NCBI GenBank assembly: GCA_020635455.1
Contig: JACJZT010000003.1
Location: 70,261-134,260 of the forward strand
From: Flavobacteriales bacterium
GTDB taxonomy: Bacteria > Bacteroidota > Bacteroidia > NS11-12g > UBA9320
Reading direction: 5' to 3'
DNA: 64,000 nt
Shown here: positions 1-64,000 of the stretch, piece after piece
How positions within the stretch are numbered: position 1 is the stretch's first letter
How the letters are laid out: each line of letters starts with the position of its first letter
Translations under genes and position numbers: made by a program
The notes under the pieces: generated by a model
Seen by the model: only the letters and a program-made list of their open reading frames with translations
Database searches by the model: none
Told to the model about the DNA's origin: nothing

Positions 1-628
1 TCCCATTCAGGAACATAATGAATTCGGTTTTAACATTGTTAAAATTGCCGAACGCCTCAATTCAGACAGCAATTATATCAGGATGAGTATGCTTGCCTAT
101 AACAGAGCTCCCGACCCGTTTGTGATCACAAGGGCCATAGCCAATTTTGAACGAACTCTTGTGAGTGGTAACAGCGCTTACGATAAATACACATATCTAA
201 AGGATAATACTGCACTTTCAAAAAATGAAATTAAAGGAATGAAACTATTCTTCAGCGAAAAAACAAATTGCTTCCAATGTCATGGTGGTTACAATTTTTC
301 CGACTACGCGTTTGAAAATAACGGGCTTTATGAAACCTATAAGGATATAGGAAGAATGCGATTAACAGGAGATCCAAAGGATGAAGCTTTGTTCAAAGTT
401 CCCACCCTGAGGAACATTTACTTTACTGCACCTTATATGCACGATGGTTCCATCGAAACTTTAATGGACGTGGTGGAACACTATAACTCCGGAGGTAAAA
501 ATCATCCACATAAAAGCAAACTTATCAAACCCCTTAACTTAAACCAAACTGAGAAAATTCAACTGGTAGACTTTCTGAATAGTTTATCGGATTATGAATT
601 TATAAGTAATGAAAAACACAAGCCGTAA
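1..628 (+). CDS. cytochrome c peroxidase (di-heme CCP/MauG family), 5'-truncated at the window edge
   Basis: The reading frame is open from nt 2 and the ORF-track protein carries a CFQCHGG heme-binding motif. Its C-terminal half aligns by eye with the downstream full-length CCP (PTLRNI..APYMHDG..HYNSG motif conserved in both). The upstream part is missing. Confidence 0.8.
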   Translation, partial: PIQEHNEFGFNIVKIAERLNSDSNYIRMSMLAYNRAPDPFVITRAIANFERTLVSGNSAYDKYTYLKDNTALSKNEIKGMKLFFSEKTNCFQCHGGYNFSDYAFENNGLYETYKDIGRMRLTGDPKDEALFKVPTLRNIYFTAPYMHDGSIETLMDVVEHYNSGGKNHPHKSKLIKPLNLNQTEKIQLVDFLNSLSDYEFISNEKHKP

Positions 629-632
629 AATT

Positions 633-1739
633 ATGATTTTCAAATTTTTAAGAACAAAATCCATTTTATTTTTTACCTATATAGTGTCGACCGTCTGGTT
701 TTTTAGTTGTGCTAAAAACGACGATAAGCCTGAGGGAATTACGCAAGACAATACTCCCTACGAATTAAATACGGGTGGATTCCCTCCACCAAAAATCGCA
801 GTAGACAACCAACTTACTATTGAAGGAGTTAAATTGGGGAGAATGTTATTTTATGAGAAAAAACTGTCGGGAGATGGTACTCAGGCATGTGCAAGTTGCC
901 ATATTCAGGAATTCGCTTTTACTGACACAGCCCGTTTTTCATTGGGAATACGAGGCCATCGGGGTGGCAGACAAGCCATGTCGGTATTTAATATGGCATG
1001 GCATGAAAACGAATTTTTCTGGGACGGAAGAGCTCACCTTCTGAGAGATCAATCCCTGATGCCGATACAAGATAAACTTGAAATGGATGAAACCCTTGAA
1101 AATGTAATTGCCAAACTGAGTGCAAGTCAAATGTACAAGGATCAATTTATTCGTGTTTTTGGAAGTGAAGAGATCACAAGCAGGAAAATGTCGCTTGCAA
1201 TGGAACAATTTATGAATTCCATAATTTCCAACAAATCCAGATTTGATGATTTTTTAAAGGATTCAACGGTTTTTACGAGTAGTGAAAAAAGAGGATTTAA
1301 ATTGTTTACAACCGAATACAATCCTTTCTTCCCCGACCAGAGTGGGGCTGATTGTCAACACTGTCACAGCGGGTTTAATTTTGAAAACGACAAGTATATG
1401 AATAATGGTTTGGATGGAGATGGTGAATTTAAGGATGAAGGACGATTTAAAACTTCCGGCACACAAAACGACTTCGGTAAATTCAAGGTTACCAGTCTAC
1501 GAAACATTGCAATAACCGCACCCTATATGCATGACGGCCGATTTAAAACACTCGAAGAAGTGATCGAACATTACAACTCAGGAATTAAAGCATCCGCAAC
1601 TCTGGACCCGTCACTCGAACAAACAAGGGCCAAAGGCTTGTTTTTAACGGATCAGGACAAAAAAGACCTTGTGGCATTTTTAAAAACATTAACGGATAAA
1701 GAACTCACTCATAATCCGGAATATTCATCCCCTTTTTAA
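633..1739 (+). CDS. di-heme cytochrome c peroxidase, lipoprotein form
   Basis: Two CxxCH motifs (CASCH and CQHCH) and the conserved PYMHDG and HYNSG motifs. The ATG at 633 sits directly after the upstream stop at 626-628 and gives a lipoprotein signal peptide (MIFKFL...FFSC). The ORF-track start at 609 would overlap the upstream paralog. Confidence 0.85.
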   Translation: MIFKFLRTKSILFFTYIVSTVWFFSCAKNDDKPEGITQDNTPYELNTGGFPPPKIAVDNQLTIEGVKLGRMLFYEKKLSGDGTQACASCHIQEFAFTDTARFSLGIRGHRGGRQAMSVFNMAWHENEFFWDGRAHLLRDQSLMPIQDKLEMDETLENVIAKLSASQMYKDQFIRVFGSEEITSRKMSLAMEQFMNSIISNKSRFDDFLKDSTVFTSSEKRGFKLFTTEYNPFFPDQSGADCQHCHSGFNFENDKYMNNGLDGDGEFKDEGRFKTSGTQNDFGKFKVTSLRNIAITAPYMHDGRFKTLEEVIEHYNSGIKASATLDPSLEQTRAKGLFLTDQDKKDLVAFLKTLTDKELTHNPEYSSPF

Positions 1740-2019
1740 AGAATTACTGAATTAACATCCTTTCGAACCTGTGGAAGCAGAAGCTTATAATTCGAATTTA
1801 TATAGGACGAATCAATATCTATGGAGTTTGTCTCTTAACCGTCTGCTTTTTATCTGTCCAAGGTGAGTAAAACCATCCGAAAACACCTTGATACGAATAC
1901 ATTAAGGGTATTATCAGTTAGGCTTTTTTCAAAAAAATCGTCTGTTTTAAAATAAATTCATATACTTTGTGATACGAATTGTCTTTGGGATGTGTCAATA
2001 TTACAGGTTTGGAGAAAGT

Positions 2020-3201
2020 ATGAAAATAAAATCCGGCAAAAAAATTCTTCTACTGTCTCTTATCTTTTGTATGCTCTTTGTAGCCTGCAAAAAGGAGGAT
2101 GCACAAACTTTGAACTCTTCTGATTTTGTTAGTTATGGAAACAATGCAAATCTTGAACTAATTACACTTCTCCCTACTAGTGATGGTGGATTTATTGCAG
2201 GACTCAATTCTTATAAGAATGGGAATAAGGACATTCTTATCCTCAAATACAGCTCAAACCTCGACCTCGAATGGCAAAGAGAACTTGGGACAGTTTTTAA
2301 GGAGGATCTTCAAAAAATAATTGTTACCAAAACGAATGAGATTCTGGTTGCCGGTTTCAGTGAAGGGTTTATGCAAACCAATTTACCCGTAACACAACGC
2401 AAAAAAAACAATATTTACCTTATCCGTATGGATATGCAAGGAAAAATCTCCCGGGAAAACAGTTTGGACTTTGATCCTTCGAACCGACAGGATATACATG
2501 GGCTGGGAGATTTTTACATATCGGATGTTTTGGAAGAAAGTGATGCCGGTATCCTTGTTACAGGTTATTCATTGCTTAATGAATCTTTTGCAGGAGGGGG
2601 TTTTACAAGCTATTTCGGTTTTATGTTGAAAACGGATGACGCAGGGAACTTTCAAAAGAGATTTCAATTTCCAAAAATGCCTGAGTCGATTACTGAAACC
2701 CAAGATGCTTATCTCATACATTTTTTTACTTTCTTTGACGAGGAAGCCGGGTATTTTAAAGTTCTTAAATCCAGGTCCGGTGGCACCTATAACCAACTGT
2801 TAGACACAACAATATTCCCTTTTTATAACAATCGCTTACCGGAGACCAACTACGCCAGATACAAATTGTTGCCTGATGCGGATCATATCTTGTATGATTA
2901 TTGTTTTCCGGATCACATAAACCGCTATGAATATAACATACCAAATGATCAAATTGAATATAAGCGTATATCTTTACCAGAAGGACCATACAACTCAGCC
3001 TTTCCCCTGGATGATCACAAGGTATTGTTCTCCAAAGCATCAGGAGAGATCATGATCCTGAACTCCGGAAGCATCGAAGCGTTTGCCAAAACAAAATTCC
3101 CCATTACTAAAATTATTAGAACAAAGGGTGATTATTTTATAGTTGCTTCAATCTCGGAACAGAAATTTAATGTCTATAAATTCAATGTTAAGGATCGCTA
3201 G
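2020..3201 (+). CDS. hypothetical lipoprotein, possibly beta-propeller-like
   Basis: The internal ATG at 2020 gives MKIKSGKKILLLSLIFCMLFVAC, a signal peptide with a lipobox. Repeated blades of the form GG[FI]..G..DILILKY..NG..W resemble PQQ/BamB-like propellers. I recognise no named family. Confidence 0.5.
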   Translation: MKIKSGKKILLLSLIFCMLFVACKKEDAQTLNSSDFVSYGNNANLELITLLPTSDGGFIAGLNSYKNGNKDILILKYSSNLDLEWQRELGTVFKEDLQKIIVTKTNEILVAGFSEGFMQTNLPVTQRKKNNIYLIRMDMQGKISRENSLDFDPSNRQDIHGLGDFYISDVLEESDAGILVTGYSLLNESFAGGGFTSYFGFMLKTDDAGNFQKRFQFPKMPESITETQDAYLIHFFTFFDEEAGYFKVLKSRSGGTYNQLLDTTIFPFYNNRLPETNYARYKLLPDADHILYDYCFPDHINRYEYNIPNDQIEYKRISLPEGPYNSAFPLDDHKVLFSKASGEIMILNSGSIEAFAKTKFPITKIIRTKGDYFIVASISEQKFNVYKFNVKDR

Positions 3202-3202
3202 A

Positions 3203-4384
3203 ATGAATAAAGTTTTTTATCTTATTTTATTGGGTTTAGCCCTTTTCACCTCATGTAAAAAGAATGACGGGAATTTGTCGGTCCTGTTCAATGGAAACCC
3301 GAATAATTTTGTTCTCAGGGACCTTCAGGCCGGACCGGATGGTCATTTCTTCTGTCAGATGTTTAATTATAAGGATGGAACCAATCATATACTTGAGTAT
3401 GACAGGAATTTTAACCTTTTTAAACACATCAAGCTCAGTAAACTCAGCCAACCTGATTTTATTGAAGGCAACTTCCTGTTAAAATATCGAATGAACAAAG
3501 GTTGGTATGTGGTTAATTCCTATAACCTTGGTTTCGATAGTTCCAGACTTATTCTTTTCGCCACAGATGAAGATTTTAACATACTTCGTAAAAAAACCGT
3601 TTACAGCAGTATAAGGCGAGGTCCGTTGGCTTATGACCTTGAAGTTTTGGAAAATGATCATCTTTTGCTCAGTTGGGAAACCGTATTTTTATACAGGAAT
3701 GAGTCGTTTACGTATATTTCTGAATTTGACCCTGACTTTAATTTTGTGCATCATCTCGAGTGTGATAAAGATCTTCAAAAGACACAGGGCTATGTTTCTT
3801 CGGATAATCCCAGATTGACCGTAAAGGATGACGGCTCAATATTTTACTGTTTCAGGGCCTGGTTAACGGATACAGGCACCTTGGTAGCGGGTAAACTTGA
3901 TGCCAACCGGGATAAGGAATTTGAAAAGGTGCTGAAGATCGGATCAAATTCAAGGCCCGTTAGCCTGATACCCTTTAAGCAAAAGATCTTATTGGGAGCT
4001 ACGGAAGGTTATGCTGAAAAACCCTTTTTTATTTCGCTTAATAAGGAGGACGGAAGCTATTTTATGCCGGGAATTTTTGAAGAAAACCTAAACATCAATT
4101 CTGCATTTGAGATTCCTAATGTCTTGAATAAAATTGATGAAAATCATGCCGGGATTCTTCTTAAGGATCTTGGTACCAATGGGCTTGTCTATCGCAAATA
4201 CAATGAAGAATCTGTACTGCAACAACAGTTTAAAATCGATCTTCCTCCGGATGCAATCCTATATGGCTTCAGACAGATCAACATCCATAACGATTTACTT
4301 GTTGCCTGCAGTTACGAATACAAGAATAAACTTTATCTTAGTTTCAGGTGGCTTGATGAAAGTGGGAAAGTGATACTTGACTAA
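3203..4384 (+). CDS. hypothetical lipoprotein, paralog-like neighbour of the preceding gene
   Basis: The ATG at 3203, directly after the upstream TAG at 3199-3201, gives MNKVFYLILLGLALFTSC, a signal peptide with a lipobox. Its size and composition are similar to the upstream lipoprotein. Confidence 0.5.
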   Translation: MNKVFYLILLGLALFTSCKKNDGNLSVLFNGNPNNFVLRDLQAGPDGHFFCQMFNYKDGTNHILEYDRNFNLFKHIKLSKLSQPDFIEGNFLLKYRMNKGWYVVNSYNLGFDSSRLILFATDEDFNILRKKTVYSSIRRGPLAYDLEVLENDHLLLSWETVFLYRNESFTYISEFDPDFNFVHHLECDKDLQKTQGYVSSDNPRLTVKDDGSIFYCFRAWLTDTGTLVAGKLDANRDKEFEKVLKIGSNSRPVSLIPFKQKILLGATEGYAEKPFFISLNKEDGSYFMPGIFEENLNINSAFEIPNVLNKIDENHAGILLKDLGTNGLVYRKYNEESVLQQQFKIDLPPDAILYGFRQINIHNDLLVACSYEYKNKLYLSFRWLDESGKVILD

Positions 4385-4815
4385 TTTCTTTCTTTGATCA
4401 CACCCTTCATCTTTTCAGTCATGTAAGTGGTGTATTTCATTTGTGCGTCGGTCCATGCTTTTGAACATTCCGGATCTATATACAACTCCTTATGTTCATT
4501 AATGCTTTTTCCCAATTGCTCAAGATCCTTTCGGATGTCTTCTTTCTTTTTTTCATTGGCTTCGGTATATCCGTTCTTTTTAACGTCTTCCGACAATTCT
4601 ATTAATTCATCTAAACTTGCAATGTATTTTTTAAGATCTTCACCGCATTTACCTCCGGTAGACTTCACTTCAGGTTTTTCCTCTGCCTGTGGCCCGGCTG
4701 TTGTTTCGTAACTTGCCGCTGAATCTTCTTTTGTGGCTTCTTCAGAGTTTGTTTTGCTCCCACAGGACCAAATTAATAATGAGAATGTAAAGGTGTAAAA
4801 AAGTACTTTTTTCAT
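4381..4815 (-). CDS. small hypothetical lipoprotein
   Basis: N-terminal MKKVLFYTFTFSLLIWSCG (a type II signal peptide), followed by a charged Lys/Glu-rich mature region. Confidence 0.45.
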   Translation of the reverse strand: MKKVLFYTFTFSLLIWSCGSKTNSEEATKEDSAASYETTAGPQAEEKPEVKSTGGKCGEDLKKYIASLDELIELSEDVKKNGYTEANEKKKEDIRKDLEQLGKSINEHKELYIDPECSKAWTDAQMKYTTYMTEKMKGVIKERN

Positions 4816-4984
4816 GTTATCAATTTTTTTAAGTAAAAATATTATTGCACAAAATAATTGCTTTCATGCAATTATCAATGCTTAACACGGATTTTGTTAA
4901 AAATCTGATGACCTAAAAAAGACATACTAATTTATACTTACAGCATAATAATATTAATTTGCACATTCTTAAAACAAATATACT

Positions 4985-5506
4985 ATGCTTAAAAAGATCT
5001 CCGGAATGATTGTAACGTTGCTCATTGCACTGTGTGCAAACGCCCAAACATTGAGTTCATCGGTAGTAAGTACAGGCGGCGCTTCTACAGCAAGCTCGGC
5101 AGGGTATCTTACCTACACCATCGGCGAAACCGTTCCAACAACTTTTACTTCTGGAACATCCCTATTGACCAGTGGGTTTCAACAGGGTCATACAAGTTCT
5201 GACCCTTTGGAGATCGTTGAATTAAGCCGTCAGGTGCAGATAAAACTTTTTCCAAATCCGGCGAAGTCTTTCATTGAGATCAACGTTGAGTCAGCCGACT
5301 ATAAATTTTTTAACATTACCATTTTCAATTCTCTGGGAGAAAAGATCCTTTGCCTTAATGACACTGAACCATCAGGCTTAGACCAAAACACACGTATAGA
5401 TCTCGAGGGTTTTGAGTCGGGTTTGTATTTTGCAAACGTAACCTTTAAGAACAACCTGACAGAGAACGGTCAAACAACCACCCGCAAATTTTTTATTCGT
5501 CCATAA
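4985..5506 (+). CDS. secreted protein with a T9SS (Por) C-terminal sorting domain and a Ser/Thr/Gly-rich linker
   Basis: A signal peptide (ANA-QT) is followed by a low-complexity S/T/G-rich stretch. The last ~85 aa (KLFPNPAKSFIEINV...GLYFANV...KFFIRP) match the type A T9SS CTD pattern. Confidence 0.6.
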   Translation: MLKKISGMIVTLLIALCANAQTLSSSVVSTGGASTASSAGYLTYTIGETVPTTFTSGTSLLTSGFQQGHTSSDPLEIVELSRQVQIKLFPNPAKSFIEINVESADYKFFNITIFNSLGEKILCLNDTEPSGLDQNTRIDLEGFESGLYFANVTFKNNLTENGQTTTRKFFIRP

Positions 5507-5525
5507 ACATATTTAAACAAACTAT

Positions 5526-6749
5526 ATGAAATCAATCATTCTACGTAAACTATTTTTATTTTTCAGTATCGCTGTTAGCTTGAGCGCCTTCAGTCAGGTA
5601 CCGGAAAAGATCAATTATCAGGCTGTTGCAAGAGATGCAAACGGAACGATCATTGCTTCAAAAAGCATTTCTGTAAGGTTTTCAATTCACGATAACGGTG
5701 CCTCAGGGCCGGTAGTGTACAGTGAAACACAAAAAGTTGTTACCAATGCATTGGGAGTTTTTTCCGTTGCTATCGGAGGAGGAACTATTGTAAGTGGGTC
5801 TATGTCAACCATAAATTGGGGTTTAAACGACAAATTCCTTCAGGTAGAATTTGATCCAAATGGCGGAAATTCCTATTCCGATATGGGTTCCACTCAACTT
5901 TTGTCGGTTCCCTTCGCATTGTATTCTGCCAACGGAAAACCTGGTCCGGAAGGACCTGCCGGACCGGCAGGAGCCACAGGACCCGCAGGACCTGCAGGAC
6001 CTAAAGGAGATCCGGGAAATGACGGAAAAGACGGGATTAACGGTTTGAATGGAAAAGACGGTAAAGACGGAATTGATGGTAAAGACGGAAAAGATGGTGC
6101 ATCAAGTCTTAAAGGTGGCACCACAAATACATTGATCAAGTTCCAGGACGATTCTACAGGTGTTAATTCTATGATCACGGATAATGGCCAAACTGTTGGT
6201 ATCAATCAGGGAACCATGGATCCCAATGCCAAACTCGACATAAATGGAAGAATTAAGATCAGAGGGGGTTCACCAGGCAAAGGAAAAGTTTTGACCTCTG
6301 ATTCTCTTGGTCTTGCTTCATGGCAGGATGGTGCCGGCGGGTCAAAGGTTGGTTTCTCTGCCAAATTCAGTTCAGGTTTTAACATACCTTCCGGTGGTGC
6401 ATATTATATGAATTATGGTACTGAAGACTTCGACCACGGAAATAATTTTGCAGATACTGCATTTACCGCTCCTGCCGATGGTGTTTATCACTTTGATGTT
6501 CTTGCAACCTGGTATCAGTTTAGCACTGCTACTGGTTATAATTACATTAACTTAAGGGTTAATGGCGCAACTTATACCATCAATTACCAGCCAAACTTAA
6601 GTACATTGGTGGTAACCAATGAAGTATCGGCAAATATTGAACTTAAAAAAGGAGATACTGTAACTTGTACCATTTATCAAAACAGCGGCGCAACACAGGT
6701 ACTCAACTTTACAAGTAGCAATCGCTTTTCGGGTTATCGGGTTTACTAA
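5526..6749 (+). CDS. collagen triple-helix repeat protein with a C1q/TNF-like globular C-terminal domain
   Basis: A signal peptide, then an uninterrupted GXY tract of about 18 triplets ([34 protein letters not shown]...GKDGKDG), then a C-terminal jelly-roll-like region (GVYHFDV...[13 protein letters not shown]...FSGYRVY) typical of C1q-like domains. Confidence 0.6.
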
Positions 6750-6761
6750 TATTTTTATAAT

Positions 6762-7190
6762 CTAATCAAAAGGAGGGTTATTCTTAGGAATGCCCTCTTT
6801 TTTTATTTCCTTAGAGATCATTATGCTTTCAAAGATGTAGGATTTGACGAGGTCCGTATCAATTTCAGCATGATCAACAAAATCCTTATAATAAACCTGC
6901 TTTCGGTTGCCCTTATCAAGATAATTGATCTCATCGGTTAACAGATACCCAAGAGTAAAGCCCAACCGAACTCCTTCATAGCTTTTTTTTGCACCCCATA
7001 ATACAGAAGCAGGCCAAATAAAAAACAGTCTTGAGTACAAATGATAAAAAGGCACGTTATAAGAAAGTTTTTCCTTGATCTGTGGTTCACAATCAAAAAT
7101 CATATTCCTCAATATTTCTGTGATCAGCCTTTCGTCTTCCGGCAAAAAATCCAGAAATTCTTCAAGCGTGTTGAACTTTACATTTTGCAT
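6762..7190 (-). CDS. DUF1801 (YdhG-like) domain protein
   Basis: The size (142 aa) and the motif pattern LDFLPEDER..I..LR..I....P...EK.SYNVPFY....RL fit the DUF1801 family as I recall it. Confidence 0.45.
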   Translation of the reverse strand: MQNVKFNTLEEFLDFLPEDERLITEILRNMIFDCEPQIKEKLSYNVPFYHLYSRLFFIWPASVLWGAKKSYEGVRLGFTLGYLLTDEINYLDKGNRKQVYYKDFVDHAEIDTDLVKSYIFESIMISKEIKKEGIPKNNPPFD

Positions 7191-7200
7191 TAATGATGCA

Positions 7201-8241
7201 TTAAAACTCTTCCCACCAGTTTTTTAGTTCATACCTTTCCATGATATCCAATAATGATCCCGGCGATGGCACTCTGCTGATCGCATTTCTTTTTTGGCAT
7301 TCTTCAATAAACCTTTGCACAGGATCAGTCCACGAATGCTGGGCTAATGCAAAACCGGCCCAATGAACGGGGACCATTACTTTTGCTCCTGCCTCCAATC
7401 CTGCCATTACGGATTCTTCCGGAAACATATGGATCTGATGCCAGTATTTATTGTATTGTCCGCATTCCATAAATGCCAAATCGAATGTGCTGAACTTCTT
7501 CCCAATATCTTTGAAATGTGCACCATATCCACCGTCTCCGCTAAACCAGATCTGTGTTGATCCCGAACGAATGACCCAACCACCCCAAAGCGATTTGGAA
7601 TGATCGCCTATTCCTCGTCCCGAGAAATGGCGTGTGGGAGTGAAAAAGATCTTTATAGTATCGAGCTCCATAGAGTCCCACCACGAAAACTCATGTACCC
7701 TGTTCCCCTCCACACCCCACTTTTCAAGATGTCGTTTTACACCTAGTGCAACATAGAAATTCTTCACCTTTGACCTTAATTTTTGAATACTATCGTAATC
7801 CAAATGGTCGTAATGATCGTGTGTTAAAAGTACCGCATCAATCTCCGGCCACTCATCAACGATGTTCAGGGTTTGTGAACTAAAACGTCTTACAGCAAAG
7901 GGTGAAATGGGTGCTGCATTGCTTCCCATCATTGGATCTATCAAAATCGTTTTACCACCTAAGCGCAGCAAAACAACCGAATGACCATACCAGATGTATT
8001 TAACAGAATTGGATGCTGTAAGAAATTTTGCCATGTCAAACGTTTCAACAGGGATAGGTTTAGAGGGTGTTCTTTTTTCTTTTTCAAAAAACTGTTTGTA
8101 CAAAATTTTAGGAAGCGTATAAAAATTCACCTCCATACGTGTGGTTTCGAGATTTACAAATCGTTTACCATTCCATTGTTTATTGGTCGAGAACTTTAAA
8201 CGCTCAGCCCTATTGGGTCTCGCTCCGAATTGCTTATTCAT
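7201..8241 (-). CDS. MBL-fold metallo-hydrolase (NAPE-PLD-like family)
   Basis: Contains the LLTHDHYDHLD metal-binding motif (HxHxDH) and the wider beta-lactamase fold pattern. Confidence 0.65.
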   Translation of the reverse strand: MNKQFGARPNRAERLKFSTNKQWNGKRFVNLETTRMEVNFYTLPKILYKQFFEKEKRTPSKPIPVETFDMAKFLTASNSVKYIWYGHSVVLLRLGGKTILIDPMMGSNAAPISPFAVRRFSSQTLNIVDEWPEIDAVLLTHDHYDHLDYDSIQKLRSKVKNFYVALGVKRHLEKWGVEGNRVHEFSWWDSMELDTIKIFFTPTRHFSGRGIGDHSKSLWGGWVIRSGSTQIWFSGDGGYGAHFKDIGKKFSTFDLAFMECGQYNKYWHQIHMFPEESVMAGLEAGAKVMVPVHWAGFALAQHSWTDPVQRFIEECQKRNAISRVPSPGSLLDIMERYELKNWWEEF

Positions 8242-8893
8242 TGGATAGTTTTAACAAGTCCTTGTTTGTAACGATTTCCCGGCCGTATCCTTTAATCCCC
8301 ACATTGAACATCGCCTTTGCAAGAACATCTGAAGGTACACTGTACGAGGTGCCAAGCAGTTTTATCAATGGGTAAAGCCTTCTTGTGAGCTTATAGGATA
8401 AATTGGGTTCTTTTCTTGGAACAACAGGGTAAATATACGCAGGTCTGAAAGTGTAAAAAGATCCCAATTCCAGGTCTTTCAGTCCGTTTTCGGCCATTCC
8501 CTTGTCCAGAGCAAACATCATACGACTTTTACCTGTGCGGTCAGCACCGGCTCCACTTAACAAACAAAAGCGAAGTTCAGGATTTAACAATTTTAATTTC
8601 TTTGCAAGTGCAAGTGGATAATCTACCGTCACCTTTCTGAAAACTTCTCTTGAAACCATTCCTGTGTATACACCCATACAAAAATAGACCGTATCAACTT
8701 TTAACAGATCGTCGCCAATGTCCTCATAATTTTCGAAGTCAGAATGGACTATTTCTTTCAGTTTCCCGTTTTTTATCGGGCCGGGACTTCTTACCAAACT
8801 TATAACTTCACTTACTTCATCACTTTGAATACAAAGTTTAAGGATCTCACCACCGATCATACCGCTTGCACCGGTAATTAGTACTTTTTTCAA
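8234..8893 (-). CDS. NAD(P)-binding Rossmann-fold oxidoreductase/epimerase family protein
   Basis: N-terminal KKVLITGASGMIGGEIL matches the GxxGxxG dinucleotide-binding motif. Confidence 0.55.
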   Translation of the reverse strand: MKKVLITGASGMIGGEILKLCIQSDEVSEVISLVRSPGPIKNGKLKEIVHSDFENYEDIGDDLLKVDTVYFCMGVYTGMVSREVFRKVTVDYPLALAKKLKLLNPELRFCLLSGAGADRTGKSRMMFALDKGMAENGLKDLELGSFYTFRPAYIYPVVPRKEPNLSYKLTRRLYPLIKLLGTSYSVPSDVLAKAMFNVGIKGYGREIVTNKDLLKLSNE

Positions 8894-9152
8894 AATTTAA
8901 AACTTATACCCCAAAGTTAATAAGAAATTCCATCTTCGCTTCCGGGTAATGGTCAATGTGCCTCTTTTTTCAGACCAAAGCCTTATGTTCATTCAAAAAG
9001 TCCATTTTATCTTCCAAGATTCTTAAAATTCCGATAAAATTTCAACTTTTGTTGCATATAGTCCTATTTAACCAATAATTTTGCAGTCTCAAATGAAAAG
9101 GTACGACACCTTGTTTGCTGCGATCCGAAAATTGCAATGCAGTGACTTCAAA

Positions 9153-9545
9153 ATGAAGTTAAGTACCCTTTTCCTTCTGACCTTATTCCTGATAGTTCAA
9201 TTAGCAAATGCAGGAACCTTTGTAAGCGGAAAAACGAATAAATATTTTTCGGATACCAAAGCCACCAGGAGTTATTCAGCATCCTTTCATACGATTAAAG
9301 ACAGCCAGGATTCTCCTTATCGTTTTCTTTGGTTTGAATCCGAAACTTCTTTATTCGAAGAAAGCGACAACAGCGAAGAACAATCCGGGGGCAGTTCATG
9401 GGAATGCAATGTGGATCTTTTGCCTTTCTATCTTCATTGCAAAAAGACAAAATCAAGTCTGTTTAAGATACAATCTTCGGAATATAACCGAAAAAGTATC
9501 CCTTTATATATACTTCATACTTCCTGGAAATCAGATCTAAGCTGA
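9153..9545 (+). CDS. hypothetical secreted protein
   Basis: The internal start gives MKLSTLFLLTLFLIVQLANAG, a signal peptide. I recognise no domain. It lies upstream of the RND operon. Confidence 0.25.
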   Translation: MKLSTLFLLTLFLIVQLANAGTFVSGKTNKYFSDTKATRSYSASFHTIKDSQDSPYRFLWFESETSLFEESDNSEEQSGGSSWECNVDLLPFYLHCKKTKSSLFKIQSSEYNRKSIPLYILHTSWKSDLS

Positions 9546-9680
9546 TTAAAATTCCCTAAAATTCATTTCAGGCAATAAGGTCCTGAAAAATTTGTTTGGC
9601 TGAATAATTTCTGAAAAGGCATTAATGTCCGGTGCCAAATAAAATTCCGGTTTTAAAAAAAATGAAGTAAAAATATCAAA

Positions 9681-10766
9681 ATGAAATTAAGAATTTTAAT
9701 TGTTTCCATGCTCCTTCTTTCATTGTATGCATGTAAACACGATAACCATGATGAACACGAAACCGTAACTTATACCGTTACCAGTCCGGTAATAAAGGAT
9801 ACGATAATTTATCATGAATATGTTTGTCAGATACACTCCATTCAACACATTGAACTTAGAACACTTGAAAAAGGCTTTATTCAGAAAATTTTCGTTGATG
9901 AAGGACAATTCGTTAAAAAAGGCCAAATGCTTTTTCAGATCACTCCGGTAATAAACTCGGCCGAAGTACAGAAAGCCAGAGCAGAGGTAAGTTTTGCCGA
10001 GATCGAATATCTGAATACCAAGCAACTTGCCGACAGCAATATTGTTTCGAAAAATGAGCTGGCGCTTGCCAAAGCAACGCTCGACAAGGCAAAAGCCCTT
10101 CTTGCACTCGCTCAGGCCCACCTCAGGTTTACGGAAACAAGAGCCCCATTCGACGGTATCGTTGGGCGGTTTAACGACGTAAGACTCGGAAGCCTTGTAG
10201 ATGAAGGAGAATTGCTCACCACTTTATCGGATAACAGCAACATGTGGGTTTACTTTAACGTGCCCGAAGCCGAATATCTCGATTACCGCAGTGAAAACAA
10301 AACAAGCTCCGTGATCAAGGTAAAGTTAAAACTAGCCAATAATTCTATGTTCAATCATGAAGGGGAAGTTAGAACCATTGAAGCGGATTTTAATAACGAA
10401 ACGGGGAACATCGCATTCAGGGCAACCTTTCCGAATTCGGAAAGTTTACTTAGAAACGGCCAAACCGGAAACATACTCTTACCGGTTTATCACAAGAATG
10501 CAATGCTAATTCCTCAAAAGGCAACTTTCGACATATTGAATAAAAAGTATGTATTTGTTTTGGACAAGAACAATGTTTTAAGTTCAAGAGAGATCAAGGT
10601 TGGAAATGACCTGCAGCACCTTTACGAGGTTCATTCAGGGCTTGACGAAAAAGACATCGTACTCGTTGATGGACTTCGAAAAGTAAAAAATGGCCAGAAG
10701 ATCAATACTGAGTTCATAAAGCAGGAAACGCTCTGGAAAGAGCTTAAGGATCTGCATGCTGAATAA
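9681..10766 (+). CDS. RND efflux periplasmic adaptor (membrane fusion protein, HlyD family), lipoprotein
   Basis: A lipobox (LSLYAC), a coiled-coil hairpin region, and beta-barrel and MP domains typical of the AcrA/MexA family. It is directly upstream of the RND permease. Confidence 0.8.
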   Translation: MKLRILIVSMLLLSLYACKHDNHDEHETVTYTVTSPVIKDTIIYHEYVCQIHSIQHIELRTLEKGFIQKIFVDEGQFVKKGQMLFQITPVINSAEVQKARAEVSFAEIEYLNTKQLADSNIVSKNELALAKATLDKAKALLALAQAHLRFTETRAPFDGIVGRFNDVRLGSLVDEGELLTTLSDNSNMWVYFNVPEAEYLDYRSENKTSSVIKVKLKLANNSMFNHEGEVRTIEADFNNETGNIAFRATFPNSESLLRNGQTGNILLPVYHKNAMLIPQKATFDILNKKYVFVLDKNNVLSSREIKVGNDLQHLYEVHSGLDEKDIVLVDGLRKVKNGQKINTEFIKQETLWKELKDLHAE

Positions 10767-10789
10767 TTAACGTTCTAATTTTTTAAAAA

Positions 10790-13700
10790 ATGTTCAGTAA
10801 ATTTATTCAAAGACCGGTTCTAGCTATTTCCATTTCATTAGCGATCGTTTTTCTGGGCGTTCTTGCAATTGTAACAAGACCAATTTCCCAGTTTCCGGAG
10901 ATCGCCCCTCCCCGTGTAAATATATTTATTGCTTATCCGGGCTCAAGTGCTCAGGTACTCGTTGAATCCACCCTCATTCCACTCGAAAGGGCCATCAATG
11001 GTGTTCAGGGAATGCAATATTTAATTTCAGATGCTACCAGCGCAGGAGAAGCAACCGTTCAAATCGTTTTTGAACCCGGAACGGATGCCAACGCTGCCGT
11101 AGTGAATGTGAAGACCCGGGTTGACGCCATCATGAACAATCTGCCCCCTCTTGTGCAAAGAGAAGGGATCATAATTACACCGATCCAGCCCAGTATGCTA
11201 ATGTATGTTAACCTTTTCAGCAAGGATAAAAATGCAGATGAAAAGTTTTTATACAATTACGCGAACGTTCATATTTTGCCTGAATTGCAAAGGATCAGTG
11301 GTATGGGAAGAGCCCAGATACTGGGAAGCCGGCAATATGCCATGAGGGTTTGGCTTAAACCCGACAGAATGAGGGCTTATAATGTCTCAACCGACGAAGT
11401 TATGGATGCCATGAAAGAGCAGAGCGTGATCGGTCGTCCGGGCCGATTAGGGCAAGCCTCAGGTAAAAAAGCACAATCGCTCGAATATGTTCTTACCTAC
11501 AAAGGTCGGTTCAACAAACCCGAAGAGTATGAGAACATTATTGTAAAAGCCAATACCAATGGTGAGATCATTAAGCTTAAGGATATTGCTGAAGTTGAGC
11601 TTGGTAGTGAGTTTTTCGACCTTTATTCAAACATTGACGGATATCCCTCTGCATCTATTGTGCTCAAACAAAATTTTGGAACCAATGCCAGTAAGGTAAT
11701 ACAAGGTGCAAAAGAAAAACTCGAGGAACTTAAGAAAGATTTTCCGCCGGGTATGGATTATGAGATCAATTACGATGTCTCAAAATTTGTGAACGCATCC
11801 ATCGAAAAAGTGCTGCATACACTTGTTGAAGCCTTTGTGCTCGTGGCATTGGTTGTGTTTATCTTTTTGGGTGACTGGCGTTCGACCTTAATTCCAATTA
11901 TAGCCGTTCCGGTTTCCCTGATTGGTGCATTTGTATTTATGCAGATGTTTGGTTTGACCATAAACCTTATCACTTTATTTGCTCTGGTATTATCGATCGG
12001 AATCGTGGTTGATGATGCCATTGTTGTAGTTGAGGCAGTGCACGCCAAAATGGAAGAAGAACATTTAAGCCCTTTCCATGCTGTAAAAAAAGTACTTGGA
12101 GAGATCAGCGGTGCCATCATTGCGATAACCTTGATCATGACAGCGGTTTTTGTGCCGGTGGCATTTATGACCGGACCTGTAGGAGTGTTTTACAGACAGT
12201 TTTCCATCACCATGGCGAGTTCCATAATTTTGTCGGGTATCGTTGCCTTAACATTAACTCCGGTGCTTTGCGCAATGATCCTTAAAAACAATCACGGAAA
12301 AACCAAAAGGAAGACACCGGTAGATCTTTTTATTGGCTGGTTCAACAAAATCTTTGGCAAACTTACAAACCGATATACCGACCTTTTAAAAATAGTCGTT
12401 AACCGAAGGCTTGTTACCTTTAGCATTCTGATAATCTTCGCTTTTGGGATCTTTTCGGTCAACAGGGTGCTTCCATCCGGATTCATCCCCAATGAAGATC
12501 AGGGAATGATCTATGCGATCATTCAAACACCTCCCGGTACAACCCTGGAAAGAACCAATGAAGTGTCACGGCAATTGCAAGAGGTTGCTGAAGATATCGA
12601 AGGTATACAATCTGTATCTTCTCTGGCTGGGTTTGAGATCCTTACGGAAGGCCGGGGTTCGAACGCCGGTACATGTATCATTAATTTAAAAGAATGGTCG
12701 GATCGAAAGCACAATGTACATGAGATCATTGAAGAGTTGGAATTAAAGTCTAAGAACCTTGGGGCCATCATTGAGTTTTTCGAGCCGCCTGCCGTTCCGG
12801 GATATGGTTCTTCAGACGGATTTTCACTCCGCTTACTCGACAAAAGCAGCACCATTGATTACCAGGAATTTGACAAAACAAATTCTGAGTTTATGGATGC
12901 TTTGCGAAAAAGAAAGGAATTGACCGGACTGTTTACGTTTTACGCAGCAAACTATCCCCAGTATGAACTGGTGATCGACAATCAGCTGGCAATGCAAAAA
13001 GGTGTTTCGATCGGTAAGGCTATGGAAAACCTTGATATCCTGATTGGCAGTACATATGAACAGGGATTTGTAAGGTTCAACACTTTTTTCAAGGTTTATA
13101 CTCAGTCCGGGCCGGAATACAGGCGCCTTCCTTCCGATGTTTTGAACTTGTTTATCAAAAACAATAAAGACGAGATGGTTCCCTATTCATCCTTTATGAA
13201 ACTGGTTAAAAGTCAGGGCCCAAATGAGATCACGCGTTTCAATCTTTACACTTCATCCGCGATCAGGGGTATGCCTGCCGAAGGCTACACCACAGGAGAT
13301 GCCATTAAAGCGATCAGGGAAGTGGCCGACCAAACACTTGGACAAGGTTATGACATTGCATGGGAAGGTTTATCGTACGACGAGTCGAACAGAGGAAATG
13401 AAGCACTGTACATTTTTATTGTGGTGCTGATTTTTGTTTACCTGGTACTATCCTCGCAATATGAAAGTTTTATCATACCGCTTTCGGTTGTTCTTTCATT
13501 ACCGGCCGGTGTATTTGGCTCCTTCTTTTTACTTAAGGTTATGGGATTGTCTAACGATATTTATGCACAGATCGGACTGATCATGCTGGTGGGATTGCTT
13601 GGTAAAAATGCTGTCTTAATTGTAGAATTTGCAGTTCAGAAACACCATAACGGTGCCAGCGTTCTTGCCTCGGCAATTGAAGGAGCCAAGGTCAGGTTCA

Positions 13701-14035
13701 GGCCCATTTTGATGACCTCGTTTGCGTTTATAGCCGGATTGATCCCACTGGTCACAGCAACCGGCCCGGGGGCCGTTGGCAATCGCACCATAGGAGCTTC
13801 AGCTTTGGGAGGCATGTTGTTAGGAACCGTATTCGGGGTCATCATTGTTCCGGGTTTGTATTATATTTTTGGAAGCCTTGCATCCGGAAGAAAAATGATT
13901 CAGGATGAAGACGTCAACCCGCTAACAGAGGATTTCGTGCATTCAAATTCTGAAGCTTCCCTGATAAAAAAAATAAGCAAACTAAATTTAATGTTAAAGG
14001 TAGCAAGACGTAAAAACAAGAAAAATGAAGACTAA
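10790..14035 (+). CDS. RND multidrug efflux permease (AcrB/HAE1 family)
   Basis: 1081 aa with 12 TM segments, two large periplasmic loops, and the conserved AcrB-type TM4 region (VLSIGIVVDDAIVVVE). Confidence 0.9.
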   Translation: MFSKFIQRPVLAISISLAIVFLGVLAIVTRPISQFPEIAPPRVNIFIAYPGSSAQVLVESTLIPLERAINGVQGMQYLISDATSAGEATVQIVFEPGTDANAAVVNVKTRVDAIMNNLPPLVQREGIIITPIQPSMLMYVNLFSKDKNADEKFLYNYANVHILPELQRISGMGRAQILGSRQYAMRVWLKPDRMRAYNVSTDEVMDAMKEQSVIGRPGRLGQASGKKAQSLEYVLTYKGRFNKPEEYENIIVKANTNGEIIKLKDIAEVELGSEFFDLYSNIDGYPSASIVLKQNFGTNASKVIQGAKEKLEELKKDFPPGMDYEINYDVSKFVNASIEKVLHTLVEAFVLVALVVFIFLGDWRSTLIPIIAVPVSLIGAFVFMQMFGLTINLITLFALVLSIGIVVDDAIVVVEAVHAKMEEEHLSPFHAVKKVLGEISGAIIAITLIMTAVFVPVAFMTGPVGVFYRQFSITMASSIILSGIVALTLTPVLCAMILKNNHGKTKRKTPVDLFIGWFNKIFGKLTNRYTDLLKIVVNRRLVTFSILIIFAFGIFSVNRVLPSGFIPNEDQGMIYAIIQTPPGTTLERTNEVSRQLQEVAEDIEGIQSVSSLAGFEILTEGRGSNAGTCIINLKEWSDRKHNVHEIIEELELKSKNLGAIIEFFEPPAVPGYGSSDGFSLRLLDKSSTIDYQEFDKTNSEFMDALRKRKELTGLFTFYAANYPQYELVIDNQLAMQKGVSIGKAMENLDILIGSTYEQGFVRFNTFFKVYTQSGPEYRRLPSDVLNLFIKNNKDEMVPYSSFMKLVKSQGPNEITRFNLYTSSAIRGMPAEGYTTGDAIKAIREVADQTLGQGYDIAWEGLSYDESNRGNEALYIFIVVLIFVYLVLSSQYESFIIPLSVVLSLPAGVFGSFFLLKVMGLSNDIYAQIGLIMLVGLLGKNAVLIVEFAVQKHHNGASVLASAIEGAKVRFRPILMTSFAFIAGLIPLVTATGPGAVGNRTIGASALGGMLLGTVFGVIIVPGLYYIFGSLASGRKMIQDEDVNPLTEDFVHSNSEASLIKKISKLNLMLKVARRKNKKNED

Positions 14036-15455
14036 GCAACTATCTAAATACTTCTTATTGGTCCTTTTCCCTGCAATTTTATGGGGATGTATTCCGGGCC
14101 TGAGATTTATAAAAACAGAAAACAGGACTTTACCACAAAATTTTGGTGAACATACAGATTCTTCAAACATTGCAAATAAAAACTGGAGAGAAGTATTTCA
14201 GGATTCGAATTTAATTTCACTGATCGATACAGCCTTAAAGAACAATCAGGAACTGAACATCATCCTTCAGGAAATAGAAATTTCGAAGAATGAGATCATG
14301 GCAAAAAAGGGTGAATATCTGCCATTTGTAAAGCTGGGTTTGGGTAATGGTCTGGAAAAATCCGGAAAATTCACACGAAATGGTGCCGTTGAAGAACAAC
14401 TTGATATTAAGGATGGAAAAAAGTTTCCGGAACCCTTACAGGATCATTTTTTTGGTGCTTCGGCGAGTTGGGAACTCGACATCTGGAATAAGCTAAGAAA
14501 CGCCAGAAAGTCATCTGTGGCAAGTTATCTGGCTTCTATTGAAGGCAAAAACTTTATGATCACCAATTTGGTTGCTGAAATTTCGGAGGCCTATTACGAA
14601 TTGATGGCTCTTGACAATGTACTGGATATTGTTGTGAAAAACATTGAAATTCAGTCGAGTGCCCTGAACGTTGTAAAACAGCAAAAGGATGCCGCCAAAG
14701 TATCCCAGCTTGCGGTAAATCGATTTCAGGCTCAGTTGCTGAACACTCAAAACCTGCAATATGAAGTTAAACAAAAGATCATTGAGACCGAAAACCGGAT
14801 TAATTTTCTTACCGGACAATTTCCACAAACCATTAAAAGAAACTGGAGAATTTATTTAAACCTGGACCTGAACACCTATCAAACAGGTATACCCTCAGAT
14901 CTTTTGATGAACAGGCCTGATATTAACCAGGCAGAGAACGAGTTGAATGCCTCTAAAATTGACGTTAAAGTTGCCAGAGCCGGATTTTTACCTTCAATGG
15001 CGATACGCGCCGGTATGGGATTTCAGGCCTTTAATCCGGTATTTCTTCTGAATCCCGAATCACTGATGTACAATTTTGCAGGAGATCTTGTTTCACCACT
15101 TATAAACCGAAAGGCGATCAAAACCGAATATTTCAATGCTAATTCAAAGCAAATTCAGGCAGTATATAATTATGAAAGAACTATACTGAATGCCTATCTG
15201 GACGTTTTGAATCAAATGTCGAAGATCGAAAACTATACTAAAAGTTTTGAAACCAAAAAGAATGAAGTGGATCTTTTGATACAGTCTGTAACCATTGCCA
15301 ACAGCCTGTTCAATGCTGCAAGGGCCGACTATGCAGAGGTTTTGTTAACTCAAAGGGAAGCCCTCGAATCAAAAATGGACCTGGTGGAGATCAAAATGAA
15401 ACAGATCAATGCAGAGATAAATATTTACCGCGCTTTGGGGGGAGGCTGGAGGTGA
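14025..15455 (+). CDS. RND efflux outer membrane factor (TolC/OprM family) lipoprotein
   Basis: A lipobox (LWGC) and two OEP repeats. Its ATG overlaps the stop of the permease (ATGA...TAA junction). Confidence 0.8.
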   Translation: MKTKQLSKYFLLVLFPAILWGCIPGLRFIKTENRTLPQNFGEHTDSSNIANKNWREVFQDSNLISLIDTALKNNQELNIILQEIEISKNEIMAKKGEYLPFVKLGLGNGLEKSGKFTRNGAVEEQLDIKDGKKFPEPLQDHFFGASASWELDIWNKLRNARKSSVASYLASIEGKNFMITNLVAEISEAYYELMALDNVLDIVVKNIEIQSSALNVVKQQKDAAKVSQLAVNRFQAQLLNTQNLQYEVKQKIIETENRINFLTGQFPQTIKRNWRIYLNLDLNTYQTGIPSDLLMNRPDINQAENELNASKIDVKVARAGFLPSMAIRAGMGFQAFNPVFLLNPESLMYNFAGDLVSPLINRKAIKTEYFNANSKQIQAVYNYERTILNAYLDVLNQMSKIENYTKSFETKKNEVDLLIQSVTIANSLFNAARADYAEVLLTQREALESKMDLVEIKMKQINAEINIYRALGGGWR

Positions 15456-15927
15456 AGATAATTATTTTATCCTTGATCGGTATAGAAATAATACGGTCAA
15501 ATGAAATTTAGGTATGTACTCATGTTTATCCATATGGTGTATTTAAAACAAGATCGGAAGCTCTCCTGTCCAATCCGTGTATTATGCAAAGCCTTAACAA
15601 AAATTTTTGCCAACAGATGGTTTTATTTTGTCATTGAGAGGTGTAAAAATTGTGCCTTTGAAACTGTAATTTTCAAATAATCAAAATACATACAGTTCAT
15701 AAAAACTATCTATTGGTAATGATTTTGTAATTACCTGCTGTGCAGTTCTTTAAGGTTTTTCCTCAACAATTGTATTGCTGCAGATAAGGGAAAACCTTGA
15801 AAATAGATTTTATTTAAATAGCCAAGGTCGATTAGCTTGATCCGTTACAAATAATAAACCTTTTGACTGAAAAACTATTGGCGTCGTTTAAAGATTATTT
15901 ATAATTATTGCATACATAATCTCAGTT

Positions 15928-17007
15928 TTAGAATGACCTTATGGCAACGATAAAATTGGAAGATTCAGGTCCGGTACCCGCCGAAGAAGGATCGATGAGG
16001 TTCTTTTTACTCAACCATTCCCGCAAGGTCCAATGCCAATCATGTTGACCCTGTTCGTCAGAACTCCAATAATCGTTAGGAAATGGATTGATGAATTTCA
16101 TGGTATACAACAATAAAAGATCCTGATTATTAGGTAAATACCAATCACGGTGGCCTTCAATGTTCAGTTTTCTGCAGTACATGTCGGCTTCTACCCATTT
16201 CATTTTCTTTTCATGAATGGTAAACACTTTGCCATGTTGAGTAATTTTATCGAGTACAAATACGGTTCCTCCTTCATAGAGTTCATTAAGCCTTGGTTTT
16301 TTCGCTTCAAGTAAAGCTATTTCGTGCAAACTGTCTTCAATTCTTTTCTGAGCAATCAGAGAATCATTTATTTTTCTTTCATGAATGGTATCTTGAATGG
16401 TAAACCCGGAATTGGTTTGTTCTGTGCTGTCGGTTATTATATCATCGACATCATTATTATGTGCATGATTGTAATAAATCCAAAAAGCAAACAACAAAAT
16501 AACAGACAAAAGAGCCAATAGCAATTTTGCATTCGTACTGAAAAATTTTTTAAAGGTATCCGGTTTTTCAAACTTGGAGTCAATACTACTTTCTGATTCT
16601 GAATACGGCGAGTTCAAATTTTGTAAAACGTCCATCAACTTCTCCATACCCTGTTGATATCCTTTTGTGAAATCAATGTATTGCATTCTGCGCAATCTGA
16701 AAGGAATATTACAATCTTCGATCAGTACAGGAATTACGGTTTTATTTTCACTCAAGGCAAATGAAACCTCGTCCATAACATTCTTGGAAGTCACAGAATG
16801 AGAAGAAAGAACAATTATGGTTGAACTACAATTCTTCAATGCCATTTCAATTTCCTCATCCCAAAGACTTCCGGGTAAAATGTCGAGGATGTCTAACCAA
16901 AATTGCGCTCCCTTTTTACGCAAATCATTCCCTAGTTTCCTAACAAAATCCGAATCCTTTCTTGAATAACTAAAGAAGCAGCTGTTTTCTAATGGTTTAT
17001 TTTTCAT
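15928..17007 (-). CDS. single-pass membrane protein with an N-terminal TIR domain and a C-terminal DUF1566 (Lcl C-terminal-like) domain
   Basis: The N-terminus (CFFSYSRKD..LGNDL...W.D.....G..W..EI..AL..CS..IIVLS..S..S.NVMDEV..A......VIPV) matches the bacterial TIR_2 pattern, including the conserved Glu. Residues ~164-181 form a hydrophobic helix (LLLALLSVILLFAFWIYY). The C-terminus (KWVEADMYCRKLNIEGHRDWYLPNNQDLLLLY) resembles the DUF1566 core (W.EA..YC..L...G..DWRLPT..EL..L). Confidence 0.7.
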   Translation of the reverse strand: MKNKPLENSCFFSYSRKDSDFVRKLGNDLRKKGAQFWLDILDILPGSLWDEEIEMALKNCSSTIIVLSSHSVTSKNVMDEVSFALSENKTVIPVLIEDCNIPFRLRRMQYIDFTKGYQQGMEKLMDVLQNLNSPYSESESSIDSKFEKPDTFKKFFSTNAKLLLALLSVILLFAFWIYYNHAHNNDVDDIITDSTEQTNSGFTIQDTIHERKINDSLIAQKRIEDSLHEIALLEAKKPRLNELYEGGTVFVLDKITQHGKVFTIHEKKMKWVEADMYCRKLNIEGHRDWYLPNNQDLLLLYTMKFINPFPNDYWSSDEQGQHDWHWTLREWLSKKNLIDPSSAGTGPESSNFIVAIRSF

Positions 17008-17270
17008 TTAAGAAGTCAATTTAGTCTTTTAATAACTGTTCGTAATTTAACGTAAATCCCTAAATCGATCATATCATCTGCCCGATAAGCAAGACATTCA
17101 TTATCAAGAGCAATTCTTCACGAGTTTGCTAAAGTAGAATAATAAGCCTTAGAAAAAAAACTAAAATTAGGGAATCGTGCAATTACCGAAGTTATTGAGC
17201 AATTGAGAAAGCCTACTTTTGCGAATTCAAATTAATATATGACTGAATTAAGTAGAGCGAATAAAAAACC

Positions 17271-17299
17271 CTCTGAAATTCAGAGGGTTATAATAATTA
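17271..17299 (-). terminator. rho-independent terminator downstream of tRNA-Glu
   Basis: A perfect 9-bp stem (AACCCTCTG / CAGAGGGTT) with a 5-nt loop, followed on the minus strand by a U-run (plus-strand ATAAAAAA at 17271-17278). Confidence 0.6.
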
Positions 17300-17303
17300 G
17301 TTG

Positions 17304-17375
17304 TAGTCCCTAGGGGAATCGAACCCCTCTTACCAGGATGAAAACCTGGTGTCCTAACCGATAGACGAAGGGACC
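17304..17375 (-). tRNA. tRNA-Glu (anticodon TTC)
   Basis: Reverse complement: GGTCCCTTCGTCTATCGGTTAGGACACCAGGTTTTCATCCTGGTAAGAGGGGTTCGATTCCCCTAGGGACTA. The cloverleaf folds by hand: a 7-bp acceptor stem with a G1:U72 pair, a CCAGG/CCTGG anticodon stem around the loop TTTTCAT, and a T-arm AGGGG-TTCGATT-CCCCT. CCA is not encoded. Confidence 0.85.
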
Positions 17376-17584
17376 ATGGTTTTAAAGTTCGCAAAAATAA
17401 AAAACTTTCATTCATTTACAAATACAAAATAATTAAAATATTTAATGTCACTATAACTACTCTAACTATTTGAATAACAGATCATTAATTTTTTTTTATT
17501 ATCAATTATCCAAGAGTTTATTTTACTGTTATTACAGATCGCTTTAAATGCAGGCTTGTATTTTAAATTTCAACTGAATTAATG

Positions 17585-17592
17585 TAAGTTTG
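17585..17592 (+). promoter_or_regulatory. putative Bacteroidota sigma-A -7 element (TAnnTTTG) for gap
   Basis: TAAGTTTG matches TAnnTTTG and ends 30 bp upstream of the gap ATG. Confidence 0.3.
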
Positions 17593-17621
17593 CGGCAAAT
17601 TCTAAAATCAAAAAAAACTCA

Positions 17622-18605
17622 ATGAAAGTAGCAATTAATGGATTCGGTCGCATCGGACGTCACGCTTTTAAATTTTTGTTTCGCAACCCAAATATTGATG
17701 TGGTAGCGATCAATGACCTAACAGACAACAAAACCCTTGCGCACTTACTGAAGTATGATTCGGTTCATGGAAAATTTAACGGAACCGTGGACTATGACGA
17801 TGATTTTTTAATCATTAACGGTAAAAAAATTAAAGCTCTTGCAGAGCGAAATCCTGCAAACCTTCCATGGGCAGAGCTTGGAGTAGATGTAGTACTTGAG
17901 TCGACCGGTTTTTTTACAGACAAGGACAAAGCTATGGCGCACGTTACAGCCGGTGCCCGCAAAGTAGTTATCTCTGCTCCCGGCACAGGTGATATCAAAA
18001 CAATTGTTTTGGGTGTGAACGATTCTATTCTTGATGGTTCTGAGCAGGTAATGTCTAATGCATCTTGTACTACCAATTGCCTTGCACCAATGGTTAAGGT
18101 TCTTGATGACAATTGGGGTGTTGAACACGGTTTTATGACTACGATCCATGCTTATACTTCTGACCAGAACTTACAAGATTCACCGCATAAAGATTTAAGA
18201 AGGGCCAGAGCTGCCGCGTACAGCATTATTCCTACCAGTACAGGTGCAGCCAAGGCTGTTGGTCTTGTATTGCCTCATCTTAAAGGCAAACTTAATGGTA
18301 ACGCAATGCGTGTTCCAATTCCGGATGGTTCGGTAACCGATTTTACCTGTACTCTTAAGAAAGAAGCTACAGTAGACGAAATCAAAGCCGCCTTCAAATC
18401 AGCTTCAGAAGGTGCCTTGAAGGGCATTTTGGAATATACAACAGACCCGATCGTATCCATTGATATTGTTGGCAATGAGCACTCCTGTATTTTTGACAGT
18501 GAATTAACCATGGCCATTGGAACTACCGTTAAAGTAGTTGGGTGGTACGACAACGAAACCGGTTATTCTGCACGTGTTGCAGACCTTATCTCAAAGATCG
18601 GTTAG
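17622..18605 (+). CDS. gap: type I glyceraldehyde-3-phosphate dehydrogenase
   Basis: N-terminal [11 protein letters not shown] and the active-site SCTTNCLAP motif. 327 aa. Confidence 0.95.
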
Positions 18606-18625
18606 TAAAAACATACAACTTACTG

Positions 18626-18664
18626 AATCCCTGTACGATTGATGATCTGCAGGGATTTTTTATT
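18626..18664 (+). terminator. rho-independent terminator after gap
   Basis: Hairpin ATCCCTG...CAGGGAT followed by TTTTTTAT. Confidence 0.55.
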
Positions 18665-18784
18665 TAAGAAGGTTTGAATGAGTACCGGTTATAAAAATGG
18701 TATCTTTATTATTTGTGCATAATCTTACAATACTATGCCATTATTAAATGAACCTATTTCCTTTTTTTTGTGTCTATACTTTAA

Positions 18785-19336
18785 ATGGAATCAGAAATTA
18801 AAAAGGGTAAATTGTTAATTTCCGAACCTTTTATCAAGGATCCTACATTTGAGCGTTCGGTAATTTTAATTGTTGAAAAGAACACTTTGGGTACCGTCGG
18901 CTTTGTTCTCAATCAAGTTCTTGACTTAAAACTGGTAGACGTTCTCGAAAGTATGCCACTTAACAATATCTTATCCAATGGTGGCCCGGTTGATCACAAC
19001 ACGTTGCATTTTCTCTTAAGAGGTTCTGAGCCCATTTCCGGGTCTGTAACGGTTATTCCGGGATTGCAATGGGGCGGTGATTTTGAAGAACTCATGGAAA
19101 AGGTTAATTTAGGGATGATCCTACCCGAAGACCTGCGGTTTTTTATTGGCTATTCAGGCTGGGAACCCGGACAGCTTGAAATGGAAATGAAACACCATAC
19201 CTGGATCACCGCCGATGCCAGCTTAAAAACCGTTTTTGAAAGTCAACACGACAAACTCTGGAAGTACAGTATGAAATCCCTGGGAGGCGAATACGCAATG
19301 CTTGCGAATTCTCCCCTTGACCCACAGATGAATTAG
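18785..19336 (+). CDS. yqgE: YqgE/AlgH family protein (UPF0301)
   Basis: The N-terminal pattern GKLLISEPF..DP.F.RSVILI.E....G..GFVLN and the ~183 aa size fit the family. Confidence 0.7.
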   Translation: MESEIKKGKLLISEPFIKDPTFERSVILIVEKNTLGTVGFVLNQVLDLKLVDVLESMPLNNILSNGGPVDHNTLHFLLRGSEPISGSVTVIPGLQWGGDFEELMEKVNLGMILPEDLRFFIGYSGWEPGQLEMEMKHHTWITADASLKTVFESQHDKLWKYSMKSLGGEYAMLANSPLDPQMN

Positions 19337-19339
19337 ATC

Positions 19340-19855
19340 TTACCAGATCCCTATTTTTTCAACATCCCATTTATCCTGTGCTCTTAAAACTTTCTCGATA
19401 AGTTCACGAACACAGCCTTCCCCTCCCCTTTTAGAAGAAACAAACTCACAAATATTCACGATATCCGGGCTGGCATCCAGAGGACAGCATTTTAAACCGG
19501 TCTCGAGAAGTAAAGTATAATCCGGTAAATCATCACCCATATAAGCAACTTCATCTGCCTGAATATTGTTGTCGCTTAAATATTTCCTGTAAACCGGAAC
19601 TTTTTCATGCACTTTAGAAAAAACGTCCTTTATACCAAGTCCGTTCAATCGCTTGACAACTCCTTGTGAACTCCCCCCGGTAATAATGCATATCCTGTAT
19701 CCAAGCTTTATGGCCAGCTGCATTGCAAAGCCATCCTTTATATTAAAGGTCCTTAACATATGCCCTTCTTCCGAAACCTGAACGTTCCCATTGGTCATTA
19801 CCCCATCCACATCAAAAATAAAGGTACTGATGTTATTTAATTTTTTAATGAACAT
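19340..19855 (-). CDS. kdsC: KdsC-family HAD phosphatase (3-deoxy-D-manno-octulosonate-8-phosphate phosphatase)
   Basis: HAD motif I (FIFDVDGVMTNG) and the overall KdsC-like length. The ATG at 19855 avoids a long overlap with the upstream gene. Confidence 0.65.
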   Translation of the reverse strand: MFIKKLNNISTFIFDVDGVMTNGNVQVSEEGHMLRTFNIKDGFAMQLAIKLGYRICIITGGSSQGVVKRLNGLGIKDVFSKVHEKVPVYRKYLSDNNIQADEVAYMGDDLPDYTLLLETGLKCCPLDASPDIVNICEFVSSKRGGEGCVRELIEKVLRAQDKWDVEKIGIW

Positions 19856-19856
19856 A

Positions 19857-20099
19857 TTATTCCTGATTGTCCCTCCATTCATATACCCATTTGGATTGGA
19901 TCATCTCCAGATGACCTTCATTACACTCTTCGCGCTTGCCTTTAAAATTCGGCAATTCAAGCACCCATTCGAGCAGTTCGGTAAATCGTATCCTGTAAAT
20001 CCTGCTTTCGGTAAACTCATCGCCAAATTTTTCATAAAGCGCCATGGCAATATCTTCGTGATCGTTCCAGTAAATGGGTAATTCAAATGTATTGTTCAT
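19857..20099 (-). CDS. iscX: IscX (YfhJ)-like Fe-S assembly accessory protein
   Basis: 80 aa and acidic. The sequence (W.D.EDIA.ALYEK..D.....R..F..L..WV..L..F..........E..LE.I...W..E) resembles IscX, and it lies immediately downstream of fdx as in isc operons. Confidence 0.5.
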   Translation of the reverse strand: MNNTFELPIYWNDHEDIAMALYEKFGDEFTESRIYRIRFTELLEWVLELPNFKGKREECNEGHLEMIQSKWVYEWRDNQE

Positions 20100-20120
20100 A
20101 TATCTTTTGCTTTTTGCAGA

Positions 20121-20453
20121 TCAATGTCCTAAATGAACAGACTGGTCGGGTATGGTAACCTTAAGATCTCCATCAATAATGCATTGACATGCAAGCCTTG
20201 AATTGATCTTGGGATTCACGGCACGATCGATAAAATCTTCTTCCGCATCCGTTATTTCGGGAAGAGAATCCATTCCTTCGTTTATGTATACATGACAGGT
20301 ACTGCATGCACAAACGGCACCGCAATTATGATGCAAACTGATTTCATTGTCGAGGGCGGCATCCAGCACCGAATCGCCGGCATTTACTTCTACTTCTACA
20401 GGTTCAAAACTGGTATCCGAGAAGTTAAAATGCACTTTGTATTTTCTGACCAT
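20121..20453 (-). CDS. fdx: ISC-type [2Fe-2S] ferredoxin
   Basis: The adrenodoxin-type cysteine pattern C..CGG...C..C.....C (CGAVCACSTCHV...LACQC) and ~110 aa size. Confidence 0.75.
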   Translation of the reverse strand: MVRKYKVHFNFSDTSFEPVEVEVNAGDSVLDAALDNEISLHHNCGAVCACSTCHVYINEGMDSLPEITDAEEDFIDRAVNPKINSRLACQCIIDGDLKVTIPDQSVHLGH

Positions 20454-20614
20454 TGAGTACCGCAAAGGTAACATGAATAAAACGCCTCAAAAAATTAATT
20501 GTTTATCGAATTTTATTACAAACCCAAAAAAATATAGTCAGGCAACCTCAATCCTGTAAAAGCACTCATTACCATAACTAAAATAATTGCACGATTTTTG
20601 TAAGAGTTATCCGT

Positions 20615-21745
20615 ATGAAAAAAATATCCATTCTGTTCCTTTTTTTCTCTTTGGTCCACATTCATTTATATGCCGGTCCCGAACCTTCAGACCCATATAA
20701 AGACCTTCTCGGGAAACGATTTTTTGAAACACCGGTCTTTAACTGGTTGAACGAAATTGACCTGCAGGGTTCAGAAGAGGAATTCCAAACTGACGGCCTG
20801 GTTCTGTTCTTTAAACATTATTCGAAAGGGTACAAAATTGTATTCGATGTTAATTTAACGCTTACGAACCTTAATTTTTACGAAAAAGGTCGTATTTACA
20901 ATATGTATTCTGGTGTATTGCCCTACAACCTTAAATACGGTATGAAACGCGATTCTCTTTTAAGGTCCATTGAACTAAGACTCAGAGAGGTTGATGATAA
21001 TCCCTACATGTTGTACCGCGACTATGATTCCAGCAGGATGGAACTCTATTTCAATTCTACCGGTTTAACTCAGATAAGTTACCGTTTGACCGGAACTCCC
21101 CAAAAGCCGGATGACCAGGGCTTTGTTCGACTGGTTTCAAATGGAATGATCGTTTCAGGAGATTGCGAAAACCTTAATGGAAAAATGACATGGGAGGATG
21201 GAAAAGCGTATTATGAAGGTGAATGGAAAAATAATCTTCCCCATGGAAAAGGTTATTTTAGGGATCAGGAAAACAACTGGTATAAAGGTGATTTTAAATA
21301 CGGATATTTTTGGGGCAAGGGTGAATTAAACGTAAAGGGCCGATACACATACTCGGGAGATATGGTAATGAGCAGACGTCAGGGGACCGGTACCTGTAAA
21401 TACACCTTACCATCCGGAGAATTATATGAAGGACGCTGGCTTGAAGACCAAATGAACGGCCTGGGGAAATATTCTGTTGGTAAAAACTTTTATTATTACG
21501 GTCACATGGAAAACAATCTTTTCAACGGACATGGAAAGGTTGTTACTCAGGAAGGCTGGATGGAAGGTAGCTTTAAAGATGGATTACCGCACGGAAACAT
21601 AAAACAGTATATCAAAAAAGATAACGTTTACCTTGAAGGAAAATGGATCAATGGAAAAAAAGAAGGTCGTTTTAAGTTTACAGACGAGAAAAATAAACAG
21701 TCTTTTAAAAACTTTACCAACGATATTGAGATCGTAGACAAGTAA
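20615..21745 (+). CDS. MORN-repeat protein with signal peptide
   Basis: Multiple YEGEWKNNLPHGKG / YKGDFKYGYFWGKG / YEGRWLEDQMNGLG repeats, i.e. the MORN YxGxWxxGxxxGxG pattern. Confidence 0.7.
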   Translation: MKKISILFLFFSLVHIHLYAGPEPSDPYKDLLGKRFFETPVFNWLNEIDLQGSEEEFQTDGLVLFFKHYSKGYKIVFDVNLTLTNLNFYEKGRIYNMYSGVLPYNLKYGMKRDSLLRSIELRLREVDDNPYMLYRDYDSSRMELYFNSTGLTQISYRLTGTPQKPDDQGFVRLVSNGMIVSGDCENLNGKMTWEDGKAYYEGEWKNNLPHGKGYFRDQENNWYKGDFKYGYFWGKGELNVKGRYTYSGDMVMSRRQGTGTCKYTLPSGELYEGRWLEDQMNGLGKYSVGKNFYYYGHMENNLFNGHGKVVTQEGWMEGSFKDGLPHGNIKQYIKKDNVYLEGKWINGKKEGRFKFTDEKNKQSFKNFTNDIEIVDK

Positions 21746-21747
21746 GT

Positions 21748-23016
21748 TTATTGATATACATATTGAACCACATTTTTAGAATGTTGTTCGATCAGAATTT
21801 TCTTGTCTTTAAGGATATCCGGCAGTTCATTTCCCTTGAAATTATGCAATGTAATAAGGGTGAGGTCTTTAAAGATCTCGAGGATAAAAAATTCTTTCAA
21901 TTGGGGAATAAGGGTAGCAAATTTCCTTTCATCATAGGTTGCACAGAATGAAAAACTTATCGCAGAATTCTGCATCACATTTACTTGTATGTTCAATTGT
22001 GCAAGCATTGAAAAAATACTGCTGAGATGCGATTCAACAATAAAAGAAAAGTCCTTGGAAGAAAGTCTCAGAAGAATCTGATCGTCCTTAAAAATGTAAC
22101 AGGTAATGTTTTCTTCTTTGGTTTTGTCGACTTTTCGGATCACAGAACCTTTCTCATCAGGATCTACAAAAGACCTTACATATAAAGGTATGGATTTTCT
22201 CAACAACGGTTGCATGGTCTTGGGATGTAAAATGGTAGCACCATAATACGCCAATTCAATGGCTTTGTTGAAGGAGATCTCTCTCATAATTTTTGCTCCG
22301 GACATCCTTTTGGGATCTACATTCATCACGCCGGCAACATCTTTCCAAATGGTTACACTTTCGGCGTCCAGACAAAACGCAAATATGGAAGCTGAATAAT
22401 CCGAACCTTCTCTTCCAAGCGTAGTGGTATTATTCCTTTCGTTTCTTCCAATAAAACCTTGTGTAATGACCAATTGACGATTTACCAGAGGCAACAGTTT
22501 TTTGGAGATCAGATCCAAAGTAGGATCCCAGTTAATTTTTGCTTCACGGTAATCTGAGCTGGTTTGTATAAAATTCCTGGCATCGAGCCATCGATTCTCC
22601 ATTTTTATGGATTGCAGATAAATACTGACAATCTTGGTACTGATGAGCTCTCCGTAACCTACAATTTGATCGTACAAAAAATTATAATCTTTATTGACCG
22701 GTGCATTTTCGATATTGCATTCGAGCTCAATAAATAAATTGTCTACATCGTGATAGTTATTCTGCAGATCTCCACCAACAAGGTCTCCAATGATCTTATT
22801 ATGAAAGTTCTTGATCTCTGCAAGTTCACGGTGAGCTTCTTCCAACTTTCCGTCGTACCATTCATTCATTACTCTCTCGAGGGCATTGGTGGTTTTTCCC
22901 ATGGCTGAAATAACGATCAGAAGTTTATCACCACTAAATTTTTGGAGAATCTTACCTACGTTCTTTACAGCTTCCGCATCTTTTACTGAGGCACCACCAA
23001 ACTTAAACACTTTCAT
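21748..23016 (-). CDS. lysC: aspartate kinase
   Basis: The N-terminal KVFKFGGASV motif (after an internal start), a kinase domain, and C-terminal ACT-like regions. Confidence 0.85.
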   Translation of the reverse strand: MKVFKFGGASVKDAEAVKNVGKILQKFSGDKLLIVISAMGKTTNALERVMNEWYDGKLEEAHRELAEIKNFHNKIIGDLVGGDLQNNYHDVDNLFIELECNIENAPVNKDYNFLYDQIVGYGELISTKIVSIYLQSIKMENRWLDARNFIQTSSDYREAKINWDPTLDLISKKLLPLVNRQLVITQGFIGRNERNNTTTLGREGSDYSASIFAFCLDAESVTIWKDVAGVMNVDPKRMSGAKIMREISFNKAIELAYYGATILHPKTMQPLLRKSIPLYVRSFVDPDEKGSVIRKVDKTKEENITCYIFKDDQILLRLSSKDFSFIVESHLSSIFSMLAQLNIQVNVMQNSAISFSFCATYDERKFATLIPQLKEFFILEIFKDLTLITLHNFKGNELPDILKDKKILIEQHSKNVVQYVYQ

Positions 23017-23210
23017 AAAACTGCAAAGATACGTATTGATGCATGAAATTTTCATCGCATTTAAGTCCCTTGAAGAATAGAACCTGCTGACGCTTGTATT
23101 TCTATCAGAATAAAATGAATTTTAATTTCTTTCTAAAACCATTAAAGTTGATCTTTATCAGATAAATACCATAATTATAAATTTACATTTGTGTTACTAA
23201 ACATAATCCT

Positions 23211-24368
23211 ATGAATAAACAAATATTGATTTACAGGCTAATTTTCTTTCTTCTTAACTTCTTATTTATTTTTAATAATGCCTTTGCTGAAAAGCATTCC
23301 AATCTGTTACTTCACGTGAACAAATTTTCATATGGTGAAATTACAGAAAAACAGTCCCTTGTTTTTGAGGCAACTGCGAAAGACACTCCGGAGGTAAAAC
23401 AACTTTATCTGGTGGTAAAGCTTAACGGGACGGAATACGTAGGTGTGATCCTTCAGGATGATGGCAGGGAGTTGTTACTGGAAACCGAAAATCTGGGTAA
23501 AATATACATTTCAAAGTCAGAAATTAAGAAAATTGAAAAAATAACTGAAGCTAAAAAAGTGATCAATGGCGAAGTAGATTATAAAAATCCGTTTACAACA
23601 CGTTATGTTTTTACTACCAATGCATTTCCGATCAAAAAAGGCGAGAGTTATGCAACCCTTAACCTATATGGGCCTGAAGTTCATTTCGCCATTACTGACA
23701 AATTTAATATTGGCATTATGACCACCTGGTTTCTCAGTCCATTAATGATCGCAATGAAGTACAGTATTAAAACTCCCAATCCAAAAGTGAATTTATCCAT
23801 AGGCAGTCTGAATGGCACTTCAGGATATCTGAATAATTTCGGTGGTTACAGTGGATTGCATTTTGGCAACATTACTTTTGGAGACAGAAACAACAATTTT
23901 ACGATCGGAGGAGGTTACGGATACTTAAAAACAGGTTCATCCGATAATGGAAGAGACTATTTCACTCCGGGCCTTTATTATACAGATAATTTATACTATA
24001 CGGTCAACTACGGACCATCACCAATGTCGAAAGGCCCGCTTATGTCACTTTCAGGAATGTTGAAAGTTGGGAAAAAGGCCACTTTCATATTCGATGCCCT
24101 GGCAGGGGTTTTTACTTCAAAATCCTCAGAATTAACCTGGAAAGAACTAAACCCTCCTACTCCGTACCGATATGAAGTAACGGCCACGGATGTTACCACC
24201 AAGACTTTTGCAATGGTCCTGATGCCGTCAATGAGGTTTCAATCAAAGGATACCAAAGCCTTTCAGATCAGTATTTACGGAGTAACCGTCAATGAAATGC
24301 AGGGGTTTGAACACCCTGAAAGCTATTCGTTTCCCATACCCATGTGTACCTGGTATTTTAGTTTTTAA
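23211..24368 (+). CDS. hypothetical secreted/outer-membrane protein
   Basis: Signal peptide. Gly/Tyr/Asn-rich beta-strand-like composition suggests an outer-membrane beta-barrel. I recognise no family. Confidence 0.35.
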   Translation: MNKQILIYRLIFFLLNFLFIFNNAFAEKHSNLLLHVNKFSYGEITEKQSLVFEATAKDTPEVKQLYLVVKLNGTEYVGVILQDDGRELLLETENLGKIYISKSEIKKIEKITEAKKVINGEVDYKNPFTTRYVFTTNAFPIKKGESYATLNLYGPEVHFAITDKFNIGIMTTWFLSPLMIAMKYSIKTPNPKVNLSIGSLNGTSGYLNNFGGYSGLHFGNITFGDRNNNFTIGGGYGYLKTGSSDNGRDYFTPGLYYTDNLYYTVNYGPSPMSKGPLMSLSGMLKVGKKATFIFDALAGVFTSKSSELTWKELNPPTPYRYEVTATDVTTKTFAMVLMPSMRFQSKDTKAFQISIYGVTVNEMQGFEHPESYSFPIPMCTWYFSF

Positions 24369-24510
24369 AATTTAATAGAAATAAATTCTTGTAAAATGAA
24401 TCGTTTCCATATATTGGTTACAATCAAGCATTCCTAAAGAAAATGATATAACCTATAACCATCTATTAGATCTTTTCAGAACCTTATTTCGGAATTCTAA
24501 AAAGGAGAAT

Positions 24511-25578
24511 TTATTCCACCCAATCCGCTATAAAAAGGTTTGTATCTCGGGTACCACCGTTGTTTCGGTTCGAGCTGAAAATGAGTTTTTTTCCTTTGGG
24601 AGAAAACATTGGAAACGCATCAAAACCATTATCTCTGCTTAGTTTTTCAAGATCACTTCCATCAAGTTTGATCATGTACAAATTAAATGGGAAACCTCTT
24701 TTGTACTCATGATTGGAGGCAAAAATGATCCTGCTTCCGGTATAATCGAAATTAGGAGCCCAGTTGGCATTACCCAGGCTGGTGATTTGACGTGCGTTAC
24801 TTCCGTCGGCATTTGCAATGAACACTTCCATCTGAGTTGGTGCTACCAATCCCTGTTTTAAAAGTTCTTTGTACTCCTTTACATCTTCTTCACTTTTTGG
24901 TCTTGAAGCCCGCCACACGATTTTACTTCCATCCGGACTAAACCATGCTCCCCCGTCGTAACCCAGAGTATTGGTGATCTGCTTTACACCTGACCCGTCA
25001 AGGTTCATGGTGTATAGGTCAAGGTCTCCGTTTCGCATACTGGTAAAAATAATTTTGTCTCCTTTGGGTGAAACCACAGCTTCTGCATCATATCCGTCAG
25101 TACTGGTAAGTTGTTTGGTGATGTTTCCTTCAAGGTCGGTTATGAATATATCAAAACTCGTATAAATTGGCCAAACGTATTTTTTGATCACGGACCGGTC
25201 GGGTACCGGAGGGCATGCAGAATCAGTCAAGTGGGTAGAAGCATACAATATGTGTTTTCCATCCGGCATAAAATAGGCGCAAGTTGTCCGGCCCCTGCCG
25301 GTGCTAACCATTTTGTATTTAAAGGTATCTTTCTCGTTTTGTGGCAATTTGCCATAGAATATCTGATCACAGGGGATGCCTTCGTTTGCATGTGTTCTTT
25401 GAAAAACAATACTCTTGCCATCCGGACTGAAATACGCTTCCGCATTATCACCCCCAAAGGTGAGTTGTTTCATGTTCTTAAAATGATCTTCGCCCTGAAA
25501 CATAAGCGTATCGGATGATTGTGCAAGAGAGAAAAAGGTAATTGTAAAAAAGCTAAAGAATATTGTTAAAGACCTCAT
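24511..25578 (-). CDS. TolB-like periplasmic protein with WD40-like (PD40) beta-propeller repeats
   Basis: Repeated FSPDGK.I.F / YFMPDGK.ILYAS / VVSPKGDKIIFTS / WFSPDGSKIV motifs. The internal start at 25578 gives a signal peptide (MRSLTIFFSFFTITFFSLAQS). Confidence 0.65.
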   Translation of the reverse strand: MRSLTIFFSFFTITFFSLAQSSDTLMFQGEDHFKNMKQLTFGGDNAEAYFSPDGKSIVFQRTHANEGIPCDQIFYGKLPQNEKDTFKYKMVSTGRGRTTCAYFMPDGKHILYASTHLTDSACPPVPDRSVIKKYVWPIYTSFDIFITDLEGNITKQLTSTDGYDAEAVVSPKGDKIIFTSMRNGDLDLYTMNLDGSGVKQITNTLGYDGGAWFSPDGSKIVWRASRPKSEEDVKEYKELLKQGLVAPTQMEVFIANADGSNARQITSLGNANWAPNFDYTGSRIIFASNHEYKRGFPFNLYMIKLDGSDLEKLSRDNGFDAFPMFSPKGKKLIFSSNRNNGGTRDTNLFIADWVE

Positions 25579-25802
25579 TATTTTATGATGCCGCAAAAAT
25601 ACACTTATGCTTTGGGCTATTAAAACCAAATGTATAGGAAAATATCGTATTCGACTATTTTAACCTTTTATAAATGAATTCAGCGTTTAAGGTATTTAAC
25701 AGGTCCATAAATTCAGCTATTACCTGCGTTTTTATGAAGGCCCTCCTTAATTGGGATGTTCAGTGCTAAAGAAAGTCTTAAGGTATTGTGGTCTCACGAA
25801 CT

Positions 25803-26567
25803 TCAACCTTCCTGGTCTATAAGATTGGCCATTAAAAACTCACGGTTTAAGGCCGCAATGTTGCTTAAAGAGATCTCCTTCGGACATTCGGCACTGCATG
25901 CACCGGTATTGGTACAGGCACCAAATCCTTCCTTATCCATCTGGGCAACCATAGCCCTTACCCTTTGCATGCGTTCCGGTTTGCCCTGAGGCAAAATGGA
26001 AAGCTGGTTAACTTTGGCTGATACAAATAACATGGCTGATGCATTTTTACAAGCCGCCACGCATGCACCACAGCCAATACAGGCTGCAGAAGCAAATGCC
26101 TCATCGGCATCAACCTTGCTGATAGGTAAATTGTTACCGTCCTGCGCGTTACCGGTATTTACCGATACGAAACCGCCGGCTGCAATGATCCTGTCGAATG
26201 CACTTCGGTCAACGGCCAGATCTTTTAAAACCGGGAAAGCTGCTGCACGCCAGGGCTCTACCACAATTATATCGCCATCCTTAAAACTTCTCATGTGCAA
26301 CTGACAAGTTGTAATTGCATCTTTCGGGCCATGAGGTCTTCCATTTATGTACATACTGCACATACCACAAATTCCTTCGCGACAATCGTGATCAAAAACT
26401 ACGGGCTCCTCTCCGGTATTGATAAGCTGTTCATTAAGCACATCGAACATTTCAAGGAAAGACATATCCGGTGAGATGTCTTGCATTTTATAGGTTTCGA
26501 AACGTCCTTTATCCGAACTGTTTTTTTGTCTCCAGACTTTCAGGGTCAAATTCATGTTTCCGCTCAT
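25803..26567 (-). CDS. sdhB: succinate dehydrogenase/fumarate reductase iron-sulfur subunit
   Basis: 2Fe-2S (CREGICGMC), 4Fe-4S ([11 protein letters not shown]) and 3Fe-4S ([11 protein letters not shown]) cysteine clusters. Confidence 0.9.
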
Positions 26568-26570
26568 AAT

Positions 26571-28544
26571 TTATTTATAACTCCTTTGTGCAATTTTAAT
26601 GTTCTCAAATTTTAGTTCTTCTTTATGAAGTGTCCAGTTGTTTTCACCATATTGCCAGGCTGACACATACGAAAATGCATTGTCGTCGCGCAGTGCCTCA
26701 CCTTCCTCGGTTTGAAACTCCTCCCGGAAATGTCCGCCACAGCTTTCATTTCTGTCTAAAGCATCCATACACATCAATTCTCCAAGTTCTATAAAGTCTG
26801 CAACTCTTCCTGCTTTTTCAAGTTCCGGATTAAGTTCATCAATACTTCCAGGAACCCTGACATCTTGCCAAAACTCTGTTCTTAAGGCTTTTATTTCTTC
26901 AATGGCTTCTTTTAAACCGGCTTCATTTCTGGCCATTCCACATTTATCCCACATTATTTTACCCAGTTTTTTATGAAAGTGGTCAACCGACTTGCTTCCT
27001 TTTATTGAAATAAATTTACCGAGTTTTTCACGAACAGAATTTTCAGCTTCTTCAAATGCCGGATGATCTACAGATATTGCTTTGGTAGATATTTCCTTAG
27101 ACAAATAAGCTCCGATGGTATATGGGATCACAAAATAGCCGTCGGCCAGTCCCTGCATCAATGCAGAAGCGCCTAAGCGATTGGCTCCATGATCCGAAAA
27201 ATTCGCTTCCCCCAGAGCATACAACCCGGGAATGTTTGTCATCAAATTATAATCCACCCATAAGCCACCCATTGTGTAGTGCACAGCCGGATAGATCCTC
27301 ATAGGAACTTCATAGGGATCTTCTCCGGTAATTTGCTTGTACATATCAAACAAATTGCCGTATTTTTCTTTCACAACTTCTTTTCCAAGTGCCAGTATCT
27401 GATCATCTCCGGGGTTTTCGATTCCCTGTTTGGTTGCTTCAACCCTGCCATAACGCATCATGTTGAATTTAAAATCAAGATATACGGCCATTTTAGACTG
27501 ACCAACTCCAAACCCGGCATCACAGCGTTCTTTTGCTGCACGACTTGCCACGTCCCTTGGTACCAGGTTTCCAAAAGCAGGATACCTTCTTTCAAGATAG
27601 TAATCCCTTTCGTCTTCAGGTATTTCAGATGCCTTTCGGGTGTCTCCGGCTTTTTTAGGAACCCAGATCCTGCCATCGTTTCGCAGCGATTCGCTCATGA
27701 GAGTAAGTTTACTCTGGTGATCCCCACTAACCGGAATACAGGTTGGGTGTATTTGTGTAAAACAAGGATTTCCGAAATACGCACCCTTTTTGTGCACCTT
27801 CCATGCAGCGGTAACATTGCTTCCCATTGCGTTGGTACTCAGGTAAAACACATTTCCATATCCTCCGGTACACATTAAGACGGCATGTCCGAAATGCCTT
27901 TCAAGCTTACCGGTGATCAGATTACGTGCAATGATTCCCCTTGCTTTTCCATCGATCATTACCAGCTCTAGCATTTCATGACGACTATACATCTCGACCG
28001 TGCCCATTCCGATCTGGCGTTCCAGAGCACTGTATGCACCCAGCAAAAGTTGTTGGCCGGTTTGACCGGCAGCGTAAAAGGTTCTTTGCACCTGTGTTCC
28101 TCCAAAGGAACGGTTGCTTAACATTCCGCCGTATTCTCTGGCAAAGGGCACACCCTGAGCAACGCATTGGTCAATAATGTTCGGACTGATCTCAGCAAGT
28201 CGGTAAACATTTGCTTCCCTTGCTCTGTAATCACCACCCTTTATGGTATCGTAAAACAAACGGTAAACGCTGTCTCCATCATTCTGGTAGTTTTTGGCAG
28301 CATTGATACCTCCCTGAGCAGCAATGGAATGAGCCCTTCTGGGGCTGTCCTGAAAACAGAAACATTTAACCTTGTATCCCATTTCAGCCAGTGTGGCAGC
28401 GGCAGATGAACCTGCAAGTCCGCTTCCAATCACCAGCACCTCCAGATTTCGCTTATTTGAAGGATTAACGAGTGGTATGGTACTTTTATATTTTGTCCAC
28501 TTCGTTTCTAAGGGGCCTTCTGGTATATTTGAATTAATTGACAT
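26571..28544 (-). CDS. sdhA: succinate dehydrogenase/fumarate reductase flavoprotein subunit
   Basis: FAD-binding [10 protein letters not shown], a covalent-FAD His region ([11 protein letters not shown]), and the catalytic HYTMGG motif. 657 aa. Confidence 0.9.
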
Positions 28545-28573
28545 TTTGTAAGAAGATTATACGGTTTCTAAAC

Positions 28574-29242
28574 TTATTCTATCCAGCCCAGATACATGCT
28601 TATTGGCATCATAGCAAACAGAAAAGGAAGTATGATGCTAAACCAGAACCCAAGCTTTTTAATGAAAGGAGTGTATTTTTTGTGGTTTAATCCAAGAGTT
28701 TGAAAGGCAGATTGAAATCCATGCAACAAATGGTAAGCCATTGAAAACATTGAGAACACATAAAGTATTACAACCCAGAGCTCACTGAAAACAACCTTCA
28801 TTTCATCAAACAAGGTGGTGTACCCTCCGGTGATCTGGTCCGTAAAGCGACTGGTTACCCAAAAATGTTTTAAATGAAGGATAAGAAATATCAGGATCAA
28901 GGTTCCGAGCAGCCCCATTGATTTGGAATACCAGGTACTGTTTTTACCTGAATTAACGTGGTACGAAACATTCCTTGATTTCCGGTTGAGATAAACCAGA
29001 TATAAACCCTGAATCGAATGAAGGATCAAACCGGCGAAAAGCAATATTTCAACCGTCCTGATCAATAGGTTCGTTCCCATAAATTCGGCTCCTTCATTGA
29101 AAAGCTCTCCCCCGTCATTAAAAAATATCAGGGAATTAACTCCACAATGAACCAGAAGAAAGCTTATCAAAAACAGGCCCGTAAGACCCATTACAATTTT
29201 TTTGCCAATGGTTGAATTAAGTAAAAAAGACAATGCGTTCAT
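28574..29242 (-). CDS. sdhC: succinate dehydrogenase cytochrome b subunit (b558 family)
   Basis: A ~222 aa, five-TM membrane protein immediately upstream of sdhA and sdhB, with conserved His residues in TM helices. Confidence 0.75.
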   Translation of the reverse strand: MNALSFLLNSTIGKKIVMGLTGLFLISFLLVHCGVNSLIFFNDGGELFNEGAEFMGTNLLIRTVEILLFAGLILHSIQGLYLVYLNRKSRNVSYHVNSGKNSTWYSKSMGLLGTLILIFLILHLKHFWVTSRFTDQITGGYTTLFDEMKVVFSELWVVILYVFSMFSMAYHLLHGFQSAFQTLGLNHKKYTPFIKKLGFWFSIILPFLFAMMPISMYLGWIE

Positions 29243-29436
29243 TTGATTTCCCGGTGATTTTTTTTCGAATGCGAATTTACCATTTCAGTTTGACTTTAAT
29301 TCTTCCAAAAACTAGATAGAATTATTCTAAATTAACACTTTAAAATCTCAAAAGTTGTTGCTGCCTGTAAAGAAATCGCAAGGCAATTTTTTATATTCTC
29401 TGATATTAATTCGAGTATTTTTGCACTCGCGAACAG

Positions 29437-30477
29437 ATGTACGGACTCATTAAGTTTTTGTTGTTTTTTTTTAGTGCCGAAAGGGCACATCAATTCACCA
29501 TGTTTACGCTTAAGGTCCTGTTCAAGATCCCGGGTGGACCATGGCTGATCAAAACTTTAACGGGCATAAAAAACAATTCGGCACCCGTTGAATTTGCCGG
29601 ATTGCAATTCACCAATATGGTGGGTCTTGCAGCAGGTTTTGACAAGGATGCAAAATACATTGATGTACTAGCCGCATTAGGATTCGGGTATATTGAAATC
29701 GGAACCCTTACTCCAAAACCTCAGAGCGGTAATCCTCGTCCCAGGTTATTCAGGCTTGTAAAGGATGAGGCCTTGATCAATAGAATGGGATTTAACAATG
29801 AAGGCGCTGATGCGGCACTATTCAGACTAAAAAAAGTAAAATCGAATATTATCGTTGGCGGAAATATTGGTAAGAACAAAACAACACCCAATGAGTTGGC
29901 TTACAAGGATTACGAATATTGCTTCAACAAGCTTTATGGTTACGTTGATTATTTTGTGGTTAATGTAAGCTCTCCAAACACTCCCGGACTCAGGGAACTC
30001 CAGGAGAAACCCGCCCTCATTAAAATTCTGAAGCATCTGCAACATCAAAGGGATTTGTTGATTTCAAAAGGAGAAAGATCTAAACCGATCTTCCTTAAGA
30101 TCGCTCCGGACCTTACAGACGAGCAATTGGACGACATTATCGAACTATCCTTACAAATAAAACTTGATGGCCTGGTAGCTACAAATACTACTGTTGAGCG
30201 ATCCGGTTTAATTACAGAGCAAAGTATTCTGGATAAAATTGGCAATGGCGGTTTGAGTGGTAAGCCTCTAAAAAACCGATCGAATGAAATTGTGCAATAC
30301 CTTTATGAGCGGCTCGGCAACAAAGTACCTGTAATTGGTGTTGGTGGAATTCATTCTGCATCCGATGCACAAGAAAAGATCGATTGCGGTGCCAGGGCAA
30401 TTCAGATCTATACTGGATTCATATACTCAGGGCCCGGTTTGATCAAGAGGATACTGAAACAGGTTAAACCGGTCTAA
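29437..30477 (+). CDS. pyrD: quinone-dependent dihydroorotate dehydrogenase
   Basis: Class 2 DHODH motifs (GLAAGFDKD, GFGYIEIGT, NVSSPNTPGLR, IIGVGGI). Confidence 0.9.
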   Translation: MYGLIKFLLFFFSAERAHQFTMFTLKVLFKIPGGPWLIKTLTGIKNNSAPVEFAGLQFTNMVGLAAGFDKDAKYIDVLAALGFGYIEIGTLTPKPQSGNPRPRLFRLVKDEALINRMGFNNEGADAALFRLKKVKSNIIVGGNIGKNKTTPNELAYKDYEYCFNKLYGYVDYFVVNVSSPNTPGLRELQEKPALIKILKHLQHQRDLLISKGERSKPIFLKIAPDLTDEQLDDIIELSLQIKLDGLVATNTTVERSGLITEQSILDKIGNGGLSGKPLKNRSNEIVQYLYERLGNKVPVIGVGGIHSASDAQEKIDCGARAIQIYTGFIYSGPGLIKRILKQVKPV

Positions 30478-31136
30478 ATAAATCCTCCGGTCGGGTGAAT
30501 TCTCTTTTCCTTCCAGCTTTGTTGAGTTACAATATGCATTAAAGCGTCGGAGACTATCTTTAGAATCAAAAAAGCCCAGAAAAGATTGTGAGGGGTAAAT
30601 TTAATTCCTGCAATCATTTTTTCAACTTTCATGTTAAACCCAAGCATGATAAAAAGATGCATTGGAACCACTCTCAAATAAGGTGTAAAAAACAATGCTC
30701 CCATAGATTTGGGATCTTCACGGTCCTTTAAAATATTAGACCATGTTGAAATAATCGTATTTCCTGCCATGATGATCACATTGATCCAGAGGAGTCTGAA
30801 ATCAATTTTGCTTCCATTACCTAGACTGGCCATAACCAGAAAGATGAAGTACACAAAATGAAAAAAGTTGTAATGCAGGGTAAAAAAAACTACACCAAAA
30901 CGCTTTGTTGATCTGGTAGGCTGTACTTCTTCTCCATTGATTTTAAACCCATTGGTTGTGAAATCTCTCATAAACGCAAGCCTGAAAGTATTCCCAAGCC
31001 CGATAAGGATGCTCTGAAAATAAAATATCCAGACCAGTGTGTCCATGCTAAAAACATCGTATTGATACCCGACTGCAAGCATTAAATTAAAGGCCAGAAT
31101 AAACCACAATTCCCTGTCTGAAAATATATTCTTCAT
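30474..31136 (-). CDS. hypothetical polytopic membrane protein
   Basis: Six to seven hydrophobic segments. I recognise no family. Confidence 0.35.
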   Translation of the reverse strand: MKNIFSDRELWFILAFNLMLAVGYQYDVFSMDTLVWIFYFQSILIGLGNTFRLAFMRDFTTNGFKINGEEVQPTRSTKRFGVVFFTLHYNFFHFVYFIFLVMASLGNGSKIDFRLLWINVIIMAGNTIISTWSNILKDREDPKSMGALFFTPYLRVVPMHLFIMLGFNMKVEKMIAGIKFTPHNLFWAFLILKIVSDALMHIVTQQSWKEKRIHPTGGFI

Positions 31137-31140
31137 GTTT

Positions 31141-34100
31141 CTAAAATAAATACCTTGCTATTACCCGGCCAATATGAATTACCTTACTCAATTCCGATTT
31201 CCTTCCATCGTAGGAAACATCCATCTGAATGTTGGTCGAAATTCGTTGTTGATACACTAAATTCCAAGTATAATTTTTACCCGGCAACAAACCCTTCATC
31301 AACTCATAACCAAGAGGACTTGAAGGGTCGCCGTTATAGCGGATCTGTACAAGTCTGAAACCTCCCGTAAAACTTCCCCTGGCAGCTTTACTGATCCTCA
31401 GGTCCAGTCCGCCCTCAAGATTTTGACTTTGTAAAGTGTCGGCGATCGCCTTATAATACTTTCCCACAAAGGCAACCCCAAAGTTGCTCGATCGGGAAGT
31501 AAACTGTAACTGTGGTTCGGCAGAATGGAATGAATAAGAATAATTTCTGGCAAGAAGGAATTGAGAGTAATACGACTTGTCCCCTGATATTACCTGAATT
31601 ACCGTACCCCATTTTCTATTGTAATTTATTCTGCCATTTAAAGTGTATTGCTTGTTTTTTCTGGTTTCAATTCCATTTACAAGCAATAATTTAGTCAAGC
31701 CGTTCAGTCTGCTGATATCCAATGACCATTTTGGATGATTCCGGTTTATGAACAATGTACTTCTGAAATTAGAATTACTCGAGATCAGATTCTGATCTTC
31801 CAAACCGGTTTGAAAAGGACTTAAATAATCTGACGGATCCGTTGAAGTTGTTTTGCGATCTGAACGAAAGACCATCAGGCCGGAGAACCGGGTTAAGGTT
31901 TTGAGCACTCCCTTTTTTCGATTCCAGCTTAGAGGTGCTCTTAAATTTAGAGACTGATTGAATTCGAGGTTTCTGCTTTTTATGAATCCCTGAACCGGCA
32001 GCGATGTTCGCAAAAAGTTGGCCCTTTTTTTATCGTAGTCGCTGGCGATCTCAAATTCGTTTTGTGATTGCACATTATTCGAATCATAATCGTTCCAAAT
32101 ATAAACTCCATTTCCGTCGGAAACTCTGATATACGTATATTCTCTCTGCTGTTCCTGACCGGTCCCGATCTGATAATACCCGTTAAAGATCACAGAATTT
32201 TTAAATAGGGGAAAATTGGTTTCCACTCTACCCAGGGCATTTTCTTCAGAAACACCCTTCACAACCAGGCTATCAAGGTATTCCAATTTTCTGTAAGTCC
32301 CGTTTAAACTGACCCGCGAATTATTTTTACCTGAATACCCGGCCTTCCAACTAAGTTCATCAGCAAGTGTGGAAGCTTTAAAATTTCCCGAATAAGGTAA
32401 GTTGTCCATTCTTCGATTTGCCCTTATACCGTATGTGAATTTCGTGGTATCCCGACTTTCAAAAAACACTTCTGCAGACCTGTAGCTGAATGAATTTGCA
32501 TATAAACTGTCACCTGTTGAAGAAAATTCGCTTTTTTCCTGTCGGTATTTTAGACCAACATTTCCGGGTTTAAAGTTTTGAACAAGTCCTGCACTTAAAT
32601 CACCGTAGTTGTTTTTTAAACTGCTTGTATCAAACATAACTTCGTTGAGCATTTTTTCATAGTTGCCGAACAATCTTAATTTTTTGAATGAATATTCCCC
32701 TGAAACCAGGTTGCTCAATCCGCTAGTTTCTGAAGATCGATAATATAAACCGGCCTGATAGTTGATCTTAAATTTGTCTTTTTGCTCCAGTGCCAGGTTG
32801 TAGCTTCCAATAATTTCAGGCAAATCAAAAGATGCGATCGAAGGTATGTTGTACTGCTTGTTCCAGTTTCTTTCGAATTCAACTGCACGGTATCTCTCCA
32901 GGTATCTAAAATCTCTGTTTACCATCTCCGTTTTAAGAGCATTTCGGACTGTGTACTTGTTTTTTGAACTACGGAGTTCTTTCGTATTCTCTAATCCCAA
33001 TACCAAACCAAATCCATCATCGTTGCTCTTGTCAAGAGCTGAAAAAGTATTAAGGTTGTTATTCGTATACACCCCTTCCATAAACAGTTTGGTGTTTTTA
33101 TATTCGGTTTTGGCACCAATGGTAAGCATTTGGTATCTTTTAGGTGCTACCAGGATCTCCACCGGTTCGTAAGAACCCTGCAAAACCCCGTTTACAGGCC
33201 CGACCCATTCATAAACCCGGCCATTGGCCGTACTGTTTTTCTGACGGTAATTTCCATTGCCGTTACCTACGAAGCTAAAAACCACCTCATAAAATTGAGA
33301 ATATGCCGTTTCATTTTCTGCAAAAATGAATATACTTCCAAAACCTACTGTATCCTTTTTGGTGTAAAGGAGTTTTGTATTGTCGAACTCCGGAAAATAA
33401 CGCACCCGGGGTATGGATGCGTTTTCAATATTGTCTCCTGCATTAGCAAGAATTTGCCTTGCTGAAAGCATTTTAGCCGAATCGTATCCATCCAGTGATT
33501 GCTGAAAGTTTTGATTTTTATTGTCCTGTTCTACAAAGTAATTGATCTCAAAAAGGGTTTTTCTGCGTTGCAGACCAAGACCGGTTTTCAAAACGGTTCT
33601 CTGATAGTTTCGATCGGAATACTGAAATTCTACCACGATCCTCGAAAAACGGTTGATCATTTGTGTTGGCATAAAGGTTATTTCACCGGTATTGTAATTG
33701 ATTACATAATCTTTCGACTCTCCCCTGCTCAATCGTCTTCCGTCGAGATACACAACTTCAGTGCCGGAAATAACGATCAAAAAGATCTCTCCATTATTTC
33801 CACTTAAACGATAGGGCCCCTGGTTACCCTCTATTCCCTGAATCGTGTTTCGGGCAAACCTTCCTCTGGATATTGCAGCATCAACATTAACCCTCGCCAT
33901 GGTTTGGGACATCAATTTTTTATAATCGAGATGAACACCTCTTGATTTTTTGTAATAATTCATAAAATATGCTTCAGGTGCTATCATTTCAAAATCTCCG
34001 ACGATCAGGTTATTGCTGTCCTTGGTAAGACGTATAAATACCTTATCGAAATCCTGCAATTGCTGAGTATTGCCTTCGGGCTGTATAGGATTATTGTCGT

Positions 34101-34653
34101 CTGAGATCACACCGGTAATTTCTACATCGTCTGCCAGTTTTCCCCCAAGCCTGAGATTAAGGTTAGAATTTACAACCAGGTCCTGATTGTTACCACCACT
34201 TAGGCCTCTTGATATATTTCCATCCGTTTTAAGTGAATTGTCAAGGCTGTTAAAAATACCATCCCTTAATGGATCGTATGCAAAAGGATCTTTGCGCAGA
34301 GCAGATTCAATCAGGCTTGCAGGTTTTCTGAAAAAATTCTCCCTAAAAGTAACCGGCAAACTTCGATAGTAGAGTTTAAGCGTGTCTTTGATCTCTGTAA
34401 CAAGCATCAGCTTACCGCTTCTCAGATCAAAAGTATATTCAGGTTTTATGTTTATTTGCTCCTTGTTGTAAAATTCAAAACCGGAAGTATCAACACTATA
34501 AAGGGAATCCAGCTGATAAAACGAAGTTCCGGGTATCAATACCACTTCCTTTTGGTTACCGGTTTGCGAGGCTGCATTTAATGACAGTATCAGACCAAGG
34601 AGGGTAAAAATATGCTTATTTGGCACGGATGATCGTATGATAATCTTTATCAA
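31141..34653 (-). CDS. large hypothetical secreted protein, likely outer-membrane (beta-barrel-like C-terminus)
   Basis: 1170 aa with an N-terminal signal peptide. The composition is aromatic/Asn/Gly/Ser-rich with alternating hydrophobicity, and the C-terminal residue is Phe (ARYLF), typical of OMP beta-barrels. The family is not recognised. Confidence 0.4.
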   Translation of the reverse strand: MIKIIIRSSVPNKHIFTLLGLILSLNAASQTGNQKEVVLIPGTSFYQLDSLYSVDTSGFEFYNKEQINIKPEYTFDLRSGKLMLVTEIKDTLKLYYRSLPVTFRENFFRKPASLIESALRKDPFAYDPLRDGIFNSLDNSLKTDGNISRGLSGGNNQDLVVNSNLNLRLGGKLADDVEITGVISDDNNPIQPEGNTQQLQDFDKVFIRLTKDSNNLIVGDFEMIAPEAYFMNYYKKSRGVHLDYKKLMSQTMARVNVDAAISRGRFARNTIQGIEGNQGPYRLSGNNGEIFLIVISGTEVVYLDGRRLSRGESKDYVINYNTGEITFMPTQMINRFSRIVVEFQYSDRNYQRTVLKTGLGLQRRKTLFEINYFVEQDNKNQNFQQSLDGYDSAKMLSARQILANAGDNIENASIPRVRYFPEFDNTKLLYTKKDTVGFGSIFIFAENETAYSQFYEVVFSFVGNGNGNYRQKNSTANGRVYEWVGPVNGVLQGSYEPVEILVAPKRYQMLTIGAKTEYKNTKLFMEGVYTNNNLNTFSALDKSNDDGFGLVLGLENTKELRSSKNKYTVRNALKTEMVNRDFRYLERYRAVEFERNWNKQYNIPSIASFDLPEIIGSYNLALEQKDKFKINYQAGLYYRSSETSGLSNLVSGEYSFKKLRLFGNYEKMLNEVMFDTSSLKNNYGDLSAGLVQNFKPGNVGLKYRQEKSEFSSTGDSLYANSFSYRSAEVFFESRDTTKFTYGIRANRRMDNLPYSGNFKASTLADELSWKAGYSGKNNSRVSLNGTYRKLEYLDSLVVKGVSEENALGRVETNFPLFKNSVIFNGYYQIGTGQEQQREYTYIRVSDGNGVYIWNDYDSNNVQSQNEFEIASDYDKKRANFLRTSLPVQGFIKSRNLEFNQSLNLRAPLSWNRKKGVLKTLTRFSGLMVFRSDRKTTSTDPSDYLSPFQTGLEDQNLISSNSNFRSTLFINRNHPKWSLDISRLNGLTKLLLVNGIETRKNKQYTLNGRINYNRKWGTVIQVISGDKSYYSQFLLARNYSYSFHSAEPQLQFTSRSSNFGVAFVGKYYKAIADTLQSQNLEGGLDLRISKAARGSFTGGFRLVQIRYNGDPSSPLGYELMKGLLPGKNYTWNLVYQQRISTNIQMDVSYDGRKSELSKVIHIGRVIARYLF

Positions 34654-34876
34654 AGAGGGTATTACAATTATACAAACGATTCTTTCATTCCAAAAATTCT
34701 ACAATTCAATATGGCACTATTCTTATTGCACTTAAATCAGAATTATCTTTTTGTTTTCTTCATTGTACGTAATAAGCATGTTTTTGATCCTTTTTAATAG
34801 GTTGCTAAGTAATAAACTATCTTTTTTGAATTACAAGGCTGGAATAGAAACCTGTAAAGTCACGTTAAAAATATAA

Positions 34877-35341
34877 TTGTTTAAAATCACTAATTTTGGC
34901 ATGTTTTTTGAACCTTTTTATTCAAGGACATTATCAATGTTAAGAACCTCTCCCGCAAATAAACTTATCAGCATTCTGATGCTTTTGGTTTCCATAGGCG
35001 TTTTAGCTTCTGTTGGGGGGGATGTTTTTAGCGAAGTTGAAAATGCCATTGGCATAGGAAATGCGAAATTGATCGAACAACACATGAATACAAGCATAGA
35101 GCTTGAAACACCAACTTCTAAAGGCATTTACAGCAGAAGTCAGGCTGAACTTATTCTGAAAAAATTCTTTCAGAAATATCCGCCGATCTCGTTTACCATT
35201 ACCCAGAAAGGTAATGGAGCAGGTGGTTCAAGGTTCTCGGTAGGCAATTATGTTAGTACTCGTGAAAGGACTTTCCGTGTTACCATTTTTGTCAAAAAAA
35301 ACAATCAGGATTATCTTATTCAGGAAATAAAGTTTGAATAA
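34877..35341 (+). CDS. DUF4783-like small protein
   Basis: A ~150 aa protein with an N-terminal hydrophobic segment, located immediately upstream of nadC. My recollection is that DUF4783 commonly precedes nadC in Bacteroidota. Confidence 0.4.
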   Translation: MFKITNFGMFFEPFYSRTLSMLRTSPANKLISILMLLVSIGVLASVGGDVFSEVENAIGIGNAKLIEQHMNTSIELETPTSKGIYSRSQAELILKKFFQKYPPISFTITQKGNGAGGSRFSVGNYVSTRERTFRVTIFVKKNNQDYLIQEIKFE

Positions 35342-36189
35342 TGGATTTTTACTCAGAAGAAATCAGCACATTCATTAAAAACAGTCTTGCAGAAGATGTT
35401 GGAAACGGCGACCATTCGAGCAATGCTTCCATTCCGGCAGGAACGGTTGGAAATGCACGGCTCATTTGCAAAGAAAACGGAATACTTGCAGGAATTCTTC
35501 TAGCAGAACGGATCTTTCATCACATTGATCCTGAACTTGAAATTGACTTTCTCAAAAAAGACGGGGACCGGGTCAACTATGGTGAAGATGCCCTGAAGGT
35601 AAGAGGAAGTGTGCATTCTATTTTAATGGCAGAACGTTTGATGCTCAACTGTATCCAGCGTTTATCAGGAATTGCAACAACTACCCGAAAAGTAGTGGAT
35701 ACGATAATAGGTTGTAATACAAAAATACTCGACACCAGAAAAACCACGCCGGGAATCAGGATGCTTGAAAAATGGGCTGTAACCGTTGGTGGAGGATACA
35801 ACCATCGTTTCGGATTGTACGATATGATCATGTTAAAAGACAATCATATTGACTATGCCGGAGGTATTACCAAAGCAGTTGATCGCACCCTTGAATATAT
35901 AAAAAAGAATCATCTTGAATTATCCATAGAAGTGGAGACCCGAAACCTGGAGGAAGTTGCAGAAGCCCTAAAACATACTGCAGTTGACAGAATAATGCTC
36001 GACAACTTTGACCCGGAAAATATCAGAAAAGCTTTAAATCTGATTTCAGGTAAAAAAGAAACCGAAGCTTCCGGAGGTATTACACTGGAAAACGTTCGTT
36101 CGTATGCCGAAACCGGTGTTGACTATATTTCGATCGGTGCACTTACCCATTCCGTAAAGAGTCTTGATTTCAGCCTCAAAGAATTTTAA
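35341..36189 (+). CDS. nadC: nicotinate-nucleotide pyrophosphorylase (carboxylating)
   Basis: QPRTase motifs (ILDTRKTTPG, MLKDNHI, GGI). Confidence 0.9.
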   Translation: MDFYSEEISTFIKNSLAEDVGNGDHSSNASIPAGTVGNARLICKENGILAGILLAERIFHHIDPELEIDFLKKDGDRVNYGEDALKVRGSVHSILMAERLMLNCIQRLSGIATTTRKVVDTIIGCNTKILDTRKTTPGIRMLEKWAVTVGGGYNHRFGLYDMIMLKDNHIDYAGGITKAVDRTLEYIKKNHLELSIEVETRNLEEVAEALKHTAVDRIMLDNFDPENIRKALNLISGKKETEASGGITLENVRSYAETGVDYISIGALTHSVKSLDFSLKEF

Positions 36190-36713
36190 TAATTCGTTAA
36201 TTCCTTAATAATTTTGGTATGGTGATGTGTGTGGAAAATGGTAAAAAACAACATTTCCCTTAGTGAAACTTTGCCAAAAAGAGGATGTGGAAGCAGGATG
36301 GAATCAAGTCTGGTCTCTGAATATTTATCCAAATGTTTTAATAACCTTTTCAGGTGTTTTTGAAACGCGATCAATTTTTTCTGCTTATCAGCAAATTTAA
36401 CCTGAGGAGGTATAAAAGGCGAGGTGGCTGTATGACCTCCTGACAACTTTTCATAGAACTTTTTCATCAGGGCTTCATACGATCTTCCTTCACGATTCAT
36501 TTTTCCAAAGATCAATTTAAAAACAAAATCAGGAAGGTGCAGTGCAATTGTAAGAGGTCGTACACTTTTTATCAGATGATCCAGTTGCTGCCCTGAAGAC
36601 CATTTAGATTCAGGTGCTTTTTCAAATTTTTCCTCATCTTGCGATTCTATGATCCCGATAAGGGCTGTAAAACTTTCTTCAAGTCCGACACAGATCTCTT
36701 CTTTTGTGTTCAT
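36186..36713 (-). CDS. DinB/YfiT-like (DinB_2) metal-dependent superfamily protein
   Basis: A four-helix-bundle-sized protein with conserved His residues (HLIKS..., HTHHHT near the C-terminus). Confidence 0.5.
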   Translation of the reverse strand: MNTKEEICVGLEESFTALIGIIESQDEEKFEKAPESKWSSGQQLDHLIKSVRPLTIALHLPDFVFKLIFGKMNREGRSYEALMKKFYEKLSGGHTATSPFIPPQVKFADKQKKLIAFQKHLKRLLKHLDKYSETRLDSILLPHPLFGKVSLREMLFFTIFHTHHHTKIIKELTNY

Positions 36714-36730
36714 GCGATGCGGTATTATGT

Positions 36731-37957
36731 TCAGGCATTCCCGGCCAGCAGAAAATCAATATCTTTCGCTTTTATTCCTATCCTTTTACCTAGTGCGAAA
36801 TTGGTTAAGTGGCCTTTGTAGATATAAACTCCCCTGCGAATGCCTTTTTGTGCCCATAACAACTCCTTAAAACTACCCTCTTCGCCCCACTCGAGCAATA
36901 GATGTGTAAAAACATTGCTTAAGGCATAGCTGGCCGTTCGGGCAAACTTGCTTGGTATATTCGGAACGCAATAATGGATCACCCCGTGTTTTTCGAATGT
37001 AGGGTTTTTATGGTTAGTAACTTCTGAGGTATCAAAACAACCGCCCTGATCGATGCTTACATCCACAATAAGTGATTTGGGACGCATGTTTTCAACCATA
37101 GCTTCCGAAACAACTGTGGGACTTCTTCCCGACTGAATACGAAGTGCCCCTATTGCAACATCCGCTGTTGAAAGTGCTTTAGCCAGAATTTGGGGTATAA
37201 TGGTGCTGCTGTAGATCCTCTGGCCAATGTTCGCCTCCAGTCGCCTAAGTTTGTATAAGGAGGGGTCGAACACTCTTACGTGAGCACCCAGACCCAAGGC
37301 TGCTCTGGCAGCGTATTCACCAACGGCACCTGCTCCAAGTATCACTACTTCAGTAGGTTGCAACCCGGGAATACCACCAAAAAGTTCACCCTTTCCAAAA
37401 TTGGTATTTGCCAGATATTCAGAGGCAATCAAAACAGACGCCCTTCCGGCTATTTCACTCATTGCCCTAATTATTGGCAGTGCCCCGGAGTTGTCACGAA
37501 TGTATTCATAACCAATGGCTATGATCTTTTTGCTCATGAGCAACTGAATGTATTCTTCCCGGATATTGGTAAGCTGAAGGGCAGAAATAAGGATCTGATT
37601 TGGTTTTAACAGGTTTATCTCTGTTTCGGTTGGAGGTGCTACCTTTAGGATGATGTTTGATTTGTAAACGTCTTCAACACTGTAAACGATACGTGCCCCG
37701 GCATCGGAATAATCGAGGTCCGTAAAATTCGCGCCCGAACCTGCATTGGATTCCATGGTAACGGATGAGCCATTCTGAACCAGTACCTGTACTGCCAAAG
37801 GTGACAGGGAAACTCTGTTTTCCTGATAGGTTGTTTCACGAGGGATGCCGATATCCAATCCGTGATTCATTTTCTTTAAAGGTTGCAGCTTTTCCTGAGT
37901 TTGGAGTTCTGCTTCTCTGGCTAATTCTTTGAATGGATTGTATGCAGATTCTGACAT
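36731..37957 (-). CDS. alanine dehydrogenase/PNT family NAD-binding enzyme (alanine dehydrogenase-like)
   Basis: AlaDH/PNT N- and C-domains with a Rossmann GAGAVG motif. I cannot resolve the specific enzyme (Ald versus a transhydrogenase alpha-like protein). Confidence 0.65.
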   Translation of the reverse strand: MSESAYNPFKELAREAELQTQEKLQPLKKMNHGLDIGIPRETTYQENRVSLSPLAVQVLVQNGSSVTMESNAGSGANFTDLDYSDAGARIVYSVEDVYKSNIILKVAPPTETEINLLKPNQILISALQLTNIREEYIQLLMSKKIIAIGYEYIRDNSGALPIIRAMSEIAGRASVLIASEYLANTNFGKGELFGGIPGLQPTEVVILGAGAVGEYAARAALGLGAHVRVFDPSLYKLRRLEANIGQRIYSSTIIPQILAKALSTADVAIGALRIQSGRSPTVVSEAMVENMRPKSLIVDVSIDQGGCFDTSEVTNHKNPTFEKHGVIHYCVPNIPSKFARTASYALSNVFTHLLLEWGEEGSFKELLWAQKGIRRGVYIYKGHLTNFALGKRIGIKAKDIDFLLAGNA

Positions 37958-38075
37958 ATTTCAATGATGTACACAATAATAAGATAAAATTACAGTTTTA
38001 AAAACTGGACAATTATTAATTATTGTTGAATTCTTGCAGTTTCAAAACTGCTGATTTCAAATAAATTACCTTTAT

Positions 38076-39335
38076 TTGCATTCTTACATGAGCCGATCCA
38101 GATACATACTTTTAATTACGGTATTTTTAGTTTATTCCAAATCTTTACTTGCCGTAAAAGATTCGAGTGATTTAGTGGTTGATTTTGAGCGAATAACTCA
38201 AATTGAGCACATGAGTCATCTCCTATATCAAAAACTTCATCCTACCCATTGTACCATTCCGGGTAATGCTGAAGAAGTTAGCTTCGAAAACAACCAGATG
38301 CCGCTTCAGGAAGAGGACCTGATCAATCATTCAAGAGTTCTTGAATCAGAGATCCCGCTGCAATTCAATGAGGAAGTTAAAACACTCATTAATTATTTTG
38401 GAACCAGCTGGCAGAGCAAACTTAAGGAAATGCTTGTTGTTTCAAATTATTATTTCCCTATTTATGAAGAGATCTTTGACCGCTACAACATGCCTCTCGA
38501 GATCAAATACCTTTCCGTTATTGAATCTGCTTTAAATCCATACGCTGTATCGGGTTCAGGAGCAGCAGGTCTTTGGCAGTTCATGCATGCAACCGGTAAA
38601 ATATTCGACCTTAAGGTTAATAATTATGTGGATGAGCGAAGAAACATTGAGAAGTCAACAGAAGCAGCTTGTCAGTATTTACAAAGAATGTACAAAACCT
38701 ATGGAGACTGGTTTCTTGTTATTGCTTCGTATAACTGCGGTCCGGGAAATGTAAATAAAGCTATTGCCAGATCTGGAGGGAAAAAGACCTTTTGGGAGAT
38801 CAAACCCTGGTTGCCCAAGGAAACTCAAAGATATGTACCTGCCTTTATCGCCATGAGTTATGTAATGAACTTTCACGATAAATATGGCATTACCCCTATA
38901 GTATCTGAAGTTACACAACAAAGGTTAGTAAAGGTTGAATGCAACACCAAATATTCTTATAAGGTAATTTGTAGCACTCTTGAATTGGATGAAAACCAGC
39001 TTAAATCCTATAATCCTGAGCTAAAGAAATCACTTATTCCAAACACAAACGATTATTTTCATTTGAAGCTTCCTTATGAGAAGGCAATGTTGTTTTATCA
39101 ACACGAAGACCTTATAGAACAGAACTCACAGAATGAAACCGAATATCGTCAACCTGTGGTTGAAACTTCCGTAAATTTAAAAAGTTCCAAAACCAGAACC
39201 TATAAGGTGAAACGGGGCGATTCCGTTGCCCTGATCGCTCAGAAATATAATGTAAAAACCTGGCAGATCAGGTCGTGGAATGGTCTGAAATCAAATTACA
39301 TTTATCCCGGACAAAAGATCGTTATCAGGAAGTAA
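38076..39335 (+). CDS. lytic murein transglycosylase with a C-terminal LysM domain (MltD-like)
   Basis: An SLT catalytic region (ES...GLWQF, AYNCGPGNV) and a C-terminal LysM (YKVKRGDSVALIAQKYNV...GQKIVI). Confidence 0.8.
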   Translation: MHSYMSRSRYILLITVFLVYSKSLLAVKDSSDLVVDFERITQIEHMSHLLYQKLHPTHCTIPGNAEEVSFENNQMPLQEEDLINHSRVLESEIPLQFNEEVKTLINYFGTSWQSKLKEMLVVSNYYFPIYEEIFDRYNMPLEIKYLSVIESALNPYAVSGSGAAGLWQFMHATGKIFDLKVNNYVDERRNIEKSTEAACQYLQRMYKTYGDWFLVIASYNCGPGNVNKAIARSGGKKTFWEIKPWLPKETQRYVPAFIAMSYVMNFHDKYGITPIVSEVTQQRLVKVECNTKYSYKVICSTLELDENQLKSYNPELKKSLIPNTNDYFHLKLPYEKAMLFYQHEDLIEQNSQNETEYRQPVVETSVNLKSSKTRTYKVKRGDSVALIAQKYNVKTWQIRSWNGLKSNYIYPGQKIVIRK

Positions 39336-39341
39336 ACAATT

Positions 39342-39914
39342 ATGATCAACATAGTTGTTTTTGCATCCGGTAATGGTTCAAATGCATTAAACATCCGTGC
39401 TTATTTCAAAAACCACTCATTAATACACTTTTCAGAAATATATTGTAATAAGGAGAATGCAGGGATTGTTGGTAAATCAAAAGACCTTGGCATTCCCATC
39501 AGGGTTTTCAACAGGCAGGAATGGACGGATGGTCTTGTTTTGGATGAACTGAAGAACAAAAAGATCGAATACATAATTCTTGCAGGTTTTTTGTGGAAAG
39601 TTCCTACTGAAATTATTGATGCTTATCAAAACAGGATCCTGAATATACACCCATCTCTTCTGCCAAAATACGGAGGCAAGGGAATGTACGGTGAGCACGT
39701 TCATGAAGCCGTTTTGAAAAACAATGAAAACGAATCCGGTATTACCATCCACCTGGTTAACGATGAGTATGATAAAGGCAAGGTCCTATTCAGGGAAATT
39801 ATTAAGATCGAACCTGAAGAAACCGGCGCATCACTGGCAGAAAAAATTCATAAACTTGAGCATGAACATTTTCCGCAGGTAATAGAAAACTATATACTTT
39901 CGAACGAGGATTAG
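39342..39914 (+). CDS. purN: phosphoribosylglycinamide formyltransferase
   Basis: N-terminal IVVFASGNGSN and the formyltransferase motif NIHPSLLP. Confidence 0.85.
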   Translation: MINIVVFASGNGSNALNIRAYFKNHSLIHFSEIYCNKENAGIVGKSKDLGIPIRVFNRQEWTDGLVLDELKNKKIEYIILAGFLWKVPTEIIDAYQNRILNIHPSLLPKYGGKGMYGEHVHEAVLKNNENESGITIHLVNDEYDKGKVLFREIIKIEPEETGASLAEKIHKLEHEHFPQVIENYILSNED

Positions 39915-39942
39915 AGGGTTTGCTGAGCCGATAAAAACCGAA

Positions 39943-40896
39943 TCAACGAAGTTTTAATTCACCCTCTCCCATTACAAATTCATCACAGTAAAGAATAGAT
40001 TTATAAGTACCTGCAACCATTCCGGGAATTTTATCGAAATAGATGATGGCAGACGAACCCTTTGCATTGTCGAAATTCACTTTCGCCTTTGATGTGTATT
40101 TCATGGATTCGCCGGCTACCTCAAACACTCCGGAACCCGCAGTTTCATTAGAAACGGTTGATCCATCCGGCCCAACCAATCTTAAATAAATGATTTTAAT
40201 TCCGGCATCGGCAATTTCATTTTTATCAATGTTGAATTGTACTTTTATTTTATCGATCCTGCTGAGTTTTGACTTTTCTCTTTCCTTTGTCCCACGCATC
40301 ATTATACCATCAACTTTAATGTTTGTTGCGGTAAGACGTGAGGCTTTCCGAACCTTGTCAGAAAGTGTTTTATTGGTGCTGCTGAGGTTGGCGTTTTCGG
40401 TTTTTTGTTCCTCAAATTCTTCCTTTATGGTAATATTTTCCTCAGACAATTCTGCAAAGGCCTCTTTCAGCTGGTCGTTTTCTCTGGAAAGTGAATCAAT
40501 GACATAGGTTTCTCTTGCAATCTTAACCTTTAGCATTGCGATCTCTTTTTTAGCATCTTCAAGTTGTTTCCTGGTTAAGTTTTTGTCTGAAAGCATCTGT
40601 CTGATCTGAGCGATCTTGCTTGCGATCTCATCATTTTTATCGTCAATGATGCTGTCGAGCTCTTCATTTCTGCCTTTATATTCCAGAAGAAGGTTTTCGG
40701 TTTCTTTCATCATCTTATCCAATTCGTTTTTCTCAACCTGAGCATCCTCAAGTTTTGTTTCAGTGGTGACCAGGATCTTATCCTTACTGATGAGATTGTA
40801 CAATAAGGCAAAATTGATTATGAACAATACCCCAATAATGATCAATAAATAAACCTTCGTTTTTTTGTCTTTGGCAATTTGCTCTTCAGGATTCAT
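39943..40896 (-). CDS. hypothetical membrane-anchored coiled-coil protein
   Basis: An N-terminal TM helix, a long heptad-rich E/K segment, and a C-terminal beta-rich domain. Confidence 0.4.
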   Translation of the reverse strand: MNPEEQIAKDKKTKVYLLIIIGVLFIINFALLYNLISKDKILVTTETKLEDAQVEKNELDKMMKETENLLLEYKGRNEELDSIIDDKNDEIASKIAQIRQMLSDKNLTRKQLEDAKKEIAMLKVKIARETYVIDSLSRENDQLKEAFAELSEENITIKEEFEEQKTENANLSSTNKTLSDKVRKASRLTATNIKVDGIMMRGTKEREKSKLSRIDKIKVQFNIDKNEIADAGIKIIYLRLVGPDGSTVSNETAGSGVFEVAGESMKYTSKAKVNFDNAKGSSAIIYFDKIPGMVAGTYKSILYCDEFVMGEGELKLR

Positions 40897-40983
40897 AATG
40901 ATTTTTTTTACAAAGTTAATTTTATTTATTTCCGAATACTCACTTATATAACAGAAATGTATGTTGCTTATTGTGTTTGTAGA

Positions 40984-43251
40984 TCATCCCTGACCTGCCT
41001 GCTTTCTGATAATATTAAGTGCTCCTCCGGCTTTAAACCATTCAATTTGCTGACTGTTATAGGTATGATTCGTTTCAATTGAATGATGACTACCGTCTTC
41101 ATGCAGTATTTCAAGAATCAGAGGTTTGCCCGGTGTAAATGTTTTTAAACCCGTTAAATTAAAGGTATCATTTTCCTGTATCAGATCGTAATCTGCCTTA
41201 TTTGCGAAGGTCAGGGCAAGCATGCCTTGCTTTTTAAGGTTGGTTTCATGAATTCTCGCGAACGACTTGGTAAGGATAATCCGAACTCCTAAGAATCTTG
41301 GTTCCATGGCAGCATGTTCTCTGGAAGAACCCTCACCGTAATTTTCGTCACCTACCACAATACTGCCTATGCCCTTTGCCTTATACTGGCGTTGTGTGGC
41401 AGGCACCGCACCATATTCACCGGTAAGTTGATTCTTTACCCAATCGGCCCGGTCGTTGAAATAGTTTATGGCACCGATCAACATATTGTTGCTGATGTTA
41501 TCAAGATGACCTCTGAATTTCAGCCAGGGACCAGCCATACTGATATGGTCTGTAGTACATTTCCCTTTTGCCTTGATCAACAATTTTAGTCCGGTAAGGT
41601 CATTGCCATCCCAGGCATCAAAGGGAGCAAGTAACTGAAGCCTCTGACTGTTTTCATCCACAATGATCCTGATTGAAGACCCGTCTTTGGCCGGAGCCTG
41701 ATACCCGGCATCCTCTACGGCAAATCCCTTCACGGGCATTTCAATACCTAGTGGTTCGTTAAGTTTTACAGGTTTTCCGTCGTTTCCAATCAATTCGTCC
41801 TTCAATGGATTAAAACTAAGCGTACCGGCAATGGCCAGTGCTGTAACGATCTCGGGTGAAGCTACGAATGCATGTGTATTCGGATTGCCATCGTTTCTCT
41901 TGGCAAAATTCCTGTTAAAAGAGGTAATTATGGAATTCTTTCGGTTTGGATCGTCAGAGTGTCTGGCCCATTGACCAATACACGGACCGCAGGCATTTGC
42001 AAGAACCACGCCTCCCATGTTCTCAAAAATCTCAAGGTATCCATCTCTTTCCACTGTATACCTCACCTGCTCTGAACCGGGTGTGATGGTAAATTCCGAT
42101 TTGGCAATAATGCCTTTATCGGCAGCTTGTTTGGCAACAGATGCTGCACGGGTAATGTCTTCGTACGATGAATTTGTACAGGAACCAATTAATCCTACCT
42201 CTAATTTATCAGGCCAGTTGTTGCTCTTAACTGCATCGGCAAATTTGGAAATAGGCCAGGCCAGATCCGGAGTGAACGGACCGTTAACATGGGGTTCAAG
42301 TTCTGAAAGATTGATCTCAATAAGTTGATCAAAATATTCTTCCGGCCTGGAATAAACTTCAGCATCTCCTGTAAGATGCTCTGCGATCCCGTCTGCCAGA
42401 TCAGCAACTTCATCCCGCCCTGTCCCTCTTAAGTATTGGGCCATTTTATCGTCGTATCCGAAAACTGAAGTGGTCGCACCGATCTCAGCACCCATATTGC
42501 AAATGGTTCCTTTTCCTGTACAAGACAAACTGTTGGCGCCTTCGCCGAAATATTCAACAATACATCCGGTACCTCCTTTAACGGTAAGAATACCTGCAAC
42601 TTTAAGAATAACATCTTTTGCAGAGGTCCAGCCATTTAGTTTTCCGGTTAATTTAACTCCAATGATCTTAGGGAATTTCAACTCCCAGGGTAAGCCTGCC
42701 ATAACATCACAGGCGTCGGCACCGCCAACACCTATGGCAACCATGCCTAAACCTCCTGCATTAACGGTGTGCGAATCGGTACCGATCATCAAACCTCCCG
42801 GAAAAGCGTAATTTTCAAGAACAACCTGATGGATAATTCCGGCTCCCGGCTTCCAGAATCCGATACCGTATTTATCTGATACCGATGAAAGAAAATCAAA
42901 AACTTCCTTGTTTAATGCCTTTGAGCTGCTAAGATCTTTTTCGGCTCCATCCTTTGCAAGGATCAAATGGTCGCAATGAACTGTCGAAGGTACGGCTACA
43001 GATGGTCTGCCTGCCTGCATAAATTGCAATAATGCCATCTGAGCAGTCGCATCCTGCATGGCAACACGGTCAGGAGCAAAGTCTACATAGTCTTTCCCTC
43101 TTTCAAATACCGATCCTTTATCCTCTTCCCACAAATGTGTGTAAAGCACCTTCTCGGTAAGTGTTAAGGGTTTGTTCAATAATTTTCTTGCTGCCTGCAC
43201 CCTTTCAGGGAAGCGGCTGTATACCTCTCGGATCATTTCTAAGTCAAACAT
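40984..43251 (-). CDS. acnA: aconitate hydratase
   Basis: 755 aa with aconitase family motifs (Fe-S ligands [12 protein letters not shown], and the swivel domain SFARIH). Confidence 0.9.
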
Positions 43252-43714
43252 ATAATTCTTGAATTTGCCGCAAAGTTAATAAAATTGAAGCGCTAATTTT
43301 GCCTTTTAGGTATAGTTTTTCCTACGGATGAATGTTCTTTGGAATTTGTCTTCCTGCGAAATTGTTAAGCAATAGAATTTTAATGCACCTTAGTCGAAAA
43401 TATTCAAACCGCCGGAAAATTTAATTCCAAAACAATAATTTTTCCTAACTTTGTAGGAACCTAAATGTGTAATGCTGAGTACTTATGTTCAATAACAAAA
43501 ACCGAAACATACTATTCATAATCCTGATCATAGGGATCCTAATTGCGCAGTACTATCTTTTTTCAGACCTCTTTAGTGAAGGTGAAGTTGAAAGCTACAT
43601 AAGGCCTTCAGCAAAACCTGTTACAAAATAATCAGATTCTTCTCAAATTAGTCAGGATCCTGGCTCTGCAGTGGAACCATACAGGAATAATTAATTCATC
43701 TATTTTTGTACTTA

Positions 43715-44812
43715 ATGAAAATTTCAGAACTAATTTCTACCTTCGAAGAATATGCTCCCTCAGTTTTTCAGGAAGACTATGACAATTCGGGTTTAATAAC
43801 CGGAGAAGGTTCCACCGAAATTACCAATGCACTTGTTTGTCTGGATTGCCTGGAAGAAGTTGTGGATGAAGCGATCTCTCATAATTGCAATCTTATTATC
43901 GCTCATCACCCGATCGTATTCAAAGGACTAAAAAGGTTTAATGGAAAAAATTATGTTGAAAGAACTGTGATCAAAGCCCTCAAGAACGATATAGCCATTT
44001 ATGCCATACATACCAATTTGGACAATGTTCTTGAAAATGGGGTAAATAAAAAGATCGCGGAAAAACTCGGTTTAGTAAATCCGGTGATCCTTCAACCTAA
44101 ACCGAACCTCTTGGCGAAGTTGGTAACTTTTGTACCAGTTGATGATGCGCCTAAGGTCAGGAATGCTTTGTTTAAAGCAGGAAGCGGACAAATTGGCAAT
44201 TACGACCATTGTTCATTTAACGTTGAAGGAGAAGGCTCCTACAGAGCATTGGAAAAAAGCAATCCATACCGGGGTAAAAAGGGAGACGATCATCTGGAAA
44301 GGGAAGTTCGGGTTGAAGTAATTTTCCCTTATTTTAAAAAAAACAAGGTCCTCACGGCACTATTTGAATCTCATCCCTATGAAGAAGTTGCCTATGATGT
44401 GATCAGGCTCGATAATTCTTTACAAACCGTTGGTTCAGGATTGATCGGTGAACTGAATAAACCCATGGATGTACAGGATTTTCTGGCTCATCTCAAATAT
44501 TCTATGAGCGTAAAGGTGATAAAACACACCCGGTACAACAAAAATATAAAAAAGATCGCTCTTTGTGGGGGAGCAGGGTCTTTTTTGCTGAAGGATGCCA
44601 TACGGGCGGGAGCCGATGCATATATTAGTTCAGATTTCAAATACCATGAATTTTTTGATGCCGAAAATAAATTGATGATCTGTGATATTGGTCATTTTGA
44701 ATCGGAACAATTCACACCCGAATTAATAATTGAAATAATTCAAAATAAATTTCCTAATTTTGCACCCATTTTGACCAAAATCAATACCAATCCGGTAACT
44801 TATTATTATTAA
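43715..44812 (+). CDS. NIF3 (YqfO/NGG1p-interacting factor 3) family dinuclear metal centre protein
   Basis: The N-terminal NIF3 fold motif (NSGL..G, IIAHHP, AIYAIHTNLD), an inserted PII-like domain, and a C-terminal HFESE. Confidence 0.75.
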   Translation: MKISELISTFEEYAPSVFQEDYDNSGLITGEGSTEITNALVCLDCLEEVVDEAISHNCNLIIAHHPIVFKGLKRFNGKNYVERTVIKALKNDIAIYAIHTNLDNVLENGVNKKIAEKLGLVNPVILQPKPNLLAKLVTFVPVDDAPKVRNALFKAGSGQIGNYDHCSFNVEGEGSYRALEKSNPYRGKKGDDHLEREVRVEVIFPYFKKNKVLTALFESHPYEEVAYDVIRLDNSLQTVGSGLIGELNKPMDVQDFLAHLKYSMSVKVIKHTRYNKNIKKIALCGGAGSFLLKDAIRAGADAYISSDFKYHEFFDAENKLMICDIGHFESEQFTPELIIEIIQNKFPNFAPILTKINTNPVTYYY

Positions 44813-45624
44813 TGGCAGTACAAAAAAGCTTTTCAGTAGAAGAAAAATTAAAAGCACTTTTCAGTGTTCAGGAAATTGACAGTAAACTTGACAAACTAAG
44901 GTCTGTAAGAGGTGAATTACCCAACGAAGTATCTGACCTCGAAGATGAACTGGCTGGTCTTCAAACAAGAATTTCAAACATCAATCAGGAAATTCAGGAG
45001 CTTAAAGACAAGATCATTGCCAATCAGGAAAGAATAAAAGATTCTCAGGCCTTGTCGAAAAAATACAATGACCAGTTGAACAATGTAAAAAATAACCGGG
45101 AATTTGAAGCTCTGAACAAAGAAATTGAAATGCAGGGACTTGAGATCCAGGCTGCAGAGAAAAGGATCAACGACATCAATAAGATCGTCGAGGAAAAGGA
45201 AGCTATGATCGGCGATGTAAATTCAAATCTTGAAAGTCGCATGGCCGACCTGGAACACAAGAAGAAAGAATTGACAGAGATCATGGAAGAAACCGAGAAG
45301 GAAGAAGCGATAATTTTGAAAGAAAGAGCTGAGGCAGAAAAACATGTTGAAGACAAATTGAAGGTTGCTTACGACAGGATCCGCATTAATGTTAAAAACG
45401 GTATTGCAGTTGCTCCAATTCTCAGGTCATCCTGTGGTGGATGTTTTGCTAAATTACCTCCTCAGTTGGAAGCCGACATAAAGGCCTATAAGAAAATAGT
45501 GATCTGCGAACATTGTGGAAGGGTATTGGTAGATGCGAAACTTGCCGGCATGGAGGAAGAAACTCCGGTTGAAGAAGAAAAACCAAAGGTCAGAAGACGC
45601 TTAGGTGCCAAAAAAGAAGATTGA
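44812..45624 (+). CDS. zinc-ribbon and coiled-coil protein (COG1579/DUF164 type)
   Basis: A long coiled coil followed by a C-terminal CGGC...CEHCGR zinc ribbon. It is typically paired with NIF3 genes. Confidence 0.7.
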   Translation: MAVQKSFSVEEKLKALFSVQEIDSKLDKLRSVRGELPNEVSDLEDELAGLQTRISNINQEIQELKDKIIANQERIKDSQALSKKYNDQLNNVKNNREFEALNKEIEMQGLEIQAAEKRINDINKIVEEKEAMIGDVNSNLESRMADLEHKKKELTEIMEETEKEEAIILKERAEAEKHVEDKLKVAYDRIRINVKNGIAVAPILRSSCGGCFAKLPPQLEADIKAYKKIVICEHCGRVLVDAKLAGMEEETPVEEEKPKVRRRLGAKKED

Positions 45625-45691
45625 TTCCAAACGGTTAATTCTGCCAGGATTCATTTAGCTCTCCAACCGTTCATTTAAATCGCAACCCGGT

Positions 45692-46435
45692 TTAGTTCTG
45701 CGGTTCCTCATGTTTGATTCCCAGATATTTATTTATCAAACCGTGAACCAGATACAATAAGGGTATCATTGCAATGGCGATCACAAACTTGTACAAATAA
45801 TTTCCGGTACCTATGCTCATTACTCGCTCGAGCGACCAGTTGCTACCGATATAAAATGCGATGTACAATACCAGATAACTGTCGATAAATTGTGAGATCA
45901 GTGTTGAAACTGTTGCCCTCAACCAAAGCATTCGATGTTTAAATATGGATTTAATTTTCTGAAATACGATGGCATCGAGTATTTGTCCGACCAAAAACGA
46001 GACCAATGAACCAAAGATTATCCATAATCCCTGTCCAAAAACAGACCCGAAAGCCGCCTGCATATCTGGTACGCCCTTTTGAACCTGAGACGTCGGCCAC
46101 CAGGCTGCAGGTACCAGTTTAATGGCCATAAAAACCATAAAAAAGGCATAGCAGATCAAGGCTGCAGCCAGCCAGGATAAAAATTTTACGCCCTTTACAC
46201 CGTAGTGTTCATTGATAATATCCGTCATAACAAAAACAACCGGCCATAATAAAACACCGGCTGTGAGATCGAATGAAAAATCTGAATTGAATAAATTCAA
46301 ATGGAACTGATCAATACCAAGGCTCGATTCAAGTGAAAAGATCTTGACCCCGATAAATTCGGCAACAATGGCATTGATGATAAAAAAACCTCCCAAAACG
46401 ATAAAGAGTTTTTCCTTTTTGCTCTGTTTTTGCAT
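45692..46435 (-). CDS. yhhQ: queuosine precursor transporter (YhhQ/VUT family)
   Basis: A ~247 aa six-TM protein whose N-terminus (KKEKLFIVLGGFFIINAIVAEFIG) is typical of YhhQ. Confidence 0.7.
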   Translation of the reverse strand: MQKQSKKEKLFIVLGGFFIINAIVAEFIGVKIFSLESSLGIDQFHLNLFNSDFSFDLTAGVLLWPVVFVMTDIINEHYGVKGVKFLSWLAAALICYAFFMVFMAIKLVPAAWWPTSQVQKGVPDMQAAFGSVFGQGLWIIFGSLVSFLVGQILDAIVFQKIKSIFKHRMLWLRATVSTLISQFIDSYLVLYIAFYIGSNWSLERVMSIGTGNYLYKFVIAIAMIPLLYLVHGLINKYLGIKHEEPQN

Positions 46436-46542
46436 TAAACTAAAATATGTACAATAATATGTAATTCGGACAAGAACTGTGGAAACATGATTTATGTAAA
46501 ACAGGTCAGAGTGTTATAAGTTCCCTAGCTTTGTAAATTACT

Positions 46543-47562
46543 ATGAGAGCTGCGTTTTCAAAATTAGGAATGGTTCTGATCTTTATGATTCTCGCATATT
46601 TTTCAGAAGCTCAGAATTCTGAAGAATGGCTGAAAAGCGGACATAAAAAAATGGCGGAAGGCAATACCCTTGGAGCCATTAAAGATTACACCTCTGCCTT
46701 AAAACTCGATCTTAAATATGCAGAGGCCTATTTGAGCAGAGGCACAGCATATGGAGAGATCATGGCCTTTCCCGAAGCCCATACCGATTTAAACAAGGCC
46801 ATTCTATTAAAACCACAGCTTGCCGATGCCTATTTCAACAGAGGCCTTATCCACTTTATGGCCAAAGAGTATGAACTTTCGCTGAAGGATATCAACCACT
46901 ATACTTTTCTGGTTGAAGAGGATCCCATGGCTTTTCTCACCAGAAGCATTTTGCATGAGAAACTCAATCATTCTGACTCATCCTTGTCGGACATGAAAAA
47001 ATACGTTGAGTTTGAAGCGGAAACCCCGGAGGAACTGAAAACACATTGTACTATAAAGCTGAAACTTGGAGATACTTCGGGTGCCTTAGCTGATATTTCG
47101 AAAGCCATACAGCTTGACCCCGAAAACATTTTGTTATTTTTAGGCAGGAGCAATATTTATCTTCTAAAAAATGAGTTTACAAGGGCCATCGAGGATCTGA
47201 ATGTTTATCTTCTCGAAGAAAAAAACAATTATACAGCCTACCTAAAAAGAGGAGCTGCTTATGGTTCGCTTAATATTTTTGATGCGGCAATTCAGGATTA
47301 TACCTCAGCCATTGCAATTGAAAGAAAAGACCCCAAATTGTTCTTCGACAGAGGGATATACTATATGGAAAAGAGTGATTTTAAGAATGCGAAATCCGAT
47401 CTGTATCAGGCTTTGATCCTTGATTTTGACGACAAGGAACTTTTACATTACAATATGGGAGTGGTTGAAATGAATCTGGGCAATGTCGCTGAAGCTTGTC
47501 AGGAGTTCAATCAATCCGGCGAATACAATACCGACTTTGCCTCTAAGTATTGCGGCCGTTAA
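46543..47562 (+). CDS. tetratricopeptide repeat protein with signal peptide
   Basis: Repeated 34-residue A..Y..RG.AY...G motifs. Confidence 0.7.
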   Translation: MRAAFSKLGMVLIFMILAYFSEAQNSEEWLKSGHKKMAEGNTLGAIKDYTSALKLDLKYAEAYLSRGTAYGEIMAFPEAHTDLNKAILLKPQLADAYFNRGLIHFMAKEYELSLKDINHYTFLVEEDPMAFLTRSILHEKLNHSDSSLSDMKKYVEFEAETPEELKTHCTIKLKLGDTSGALADISKAIQLDPENILLFLGRSNIYLLKNEFTRAIEDLNVYLLEEKNNYTAYLKRGAAYGSLNIFDAAIQDYTSAIAIERKDPKLFFDRGIYYMEKSDFKNAKSDLYQALILDFDDKELLHYNMGVVEMNLGNVAEACQEFNQSGEYNTDFASKYCGR

Positions 47563-47588
47563 AATTCAGTTTATTCTCAACACAATCA

Positions 47589-48230
47589 TTACTCCCAGGA
47601 AGAAGGACTTTCTCTCCAGGATGACAATCGTTTTAAAGAGTTCTGATCAATGTCACCCATTTTTAGTGCCTCATTTATTAAAGCATTGTAATTGCTCAGG
47701 GTGATCAAACTGCAATCAGCCTTTTCAAAATTATGGGTAGCTTCTTCAAAACCATAGGTAAAAATTGCCGACATACCCAATACATCATATTCCTGATCCC
47801 TGAGATGTTTTACTACTTTCAGGCTGCTTCCACCGGTAGATATAAGATCTTCTATTACAACGATCTTCTGTCCTTGCACTATCCTTCCTTCAATTTGATT
47901 TTTAAGACCATGTTCCTTGGGTTTGGGCCTGGCATAGGCATATGGAAGACCGAGTTCATCGGCTACGAGAGCCCCGATCGCGATCCCGGCCGTTGCCACT
48001 CCAACCAGTACATCTGCGTCCTTAAAATTTTCTGATATTGCACTTGCCATTTGCTGTTTGATGTAGGTTCGTATTTCCGGGAAGGAAAGGGTAATTCTGT
48101 TGTCGCAATAAATGGGGGATCTCCAGCCGGAAGCCCAGGTAAACGGGCTATCAGGACTAAGTTTTACTGCCTTTGCTTTCAACAAATATTGAGCTATTTT
48201 TGAAGAAGTTTCAGTCTGATTCATCCGCAC
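47589..48230 (-). CDS. pyrE: orotate phosphoribosyltransferase
   Basis: PRPP-binding motif (VLVGVATAGIAIG, VIEDLISTGGS). Confidence 0.85.
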   Translation of the reverse strand: MRMNQTETSSKIAQYLLKAKAVKLSPDSPFTWASGWRSPIYCDNRITLSFPEIRTYIKQQMASAISENFKDADVLVGVATAGIAIGALVADELGLPYAYARPKPKEHGLKNQIEGRIVQGQKIVVIEDLISTGGSSLKVVKHLRDQEYDVLGMSAIFTYGFEEATHNFEKADCSLITLSNYNALINEALKMGDIDQNSLKRLSSWRESPSSWE

Positions 48231-48265
48231 AAACTTAATTTGATTTTTAGAATTCGTACCGATAA

Positions 48266-48883
48266 GTGAATAAAAACTTAATGAAATACATTTATTACAA
48301 GAACAATTTCATACAACTTAGCCCGGAATCGCCCGAATCAGATATTGAATGCATTTCAAACCCCGGAAAATTTAAAATATACTCCTGCATTGACGCACTG
48401 TTGAACAAAAAGAATTACCGGATTTGCCTGATAGGAAATGTTAAAAAAAACCTCAGATCTGTTAAATCCTATTTTGGAAACATTAAGGCCGCAGGAGGTT
48501 TGGTTCAAAACCAAAAGAATGAGATCTTGCTCATAAGGCGACTTGGGGTTTGGGACCTGCCAAAGGGTAAACTGGAAAAGGATGAAACGAAAAGAAAAGG
48601 TGCAGCACGTGAAGTTGAAGAAGAATGCGGAATAAGCAAGGTAAAAGTTTTAAATAAGATAAACACGACTTACCATGTGTATCGGGCCAAAAATCGCTGG
48701 ATGTTAAAAACCACATATTGGTTTGTAATGAATTATGCCGGTGACGAAACCCCTGTCCCTCAGAAGGAAGAAAACATCGAAGAAGTTCGCTGGATCCACC
48801 GTGACCGGTATTCTAACGACGCTTACCCTTCGTATCCTGCGATTGCAAAGGTTCTACATCAATTTTTATCTCAGAAGGAATAA
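48266..48883 (+). CDS. NUDIX hydrolase
   Basis: Nudix box (GKLEKDETKRKGAAREVEEECG). Confidence 0.75.
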   Translation: MNKNLMKYIYYKNNFIQLSPESPESDIECISNPGKFKIYSCIDALLNKKNYRICLIGNVKKNLRSVKSYFGNIKAAGGLVQNQKNEILLIRRLGVWDLPKGKLEKDETKRKGAAREVEEECGISKVKVLNKINTTYHVYRAKNRWMLKTTYWFVMNYAGDETPVPQKEENIEEVRWIHRDRYSNDAYPSYPAIAKVLHQFLSQKE

Positions 48884-49316
48884 ATCGCTGATAGTCGCCG
48901 TTGTATAGGATCAGGTCCCGAACGATGGTACTGCTTACCGAACTTACACTTTCGTCGCTTATAAGAAATACATTTAACAAATCGCTGTTCAAATGTTCGT
49001 TCACTCTTGCAATTTGCTTTTCATATTCAAAGTCATTTATAGTACGAAGTCCTCTTAAAAGAAAAGTAGCCTCGCGTTTTTTACAAAATTCGCTGGTTAG
49101 TCCCTGATAGGTATCCGCGTGAACTCTAGGCTCATTCTTATAAACCTTTTTAATCCATTCAAGTCGTTTATCCAATGGAAAAAGATGCTTCTTACCTGCA
49201 TTATGCCCAATGGCAACTATGATTTGGTCAAAAAGTAGCAGGCCTTTTTTAACAATATCGTAATGACCATTTGTAAATGGATCAAAGGTTCCCGGAAATA
49301 CGGCAATTTTTTGCAT
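48813..49316 (-). CDS. coaD: pantetheine-phosphate adenylyltransferase
   Basis: The N-terminal motif AVFPGTFDPFTNGHYDIV. Confidence 0.9.
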   Translation of the reverse strand: MQKIAVFPGTFDPFTNGHYDIVKKGLLLFDQIIVAIGHNAGKKHLFPLDKRLEWIKKVYKNEPRVHADTYQGLTSEFCKKREATFLLRGLRTINDFEYEKQIARVNEHLNSDLLNVFLISDESVSSVSSTIVRDLILYNGDYQRFIPSEIKIDVEPLQSQDTKGKRR

Positions 49317-49798
49317 CAGTTAACAAAGATAAGCAATTATGGATATTCTTAATAGAAGGGTGTTCTGCTTAACTAGTCGAACCTCACAAAGTGGATTTGA
49401 GTTTACTTCGATTAGGGCTTTCAGCCCTATAACCCGACTCACTTTTTTTCTTGAAAAAAAACGTGAGCAAAAAATTATTCACCCGTTTATACTTATTTCA
49501 ATGGTGTTCATGAATGCAATGCATTTCAAGCCAAAAAAACAATCCCTCCCGCATCCCAACGCCGCCCCCGTCTTTTTGGCAACCCACCGCACCATTCTGT
49601 ACCCGAATAATTTCTGGTTAAATTACTTTATAATTCATCTTTTTAAAATAATCCTTTCAAAAGAATAAATATATATAAATATTTTAGAAAACATTGCAGG
49701 GTTTTAAATTAATTTCAATTTAATCATACAAAATTAAACTGACATTTTAAGCTGTAAAGCGTTATTAAATAATGGATTAAGTGGTTTTTGAGGTTCGA

Positions 49799-51436
49799 CT
49801 AACTATTCAGTTTGCCAACAATGGGCATGGTTCTTCCCCTGCCAAAGGCCTTGTCTGAAACCCTGAGGATAGGGGCAACCTGAAAACGTTTATGTTCGTT
49901 TCGGTCTACCATTTTTATCACATTATTCACAAGCGATCCATCATAACCCAGCTCAACAATTTCATCGGGGCTCATAAACCGTTCAATATATGCATGTAGA
50001 ATACCATCCAATACATCGTATTCCGGCAAGCTGTCGGTATCCTTTTGGTCGGGTCTGAGTTCGGCACTGGGAGCTTTGGTCAAGATGTTTTCAGGGATCA
50101 CATTTTCCTGCGAATTTATATAGCGACAGATACGGTAAGCCTGCGTTTTGTATACATCTCCAATTACAGATAAGCCACCGCAAAGATCGCCGTACAGAGT
50201 ACCATAGCCCACGGCGGCCTCACTTTTATTGGTTGTGTTTAAAAGAATATGGCCCAGCTTATTACTGATGGCCATTAAAAGTATCCCTCTCGTTCTGGCC
50301 TGAAGGTTTTCGTGCGTAAGGCCTTTCACCTCATCGTTGAACAGAGGTTTTAACTGATTTTCCAACTCATCGACTATTTTTTGTATCTCAACCCTTTTAA
50401 CGTCTATCTTCAGGTTCTTACAAAGCAATTCCGAATCGGTGATAGAATGCCCTGAAGAATAAACGGATGGCAACATTACGGGTAAAACGTTTTCGGCACC
50501 AAGCGCCCTTACGGCCAAAACGGTTACCAACGCCGAATCCAGACCACCCGACAAACCCAGTATGGCCTTTGAAAAACCGGATTTTTGAAAATAATCACGT
50601 ATCCCCAGAACAATTGCGTTGTAAATCAACTCTACGTCCTCGTTTTGATAACCATGACTGTGATTTGAATATTTAAAGCCCTTTTGCCAGTTAACGATCT
50701 TAAAGTCCTCCTTGAAATATTCAAGTTCTTCGGCAATGGTTCCATCTCGGTCAATAAACATCGAACCACCATCAAAGATCATATCTGTATTGGCCCCAAT
50801 CTGATTAACATATACCAAAGGAAGATCATATTTTAAGGCATTTCTACACATAAGGTCCCTTCTTTCCTCTATGTGTTCGTAGCTGAAAGGAGAACCGGAA
50901 AGGTTGATCATAAGGTCGGGCTCCAGTGCAATAAGCTTTTGCATGGGACTTTGCTTATAGTATCTTGTTTCGTCGATGTCCCAGAGATCTTCGCAAATGC
51001 TTACCGCAATTTTATGGCCTTTGAATTCGAGAATCTGAAATTGATCATTGGGTTCAAAATAGCGGTATTCGTTAAAAATATTGTACGTTGGTAAAAGGGT
51101 TTTATGAAATACTTTCCTGATTTCTCCCTTATGAAGGAAGGCTGCAGAATTGTATAGTTTCTTGCCAAATTTAAGGCCACTGAACGTAGGGCAGCCTATT
51201 AAAATGGCAGTTTCCTCAACGATCTCAGCAATATTAAGGAGGGCTTGTTCGCAGGCTTTTACGAAATGTGGATAATCAAGCAGATCTTCCGGAGAATATC
51301 CACAAATGGCGAGTTCAGAGAAAACCGCCAGGTCGGCTTCTTCCGAAACAGCCCTTTGATAAAGATCAAGTATTTTTAAAGTATTGCCTTCAATATCACC
51401 AACCTTGAAATTAAGTTGGCAAAGAGCTATTTTCAT
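49799..51436 (-). CDS. nadE: glutamine-dependent NAD+ synthetase
   Basis: An N-terminal nitrilase/CN-hydrolase domain (MKIALCQ...) plus a C-terminal NAD synthetase domain with the P-loop SGGLDS. Confidence 0.9.
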   Translation of the reverse strand: MKIALCQLNFKVGDIEGNTLKILDLYQRAVSEEADLAVFSELAICGYSPEDLLDYPHFVKACEQALLNIAEIVEETAILIGCPTFSGLKFGKKLYNSAAFLHKGEIRKVFHKTLLPTYNIFNEYRYFEPNDQFQILEFKGHKIAVSICEDLWDIDETRYYKQSPMQKLIALEPDLMINLSGSPFSYEHIEERRDLMCRNALKYDLPLVYVNQIGANTDMIFDGGSMFIDRDGTIAEELEYFKEDFKIVNWQKGFKYSNHSHGYQNEDVELIYNAIVLGIRDYFQKSGFSKAILGLSGGLDSALVTVLAVRALGAENVLPVMLPSVYSSGHSITDSELLCKNLKIDVKRVEIQKIVDELENQLKPLFNDEVKGLTHENLQARTRGILLMAISNKLGHILLNTTNKSEAAVGYGTLYGDLCGGLSVIGDVYKTQAYRICRYINSQENVIPENILTKAPSAELRPDQKDTDSLPEYDVLDGILHAYIERFMSPDEIVELGYDGSLVNNVIKMVDRNEHKRFQVAPILRVSDKAFGRGRTMPIVGKLNS

Positions 51437-51491
51437 TGGATATCAGAAAAAAATCCCGTTACAAAAAAATACGTTGCCGTGGTATAAACCC

Positions 51492-52244
51492 TTAAAAAAA
51501 CAAACCGAGAGAAAATCCGATGTTTTTACTGAATACAACCGTATTCTTAGACTGAAGAATATCGGTAAAGCCATTCTCAAATCGAAGGCAGGCATAGATC
51601 GAAGTGTTTTCACTCAAATTATATTCAACACCGGCTCCGATAATAAGGGGCAAATTCATAAAAGTCACACCATCCTTTTCAAAATCATCATCAACGGGTT
51701 GGTAGATATCGTCCTTTTCATCATTTGTTTTGATGGCCTTGACATCGTCTTCCGGAAAAGGTATCCGTGTACCGGTGAGCTTAGCCTTTGATGTGATACG
51801 GATGGCTGGTGCCAATCCAAATTGAGCAAAGTATTTTAGATAGCCGATTTCCTTGGTCCTGAACTTTATGGAAATGGGTATCTGTATATATCGGTTACTG
51901 TATTCATAAACCACATCGAAAGATTTTGGCTGTGCAACTCCTTCCTTCAAATAGGTTAAGGAATCCTTAAAACGCATTTTACCGTTAAGCTTGGTAATTA
52001 AGAATTCAAAGGAAGCGGAATAATTTTCGTTAAAATTATAATCTCCCATCAATCCATATCCAAAGCCAAGTTTTAGACCTCCTTTCTCCAAATTTCTGCT
52101 ATCTGCCTTAAACCACGAAAAATTTGAGGTAGCTTTTATCCCAATGACCACTTTGCGGTAATCAGACTTTGGTTTATCCTGAGCCACAACAAAAATGGAC
52201 GTACTTAAAAATAGCAGTGCGAGTAAACTAATTTTTTTTGACAT
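51492..52244 (-). CDS. outer membrane beta-barrel protein (OmpW/porin-like)
   Basis: A signal peptide, alternating amphipathic strands, and C-terminal FSLGLFF. Confidence 0.55.
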   Translation of the reverse strand: MSKKISLLALLFLSTSIFVVAQDKPKSDYRKVVIGIKATSNFSWFKADSRNLEKGGLKLGFGYGLMGDYNFNENYSASFEFLITKLNGKMRFKDSLTYLKEGVAQPKSFDVVYEYSNRYIQIPISIKFRTKEIGYLKYFAQFGLAPAIRITSKAKLTGTRIPFPEDDVKAIKTNDEKDDIYQPVDDDFEKDGVTFMNLPLIIGAGVEYNLSENTSIYACLRFENGFTDILQSKNTVVFSKNIGFSLGLFF

Positions 52245-52308
52245 GCGTTTATAATTTAAATGTTTGGATTATTCGAATGCTTTTAAATTTGCATAGGTAT
52301 CCACAAAA

Positions 52309-53373
52309 ATGATAAAAAAAAACCAAAAGTTTCTAAACCTCGTAGTTTTACTCCTTACCTTTAGTATAAGTGGTTGTAACAATCAACCCGAACGCAAGGT
52401 GGAAGAAATTATTGAAAAGGATATTGACCTGAAAATATCCATTAAGCGTTTCGACCAGGACCTGTTCAATGCAAAAACTACCGAAGATGTACTGGCCTTA
52501 AAAAACAAATACCCTGATTTTTACCCTGTATATATGTATCAGATCATGCAGGGAATTACAGGAAATTACGATGTGAGCGACAAGGAGGCTGCATCCAATA
52601 TTCTGGCCAATTTTACAAGCATACCCGATTTTGGTCTTTGGTTAAAAAACCGGGCCGATACCATTTTCCCAAACCTGAACGATCTGGAAAAAGATCTTAC
52701 AGCTGCCATGAAGCGGTACAAGACCCTTTTTCCAAAAGATACCCTGCCGGAATTCATAACTTTTTTATCCCCTTTGGTAGTGAATTTTCCGCTGATCGAC
52801 GGGACTCACAAAATGGGGATAGGACTTGACATGTACCTTGGAAGTGATTTTAAAGTTTACCATTCATATAAACTGGCAGATCAATTTCCCAATTACAGGG
52901 TCCGTAAAATGCGGAAAGAATACCTTTTGAGAGACCTTATCACCGCCATCTCGAATCTTAAAATTCCAACAAACGGCAATAAAGGAAGGGTACTTGACGA
53001 AATGATACAGGAAGGAAAAATATTATACATGACCTCCTCTTTGATCCCCGAAACCCCTGACAGTATATTAATGGGATACAACCCTGAACAGATCATATGG
53101 GCAAATGAAAATGAGCATTTAAGCTGGCTGACACTGGTCGACTCGAAAGTTCTGTATTCAACCGATCCCGATGATGTTCGCGATTACACCAACGATGGTC
53201 CATTTACCACAGCCAAACAATTTGGGTTTGGCACAGCTCCCAGAATTGGTTCGTTCATCGGCTGGAAGATCATACAGCAACTCATGACCAAAAACCCTGA
53301 AATGAACATCCACGATCTGTTAAAGATGAATGATTCGGACGAAATAATTACCAAGGCAGTTTATAAACCGTAG
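52309..53373 (+). CDS. gldB: putative gliding motility lipoprotein GldB
   Basis: A ~350 aa lipoprotein (lipobox ISGC) next to nadE, as for gldB in Flavobacterium johnsoniae. The call rests on size, lipoprotein character and synteny rather than a verified motif. Confidence 0.45.
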   Translation: MIKKNQKFLNLVVLLLTFSISGCNNQPERKVEEIIEKDIDLKISIKRFDQDLFNAKTTEDVLALKNKYPDFYPVYMYQIMQGITGNYDVSDKEAASNILANFTSIPDFGLWLKNRADTIFPNLNDLEKDLTAAMKRYKTLFPKDTLPEFITFLSPLVVNFPLIDGTHKMGIGLDMYLGSDFKVYHSYKLADQFPNYRVRKMRKEYLLRDLITAISNLKIPTNGNKGRVLDEMIQEGKILYMTSSLIPETPDSILMGYNPEQIIWANENEHLSWLTLVDSKVLYSTDPDDVRDYTNDGPFTTAKQFGFGTAPRIGSFIGWKIIQQLMTKNPEMNIHDLLKMNDSDEIITKAVYKP

Positions 53374-53946
53374 TTAATTCGATCTCTGTTGGGCTTGCTT
53401 TTCAAGTATCCTCTGTGATTCGTTCACAAAAAAGTTACTCAATCGCTGATAGTCAGGTTCAAGGTTGAAGATCTTCAAACCAAAAACCTTCGAATCGGCC
53501 AAATTCATATTAACATTTTCGGTTTCTTTTTCCATTGCCATTTTATATTCTTTCGCATTGATCTTATCGTCCTGTAAAGAATTTTTTAAAGCGGCAAGTT
53601 GCTTGTCTATGTGTCGGACCTTATCAAAAATATGGTCGTAATTATTGATAAAATTGGTGTAAATTTTATAAATGCCTTTGTATTTTTCAAAATTCAACAT
53701 TAAGGTTTCATTCGAACTGTCGATTCCGTTTCGGTTCATCAATTCAATTTGTTCCTTCATTTCAAGTGTTCTGGAATGAATGGTTTTCAAATCGATCTGA
53801 AGATATTCCCTTGCCTGATGATTTTTGGCGATCAGTGAATCAATTGCTTGCGATTCTACTTCGTATTTTTGCTTACAGGACGACAAGCTTATGAAGAATA
53901 TTATCGGTGCAAGAAATTGCAGTTTGAAAGTTTTCTCAATTCGCAT
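53374..53946 (-). CDS. hypothetical lipoprotein
   Basis: Lipobox (LSSC) and a coiled-coil-rich sequence. Confidence 0.4.
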   Translation of the reverse strand: MRIEKTFKLQFLAPIIFFISLSSCKQKYEVESQAIDSLIAKNHQAREYLQIDLKTIHSRTLEMKEQIELMNRNGIDSSNETLMLNFEKYKGIYKIYTNFINNYDHIFDKVRHIDKQLAALKNSLQDDKINAKEYKMAMEKETENVNMNLADSKVFGLKIFNLEPDYQRLSNFFVNESQRILEKQAQQRSN

Positions 53947-53982
53947 AATTATTTAATATTGCTATTTTATCAATCTACTTAG

Positions 53983-55242
53983 ATGGCTTCAAAAATAAGG
54001 AAATTCAAAAATCGATTGTTCCTTGCAGAAATATTTAAAATATCGATTTCCGCCTTTGGCGGTCCTGAAGTTCATCTTGCTCTGTTTAGCCGCAGACTGG
54101 TTAATGAAAAAAAGTTTTTTACACAAAATGAACTTATGGAAACCTATTCCATTTGTCATCTTCTGCCGGGGCCATCTTCCACCCAAACGCTAACCACTTT
54201 GGGCTACAGGTTTGGCGGACCAACCATGGGTTTTTTATCCCTGCTGGTATGGGTTTTGCCATCCTTTTTTATCATGACGGCACTTTCATTTGTCTACATC
54301 TATTTACCTCCGGAGGCCATACATACATTAAGGTATATTCAACCTTTAGCCGTTTCATTTGTGATCGTTGCAGCCATTAAAATGATGACCCCTCTGATGA
54401 ACGACCGATTATCGGTGTGGCTGGCCTTTTATGCATTTTTTGTATGTGCCTTGCTTCGACACCCATTGGAAGAATACATCAAAACCCCCTGGATCTTTCC
54501 GTTCGTTCTGGTTACTGGGGCACTGTTTTCATACTGGGCCAACAAAGAATCGGTGTATTATCCCGAAAAAAAAATAAAGGTCAACTGGCAATATCTGCTG
54601 ATCTTCGCTTTTCTATTTATCGTCTCGGCTGTGATCGGAAAGTTAACGCACAGCATTTATGCAGTAATGTTTGAGAATAATTTCAGATTCGGGAGTCTGG
54701 TATTTGGTGGTGGAAACGTACTGCTTCCAATGATATATGAACAATTCGTACAGTTCAAACAATATATAAATGCGGATGAATTCATTACCGCAATAGGTTT
54801 GGTTCAGGCAACCCCGGGTCCGGTTTTTGCCATTGCCACCTTCACTACCGGTTTGGCATTGGAAAGCGAGGGTGCAATGGGACAACTTATGGGATGTATA
54901 ATTGGAACCGCAGCTATATTTTTACCCGGAAGTTTACTGGCCTTCTGGCTGTTTCCGGTATGGAATAATCTTAAAAAATTTCGTTTTTTTCAAAGAGCTT
55001 TTAAAGGGATCATTGCCACTTCAACCGGTATGGTGGCAGCTTCTGCCTACCTCCTCTTTTTGCCTATTGGTTTAAAATGGAAAGAACCCAACAATTTTTT
55101 TTACACCAACCTTGTAAATAACCATCCTGTAAATTGGTTAAATGTCGTAACAATACTCGTACTTTGTACGTTGTTATATAAACTGAGAATGCCATCTCCC
55201 TATTGGGTATTACTGGCGGTTCTTGCTGGAATAATTTTTTAA
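53983..55242 (+). CDS. chrA: chromate transporter (CHR family)
   Basis: Duplicated CHR halves with the FGGPEVHLALF and LPGPSSTQ signature motifs. Confidence 0.8.
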   Translation: MASKIRKFKNRLFLAEIFKISISAFGGPEVHLALFSRRLVNEKKFFTQNELMETYSICHLLPGPSSTQTLTTLGYRFGGPTMGFLSLLVWVLPSFFIMTALSFVYIYLPPEAIHTLRYIQPLAVSFVIVAAIKMMTPLMNDRLSVWLAFYAFFVCALLRHPLEEYIKTPWIFPFVLVTGALFSYWANKESVYYPEKKIKVNWQYLLIFAFLFIVSAVIGKLTHSIYAVMFENNFRFGSLVFGGGNVLLPMIYEQFVQFKQYINADEFITAIGLVQATPGPVFAIATFTTGLALESEGAMGQLMGCIIGTAAIFLPGSLLAFWLFPVWNNLKKFRFFQRAFKGIIATSTGMVAASAYLLFLPIGLKWKEPNNFFYTNLVNNHPVNWLNVVTILVLCTLLYKLRMPSPYWVLLAVLAGIIF

Positions 55243-55244
55243 AA

Positions 55245-55877
55245 TTGAAAAAAATTAAATATATCGCCCTTCTGAGCATCCTTTTTGCCACAACCTTGCA
55301 TGCCAATTGCCAGCAAAAAGATGAAAACCTTGTACAGTTTACCGGCATGGTACTTAGTGCCGACAGCCTTCAACCCTTGTCTTTTACTGTTATTACGATC
55401 GCCGGGACCCGGCGTGGTACCATTTCAGACTATAACGGATATTTTACTTTGGTGGCAAAAAAAGGAGAAAAACTAATTTTTGAACTTTTGGGCTATAAAA
55501 CTTCTGAATTTGTTGTACCCGATACGTTTCAGGGATATAAGTATTCTCTCATAAAACTCATGGCACAGGATACTTTTTACCTGGACGAAGTGGTTATTAG
55601 TCCTTTACCCGATCGACAATTATTTGACCAGTATTTTGTTAAGACCGAAGTTCCGGATACCGATCTTGAAAGGGCAAGGGATAATATGGAACGTCAGGCA
55701 CTTCATGATGAAATGCTCAGCATGGACGGACGGGAAAATCAAAATTACTATATGCAAAATCAGGTCAAGAAATTCTATTATGCCGGTCAGATGCAGCCAA
55801 TGAATATTCTCAGTCCGATTGCGTGGAGCGAATTCATCAAAGCCTGGAAACGAGGTGATTTTAAACGAAAGAAATAA
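55245..55877 (+). CDS. carboxypeptidase-like regulatory domain (CarbopepD_reg) protein
   Basis: The beta-sandwich motif G.V......PL.F..I.I.GT..GT.SD..G.F.L. The start is uncertain. A possible TTG start at 55245 gives a signal peptide (KKIKYIALLSILFATTLHA). Confidence 0.45.
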   Translation: MKKIKYIALLSILFATTLHANCQQKDENLVQFTGMVLSADSLQPLSFTVITIAGTRRGTISDYNGYFTLVAKKGEKLIFELLGYKTSEFVVPDTFQGYKYSLIKLMAQDTFYLDEVVISPLPDRQLFDQYFVKTEVPDTDLERARDNMERQALHDEMLSMDGRENQNYYMQNQVKKFYYAGQMQPMNILSPIAWSEFIKAWKRGDFKRKK

Positions 55878-55891
55878 TCGTTCTCAAAAGT

Positions 55892-57118
55892 TTGCATCCT
55901 AAAATATATACACAGATAAAACACCTTTATGGAATAACCCAAAAAGGCGAAATCATAAAAAAAGGTGAGCAGTTAAAAGAGTTTAAATCCATTTCCGACG
56001 CATGGTTGACCGTAAATGAAAAAGGTTATATAAGCGGTTTCGGCACGATGGACAATCTTCCTGAAAGCAATTTTGAAGAAATCAATTGCATGAACAAAAT
56101 GGTGCTTCCAGCCTTTATCGACAGTCATACCCATTTGATCCATGCAAAAAGCAGGGAAGATGAATTTGTGGCCAGAATAAAAGGTATGAGTTATGAAGAG
56201 ATCGCAAACATGGGAGGTGGGATCCTTAATTCTGCGAAGGCCCTTAATGAATGCAGTGAAGATGAACTTTTCAGATCATCCTTTATACGATTACAAAGGG
56301 CTATAGAAAGCGGAACCGGTGGTATAGAGATCAAAAGCGGTTATGGCCTTACGGTATCCGGTGAACTTAAAATGCTTAGAGTAGCTCAGCGTTTAAAGTC
56401 TGTTTCTCCTATTCCCGTAAAAGTAACCTTTCTGGGAGCTCACGCTTTTCCGGGAACAGGGACGGAAATTCAGGAAACATATATATCTGAAATCATTGAT
56501 GAAATGCTGCCTGTTATCGGCAAGGAAGGTTTGGCCGACTATATTGACGTTTTTTGTGAAAAAAATTATTTTAGTGTGGAACAAATGGAAAGGATACTGG
56601 ATGCAGGTGCCCGATACAACTTAAAGCCTAAAGTTCATGTTAATCAGTTCAATGCCATAGGCGGGGTTCAATCAGCCGTGAACAAAAATGCCGTTTCGGT
56701 TGACCACCTTGAATTACTCGAAGATGGTGACATTAAGGCTTTAAAAAACTCTGAAACCATACCTGTAGCGCTACCGGCATGTTCCTTTTTTCTTAATATA
56801 CCCTATACTCCTTCCGAACGTATCCTTAAGAACAATTTAGCGTTAGCCCTTGCAACGGATTACAATCCCGGAAGCAGTCCATGTTTATCCATGCCATTTG
56901 TAGTTTCACTTGCATGTATTTACATGAAAATGTTACCTGAAGAGGCTTTTAATGCTGCGACCCTGAATGGGGCGGCTGCCTTGCAGATCTCGGATTCTTA
57001 CGGAAGTATTGAAGTCGGTAAAAAAGGAAATTTTATACTTACTAAATCACTATCATCCATCAATTATCTCCCATACAGTTTCACCGAAAACTGGATCGAA
57101 AAAATGGTGCTTTCCTGA
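55892..57118 (+). CDS. hutI: imidazolonepropionase
   Basis: The amidohydrolase metal-ligand motif DSHTHL and HutI-like N-terminal and C-terminal regions. Confidence 0.75.
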   Translation: MHPKIYTQIKHLYGITQKGEIIKKGEQLKEFKSISDAWLTVNEKGYISGFGTMDNLPESNFEEINCMNKMVLPAFIDSHTHLIHAKSREDEFVARIKGMSYEEIANMGGGILNSAKALNECSEDELFRSSFIRLQRAIESGTGGIEIKSGYGLTVSGELKMLRVAQRLKSVSPIPVKVTFLGAHAFPGTGTEIQETYISEIIDEMLPVIGKEGLADYIDVFCEKNYFSVEQMERILDAGARYNLKPKVHVNQFNAIGGVQSAVNKNAVSVDHLELLEDGDIKALKNSETIPVALPACSFFLNIPYTPSERILKNNLALALATDYNPGSSPCLSMPFVVSLACIYMKMLPEEAFNAATLNGAAALQISDSYGSIEVGKKGNFILTKSLSSINYLPYSFTENWIEKMVLS

Positions 57119-57239
57119 TCCGTTTGATCCTTGATAATAAAACCTTATGGCTCATTGCTGTATCCCGGACTTCAAGCAAACGGTCGAGGTGAATCAATGA
57201 ATGTTGAAATTTTGGAAAATTAAATTCTAAATTCGCGGC

Positions 57240-57992
57240 ATGTTCAATGGCAAAAAAGTGGTGGTGGTACTTCCAGCCTATAATGCGTCTTTAACTTTAA
57301 AAAAAACCTACGACGAAATTCCTCTGGATATTGTTGACGAGGTTGTTCTGGTTGATGACGCCAGCAAAGACAATACCATTGAAGAAGCTAAAGCACTTGG
57401 GATAAAACACATCATACGACATGAAAAAAACCGTGGATATGGAGGAAATCAGAAATCCTGTTATGCAAAAGCGCTGGAACTGAACGCGGATATAATCATC
57501 ATGTTGCATCCTGATTATCAGTATACACCTAAGCTGATCCCATCAATAACCGGAATTATTGCCAACGAACTGTATCCGGCAGTATATGCATCTCGAATTT
57601 TGGGTAAGGGTGCTTTGAAAGGAGGCATGCCTTTGTATAAATATCTTGCCAACAGATTCCTGACCTTATTCCAAAACATCCTCATAAATCAGAAACTTTC
57701 CGAGTATCATACAGGCTATCGTGCCTTTAGCAAAGATATCTTTAAAAAGATCAATATTGAAGCCAATTCAGATGATTTTATTTTCGATAATCAAATGACC
57801 GCTCAAATTTTTATGGCAGGGTTCGAAATTGGAGAAGTTACCTGTCCTACAAAGTATTTCGAAGAGGCATCGTCTATAAATTTCAAAAGAAGTTCAATTT
57901 ATGGCCTGGGAGTATTATGGGTGTCAATCAAATACAGATTGCACAAACTCGGAATCCTTAAGGATAAAATATTTTTACCGGTAAAGGGTTAA
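57240..57992 (+). CDS. family 2 glycosyltransferase (dolichyl-phosphate mannose synthase-like)
   Basis: The GT-A N-terminus (VVVLPAYNASLTL, LVDDASKDNT, DAD). Confidence 0.75.
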   Translation: MFNGKKVVVVLPAYNASLTLKKTYDEIPLDIVDEVVLVDDASKDNTIEEAKALGIKHIIRHEKNRGYGGNQKSCYAKALELNADIIIMLHPDYQYTPKLIPSITGIIANELYPAVYASRILGKGALKGGMPLYKYLANRFLTLFQNILINQKLSEYHTGYRAFSKDIFKKINIEANSDDFIFDNQMTAQIFMAGFEIGEVTCPTKYFEEASSINFKRSSIYGLGVLWVSIKYRLHKLGILKDKIFLPVKG

Positions 57993-58029
57993 AGCACCAT
58001 ACAAGAACTGGAACCAAAGGGAAGCAGAC

Positions 58030-58716
58030 ATGGAAATGGAACAACATTTTGAAAGTTCTGAAAGTGTTCAGGACATGGTGATCGGAATGAGCGATGGGCT
58101 TACAGTTCCGTTTGCCCTTGCTGCAGGATTGAGTGGTGCAGATATTGCCACAGCTACCATCGTTACTGCCGGAGTAGCAGAGATCATTGCCGGCAGCATT
58201 GCTATGGGTCTTGGAGGATACCTGGCAGGAACGGCAGAGATCAATCACTTTGATGCCGAAGAGCGCAGGGAATACTATGAAGTGGATCATTTTCCGGAAA
58301 AGGAAAAACAGGAAGTAATGGATGTTTTTGAGGATTACGGCCTAAGCAAACATTTACAAATTGAAATTGCGGAAGAACTTTCAAAGGATAAAAAAAAGTG
58401 GGTGGAATTTATGATGAGATTTGAACTGGACCTAAAACGCCCGGCTAAGAATCGACCCTTCAAAAGTGGAGCAACCATCGCTCTGTCATATATTGTTGGC
58501 GGAACCATTCCTTTGATCCCTTATATTGTATACGACAATTCTATTACCGCCCTTAAAATATCTTCGATCGTAACACTTATTGCGTTATTTGCATTTGGCA
58601 TATTCAAGAGTAGGGTAACCGGGCAACCTTTGTTTAAGGGTGCATTGAAGGTAGCTGTTATAGGTGCCATTGCGGCCATCGCAGCCTTTAGTATAGCTAA
58701 ACTCATCGGAGGTTAA
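58030..58716 (+). CDS. VIT1/CCC1 family iron/manganese transporter
   Basis: VIT family TM1 (VIGMSDGLTVPFALAAGLSGA), a cytoplasmic metal-binding helical insert, and C-terminal TM helices. Confidence 0.7.
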   Translation: MEMEQHFESSESVQDMVIGMSDGLTVPFALAAGLSGADIATATIVTAGVAEIIAGSIAMGLGGYLAGTAEINHFDAEERREYYEVDHFPEKEKQEVMDVFEDYGLSKHLQIEIAEELSKDKKKWVEFMMRFELDLKRPAKNRPFKSGATIALSYIVGGTIPLIPYIVYDNSITALKISSIVTLIALFAFGIFKSRVTGQPLFKGALKVAVIGAIAAIAAFSIAKLIGG

Positions 58717-58940
58717 ACGGCTACCGTTCATTTGATTCTCTTCTAGGTTTCTCAATACATTGTATCATAATATTGTCATAATAAAATGCTAAAATGTTGA
58801 TTTACAACTATTTGTTAAATTATTTATGCTAATTTTTAAAGATTGAGGCAACGTTTTCAGATTTCCCTGTCAAATATTATGTAAGTTTTCTTAAGTTTGA
58901 AAACTAGATTGTTTCATTTATTAAATATAAAAAAACGAAT

Positions 58941-61900
58941 ATGACAAAAAAATTTACTACCAAACACAAATTATTAGGATTTATCCTGATGATCCTCGGT
59001 TTGATGGGAAGTTCTTCTTTCAATCAAACCCAGGCGCAAAGTTATTGTGAAGGTTATTCCTATTACGGATGTGCCTACAGTTCTTATTATTATTTCCCGA
59101 TCGAAAGGGTCAATGTAAAAGATGTTTCAGGAAACTACCTTTTACAAAAGCCTGCTGATGCTTGTAATCAGGGATTCATTACTTCAACAAATTCGGTTGG
59201 TAATGGTTATTCATTGGTAAGCACCAAACCAAGTTTCTCATTGTCTTCAGGTTCGAAGTACACCTTGGAAACCAGTGCTAGCTATGGTTACATCGGGTAC
59301 GGAGGAACCTATTCAGTATACATCTACTGCTGGATCGACCTTAACCGTGACGGTGTATTCTCGTCAAATGAATATATGTCGAATGGTTGGTCGCAAATGA
59401 ACACTGGTGGTAAAGAGCCATTCACAGGTGGACCGTTAACAGCCAACACTTTCACCGTTCCTTGTGGTGTAAAGGCAGGAACTTCAAGAATGCGTCTTAT
59501 GTCTTCGTATTCTTATCAGTTAAACGCTAACAGTCCTTGTCCAACAGGTATTAGCGGAAGCCCAACCTATTATTATGGTGAAACCGAAGATTATACCATA
59601 GACCTTGCAAACCCAACCAGTCTGGCTGCAGGTTTCTACATGCCAACTTCGGCTTTTGTAGGTACTCCAATAAAAATGACCAACAACAACCAAACCGGTT
59701 ACATTGCTCACCAGTGGGATATCGATGATGACGGATCCATTGAATACGTAACAACCAATGCAACTCATATCTTCAATTCGGTTGGAAATCGTTGTGTTCG
59801 TCTTAAGAGCCAAAATTGTTTAGGACGAGATTCCGTTTTAAGATGCATCAATATTGTAAATCCTACTTCTAAGCCAATTGTAGATTTTGCTTCAAACACA
59901 AACGAAGTTGAACGTTTCGGAACCGTTGATTTCATAGACCTTTCTCAAAACGGACCAACCTACTGGAGCTGGTATATGTTCGACCCTAAAGATTCGGTTA
60001 ATACCCGTATCGACGTTGAGACCTATAACAACAATTTGGTAGGTAACGACCCATACACCAATGCAAATCCTGAAGTTTTCTTCAATACCATTGGTACATA
60101 TACGGTTTGTTTACAAACTTCAAATAACTTAGGACCTTCCAGTGTTCTTTGTAAACCGAACTATATACGTGTAACTCCGTTTAAAGACAACAACCTTGGT
60201 GCAGGTACCGTTCAGCCAATTTATGAGCAAAGCGGTAACCTTATTGACGACGGAGGAAGAACCGGTAATTATTCCAACAATCGTGTGGATTATGCTACCA
60301 TCATTCCTTGCGGAGCCAAAAAGATCAACCTTCAGTTCCACCAGTTCAAAGTTGCGTCAGGTGATATCCTGAGAGTTTACGATGGTATTGATGCTACCGG
60401 AACCCCACTTCATACCGGAAATGGTTTCACTGCAGGTAACTCACCTTCCTTAACCACTCCTATTGTTGCTACTTCAGGTGCACTATACGTTTACTTTACC
60501 TCTAACGGTTCAGGAAACGACTCAGGATTTATTGCAAGCTGGACTACTGAAAGAGGTCCTATTGTTCCTCCGGATGCGGATTTCGATATTCCGGATACTC
60601 TTTACAACCCAAATACATATACTTTTATAAACACTTCTTTGAACGCTTTAGGTAAAGCAGATTTTGTATGGGACATTGAGCCCGGATACGGAGAAGTTGC
60701 TTACACTAAAGATCTTGAATATGCTATTTTAACCGACAATACCTATGATGTTCGATTGACCGTAAGTACTTGTATGGGTACCGATTATAAGATCAAAAAA
60801 GTGGTTGTGGTAACTCCACATAAGAGAGCTGATGTTGATTTTGTAGCGGATAACCGTCGTCCGAACACAGGGCAAACCGTAAACTTTGAAGCCTTGAACC
60901 CAAAACCGAATAAGGCCATCAAAACCAATATGTATCAGTGGGATTTCTTCCCTGCTACGATTTCTTACGTTAACAGCACAACTGCAAATGACCCAAAAAT
61001 TTCAGTTACTTTTAACGCAAAAGGTAAATACACTGCCTCTTTAAGAGCATGGAACTCTTTAGATTCAGCTGCAACTTCAGTTACTGTAATTAAAGCAGAT
61101 TACATCATCGCTGTTGAACATTGCACTCCTCTTCTAGGTGTGTCATCTTCAACTGACGTTGCGATCAACGAAGTGATCCTTACCGATAAAGACAATGTTG
61201 AGTTGATTAACAACAAATCTGAGAACAACGATCTTGGATACGACGATTACACCAATACCAATATAAAAGCTGATTTACAGTATGGTTCTACCTATGAGAT
61301 CATGATATCACGAAATACAAACGTTAACCCAATGACCCGTAAGGTATGGATCGACTGGAACATTGACGGTGATTTCATAGATGCAGGTGAATTGGTTGCC
61401 AGTGAAGCTGCCGGTACAAACAATAGCTTTACTGCTAAGTTCACAGTTCCAGATTACACCAAGGCATTTGAAGGAAAATCAAGAATGAGGATTGGAGCAA
61501 GTTACTCAAACGATCCTAACCTTCCTTGTGGTGCTTCTTCCGGTGTGAACAATGCTAACCGAATTGGTGAGTTTGAGGATTACACCGTAGTTATCACTAA
61601 TGACAATCAACCTCCGGTTCTTGCTTTGAACAACGACGACACCTTGTATCTTGAAGTTGGAAGTACGTATACCGAATACGGCGCAACTGCAACTGATCCA
61701 ACTGAAGGCGATATCAGCTCAAAAGTTGTTATTACTTCAGACCTTGATATGTTGTTCACCGGTATCTATTTCCTTACCTATAACGTAACCGACGCAGGAG
61801 GTAATAAAGCCTTACCGGTAACAAGAGTGGTATACGTTGTGAAAGACCAGACTGCTCCGGTACTAACTTTAAATGGTAGCGATACAGTTTACCTTGAAGT

Positions 61901-63110
61901 AATTAAGGATACTTATGTTGAAGATGGTGCTACTGCAATGGACAATAAAGATGGTAACATCACCAACACAATTTTGATTACAGGTTCTGTTAATACCAAT
62001 ATGGTTGGAACCTACATCGTTACTTACAGTGTAAATGACGTAGCAGGAAACAATGCAAGCAAGCAAAGAGTTGTTATCGTTCGCGATACTCAAAAACCTG
62101 TTATTACCAACAGTGACGCTGATGCCAGCAATAACGTTAAAGTTCAGATCGTATCTGTATTCATTGACAGAACTTCAGTAACAGACAACTACGACAAACC
62201 TCAGCTGGATGTTACTCCAGGTGTTGCCGGTCCGGTTGACACACGATTCAAAGGCACTTATCCAATGATCTACAATGCTACTGACGGTTCAGGTAACATG
62301 GCTGATACCAAAACCTATAACTACATTGTTGATGATTATGTTGGCCCTGCCATTAATCTTAACACTCTTGACACTATCCTGCATGATGTAAACAAAGCTT
62401 ACACACCTGTTCAGGCTACTGCATCTGATAATTACTATGACAATTCTCAGGTTTCTTTAACCAGATCTTCTAACGTCGATGCTTACAAACTTGGTTTATA
62501 TTACGATGAGTTCGTAGCTACGGATGGTAGTGGTAACAAAACAACCAGAAGACGTTATGTTAGAGTTGTTGACAGAGTTGCTCCTGTAATTAACGGATAC
62601 AACTTAAACGTTGGTTTGTACTCAAACATAGATGCAACTGAAGGTGTTGCTGTTACAGATAATTACGATTCTCCACAGGCATTGCGTCCAAGACTGGAAA
62701 TTTTAATTAACAACCTAAACACTTACGAGGAAGGTATGTATACTATTTCTTTCCAGGTGTCTGACTTAAGTGGAAACGTTAGTGCTCCATATCAAAGACT
62801 TATTTGGGTAAGCCGATTGTTCCCAACCATTACAGGTGACGTGAAAGACATTAACCCTGAAAAGGCCATCAATGTTTATCCTAATCCTACCAATGGAGAA
62901 GTTAACATAAGCTACAATTTTGCTACTCCGGAAGATGTTACCATTATGGTATTCAACTCAACCGGTGCTTTGGTTAAATCTGTAAACAACGTTCATGGAC
63001 AAAGTGGTATTGAAACCATTGATCTTAGCAACGAAGCAAATGGACTATACCATGTAAGAATGATGGTAGCCGGTAAGCAAATTACCAGAACCATTTCTTT
63101 AAATAAGTAA
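58941..63110 (+). CDS. large T9SS-secreted surface adhesin-like protein (GEVED domains, DUF5011/Ig-like repeats, type A CTD)
   Basis: A signal peptide, two GEVED-type motifs (GETEDYTIDL and GEFEDYTVVI), at least five ~70-aa repeats of the DUF5011 pattern (Y.E.GATA.D..DG.I...V.I.G.V....GTY.VTY.V.D.AGN), and a C-terminal ~80 aa matching the T9SS CTD (INVYPNPTNGEVNI...GLYHVRM...). Confidence 0.75.
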   Translation: MTKKFTTKHKLLGFILMILGLMGSSSFNQTQAQSYCEGYSYYGCAYSSYYYFPIERVNVKDVSGNYLLQKPADACNQGFITSTNSVGNGYSLVSTKPSFSLSSGSKYTLETSASYGYIGYGGTYSVYIYCWIDLNRDGVFSSNEYMSNGWSQMNTGGKEPFTGGPLTANTFTVPCGVKAGTSRMRLMSSYSYQLNANSPCPTGISGSPTYYYGETEDYTIDLANPTSLAAGFYMPTSAFVGTPIKMTNNNQTGYIAHQWDIDDDGSIEYVTTNATHIFNSVGNRCVRLKSQNCLGRDSVLRCINIVNPTSKPIVDFASNTNEVERFGTVDFIDLSQNGPTYWSWYMFDPKDSVNTRIDVETYNNNLVGNDPYTNANPEVFFNTIGTYTVCLQTSNNLGPSSVLCKPNYIRVTPFKDNNLGAGTVQPIYEQSGNLIDDGGRTGNYSNNRVDYATIIPCGAKKINLQFHQFKVASGDILRVYDGIDATGTPLHTGNGFTAGNSPSLTTPIVATSGALYVYFTSNGSGNDSGFIASWTTERGPIVPPDADFDIPDTLYNPNTYTFINTSLNALGKADFVWDIEPGYGEVAYTKDLEYAILTDNTYDVRLTVSTCMGTDYKIKKVVVVTPHKRADVDFVADNRRPNTGQTVNFEALNPKPNKAIKTNMYQWDFFPATISYVNSTTANDPKISVTFNAKGKYTASLRAWNSLDSAATSVTVIKADYIIAVEHCTPLLGVSSSTDVAINEVILTDKDNVELINNKSENNDLGYDDYTNTNIKADLQYGSTYEIMISRNTNVNPMTRKVWIDWNIDGDFIDAGELVASEAAGTNNSFTAKFTVPDYTKAFEGKSRMRIGASYSNDPNLPCGASSGVNNANRIGEFEDYTVVITNDNQPPVLALNNDDTLYLEVGSTYTEYGATATDPTEGDISSKVVITSDLDMLFTGIYFLTYNVTDAGGNKALPVTRVVYVVKDQTAPVLTLNGSDTVYLEVIKDTYVEDGATAMDNKDGNITNTILITGSVNTNMVGTYIVTYSVNDVAGNNASKQRVVIVRDTQKPVITNSDADASNNVKVQIVSVFIDRTSVTDNYDKPQLDVTPGVAGPVDTRFKGTYPMIYNATDGSGNMADTKTYNYIVDDYVGPAINLNTLDTILHDVNKAYTPVQATASDNYYDNSQVSLTRSSNVDAYKLGLYYDEFVATDGSGNKTTRRRYVRVVDRVAPVINGYNLNVGLYSNIDATEGVAVTDNYDSPQALRPRLEILINNLNTYEEGMYTISFQVSDLSGNVSAPYQRLIWVSRLFPTITGDVKDINPEKAINVYPNPTNGEVNISYNFATPEDVTIMVFNSTGALVKSVNNVHGQSGIETIDLSNEANGLYHVRMMVAGKQITRTISLNK

Positions 63111-63130
63111 AACCTAAACCTTTATATTCC

Positions 63131-63168
63131 AAGAGGCTGTCTCAATTGAGGCAGCCTCTTTTTTTTGC
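63131..63168 (+). terminator. rho-independent terminator after the adhesin gene
   Basis: A perfect 9-bp stem (AAGAGGCTG / CAGCCTCTT) with a palindromic loop, followed by a T8 run. Confidence 0.7.
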
Positions 63169-63592
63169 TGTATTTTTAAAATAAAGTAAATCGTACTTAA
63201 ACAAGGGACGTTATTTGAATGGATATTAACTTAAAATAATTATGGCCGTGTTAAGGGCTCTTGCCTGTTAATTAATTGAATACAATTACTAAAAACCAAA
63301 AGATAGAATTCGGTGAAAATTTTACCGTAACCCGGGTTCTTGTCAATCCTCTACCTCCACGGAAAGAATTTAATAGAGAATGAGAATAATTTTACAACTT
63401 TATTTATTGCAATGACTGCCTTAAAGGATAACCGTAAAAATTGATTTCAGCTTCAATTCTGTAACCTTTATGTTTCTCAACGAACCTAATTTGGTAAGGG
63501 TTGTCCATAGCTAATTGCAGAAAACGATGGTGGTATAAAAAAACCGTCCCTGAAAATTTCAAAGACGGTTTTTGTGTGAGAATATTTTAGAA

Positions 63593-64000
63593 TTAATATC
63601 TGTAAGTCTCTGATTTAAATGGACCCTGCACATCAACTCCGATATATTTTGCCTGATCGGGCGTAAGGGTCGTAAGTTCGGCGCCTACATGCTGAAGGTG
63701 CAATTTGGCAACTTTTTCATCGAGATGTTTTGGTAAAACATATACCTTATTTTCATAATTGCCGCTGTTGTTCCACAATTCAATTTGTGCAAGAGTTTGA
63801 TTGGTAAATGAATTTGACATTACGAATGAAGGATGCCCCATTCCAACACCAAGGTTAACCAATCGACCTTCGGCTAGAAGAATCACCTCTTTGCCCCCAA
63901 CATTATAAACATCTACCTGTGGCTTTACCGTGTACTTGGTGCTTCCATAGTTCTTGTTAAGGTATGCAACATCGATCTCATTATCGAAATGCCCGATATT
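63593..64000 (-). CDS. ahcY: adenosylhomocysteinase, C-terminal part (gene continues beyond the window end)
   Basis: A conserved SAHH C-terminus (GRLVNLG...[17 protein letters not shown]...[18 protein letters not shown]...GA.LT.LT..QA.YIGV...GPFK...YRY). The open frame runs to nt 64000. Confidence 0.85.

Follow-up and report, generated by a model that had tools for sequence, protein, structure and literature searches.

Gene organization of the locus

[quoted passage not shown] The coordinates, strand and ATG start of the fibre gene were as described in an earlier note on this DNA. Its product is identical to NCBI protein H6605_02845, recorded as "MAG: Flavobacteriales bacterium", which agrees with the Bacteroidota host named in that note. 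The stop codon of the partner gene is located 20 nt before the fibre start. A hairpin with a U-run downstream of the fibre gene (RNA fold −17.2 kcal/mol, z = −2.5) is the likely intrinsic terminator of a two-gene unit; a terminator consensus scanner made no call at this position because the fold is a long stem with an internal bulge. The partner and fibre genes are probably co-transcribed. No paralogue of any fibre or partner module was found elsewhere in the window.

The fibre protein starts with a predicted Sec signal peptide, whose region formed a helix (residues 2-21) in the AlphaFold2 model. In an alignment of 50 relatives, Gln24, the residue following the predicted cleavage site, was invariant and P26 was nearly invariant. 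The signal peptide has no lipobox Cys, and no outer-membrane translocation or anchoring signal was recognised in the fibre protein. Searches of the fibre for a T9SS sorting domain (Por_Secre_tail/TIGR04183 or CHU_C) gave no match even at E ≤ 1, and models of T9SS C-terminal domains matched 0 of 98 family ORFs. Weak Pfam matches to Enas, Big_1 and DUF4179 (E 0.03-0.23) were below threshold and were set aside.

The partner, annotated as "T9SS type A sorting domain-containing protein", scored 46.6 bits against Pfam Por_Secre_tail (cut-off 27) and 31.7 bits against TIGR04183 (cut-off 23). Its conserved module showed no match in Pfam, NCBIfam, PHROG or PDB.

Table 1. Features of the partner-fibre locus, in positions of the window
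Feature	Position (nt)	Strand	Residues	Remarks
Partner gene, small T9SS substrate	4985..5506	+	173 aa	Por_Secre_tail, TIGR04183
Partner signal peptide		+	aa 1-20	Cleavage between ANA and Q
Partner conserved module	5045-5185	+	aa 21-67 (~47 aa)	Consensus ..VISSSGG....SLS.TVGE....TF....LTQGFQQ
Partner type A T9SS C-terminal sorting domain	5246-5503	+	aa 88-173	Follows a linker
Fibre gene	5526..6749	+	407 aa	ATG start; stop codon 6747-6749
Fibre Sec (signal peptidase I) signal peptide	5526..5594	+	aa 1-23	Predicted cleavage between AFS and Q; read from sequence
Fibre N-terminal beta-sandwich base domain	5595..5930	+	aa 24-135 (112 aa)	Conserved; family-defining
Fibre collagen-like stalk	5934..6104	+	aa 137-193	19 uninterrupted GXY triplets; imperfect 9/18-nt DNA periodicity
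Fibre neck	6105..6326	+	aa 194-267	Includes a 32-residue motif
Fibre C1q/TNF-type jelly-roll head	6327..6746	+	aa ~268-407	Ends in family motif FSGYRVY
Antisense ORF	5894..6205	-	103 aa	TTG start
Hairpin and U-run	6768..6810	+		Likely intrinsic terminator of the two-gene unit

Head, neck and stalk of the fibre protein

The head matched Pfam C1q (PF00386) over aa 305-404 (profile positions 29-125 of 127; E = 3.5e-5). The score of 24.5 bits exceeds the gathering score of 23.7 by a small margin, and the predicted fold agrees with the assignment. The matched region includes the F-x-A-P-x-x-G-x-Y-x-F and C-terminal FSG motifs. The stalk scored 39.7 bits against Pfam Collagen (PF01391; cut-off 27.2), so that both profiles named in the earlier note for an HMM search passed. 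For the identical protein at NCBI, the precomputed annotation names Collagen only. In the AlphaFold2 model, pLDDT was ~90 over aa 270-407, and the head fits the ten-strand jelly-roll fold of the C1q-TNF superfamily. Comparison of the head with PDB structures by Foldseek gave 360 matches at E ≤ 1e-3, of which the top ones were nearly all C1q-family or TNF heads (TMt 0.70-0.83), including C1QL3 (0.83), caprin-2 (0.79), C1QL2 (0.78) and BclA (0.70); the spike knob of phage phi812 was also matched (E = 9e-10). The model superposes on the heads of C1QL, Cbln1, caprin-2, C1q and BclA. Sequence profile and predicted fold, with TM 0.78-0.83 to C1QL and caprin-2, thus bear out the collagen-like protein with C1q/TNF jelly-roll hallmarks that the earlier note had described. 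Collagen helices and C1q/TNF heads are trimeric; the fibre, which was modelled as a monomer, is therefore probably a homotrimer.

The neck had low pLDDT in the monomer model. It was common to other fibres and to proteins with different N-termini (36 of the 134 proteins retrieved by blastp), and neck and head together were also found behind unrelated N-termini. The neck remotely resembles phage tail-fibre profiles; the profile of PHROG 5073, "tail fiber protein", aligned with aa 136-326 (E = 9e-15).

The GXY tract is the sole run of more than 4 triplets in the six frames of the window. The earlier note had placed an uninterrupted tract of ~18 triplets at ~5932-6098, and the tract found is one triplet longer (Table 1). 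With a rise of roughly 0.29 nm per residue, its 57 residues give an estimated stalk length of ~16 nm. At 19 triplets without hydroxyproline, the triple helix may be only marginally stable. Two orthologues are without any collagen, indicating that the helix is not essential to the fibre design.

The N-terminal base domain defines a large mosaic family

The base domain was modelled with pLDDT ~90. It matched NCBIfam NF053851 (Bdello_MAT_N) with E = 2e-11, with aa 14-91 aligned to positions 3-80 of the 162-position model. At 44 bits, the match falls short of the curated 60-bit cut-off, and it is limited to the first half of the model. All 33 family N-domains that were compared matched the same model (best E 2.8e-12). 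The base domain is thus significantly similar to part of the N-terminal domain of Bdellovibrio MAT fibres and, judged by sequence, probably homologous to it. It is this domain that places the fibre protein. It is the defining feature of the family and its probable link with the MAT fibres. The earlier note had overlooked both this domain and the upstream partner gene.

The base domain was present in 23,818 protein cluster representatives, almost all from Bacteroidota, and nearly always directly followed the signal peptide; its start fell between residues 1 and 60 in 263 of the 267 proteins sampled. A locus search with a narrow N-domain alignment revealed at least 581 base-domain loci in representative genomes of GTDB; the label was Bacteroidota in essentially every case, and individual genomes carried several copies. 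The same N-domain was joined to C1q, Lcl_C, Fib_succ_major, Peptidase_S74, phage Collar, YadA head, DUF7151 and Gly_rich_2 tips; the C1q head occurred in 20 of the 267 sampled members. Stalks consisted of collagen, of other repeats, or were absent, and collagen tracts ranged from 0 to >300 triplets. With the base constant and the stalk and tip exchanged, the family would act as a toolbox of adhesins with different specificities, in which the present gene represents the combination of collagen and C1q. The protein is unexceptional within this very large Bacteroidota family, which resembles the MAT fibres. The gene illustrates the size and modularity of this class in Bacteroidota, in which ~24,000 clusters have in common a single N-terminal domain, unnamed and not represented in Pfam. 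A literature search on collagen-like/C1q proteins of Bacteroidota, or on a link of such proteins to T9SS, found nothing relevant.

Comparison with known fibres

The MAT fibres of Bdellovibrio bacteriovorus carry an invariant N-domain proximal to the cell and S74, non-S74 or TNF/C1q-like tips; Table S3 of that study includes FCB-group members, among them a "collagen-like" Saprospiraceae protein (Caulton et al. 2024, PMC10769870). The present family shares with them a signal peptide followed by a similar conserved N-terminal domain (NF053851, E about 1e-11, below cut-off and restricted to the first half of MAT_N), family-wide exchange of C-terminal tips of the same three kinds, and several paralogues per genome. 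However, the fibre protein has 407 aa, whereas MAT proteins have about 1,000 aa, and its stalk is collagen (19 GXY triplets and a neck of ~75 aa), whereas the MAT stalk is an intertwined beta-prism. Its host has no known predatory lifestyle, and it has a T9SS partner gene, which is not described for Bdellovibrio.

The analogy with BclA of the Bacillus anthracis/cereus exosporium, drawn in the earlier note, holds for the architecture. In both proteins, a collagen-like stalk whose length varies between lineages precedes a C-terminal head of C1q/TNF fold (PDB 3tyj for BclA). There was no sequence similarity outside GXY; in a phmmer search against PDB, only the GXY part was aligned (E = 0.24). BclA has an exosporium-targeting motif at its N-terminus and is located on a Gram-positive spore surface, whereas the fibre has a Sec signal and a beta-sandwich base. 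The repeats of BclA are near-perfect in DNA, unlike those of the fibre gene. Eukaryotic C1q/TNF proteins (C1q, adiponectin/CTRPs, C1QL, cerebellins, and the NC1 domains of collagen VIII/X) likewise have collagen followed by a gC1q head, and gave most of the best structural matches to the fibre head (TM 0.74-0.83). Identity was only 15-22%; the fibre is bacterial, has another N-terminal region, and shows no sign of higher-order bouquets.

Legionella Lcl and streptococcal Scl1/Scl2 also use a collagen-like region as the spacer of a surface adhesin. In this comparison, NCBIfam matches covered the collagen part of the fibre only, and all scores were far below the family cut-offs. The Lcl head differs from that of the fibre, although many sister proteins of the family bear an Lcl_C head. 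Lcl is exported by type II secretion. Scl has the opposite polarity, with a variable head at the N-terminus and an LPXTG anchor at the C-terminus. Taken alone, the gene is an unremarkable representative of a class already recognised, that of the bacterial collagen-like fibres with a C1q/TNF head and MAT-like mosaic adhesins.

Recurrent pairing with a T9SS substrate gene

The partner-fibre arrangement was also present at two further loci. A partner gene was located directly upstream of, and co-oriented with, 36 of 98 family genes (about 40%), with a median of ~23 nt among the gaps listed; the hosts of paired genes were Chitinophagales, Flavobacteriales, Saprospirales, Pedobacter and "Bacteroidales" MAGs. 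Among the sampled loci, 41 of 42 ORFs with the partner module adjoined a fibre gene, and all other neighbours differed. These homologues were taken from the fetched fibre loci; a word-based homologue search returned the partner itself only. Partner-fibre cassettes were duplicated in tandem as a unit. Among homologues, the partner module was joined to T9SS sorting domains of type A or type B, and in Saprospiraceae to dockerin/cohesin proteins. On the N-domain tree, however, genes with the partner grouped together only to a moderate degree (65 of 96 concordant vs 50.5 expected). Two other explanations of the partner were rejected: it is not a split or duplicated N-domain (no similarity by hhalign, probability 0.2%), nor is it the detached second half of a MAT N-domain (no match to NF053851).

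This recurrent pairing suggests that the fibre is docked at the surface, or carried there, by the partner, and it bears on how fibres that have no T9SS sorting signal reach the Bacteroidota surface. A tentative further proposal is that the 47-aa module provides the MAT-type base domains of Bacteroidota with their missing surface element. The module would be exported by T9SS and attached to the surface, where the beta-sandwich of the fibre would bind it, or the folded fibre would ride the translocon together with it; either way, the fibre could be displayed without a C-terminal sorting domain of its own. If true, a family of >20,000 protein clusters would be displayed in trans by a two-component mechanism. 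The pairing provides a testable candidate for a question raised by the MAT study, namely the structure to which the invariant base domain is anchored (PMC10769870).

Proposed role of the fibre and alternative explanations

A surface fibre, one of the possibilities in the earlier note, is the best reading of the protein, and its presumed location is the cell surface. On the basis of the domain composition, base and head folds, family mosaicism, non-phage context and conserved gene pairing computed here, we propose, with a probability of roughly 0.68, that the gene product is a secreted adhesive fibre of the cell surface, probably a homotrimer, made of four modules, for which the T9SS partner is the proposed surface link. 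The Sec signal peptide would be cleaved before the invariant Gln, and the base domain would hold the fibre on the surface of the producer. The 19-triplet collagen triple helix and the neck would act as a spacer, and the jelly-roll head would trimerise and present a ligand-binding tip. The type IX system would export the 47-aa module of the partner and attach it to the surface, where the module may make physical contact with the base domain as its dock, or possibly as its carrier. Fibres of this family may shape the attachment of environmental Bacteroidota to particles, hosts or prey.

The same fibre could instead lie next to the T9SS gene by mere neighbourhood, being released to the medium or retained in another way (by lipopolysaccharide, an outer-membrane protein or pili), with no role of the partner in display. 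About 60% of the genes of the family have no partner next to them, among them every one of the five carried by a Chitinophagales MAG, and neither a sequence relationship nor diagnostic residues linking the partner to the N-domain were found. Bdellovibrio, moreover, has MAT fibres and is not known to possess a type IX secretion system. We nevertheless consider mere neighbourhood rather unlikely: partner-module ORFs almost without exception abut a fibre gene, with gaps of ~20 nt, in several orders and with either type of sorting domain, while the rest of the neighbourhood changes and the cassette is duplicated as one. A phage source is far less probable still. The earlier note had considered a prophage tail-fibre remnant, that is, a tail fibre or phage-derived receptor-binding protein left in the chromosome with no cellular role of its own. 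Collagen-containing tail fibres (PHROG 5073, 1806 and 8745) do share with the present protein the collagen repeat and the following neck; the profiles phrog_5073 and phrog_1806 ("collagen like minor tail") align with the collagen and with some of the neck. The head is similar to knob and receptor-binding domains of phages, the best Foldseek matches include cyanophage tail-fibre domains besides the phi812 knob, and some relatives bear phage Collar or S74 chaperone tips. However, the fibre has a signal peptide with an invariant Gln at the cleavage site, and no phage genes were found within ~5 kb on either side of its gene. No phage gene is among the five neighbours on each side, which include MauG/CCP, two predicted lipoproteins, DUF1801, a metallo-beta-lactamase fold, an epimerase and HlyD/RND efflux genes. 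A tblastn search with the N-domain and with neck plus head against 50,697 phage genomes gave no matches, and 2.9 million IMG/VR contigs gave no confirmed match with the patterns that revealed the bacterial loci. The family is very large, chromosomal, multi-copy and almost confined to Bacteroidota, and the two-gene cassette sits in differing housekeeping contexts. These findings indicate that the suggested phage remnant is highly improbable.

The earlier note had regarded the collagen-coding DNA as a near-perfect repeat and a likely hotspot of slipped-strand mispairing. As a contingency locus, it would often change its triplet number and vary fibre length within populations. Tandem Repeats Finder detected arrays of period 9, 18, 27 and 36, and orthologues with the same base and head have come to differ widely in their stalks over evolutionary time (0, 19, 23 and ~101 triplets). 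The arrays matched at only 69-83%, however, and no two neighbouring units were identical. The segment at 6051-6098, which encodes 16 residues, reads GGA AAA GAC / GGT AAA GAC / GGA ATT GAT / GGT AAA GAC / GGA AAA GAT / GGT. The repeat is therefore near-perfect only when wobble positions are allowed; the longest exact direct repeat is 13 nt (at 6060 and 6078). Three orthologues of only 52-54% identity also have 19 triplets, which speaks for stability. Two exact-match scans of metagenome contigs for strain-level relatives yielded no sequences in which the repeat number could be compared. Because the DNA repeat is imperfect, frequent slippage is improbable. The antisense ORF described in the earlier note exists and is Pro/Ser/Gly-rich; it is entirely contained in the collagen-coding stretch of the fibre gene, a position that fits a spurious ORF.

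Collagen stalk and C1q/TNF head

The earlier note placed the fibre gene exactly and described its product as a collagen-like protein with a C1q-type head. Pfam searches matched both Collagen (39.7 bits; cut-off 27.2) and C1q, the latter by a slim margin (E=3.5e-5; 24.5 bits, barely above the gathering score of 23.7). The Gly-X-Y run is uninterrupted, as had been claimed, and consists of 19 triplets rather than the approximately 18 placed at ~5932-6098. No other run of more than four triplets was found in the six frames of the 64-kb window; the fibre run is therefore no chance feature. An identical protein is on record in a Flavobacteriales MAG (hypothetical protein H6605_02845), confirming the assignment to Bacteroidota.

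Features of the fibre locus and of related loci (window coordinates unless a fetched locus, L, is named)
Feature	Position	Strand	Details
Cytochrome c peroxidase ORFs	83-628; 609-1739	+	overlapping
Lipoprotein-like ORFs	1969-3201; 3143-4384	+	~410 aa; 59-nt overlap
Partner ORF	4985..5506	+	173 aa; ends 20 nt upstream of fibre start
Partner parts			signal peptide (cleavage ANA|Q), conserved 47-aa module, linker, type A T9SS sorting domain
Partner in orthologous loci	L001 4392-4910; L002 5468-5986		likewise in 33 further loci
Fibre ORF	5526..6749	+	407 aa; ATG start
Signal peptide	aa 1-23	+	predicted cleavage AFS|Q
N-domain	112 aa after signal peptide	+	predicted beta-sandwich, pLDDT ~90-97
Gly-X-Y run	aa 137-193; nt 5934-6104	+	19 triplets
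Repeat-rich part of run	6051-6098	+	encodes a 16-residue peptide
C1q match	aa 305-404	+	
Antisense ORF	5894..6205	-	103 aa; TTG start; Pro/Ser/Gly-rich
Putative efflux genes	9681-15455	+	three genes
Large ORF	58941-63110	+	1,389 aa
Larger module proteins	L058 5331-8336; L060 6617-8329; L070 6908-8329		module at N-terminus

An AlphaFold2 model of the fibre protein, computed from a 50-sequence alignment, had a pLDDT of ~90 from residue 270 to the end. When the PDB was searched with this model using Foldseek, 360 hits were obtained at E<=1e-3, and nearly all top hits were C1q-family/TNF heads (TMt 0.83 for C1QL3, 0.79 for caprin-2, 0.78 for C1QL2, and 0.70 for Bacillus BclA). The head also matched Cbln1, C1q globular heads, collagen VIII NC1, and EDA-A1; the best E-value belonged to the phage phi812 spike knob. 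The model and these matches point to the C1q/TNF jelly roll on which the earlier reading had been made to depend.

The collagen-coding DNA had been called a near-perfect repeat. Its periodicity is genuine yet imperfect, because the overlapping arrays reported by Tandem Repeats Finder (periods 9, 18, 27, and 36) had only 69-83% matches and the longest exact direct repeat was 13 nt. Its repeat-rich part consists of GGW AAA GAY units with one GGA ATT GAT mid-run. The antisense ORF that the earlier note took to be spurious was present; it falls within the part of the fibre gene that codes for collagen, and such a mirror image would be expected of a GGN-CCN-rich tract. Orthologues having the same base, neck, and head contained 0, 0, 19, 19, 19, 23, 23, and ~101 triplets; the three with 19 triplets, the number in the fibre protein, are only 52-54% identical to it, and the family ranged from 0 to >300. 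The stalk has clearly varied in length during evolution. The repeat units are imperfect, and high-frequency slipped-strand variation at this locus is not supported; searches that included exact-match scans of metagenome contigs revealed no strain-level relatives for comparison of repeat number.

A widespread N-terminal base domain

The part that classifies the fibre protein, its N-domain, was missed in the earlier note. Gln24 at the predicted signal peptide cleavage site was invariant among 50 relatives. The N-domain matched no Pfam model. It did match NCBIfam NF053851 (Bdello_MAT_N, mosaic adhesive trimer family chimeric fiber protein) at E=2e-11, a partial similarity (model positions 3-80 of 162) whose 44 bits lie below the cut-off of 60. 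The same model, and essentially no other, was matched by all 33 of 33 diverse family N-domains from which signal peptides had been removed.

Searched exhaustively with phmmer, 1.84 billion cluster representatives yielded 23,818 proteins with the N-domain at E<=1e-3 and 18,605 at E<=1e-10. Of 267 sampled proteins, 263 had the domain starting no later than residue 60. When one genome per GTDB species was scanned, at least 581 loci were confirmed, several copies often occurring in the same genome; the best 80 were all labelled Bacteroidota (including Chitinophagales, Flavobacteriales, Saprospiraceae, Pedobacter, and 'Bacteroidales' MAGs) save one evidently mislabelled MAG. Loci L040 and L042, both with typical Bacteroidota fibre-partner cassettes, belong to a MAG whose label reads 'uncultured Bifidobacteriaceae bacterium'; the bin is probably mislabelled or contaminated. 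The N-domain also occurred in tandem, with six copies before a FlgD_ig-like C-terminal domain in one homologue (P0136, 916 aa) and three ahead of a Fib_succ_major tip in another (P0137, 548 aa); it is thus not limited to a single basal copy.

Mosaic architecture and comparison with known fibres

Only five retrieved proteins combined all non-collagen modules of the fibre protein with a collagen tract: the full-length relatives P0002-P0005, and P0007, whose tract is much longer. P0006 and P0121 kept every other module and had no collagen. The N-domain alone was common to hundreds of proteins with or without collagen, followed by C-termini as diverse as Lcl_C, Fib_succ_major, Peptidase_S74 chaperone, phage tail Collar, YadA head, DUF7151, Gly_rich_2, and C1q. 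Among the 267 sampled proteins, 61% had a collagen tract and 7.5% a C1q-type head. The neck and head were also found behind unrelated N-termini (PPC-like domains, 'NVGIG' repeat regions), and P0110 and P0119 had non-collagen repeats between N-domain and head. Because relatives exchange stalks, tips, and N-termini, the fibre protein is built from cassettes: base, spacer, neck, and tip.

Mosaic adhesive trimer (MAT) fibres of Bdellovibrio bacteriovorus have an invariant N-terminal domain beside the cell, a trimeric stalk, and swappable C-terminal tips of S74 and non-S74 classes, two of the latter being TNF/C1q-like (Caulton et al. 2024, PMC10769870). The Bacteroidota family has the same design of constant base and exchangeable tips; however, the stalk of the fibre protein is collagen whereas that of Bdellovibrio is a beta-prism, its length is 407 aa as against ~1,000 aa, and its N-domain resembles the NCBIfam model only partially and below threshold. 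BclA, eukaryotic C1q/CTRP proteins, Lcl, and Scl are architectural analogues, unrelated outside the GXY region and head fold. MATs in Bacteroidota and their use of collagen are already in the literature: Supplementary Table S3 of the MAT paper includes MAT proteins of the FCB group, among them some from Kordia, Dokdonia, Patiriisocius, and Salinivirga, and one from Saprospiraceae (704 aa) whose tip is given as 'collagen-like' (PMC10769870). The fibre gene, a MAT-like mosaic adhesin with collagen stalk and C1q/TNF tip, therefore adds a member to a known class. We consider it of moderate importance, chiefly because the unannotated Bacteroidota family is so large and because of the partner-gene lead.

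Proposed surface fibre, rejected phage origin, and the T9SS partner

A prophage tail-fibre remnant had been proposed as an alternative to a surface fibre. PHROG tail-fibre profiles did match the fibre protein, in the collagen and part of the neck only. The flanking genes, upstream and downstream, are ordinary chromosomal ones with no PHROG match among them; they encode di-haem cytochrome c peroxidases, two predicted lipoproteins, a DUF1801 protein, a metallo-beta-lactamase-fold protein, an epimerase, and an HlyD/RND efflux set. No match to the N-domain or to neck plus head was obtained by tblastn in 50,697 phage genomes, and no relative was confirmed in 2.9 million IMG/VR contigs using the patterns that gave the at least 581 bacterial loci. 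Prophage origin was rejected on these grounds. The surface fibre interpretation agrees with the Collagen and C1q matches and the modelled head fold, and a Sec-exported, homotrimeric surface fibre is the reading with the best support. Its head would nucleate trimer formation and bind a ligand; by analogy with MAT tips of the C1q/TNF type, this would probably be a glycan or surface polymer. Collagen and neck would form a spacer of ~16 nm by our estimate, and the base domain would keep the fibre attached to the cell. What is established about collagen and C1q domains, together with the MAT study, leads us to propose this trimer state, location, and ligand.

The fibre protein has no lipobox, beta-barrel, or T9SS signal, and no family fibre, including the 98 N-domain ORFs in 81 fetched loci plus the window, carried a T9SS sorting domain. 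The upstream partner has such a domain (Por_Secre_tail, 46.6 bits) and a module with the motif '..GG....SLS.TVGE....LTQGFQQ'. Its counterpart (172 aa) lies 14-17 nt upstream of the fibre gene in the two closest orthologous loci, where the other neighbours mostly differ. Partner-type genes were directly upstream and co-oriented for 36 of the 98 ORFs (median gap ~23 nt in our tally of listed gaps) and directly downstream for five more; 41 of 42 module-bearing ORFs adjoined a fibre gene. Five loci had tandem double cassettes, and the pairing occurred in several Bacteroidota orders. A hairpin with U-run 20 nt past the fibre stop (-17.2 kcal/mol, z=-2.5) is consistent with joint transcription of partner and fibre as a two-gene unit.

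Conservation of this pairing points to the partner as the obvious candidate to dock or carry the fibre. Such a role is unlikely to be universal: ~60% of family genes have no adjacent partner; on the N-domain tree, genes with a partner cluster only moderately (65/96 concordant versus 50.5 expected, p ~0.005); and Bdellovibrio has MATs and is not known to have a T9SS. The module showed no similarity to the N-domain and had no relatives in Pfam, NCBIfam, PHROGs, or PDB. The module of Pedobacter sp. BAL39 is joined not to a type A but to a type B sorting domain (CHU_C, 95 bits). Directly after fibre genes, the module forms the N-terminus of larger dockerin/cohesin proteins in two Saprospiraceae loci (L060 and L070; end cut by the locus edge) and, in L058, of a ~1,000-aa protein in which a T9SS sorting domain begins. 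These larger proteins hint that the module may be a general docking element. The C-terminus of the large ORF matched a sorting-domain model built from partner proteins (E=5e-19), which shows that T9SS cargo of large size is encoded elsewhere in the genome.

Neighbouring genes

Both cytochrome c peroxidase ORFs matched the di-haem family (CCP_MauG), although the first covers only the end of the profile, besides having a RoxA-like cytochrome c motif. The pair could represent two tandem genes or a single gene with a frameshift. The adjoining lipoprotein-like ORFs have N-termini ..LFVAC|KK and ..LFTSC|KK and no Pfam or PHROG match; they resemble each other weakly (31% over ~80 aa, E=3e-6) and are probably paralogous lipoproteins. 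The putative efflux genes appear to form an operon, whose first gene encodes an HlyD-type membrane-fusion protein (Pfam); the later ORFs (1,081 and 476 aa) would fit a putative RND pump and outer-membrane factor.

What the first reader, a model, noticed from the sequence alone, without database searches (positions are those of the whole stretch)
15928..17007. Toll-like-receptor-style bacterial membrane protein: cytoplasmic TIR, one TM helix, periplasmic DUF1566 (Lcl-C-like) domain
The sequence shows an N-terminal TIR_2-type domain (FFSYSRKD...W.D.....G..W..EI..AL......IIVLS..S..S.NVMDEV) that keeps the conserved Glu bacterial TIR NADases use for catalysis. A single 18-residue hydrophobic helix follows. 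The C-terminal domain has the DUF1566 core W.EA..YC..L...GHRDWYLP...L..L. By the positive-inside rule (K/R-rich N-terminus) the TIR faces the cytoplasm and the DUF1566 domain, which may be lectin-like or ligand-binding, faces the periplasm or surface. This receptor-TM-TIR arrangement matches eukaryotic TLR topology and differs from the soluble TIRs of Thoeris, CBASS-TIR or TIR-STING. I found no partner gene such as ThsA or a cyclase. It may be a single-gene envelope-sensing TIR effector that depletes NAD or produces signal nucleotides in response to phage, or a signalling receptor. I do not recall this fusion being characterised.
Basis: partly seen in the sequence, partly recalled or inferred. 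Interest (0 to 1): 0.72.

Follow-up and report, generated by a model that had tools for sequence, protein, structure and literature searches.

The report
Membrane-anchored bacterial TIR with lectin-like ectodomain
This gene encodes a single-pass membrane protein with an NAD-cleaving-type TIR domain inside the cell and a lectin-like DUF1566 domain outside; it belongs to a large, uncharacterised family of bacterial "TIR receptors" whose relatives often sit next to cell-death effector genes, although this copy stands alone.

Summary

The gene belongs to a large TIR-TM-variable-ectodomain family: 943 clusters at E<=1e-30, mainly Bacteroidota and Acidobacteriota. The TIR is conserved (65% identity) and the ectodomain diverges (36%).

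The window holds no partner gene. However, 29 of 85 related loci carry one next to the TIR gene: a caspase-DUF676-TPR-S protein, or TPR-S, patatin or SLATT genes. These include two DUF1566-type members.

The most likely function is an envelope-facing sensor whose clustering activates a TIR NADase, in a conflict or cell-death system. This is inferred, not shown.

I found no paper describing this architecture. I rate it a new variant of a known kind. The TLR analogy is functional only, because the membrane orientation is inverted.

The parts
15928..17007 (-). Complete ORF, 359 aa: TIR - linker - TM - stalk helix - DUF1566. The stop codon is at 15928-15930.
   Evidence: ORF listing. A 100% identical protein, P0001, from a Flavobacteriales MAG.
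16612..16983 (-). Cytoplasmic TIR domain (residues 9-132), carrying the family signature FFSYSR.DS...W.D..D...G..WD...S.NVMDEV...C.IPFRLRR.Q
16768..16770 (-). Codon for Glu80, the putative catalytic glutamate of the TIR NADase site
   Evidence: Aligns with the Glu of 'KELAVA' in SPARTA TIR-APAZ chains. Conserved in 119/120 and 99/100 relatives. Codon verified. That the SPARTA residue (E77) is catalytic is from my own knowledge.
16531..16611 (-). Low-confidence cytoplasmic linker (residues 133-159), K-rich next to the membrane
   Evidence: pLDDT below 50 for residues 136-157. 4 K/R in the 15 residues before the TM helix.
16471..16524 (-). Single transmembrane helix, hydrophobic core residues 162-179 (LLLALLSVILLFAFWIYY)
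   Evidence: Best 19-residue Kyte-Doolittle window (160-178) scores 2.31 and is the only such segment. AF2 helix 160-183 with pLDDT about 90. Translation checked.
16303..16395 (-). Periplasmic amphipathic helix (residues 205-235), possibly a coiled-coil stalk
   Evidence: AF2 helix 205-235 with pLDDT 76-80. Hydrophobic residues recur every 3-5 positions. The coiled-coil role is inferred.
15931..16290 (-). Extracytoplasmic DUF1566 / Lcl_C domain (residues 240-359), C-type-lectin-like fold

Best explanation
The gene encodes a type II (N-in) single-pass inner-membrane protein of a Flavobacteriales bacterium. A cytoplasmic TIR domain with the catalytic-type Glu80 is joined to a periplasmic DUF1566 (Lcl-C, C-type-lectin-like) ligand-binding domain. 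A flexible linker, one TM helix and a periplasmic helical stalk connect the two. The protein is one member of a large modular family, TIR-TM-variable ectodomain, found mainly in Bacteroidota and Acidobacteriota.

Proposed mechanism:
1. The ectodomain binds an envelope-side ligand or partner. Candidates are a glycan, a phage or invader surface component, or a signal of envelope damage.
2. Binding clusters or re-orients the receptors.
3. The cytoplasmic TIR domains self-associate. In known TIR enzymes such as SARM1, AbTir, SPARTA and TIR-STING, self-association is what builds the active NADase site.
4. NAD+ is cleaved. This depletes NAD+ and/or produces an ADPR-derived signal.
5. In about a third of related loci a co-encoded TPR-S-containing effector probably receives that output. 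These effectors are caspase+esterase proteins, or BcTpr-like proteins with patatin and sometimes SLATT. In this window no effector is encoded, so the output is either NAD+ depletion itself or an unlinked effector.

What is shown: the architecture, topology, Glu conservation, family size, ectodomain variability and the operon links in relatives. What is inferred: steps 1 to 5.
For: - **Architecture:**
- **Glu80:** aligned to the SPARTA TIR Glu and near-invariant within the S-x-NVMDEV motif. The closest defence-library match is the TIR of SPARTA-type TIR-APAZ.
- **Topology across the family:** 94/100 relatives have a TM segment after the TIR. K/R is richer on the N flank in 83 and on the C flank in 2. 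The ectodomains are envelope modules such as OmpA, SPOR, PASTA, BON, CarboxypepD_reg, Sel1/TPR, FGE-sulfatase and DUF1566.
- **Sensor-like evolution:** TIR pairwise identity is 65% and DUF1566 identity is 36% among 48 TIR-TM-DUF1566 proteins.
- **DUF1566 binds ligands:** Lcl-CTD is a trimeric GAG-binding C-type-lectin-like domain (PMC11162425). DUF1566 is also a frequent DGR target domain (papers listed).
- **Link to conflict systems in relatives:**
  - 24/85 loci carry an operon TM-TPR protein, small TM protein, Peptidase_C14+DUF676+TPR-S protein, then 1-3 TIR-TM-X genes.
  - L090 and L091 have TIR-TM-DUF1566 followed by TPR-S/MAP3K_TRAF_bd, patatin and, in L090, SLATT.
  - L044, L062 and L082 have patatin or SLATT adjacent to the TIR gene.
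- **Precedent:** A TIR + TPR-core operon has reported anti-phage activity (bioRxiv 10.1101/2023.05.26.542521).
Against: - No partner gene or defence gene lies in the 64-kb window. The neighbours are housekeeping genes.
- 56 of 85 related loci likewise show no recognisable partner, and sampled solo contexts are not defence islands.
- No enzymatic or phage data exist for any family member.
- In the one studied TIR+TPR system the authors report that the TIR protein itself was not the NADase.
- The ligand of the ectodomain is unknown. The GAG-binding lysines of Lcl are poorly conserved even within Legionella.
- The coiled-coil and oligomerisation step rests on a monomer model only.
Confidence: 0.5

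Rival explanations
1. It is a physiological (non-immune) transmembrane receptor. The periplasmic lectin-like domain senses a glycan, peptidoglycan fragment or other envelope or nutrient cue, and the TIR makes a low-level NAD-derived second messenger that regulates normal physiology. This would be a new kind of bacterial one-component transmembrane signalling.
For: The gene sits among housekeeping genes and is not on an island or mobile element. No tRNA-derived repeat is present, GC content is unremarkable and there is no DGR. 56 of 85 loci have no effector neighbour. Family ectodomains include peptidoglycan and envelope-binding modules such as SPOR, PASTA, OmpA and BON. The solved DUF1566 relative binds polysaccharide.
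Against: No known bacterial housekeeping pathway uses TIR-made messengers. When partners are present they are cell-death-type effectors: caspase, patatin and SLATT. The fast-diverging ectodomain beside a conserved TIR fits conflict-type evolution.
Confidence: 0.2
2. The TIR acts as a non-catalytic adaptor or scaffold. It recruits or regulates a TPR-S-type partner or other TIR proteins at the membrane through TIR-TIR or TIR-TPR contacts, and another protein does the chemistry.
Against: Glu80 and the surrounding S-x-NVMDEV motif are near-invariant, even in the divergent tandem copies where 13/13 keep it. That is hard to explain without catalysis. No partner is encoded in this window.
Confidence: 0.15
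3. It is a host-directed or secreted TIR virulence factor (Tcp-like), or a non-functional gene remnant.
For: Some bacterial TIR proteins interfere with eukaryotic TLR signalling, as summarised in PMC7075850.
Against: The protein has no signal peptide and the TIR lies on the cytoplasmic side. The family is found in environmental Bacteroidota and Acidobacteriota. The ORF is intact, with all domain cores conserved and confidently modelled.
Confidence: 0.03

Closest known systems
TIR + TPR-core ('TPR-S') conflict systems. According to the BcTir/BcTpr preprint (bioRxiv 10.1101/2023.05.26.542521), Burroughs & Aravind 2020 proposed them and the Bacillus cereus BcTir/BcTpr pair has anti-phage activity.
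   Same: Relatives of this protein are encoded directly next to TPR-S proteins: a BcTpr-like protein with patatin (L090, L091), or a caspase-DUF676-TPR-S fusion (24 loci). Both use a TIR_2-type domain. The preprint's Figure 5 legend lists TM, caspase and patatin elements among such assemblies.
   Different: The window gene has no TPR-S neighbour. BcTir is a small soluble TIR, whereas this protein adds a TM helix and an extracytoplasmic DUF1566 domain. That architecture is not described in the text I could read.
Thoeris (ThsB TIR sensors plus ThsA-type effectors, types I-XI)
   Same: The logic may be shared: a TIR protein senses the trigger and makes an ADPR-derived signal for a separate effector. 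Thoeris effectors include caspase-like proteases and SLATT or other membrane proteins (bioRxiv 10.64898/2025.12.03.692087). Related loci here have caspase, patatin and SLATT neighbours.
   Different: No effector is adjacent in this window. ThsB_TIR scores below its cutoff (20.8 against 21.2 bits). In the paper read, transmembrane helices are described only for Thoeris effectors, never for the TIR protein, whereas this TIR is membrane-anchored with a periplasmic domain. The gene is not in a defence island.
SPARTA TIR-APAZ (TIR effector of short prokaryotic Argonaute systems)
   Same: It gives the closest defence-library match (4.6e-21), and SPARTA chains are the best bacterial matches among solved structures (sequence E 2e-6, Foldseek E 1.9e-7). 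The catalytic-type Glu aligns. SPARTA activity depends on oligomerisation, which is the model proposed here.
   Different: There is no APAZ domain and no Argonaute partner. The trigger here would be extracytoplasmic rather than nucleic-acid guided.
Animal Toll-like and IL-1 receptors
   Different: TLRs have an N-terminal LRR ectodomain and a C-terminal TIR. Here the order is reversed and the ectodomain is DUF1566. The resemblance is convergent modular logic, not shared ancestry of the whole architecture. This TIR keeps the enzymatic Glu.
Legionella Lcl adhesin C-terminal domain and small secreted DUF1566 proteins, including DGR targets
   Same: The ectodomain shares their fold and sequence family. 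These domains are ligand-binding and tolerate variation.
   Different: Lcl is a secreted collagen-like trimeric adhesin with no cytoplasmic output. The window has no DGR: no TR/VR repeat and no reverse transcriptase.
Predicted 'effector + lectin-fold sensor' counter-invader systems: TIR or caspase with FGS/CLec/NPCBM domains, often with STAND NTPases (Kaur et al. 2021, PMC8195603; Dore et al. 2024, PMC10907252)
   Same: The concept is the same: a TIR effector coupled to a C-type-lectin-fold sensor that diversifies. Some family members carry FGE-sulfatase (FGS) ectodomains.
   Different: In the passages read, the TIR-lectin fusions are coupled through STAND or MoxR-vWA NTPases. Here a single TM helix is the only coupler and there is no NTPase.

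Membership tests
Pfam TIR_2 (PF13676) / enzymatic TIR domains | HMM score at or above the gathering cutoff | tested here: met
   100.5 bits against a cutoff of 28, residues 11-124.
Pfam TIR_2 (PF13676) / enzymatic TIR domains | Conserved catalytic glutamate at the position used by TIR NADases | tested here: met
   Glu80 aligns with the Glu of 'KELAVA' in SPARTA TIR-APAZ. Conserved in 119/120 and 99/100 relatives. That the SPARTA residue is catalytic is from my own knowledge.
Pfam TIR_2 (PF13676) / enzymatic TIR domains | NAD+ glycohydrolase or cyclase activity | not testable with these tools
   Requires biochemistry.
Pfam Lcl_C / DUF1566 (PF07603) | HMM score at or above the gathering cutoff (34.9 bits) | tested here: inconclusive
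   34.0 bits for the full protein and 35.5 bits for the ectodomain alone. The precomputed Pfam list for the identical protein includes PF07603.
Pfam Lcl_C / DUF1566 (PF07603) | Same fold and sequence family as the solved Lcl C-terminal domain | tested here: met
Thoeris | TIR (ThsB) gene adjacent to an effector gene carrying a signal-binding domain | tested here: not met
   No such gene lies beside the ORF. Neighbours are an efflux pump, tRNA and GAPDH. HMMs for caspase, TPR-S, patatin, SLATT and S_4TM find nothing in the window. ThsB_TIR scores 20.8 against a cutoff of 21.2.
TIR + TPR-S core systems (BcTir/BcTpr type) | A TPR-S/MAP3K_TRAF_bd core protein encoded next to the TIR gene | tested here: not met
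   Absent from the window. Present next to related TIR-TM-DUF1566 genes in L090 and L091, and as a caspase-DUF676-TPR-S fusion in 24 loci. The rest of this genome could not be examined.
SPARTA / short pAgo systems | TIR fused to APAZ and paired with a short Argonaute | tested here: not met
   Only the TIR part of the PADLOC TIR-APAZ models is matched, positions 6-148 of 430. The rest of the protein is a TM helix plus DUF1566.
Toll-like receptors | N-terminal LRR ectodomain, TM helix, C-terminal cytoplasmic TIR | tested here: not met
   The order is reversed (N-terminal TIR, C-terminal ectodomain) and the ectodomain is DUF1566, not LRR. TLR definition taken from PMC7075850.
DGR-diversified DUF1566/CLec targets | Variable repeat in the lectin domain with a matching template repeat and a reverse transcriptase nearby | tested here: not met
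   No second copy of any part of the gene exists in the window, and no RT-like ORF.
TIR-TM-variable-ectodomain family (defined here) | N-terminal TIR with the S-x-NVMDEV signature, one TM helix after it, N-in charge bias and an extracytoplasmic C-terminal module | tested here: met
   The window protein scores 222 bits on the family TIR HMM, has one TM helix and 4 versus 0 K/R across it. Its TIR is 48-63% identical to the other TIR-TM-DUF1566 members.

The most novel reading that the evidence does not exclude
Bacteria have a widespread class of true transmembrane TIR receptors. A rapidly diversifying extracytoplasmic domain (here a lectin-like DUF1566) detects an invader or envelope cue outside the cytoplasm. 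It passes that signal across the inner membrane by ligand-induced clustering, which switches on a cytoplasmic TIR NADase. The NAD-derived product or NAD+ loss then triggers TPR-S-linked caspase, patatin or SLATT effectors, or growth arrest. This would be outside-in innate immune sensing in prokaryotes, functionally parallel to Toll-like receptors but independently assembled.
Probability: 0.3. Interest if true: 0.85.

Novelty: new variant of a known kind. Interest (0 to 1): 0.62.

Why it matters
The characterised bacterial TIR systems met in this work (Thoeris, CBASS TIR-STING and TIR-SAVED, SPARTA, SpbK, BcTir) use TIR proteins for which no membrane anchor was described in what I read. As far as I know they are triggered from inside the cell.

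A family of about a thousand 50%-identity clusters puts the TIR behind a single TM helix and hangs interchangeable envelope-binding domains on the outside. This suggests bacteria can couple extracytoplasmic recognition directly to TIR chemistry. If so, TIR signalling would extend to the cell envelope, and a prokaryotic counterpart to receptor-type TIR signalling would become testable.

Two further points follow from the related loci:
- The recurrent link to TPR-S proteins fused or paired with caspase, esterase, patatin and SLATT genes gives concrete candidate downstream effectors.
- Several cultured Flavobacteriaceae carry the operon version, including Aequorivita, Leeuwenhoekiella, Croceivirga and Lutibacter, so experiments are feasible.

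For this particular window the gene is a solo copy in a housekeeping neighbourhood. Its own role is therefore less certain than that of the family.

Tried and rejected
- **Island at the upstream tRNA-Glu:** No tRNA-derived direct repeat and no composition shift. Rejected.
- **DGR diversification of the DUF1566 domain:** No template/variable repeat pair and no RT-like ORF. Rejected.
- **Database search with the ectodomain alone:** Returned nothing because of the word-index limit. A profile search found only small stand-alone DUF1566 proteins, so it gave no information on alternative cytoplasmic output domains.
- **The look-up of encoding contigs for the exact protein:** Not on record, so the rest of the 587-kb source contig could not be searched for unlinked TPR-S or effector genes.
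- **Literature on 'TPR-S':** The term is absent from the searchable library, and Burroughs & Aravind 2020 (PMC7685563) is not held. Its content is cited only second-hand through the BcTir/Tpr preprint.
- **Sigma-70 promoter scan:** Not above background, 11 found against 9.8 expected, and not suited to Bacteroidota promoters.
- **Rfam:** Only the tRNA was found.
- **Hanamia homolog next to an efflux operon:** This looked like a shared context with the window's RND operon. It did not recur in other loci, so I treat it as coincidence.
Full report
**1. What is in the sequence**

An identical protein is deposited from a Flavobacteriales MAG as 'TIR domain-containing protein'.

Pfam gives TIR_2 at 100.5 bits against a cutoff of 28, over residues 11-124. 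It gives Lcl_C/DUF1566 at 34.0 bits, just under the 34.9 cutoff, over residues 265-329. When the ectodomain is scanned alone the Lcl_C score is 35.5 bits, just over the cutoff. I therefore tested the DUF1566 assignment in three independent ways:
- The C-terminal 120 residues align along their whole length with the DUF1566 domains of 23 homologs. They share GG..F..D...HG, W, C, DW.LP, L..LY, YWSS and (V/I)R.F.
- The profile of that alignment hits the solved structure 8q4e at E = 3.5e-26 over its full length.

The domain call is sound.

The only strongly hydrophobic segment is LLLALLSVILLFAFWIYY, residues 162-179. The best 19-residue Kyte-Doolittle window, 160-178, scores 2.31. AF2 models a helix at 160-183. 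The model also shows a disordered cytoplasmic linker (136-157), a disordered juxtamembrane stretch (187-203) and a long amphipathic periplasmic helix (205-235) leading into the DUF1566 domain.

**2. The TIR and its glutamate**

Against solved structures, the TIR aligns with SPARTA TIR-APAZ chains so that Glu80 (nt 16768-16770) falls on the Glu of their 'KELAVA' motif. From my own knowledge, that residue is the catalytic E77 of SPARTA. PADLOC's best matches are also the TIR part of short-pAgo TIR-APAZ models, at 4.6e-21.

**3. Topology**

The N-terminus has no signal peptide. The 15 residues before the helix hold 4 K/R and the 15 after it hold none.

The same holds across the family. Of 100 non-redundant relatives, 94 have a TM segment after the TIR and 85 have exactly one. 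The K/R count is higher on the N flank in 83 and on the C flank in 2.

The C-terminal modules of relatives also point outward. They are domains that work outside the cytoplasmic membrane: OmpA, SPOR, PASTA, BON, CarboxypepD_reg, Sel1/TPR, FGE-sulfatase, Fib_succ_major and DUF1566. The TIR is therefore cytoplasmic and the DUF1566 domain is periplasmic.

This is the reverse polarity of Toll-like receptors, which have an N-terminal ectodomain and a C-terminal TIR (PMC7075850). The TLR likeness is one of logic, not of descent.

**4. The family**

A full scan of 1.84 billion cluster representatives finds 943 at E <= 1e-30 and 7,585 at E <= 1e-10. Two signature peptides (SxNVMDEVS and G.x.W[LI]DQLD) find 310 confirmed loci among species-representative genomes. 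Most are Flavobacteriaceae, Chitinophagaceae, Saprospiraceae and Acidobacteriota, with a few Proteobacteria, Gemmatimonadota and Ignavibacteria. Cultured strains are included, among them Aequorivita, Leeuwenhoekiella, Croceivirga, Lutibacter, Segetibacter and Massilia.

The ectodomain is highly variable, and most have no Pfam match at all. DUF1566 is the most frequent recognisable type, found in 48 of the top 120 hits to the query and in 6 of 88 ectodomains from genomes. Among the 48 TIR-TM-DUF1566 proteins, the TIR averages 65% pairwise identity and the DUF1566 domain 36%. That pattern is a conserved output joined to a fast-diverging input.

The nearest relatives of the ectodomain outside the family are small stand-alone DUF1566 proteins of Bacteroidota.

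**5. Genomic context**

In the window the gene stands alone:
- Downstream, in convergent orientation, lies an RND efflux operon (HlyD, AcrB, OEP; 9681-15455).
- Upstream lies tRNA-Glu(UUC) at 17303-17375, with its own terminator-like hairpin at 17267-17289.
- Beyond that are GAPDH, AlgH, a HAD hydrolase and a MORN protein.

There is no tRNA-derived repeat, no composition shift and no DGR. HMMs built from the partner genes described below find nothing in the 64 kb.

Related loci tell a richer story. In 24 of 85 distinct loci, all with Flavobacteriaceae-type titles, the TIR gene or genes end a conserved same-strand gene string:
- a ~659-aa TM plus TPR-like protein;
- a ~176-aa TM protein;
- a ~734-aa protein with Peptidase_C14 (caspase, 1e-19), DUF676 esterase (8.6e-7) and TPR-S (7e-11);
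- one to three TIR-TM-X genes.

Two TIR-TM-DUF1566 genes, in L090 and L091, are followed within 6-19 bp by a ~425-aa TPR-S/MAP3K_TRAF_bd protein and a patatin phospholipase. L090 also has a SLATT_1 gene. L062, L044 and L082 have patatin and/or SLATT (plus a TPR-S-like gene in L044) next to the TIR gene. L089 has an S_4TM gene two genes downstream.

In total, 29 of 85 loci are partner-linked and 56, like the window, are not. Some of the 56 are short contigs. The other sampled DUF1566-type contexts (L001, L004, L006, L008) show unrelated housekeeping neighbours. Tandem TIR paralogs occur in 20 of the 85 distinct loci (22 of the 89 fetched).

**6. What is known**

No paper in the library holds both 'DUF1566' and 'TIR domain'. 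None describes bacterial membrane-anchored TIRs.

The TIR + TPR-core arrangement is known. A preprint reports anti-phage activity for Bacillus cereus BcTir/BcTpr, and cites Burroughs & Aravind 2020 for TPR-centred assemblies with TIR, YpsA, patatin, caspase and TM elements. I could not read the 2020 paper itself.

The general idea of TIR or caspase effectors coupled to lectin-fold sensors has been put forward for STAND or MoxR systems (PMC8195603; PMC10907252). In the Thoeris paper I read, transmembrane helices are described only for effector proteins such as the SLATT and DUF2270 effectors, not for the TIR protein. DUF1566 is a ligand-binding C-type-lectin-like domain. Lcl-CTD is a trimer that binds glycosaminoglycans, and DUF1566 is a frequent DGR target.

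**7. Interpretation**

Most likely (about 0.5), the protein is a transmembrane sensor-effector. Events at the DUF1566 domain in the periplasm cluster the receptor. The TIRs then assemble into an active NADase, as established for other TIR enzymes. NAD+ is depleted and/or an ADPR-type signal is produced. In partner-linked relatives that output probably feeds TPR-S-containing caspase, esterase, patatin or SLATT effectors. Every step after the architecture is inferred.

The rivals are:
- a physiological envelope or nutrient receptor using an NAD-derived messenger (0.2), favoured by the housekeeping context;
- a non-catalytic adaptor TIR (0.15), favoured by the BcTir report but disfavoured by the invariant Glu;
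- a host-directed factor or a dead gene (0.03).

**8. Verdict**

It is right on domains, topology, solo status in the window and lack of prior characterisation. It needs correcting on the TLR 'match', since the polarity is inverted. It also needs correcting on the single-gene picture, since the family is modular and often operon-linked to cell-death effectors.

I rate this a new variant of a known kind (TIR-based conflict or signalling systems). Interest is moderate to high for the family and somewhat lower for this particular solo copy.

Noticed in passing
L014, L017, L020, L026, L032, L034, L036, L039, L040, L047, L048, L058, L060, L064-L067, L070, L071, L075 and others (e.g. L040:2964-10457): A conserved same-strand operon in Flavobacteriaceae: a ~659-aa TM+TPR-like protein, a ~176-aa TM protein, a ~734-aa Peptidase_C14+DUF676+TPR-S protein, then 1-3 TIR-TM-X genes. 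Often one TIR gene is canonical and one is divergent, and both keep the Glu. I found no description of this operon in the papers I could search.
   Followed up: partly
L090:7001-11680 and L091:7001-10831: A TIR-TM-DUF1566 gene is followed directly by a BcTpr-like TPR-S/MAP3K_TRAF_bd gene, then a patatin gene and, in L090, a SLATT_1 gene. L044, L062 and L082 show related patatin or SLATT neighbours.
   Followed up: partly
P0241-P0243, P0249, P0250, P0252, P0254: Giant proteins of 1,400-2,300 aa contain 5-7 separate stretches matching this TIR domain, i.e. tandem multi-TIR proteins. P0266 (3,693 aa) has 17 matched stretches, and its best-scoring stretch aligns to the DUF1566 core (query residues 277-319).
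   Followed up: no
L008:3372-5146: Two more TIR_2 genes lie 3-5 kb upstream of the family member in a Prolixibacteraceae MAG. One is 155 aa, and one is 413 aa and fused to an RDD membrane domain. This looks like a local cluster of membrane-associated TIR paralogs.
   Followed up: no
window 17303-17375 (-) and 17267-17289 (-): tRNA-Glu (anticodon UUC) lies immediately upstream of the TIR gene and is followed by a strong terminator-like hairpin (AACCCTCTGAATTTCAGAGGGTT + T-run). No tRNA-derived repeat marks an integration event.
   Followed up: yes
window 9681-15455 (+): A complete tripartite RND efflux operon (HlyD-type adaptor, AcrB-type pump, OEP outer-membrane factor) is convergent with the TIR gene. 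A Hanamia homolog also follows an efflux-type operon (L001). This is probably coincidence.
   Followed up: partly
window 20615-21745 (+): A 376-aa protein with a signal-peptide-like N-terminus and MORN repeats. MORN is a repeat type I associate mainly with eukaryotic proteins.
   Followed up: no
window 15456-15927: A 472-bp gap with no ORF of 60 aa or more lies between the efflux operon and the 3' end of the TIR gene. It contains a 15-nt inverted repeat (15749-15763 / 15787-15801) that could be a shared terminator. No Rfam family matches it.
   Followed up: no
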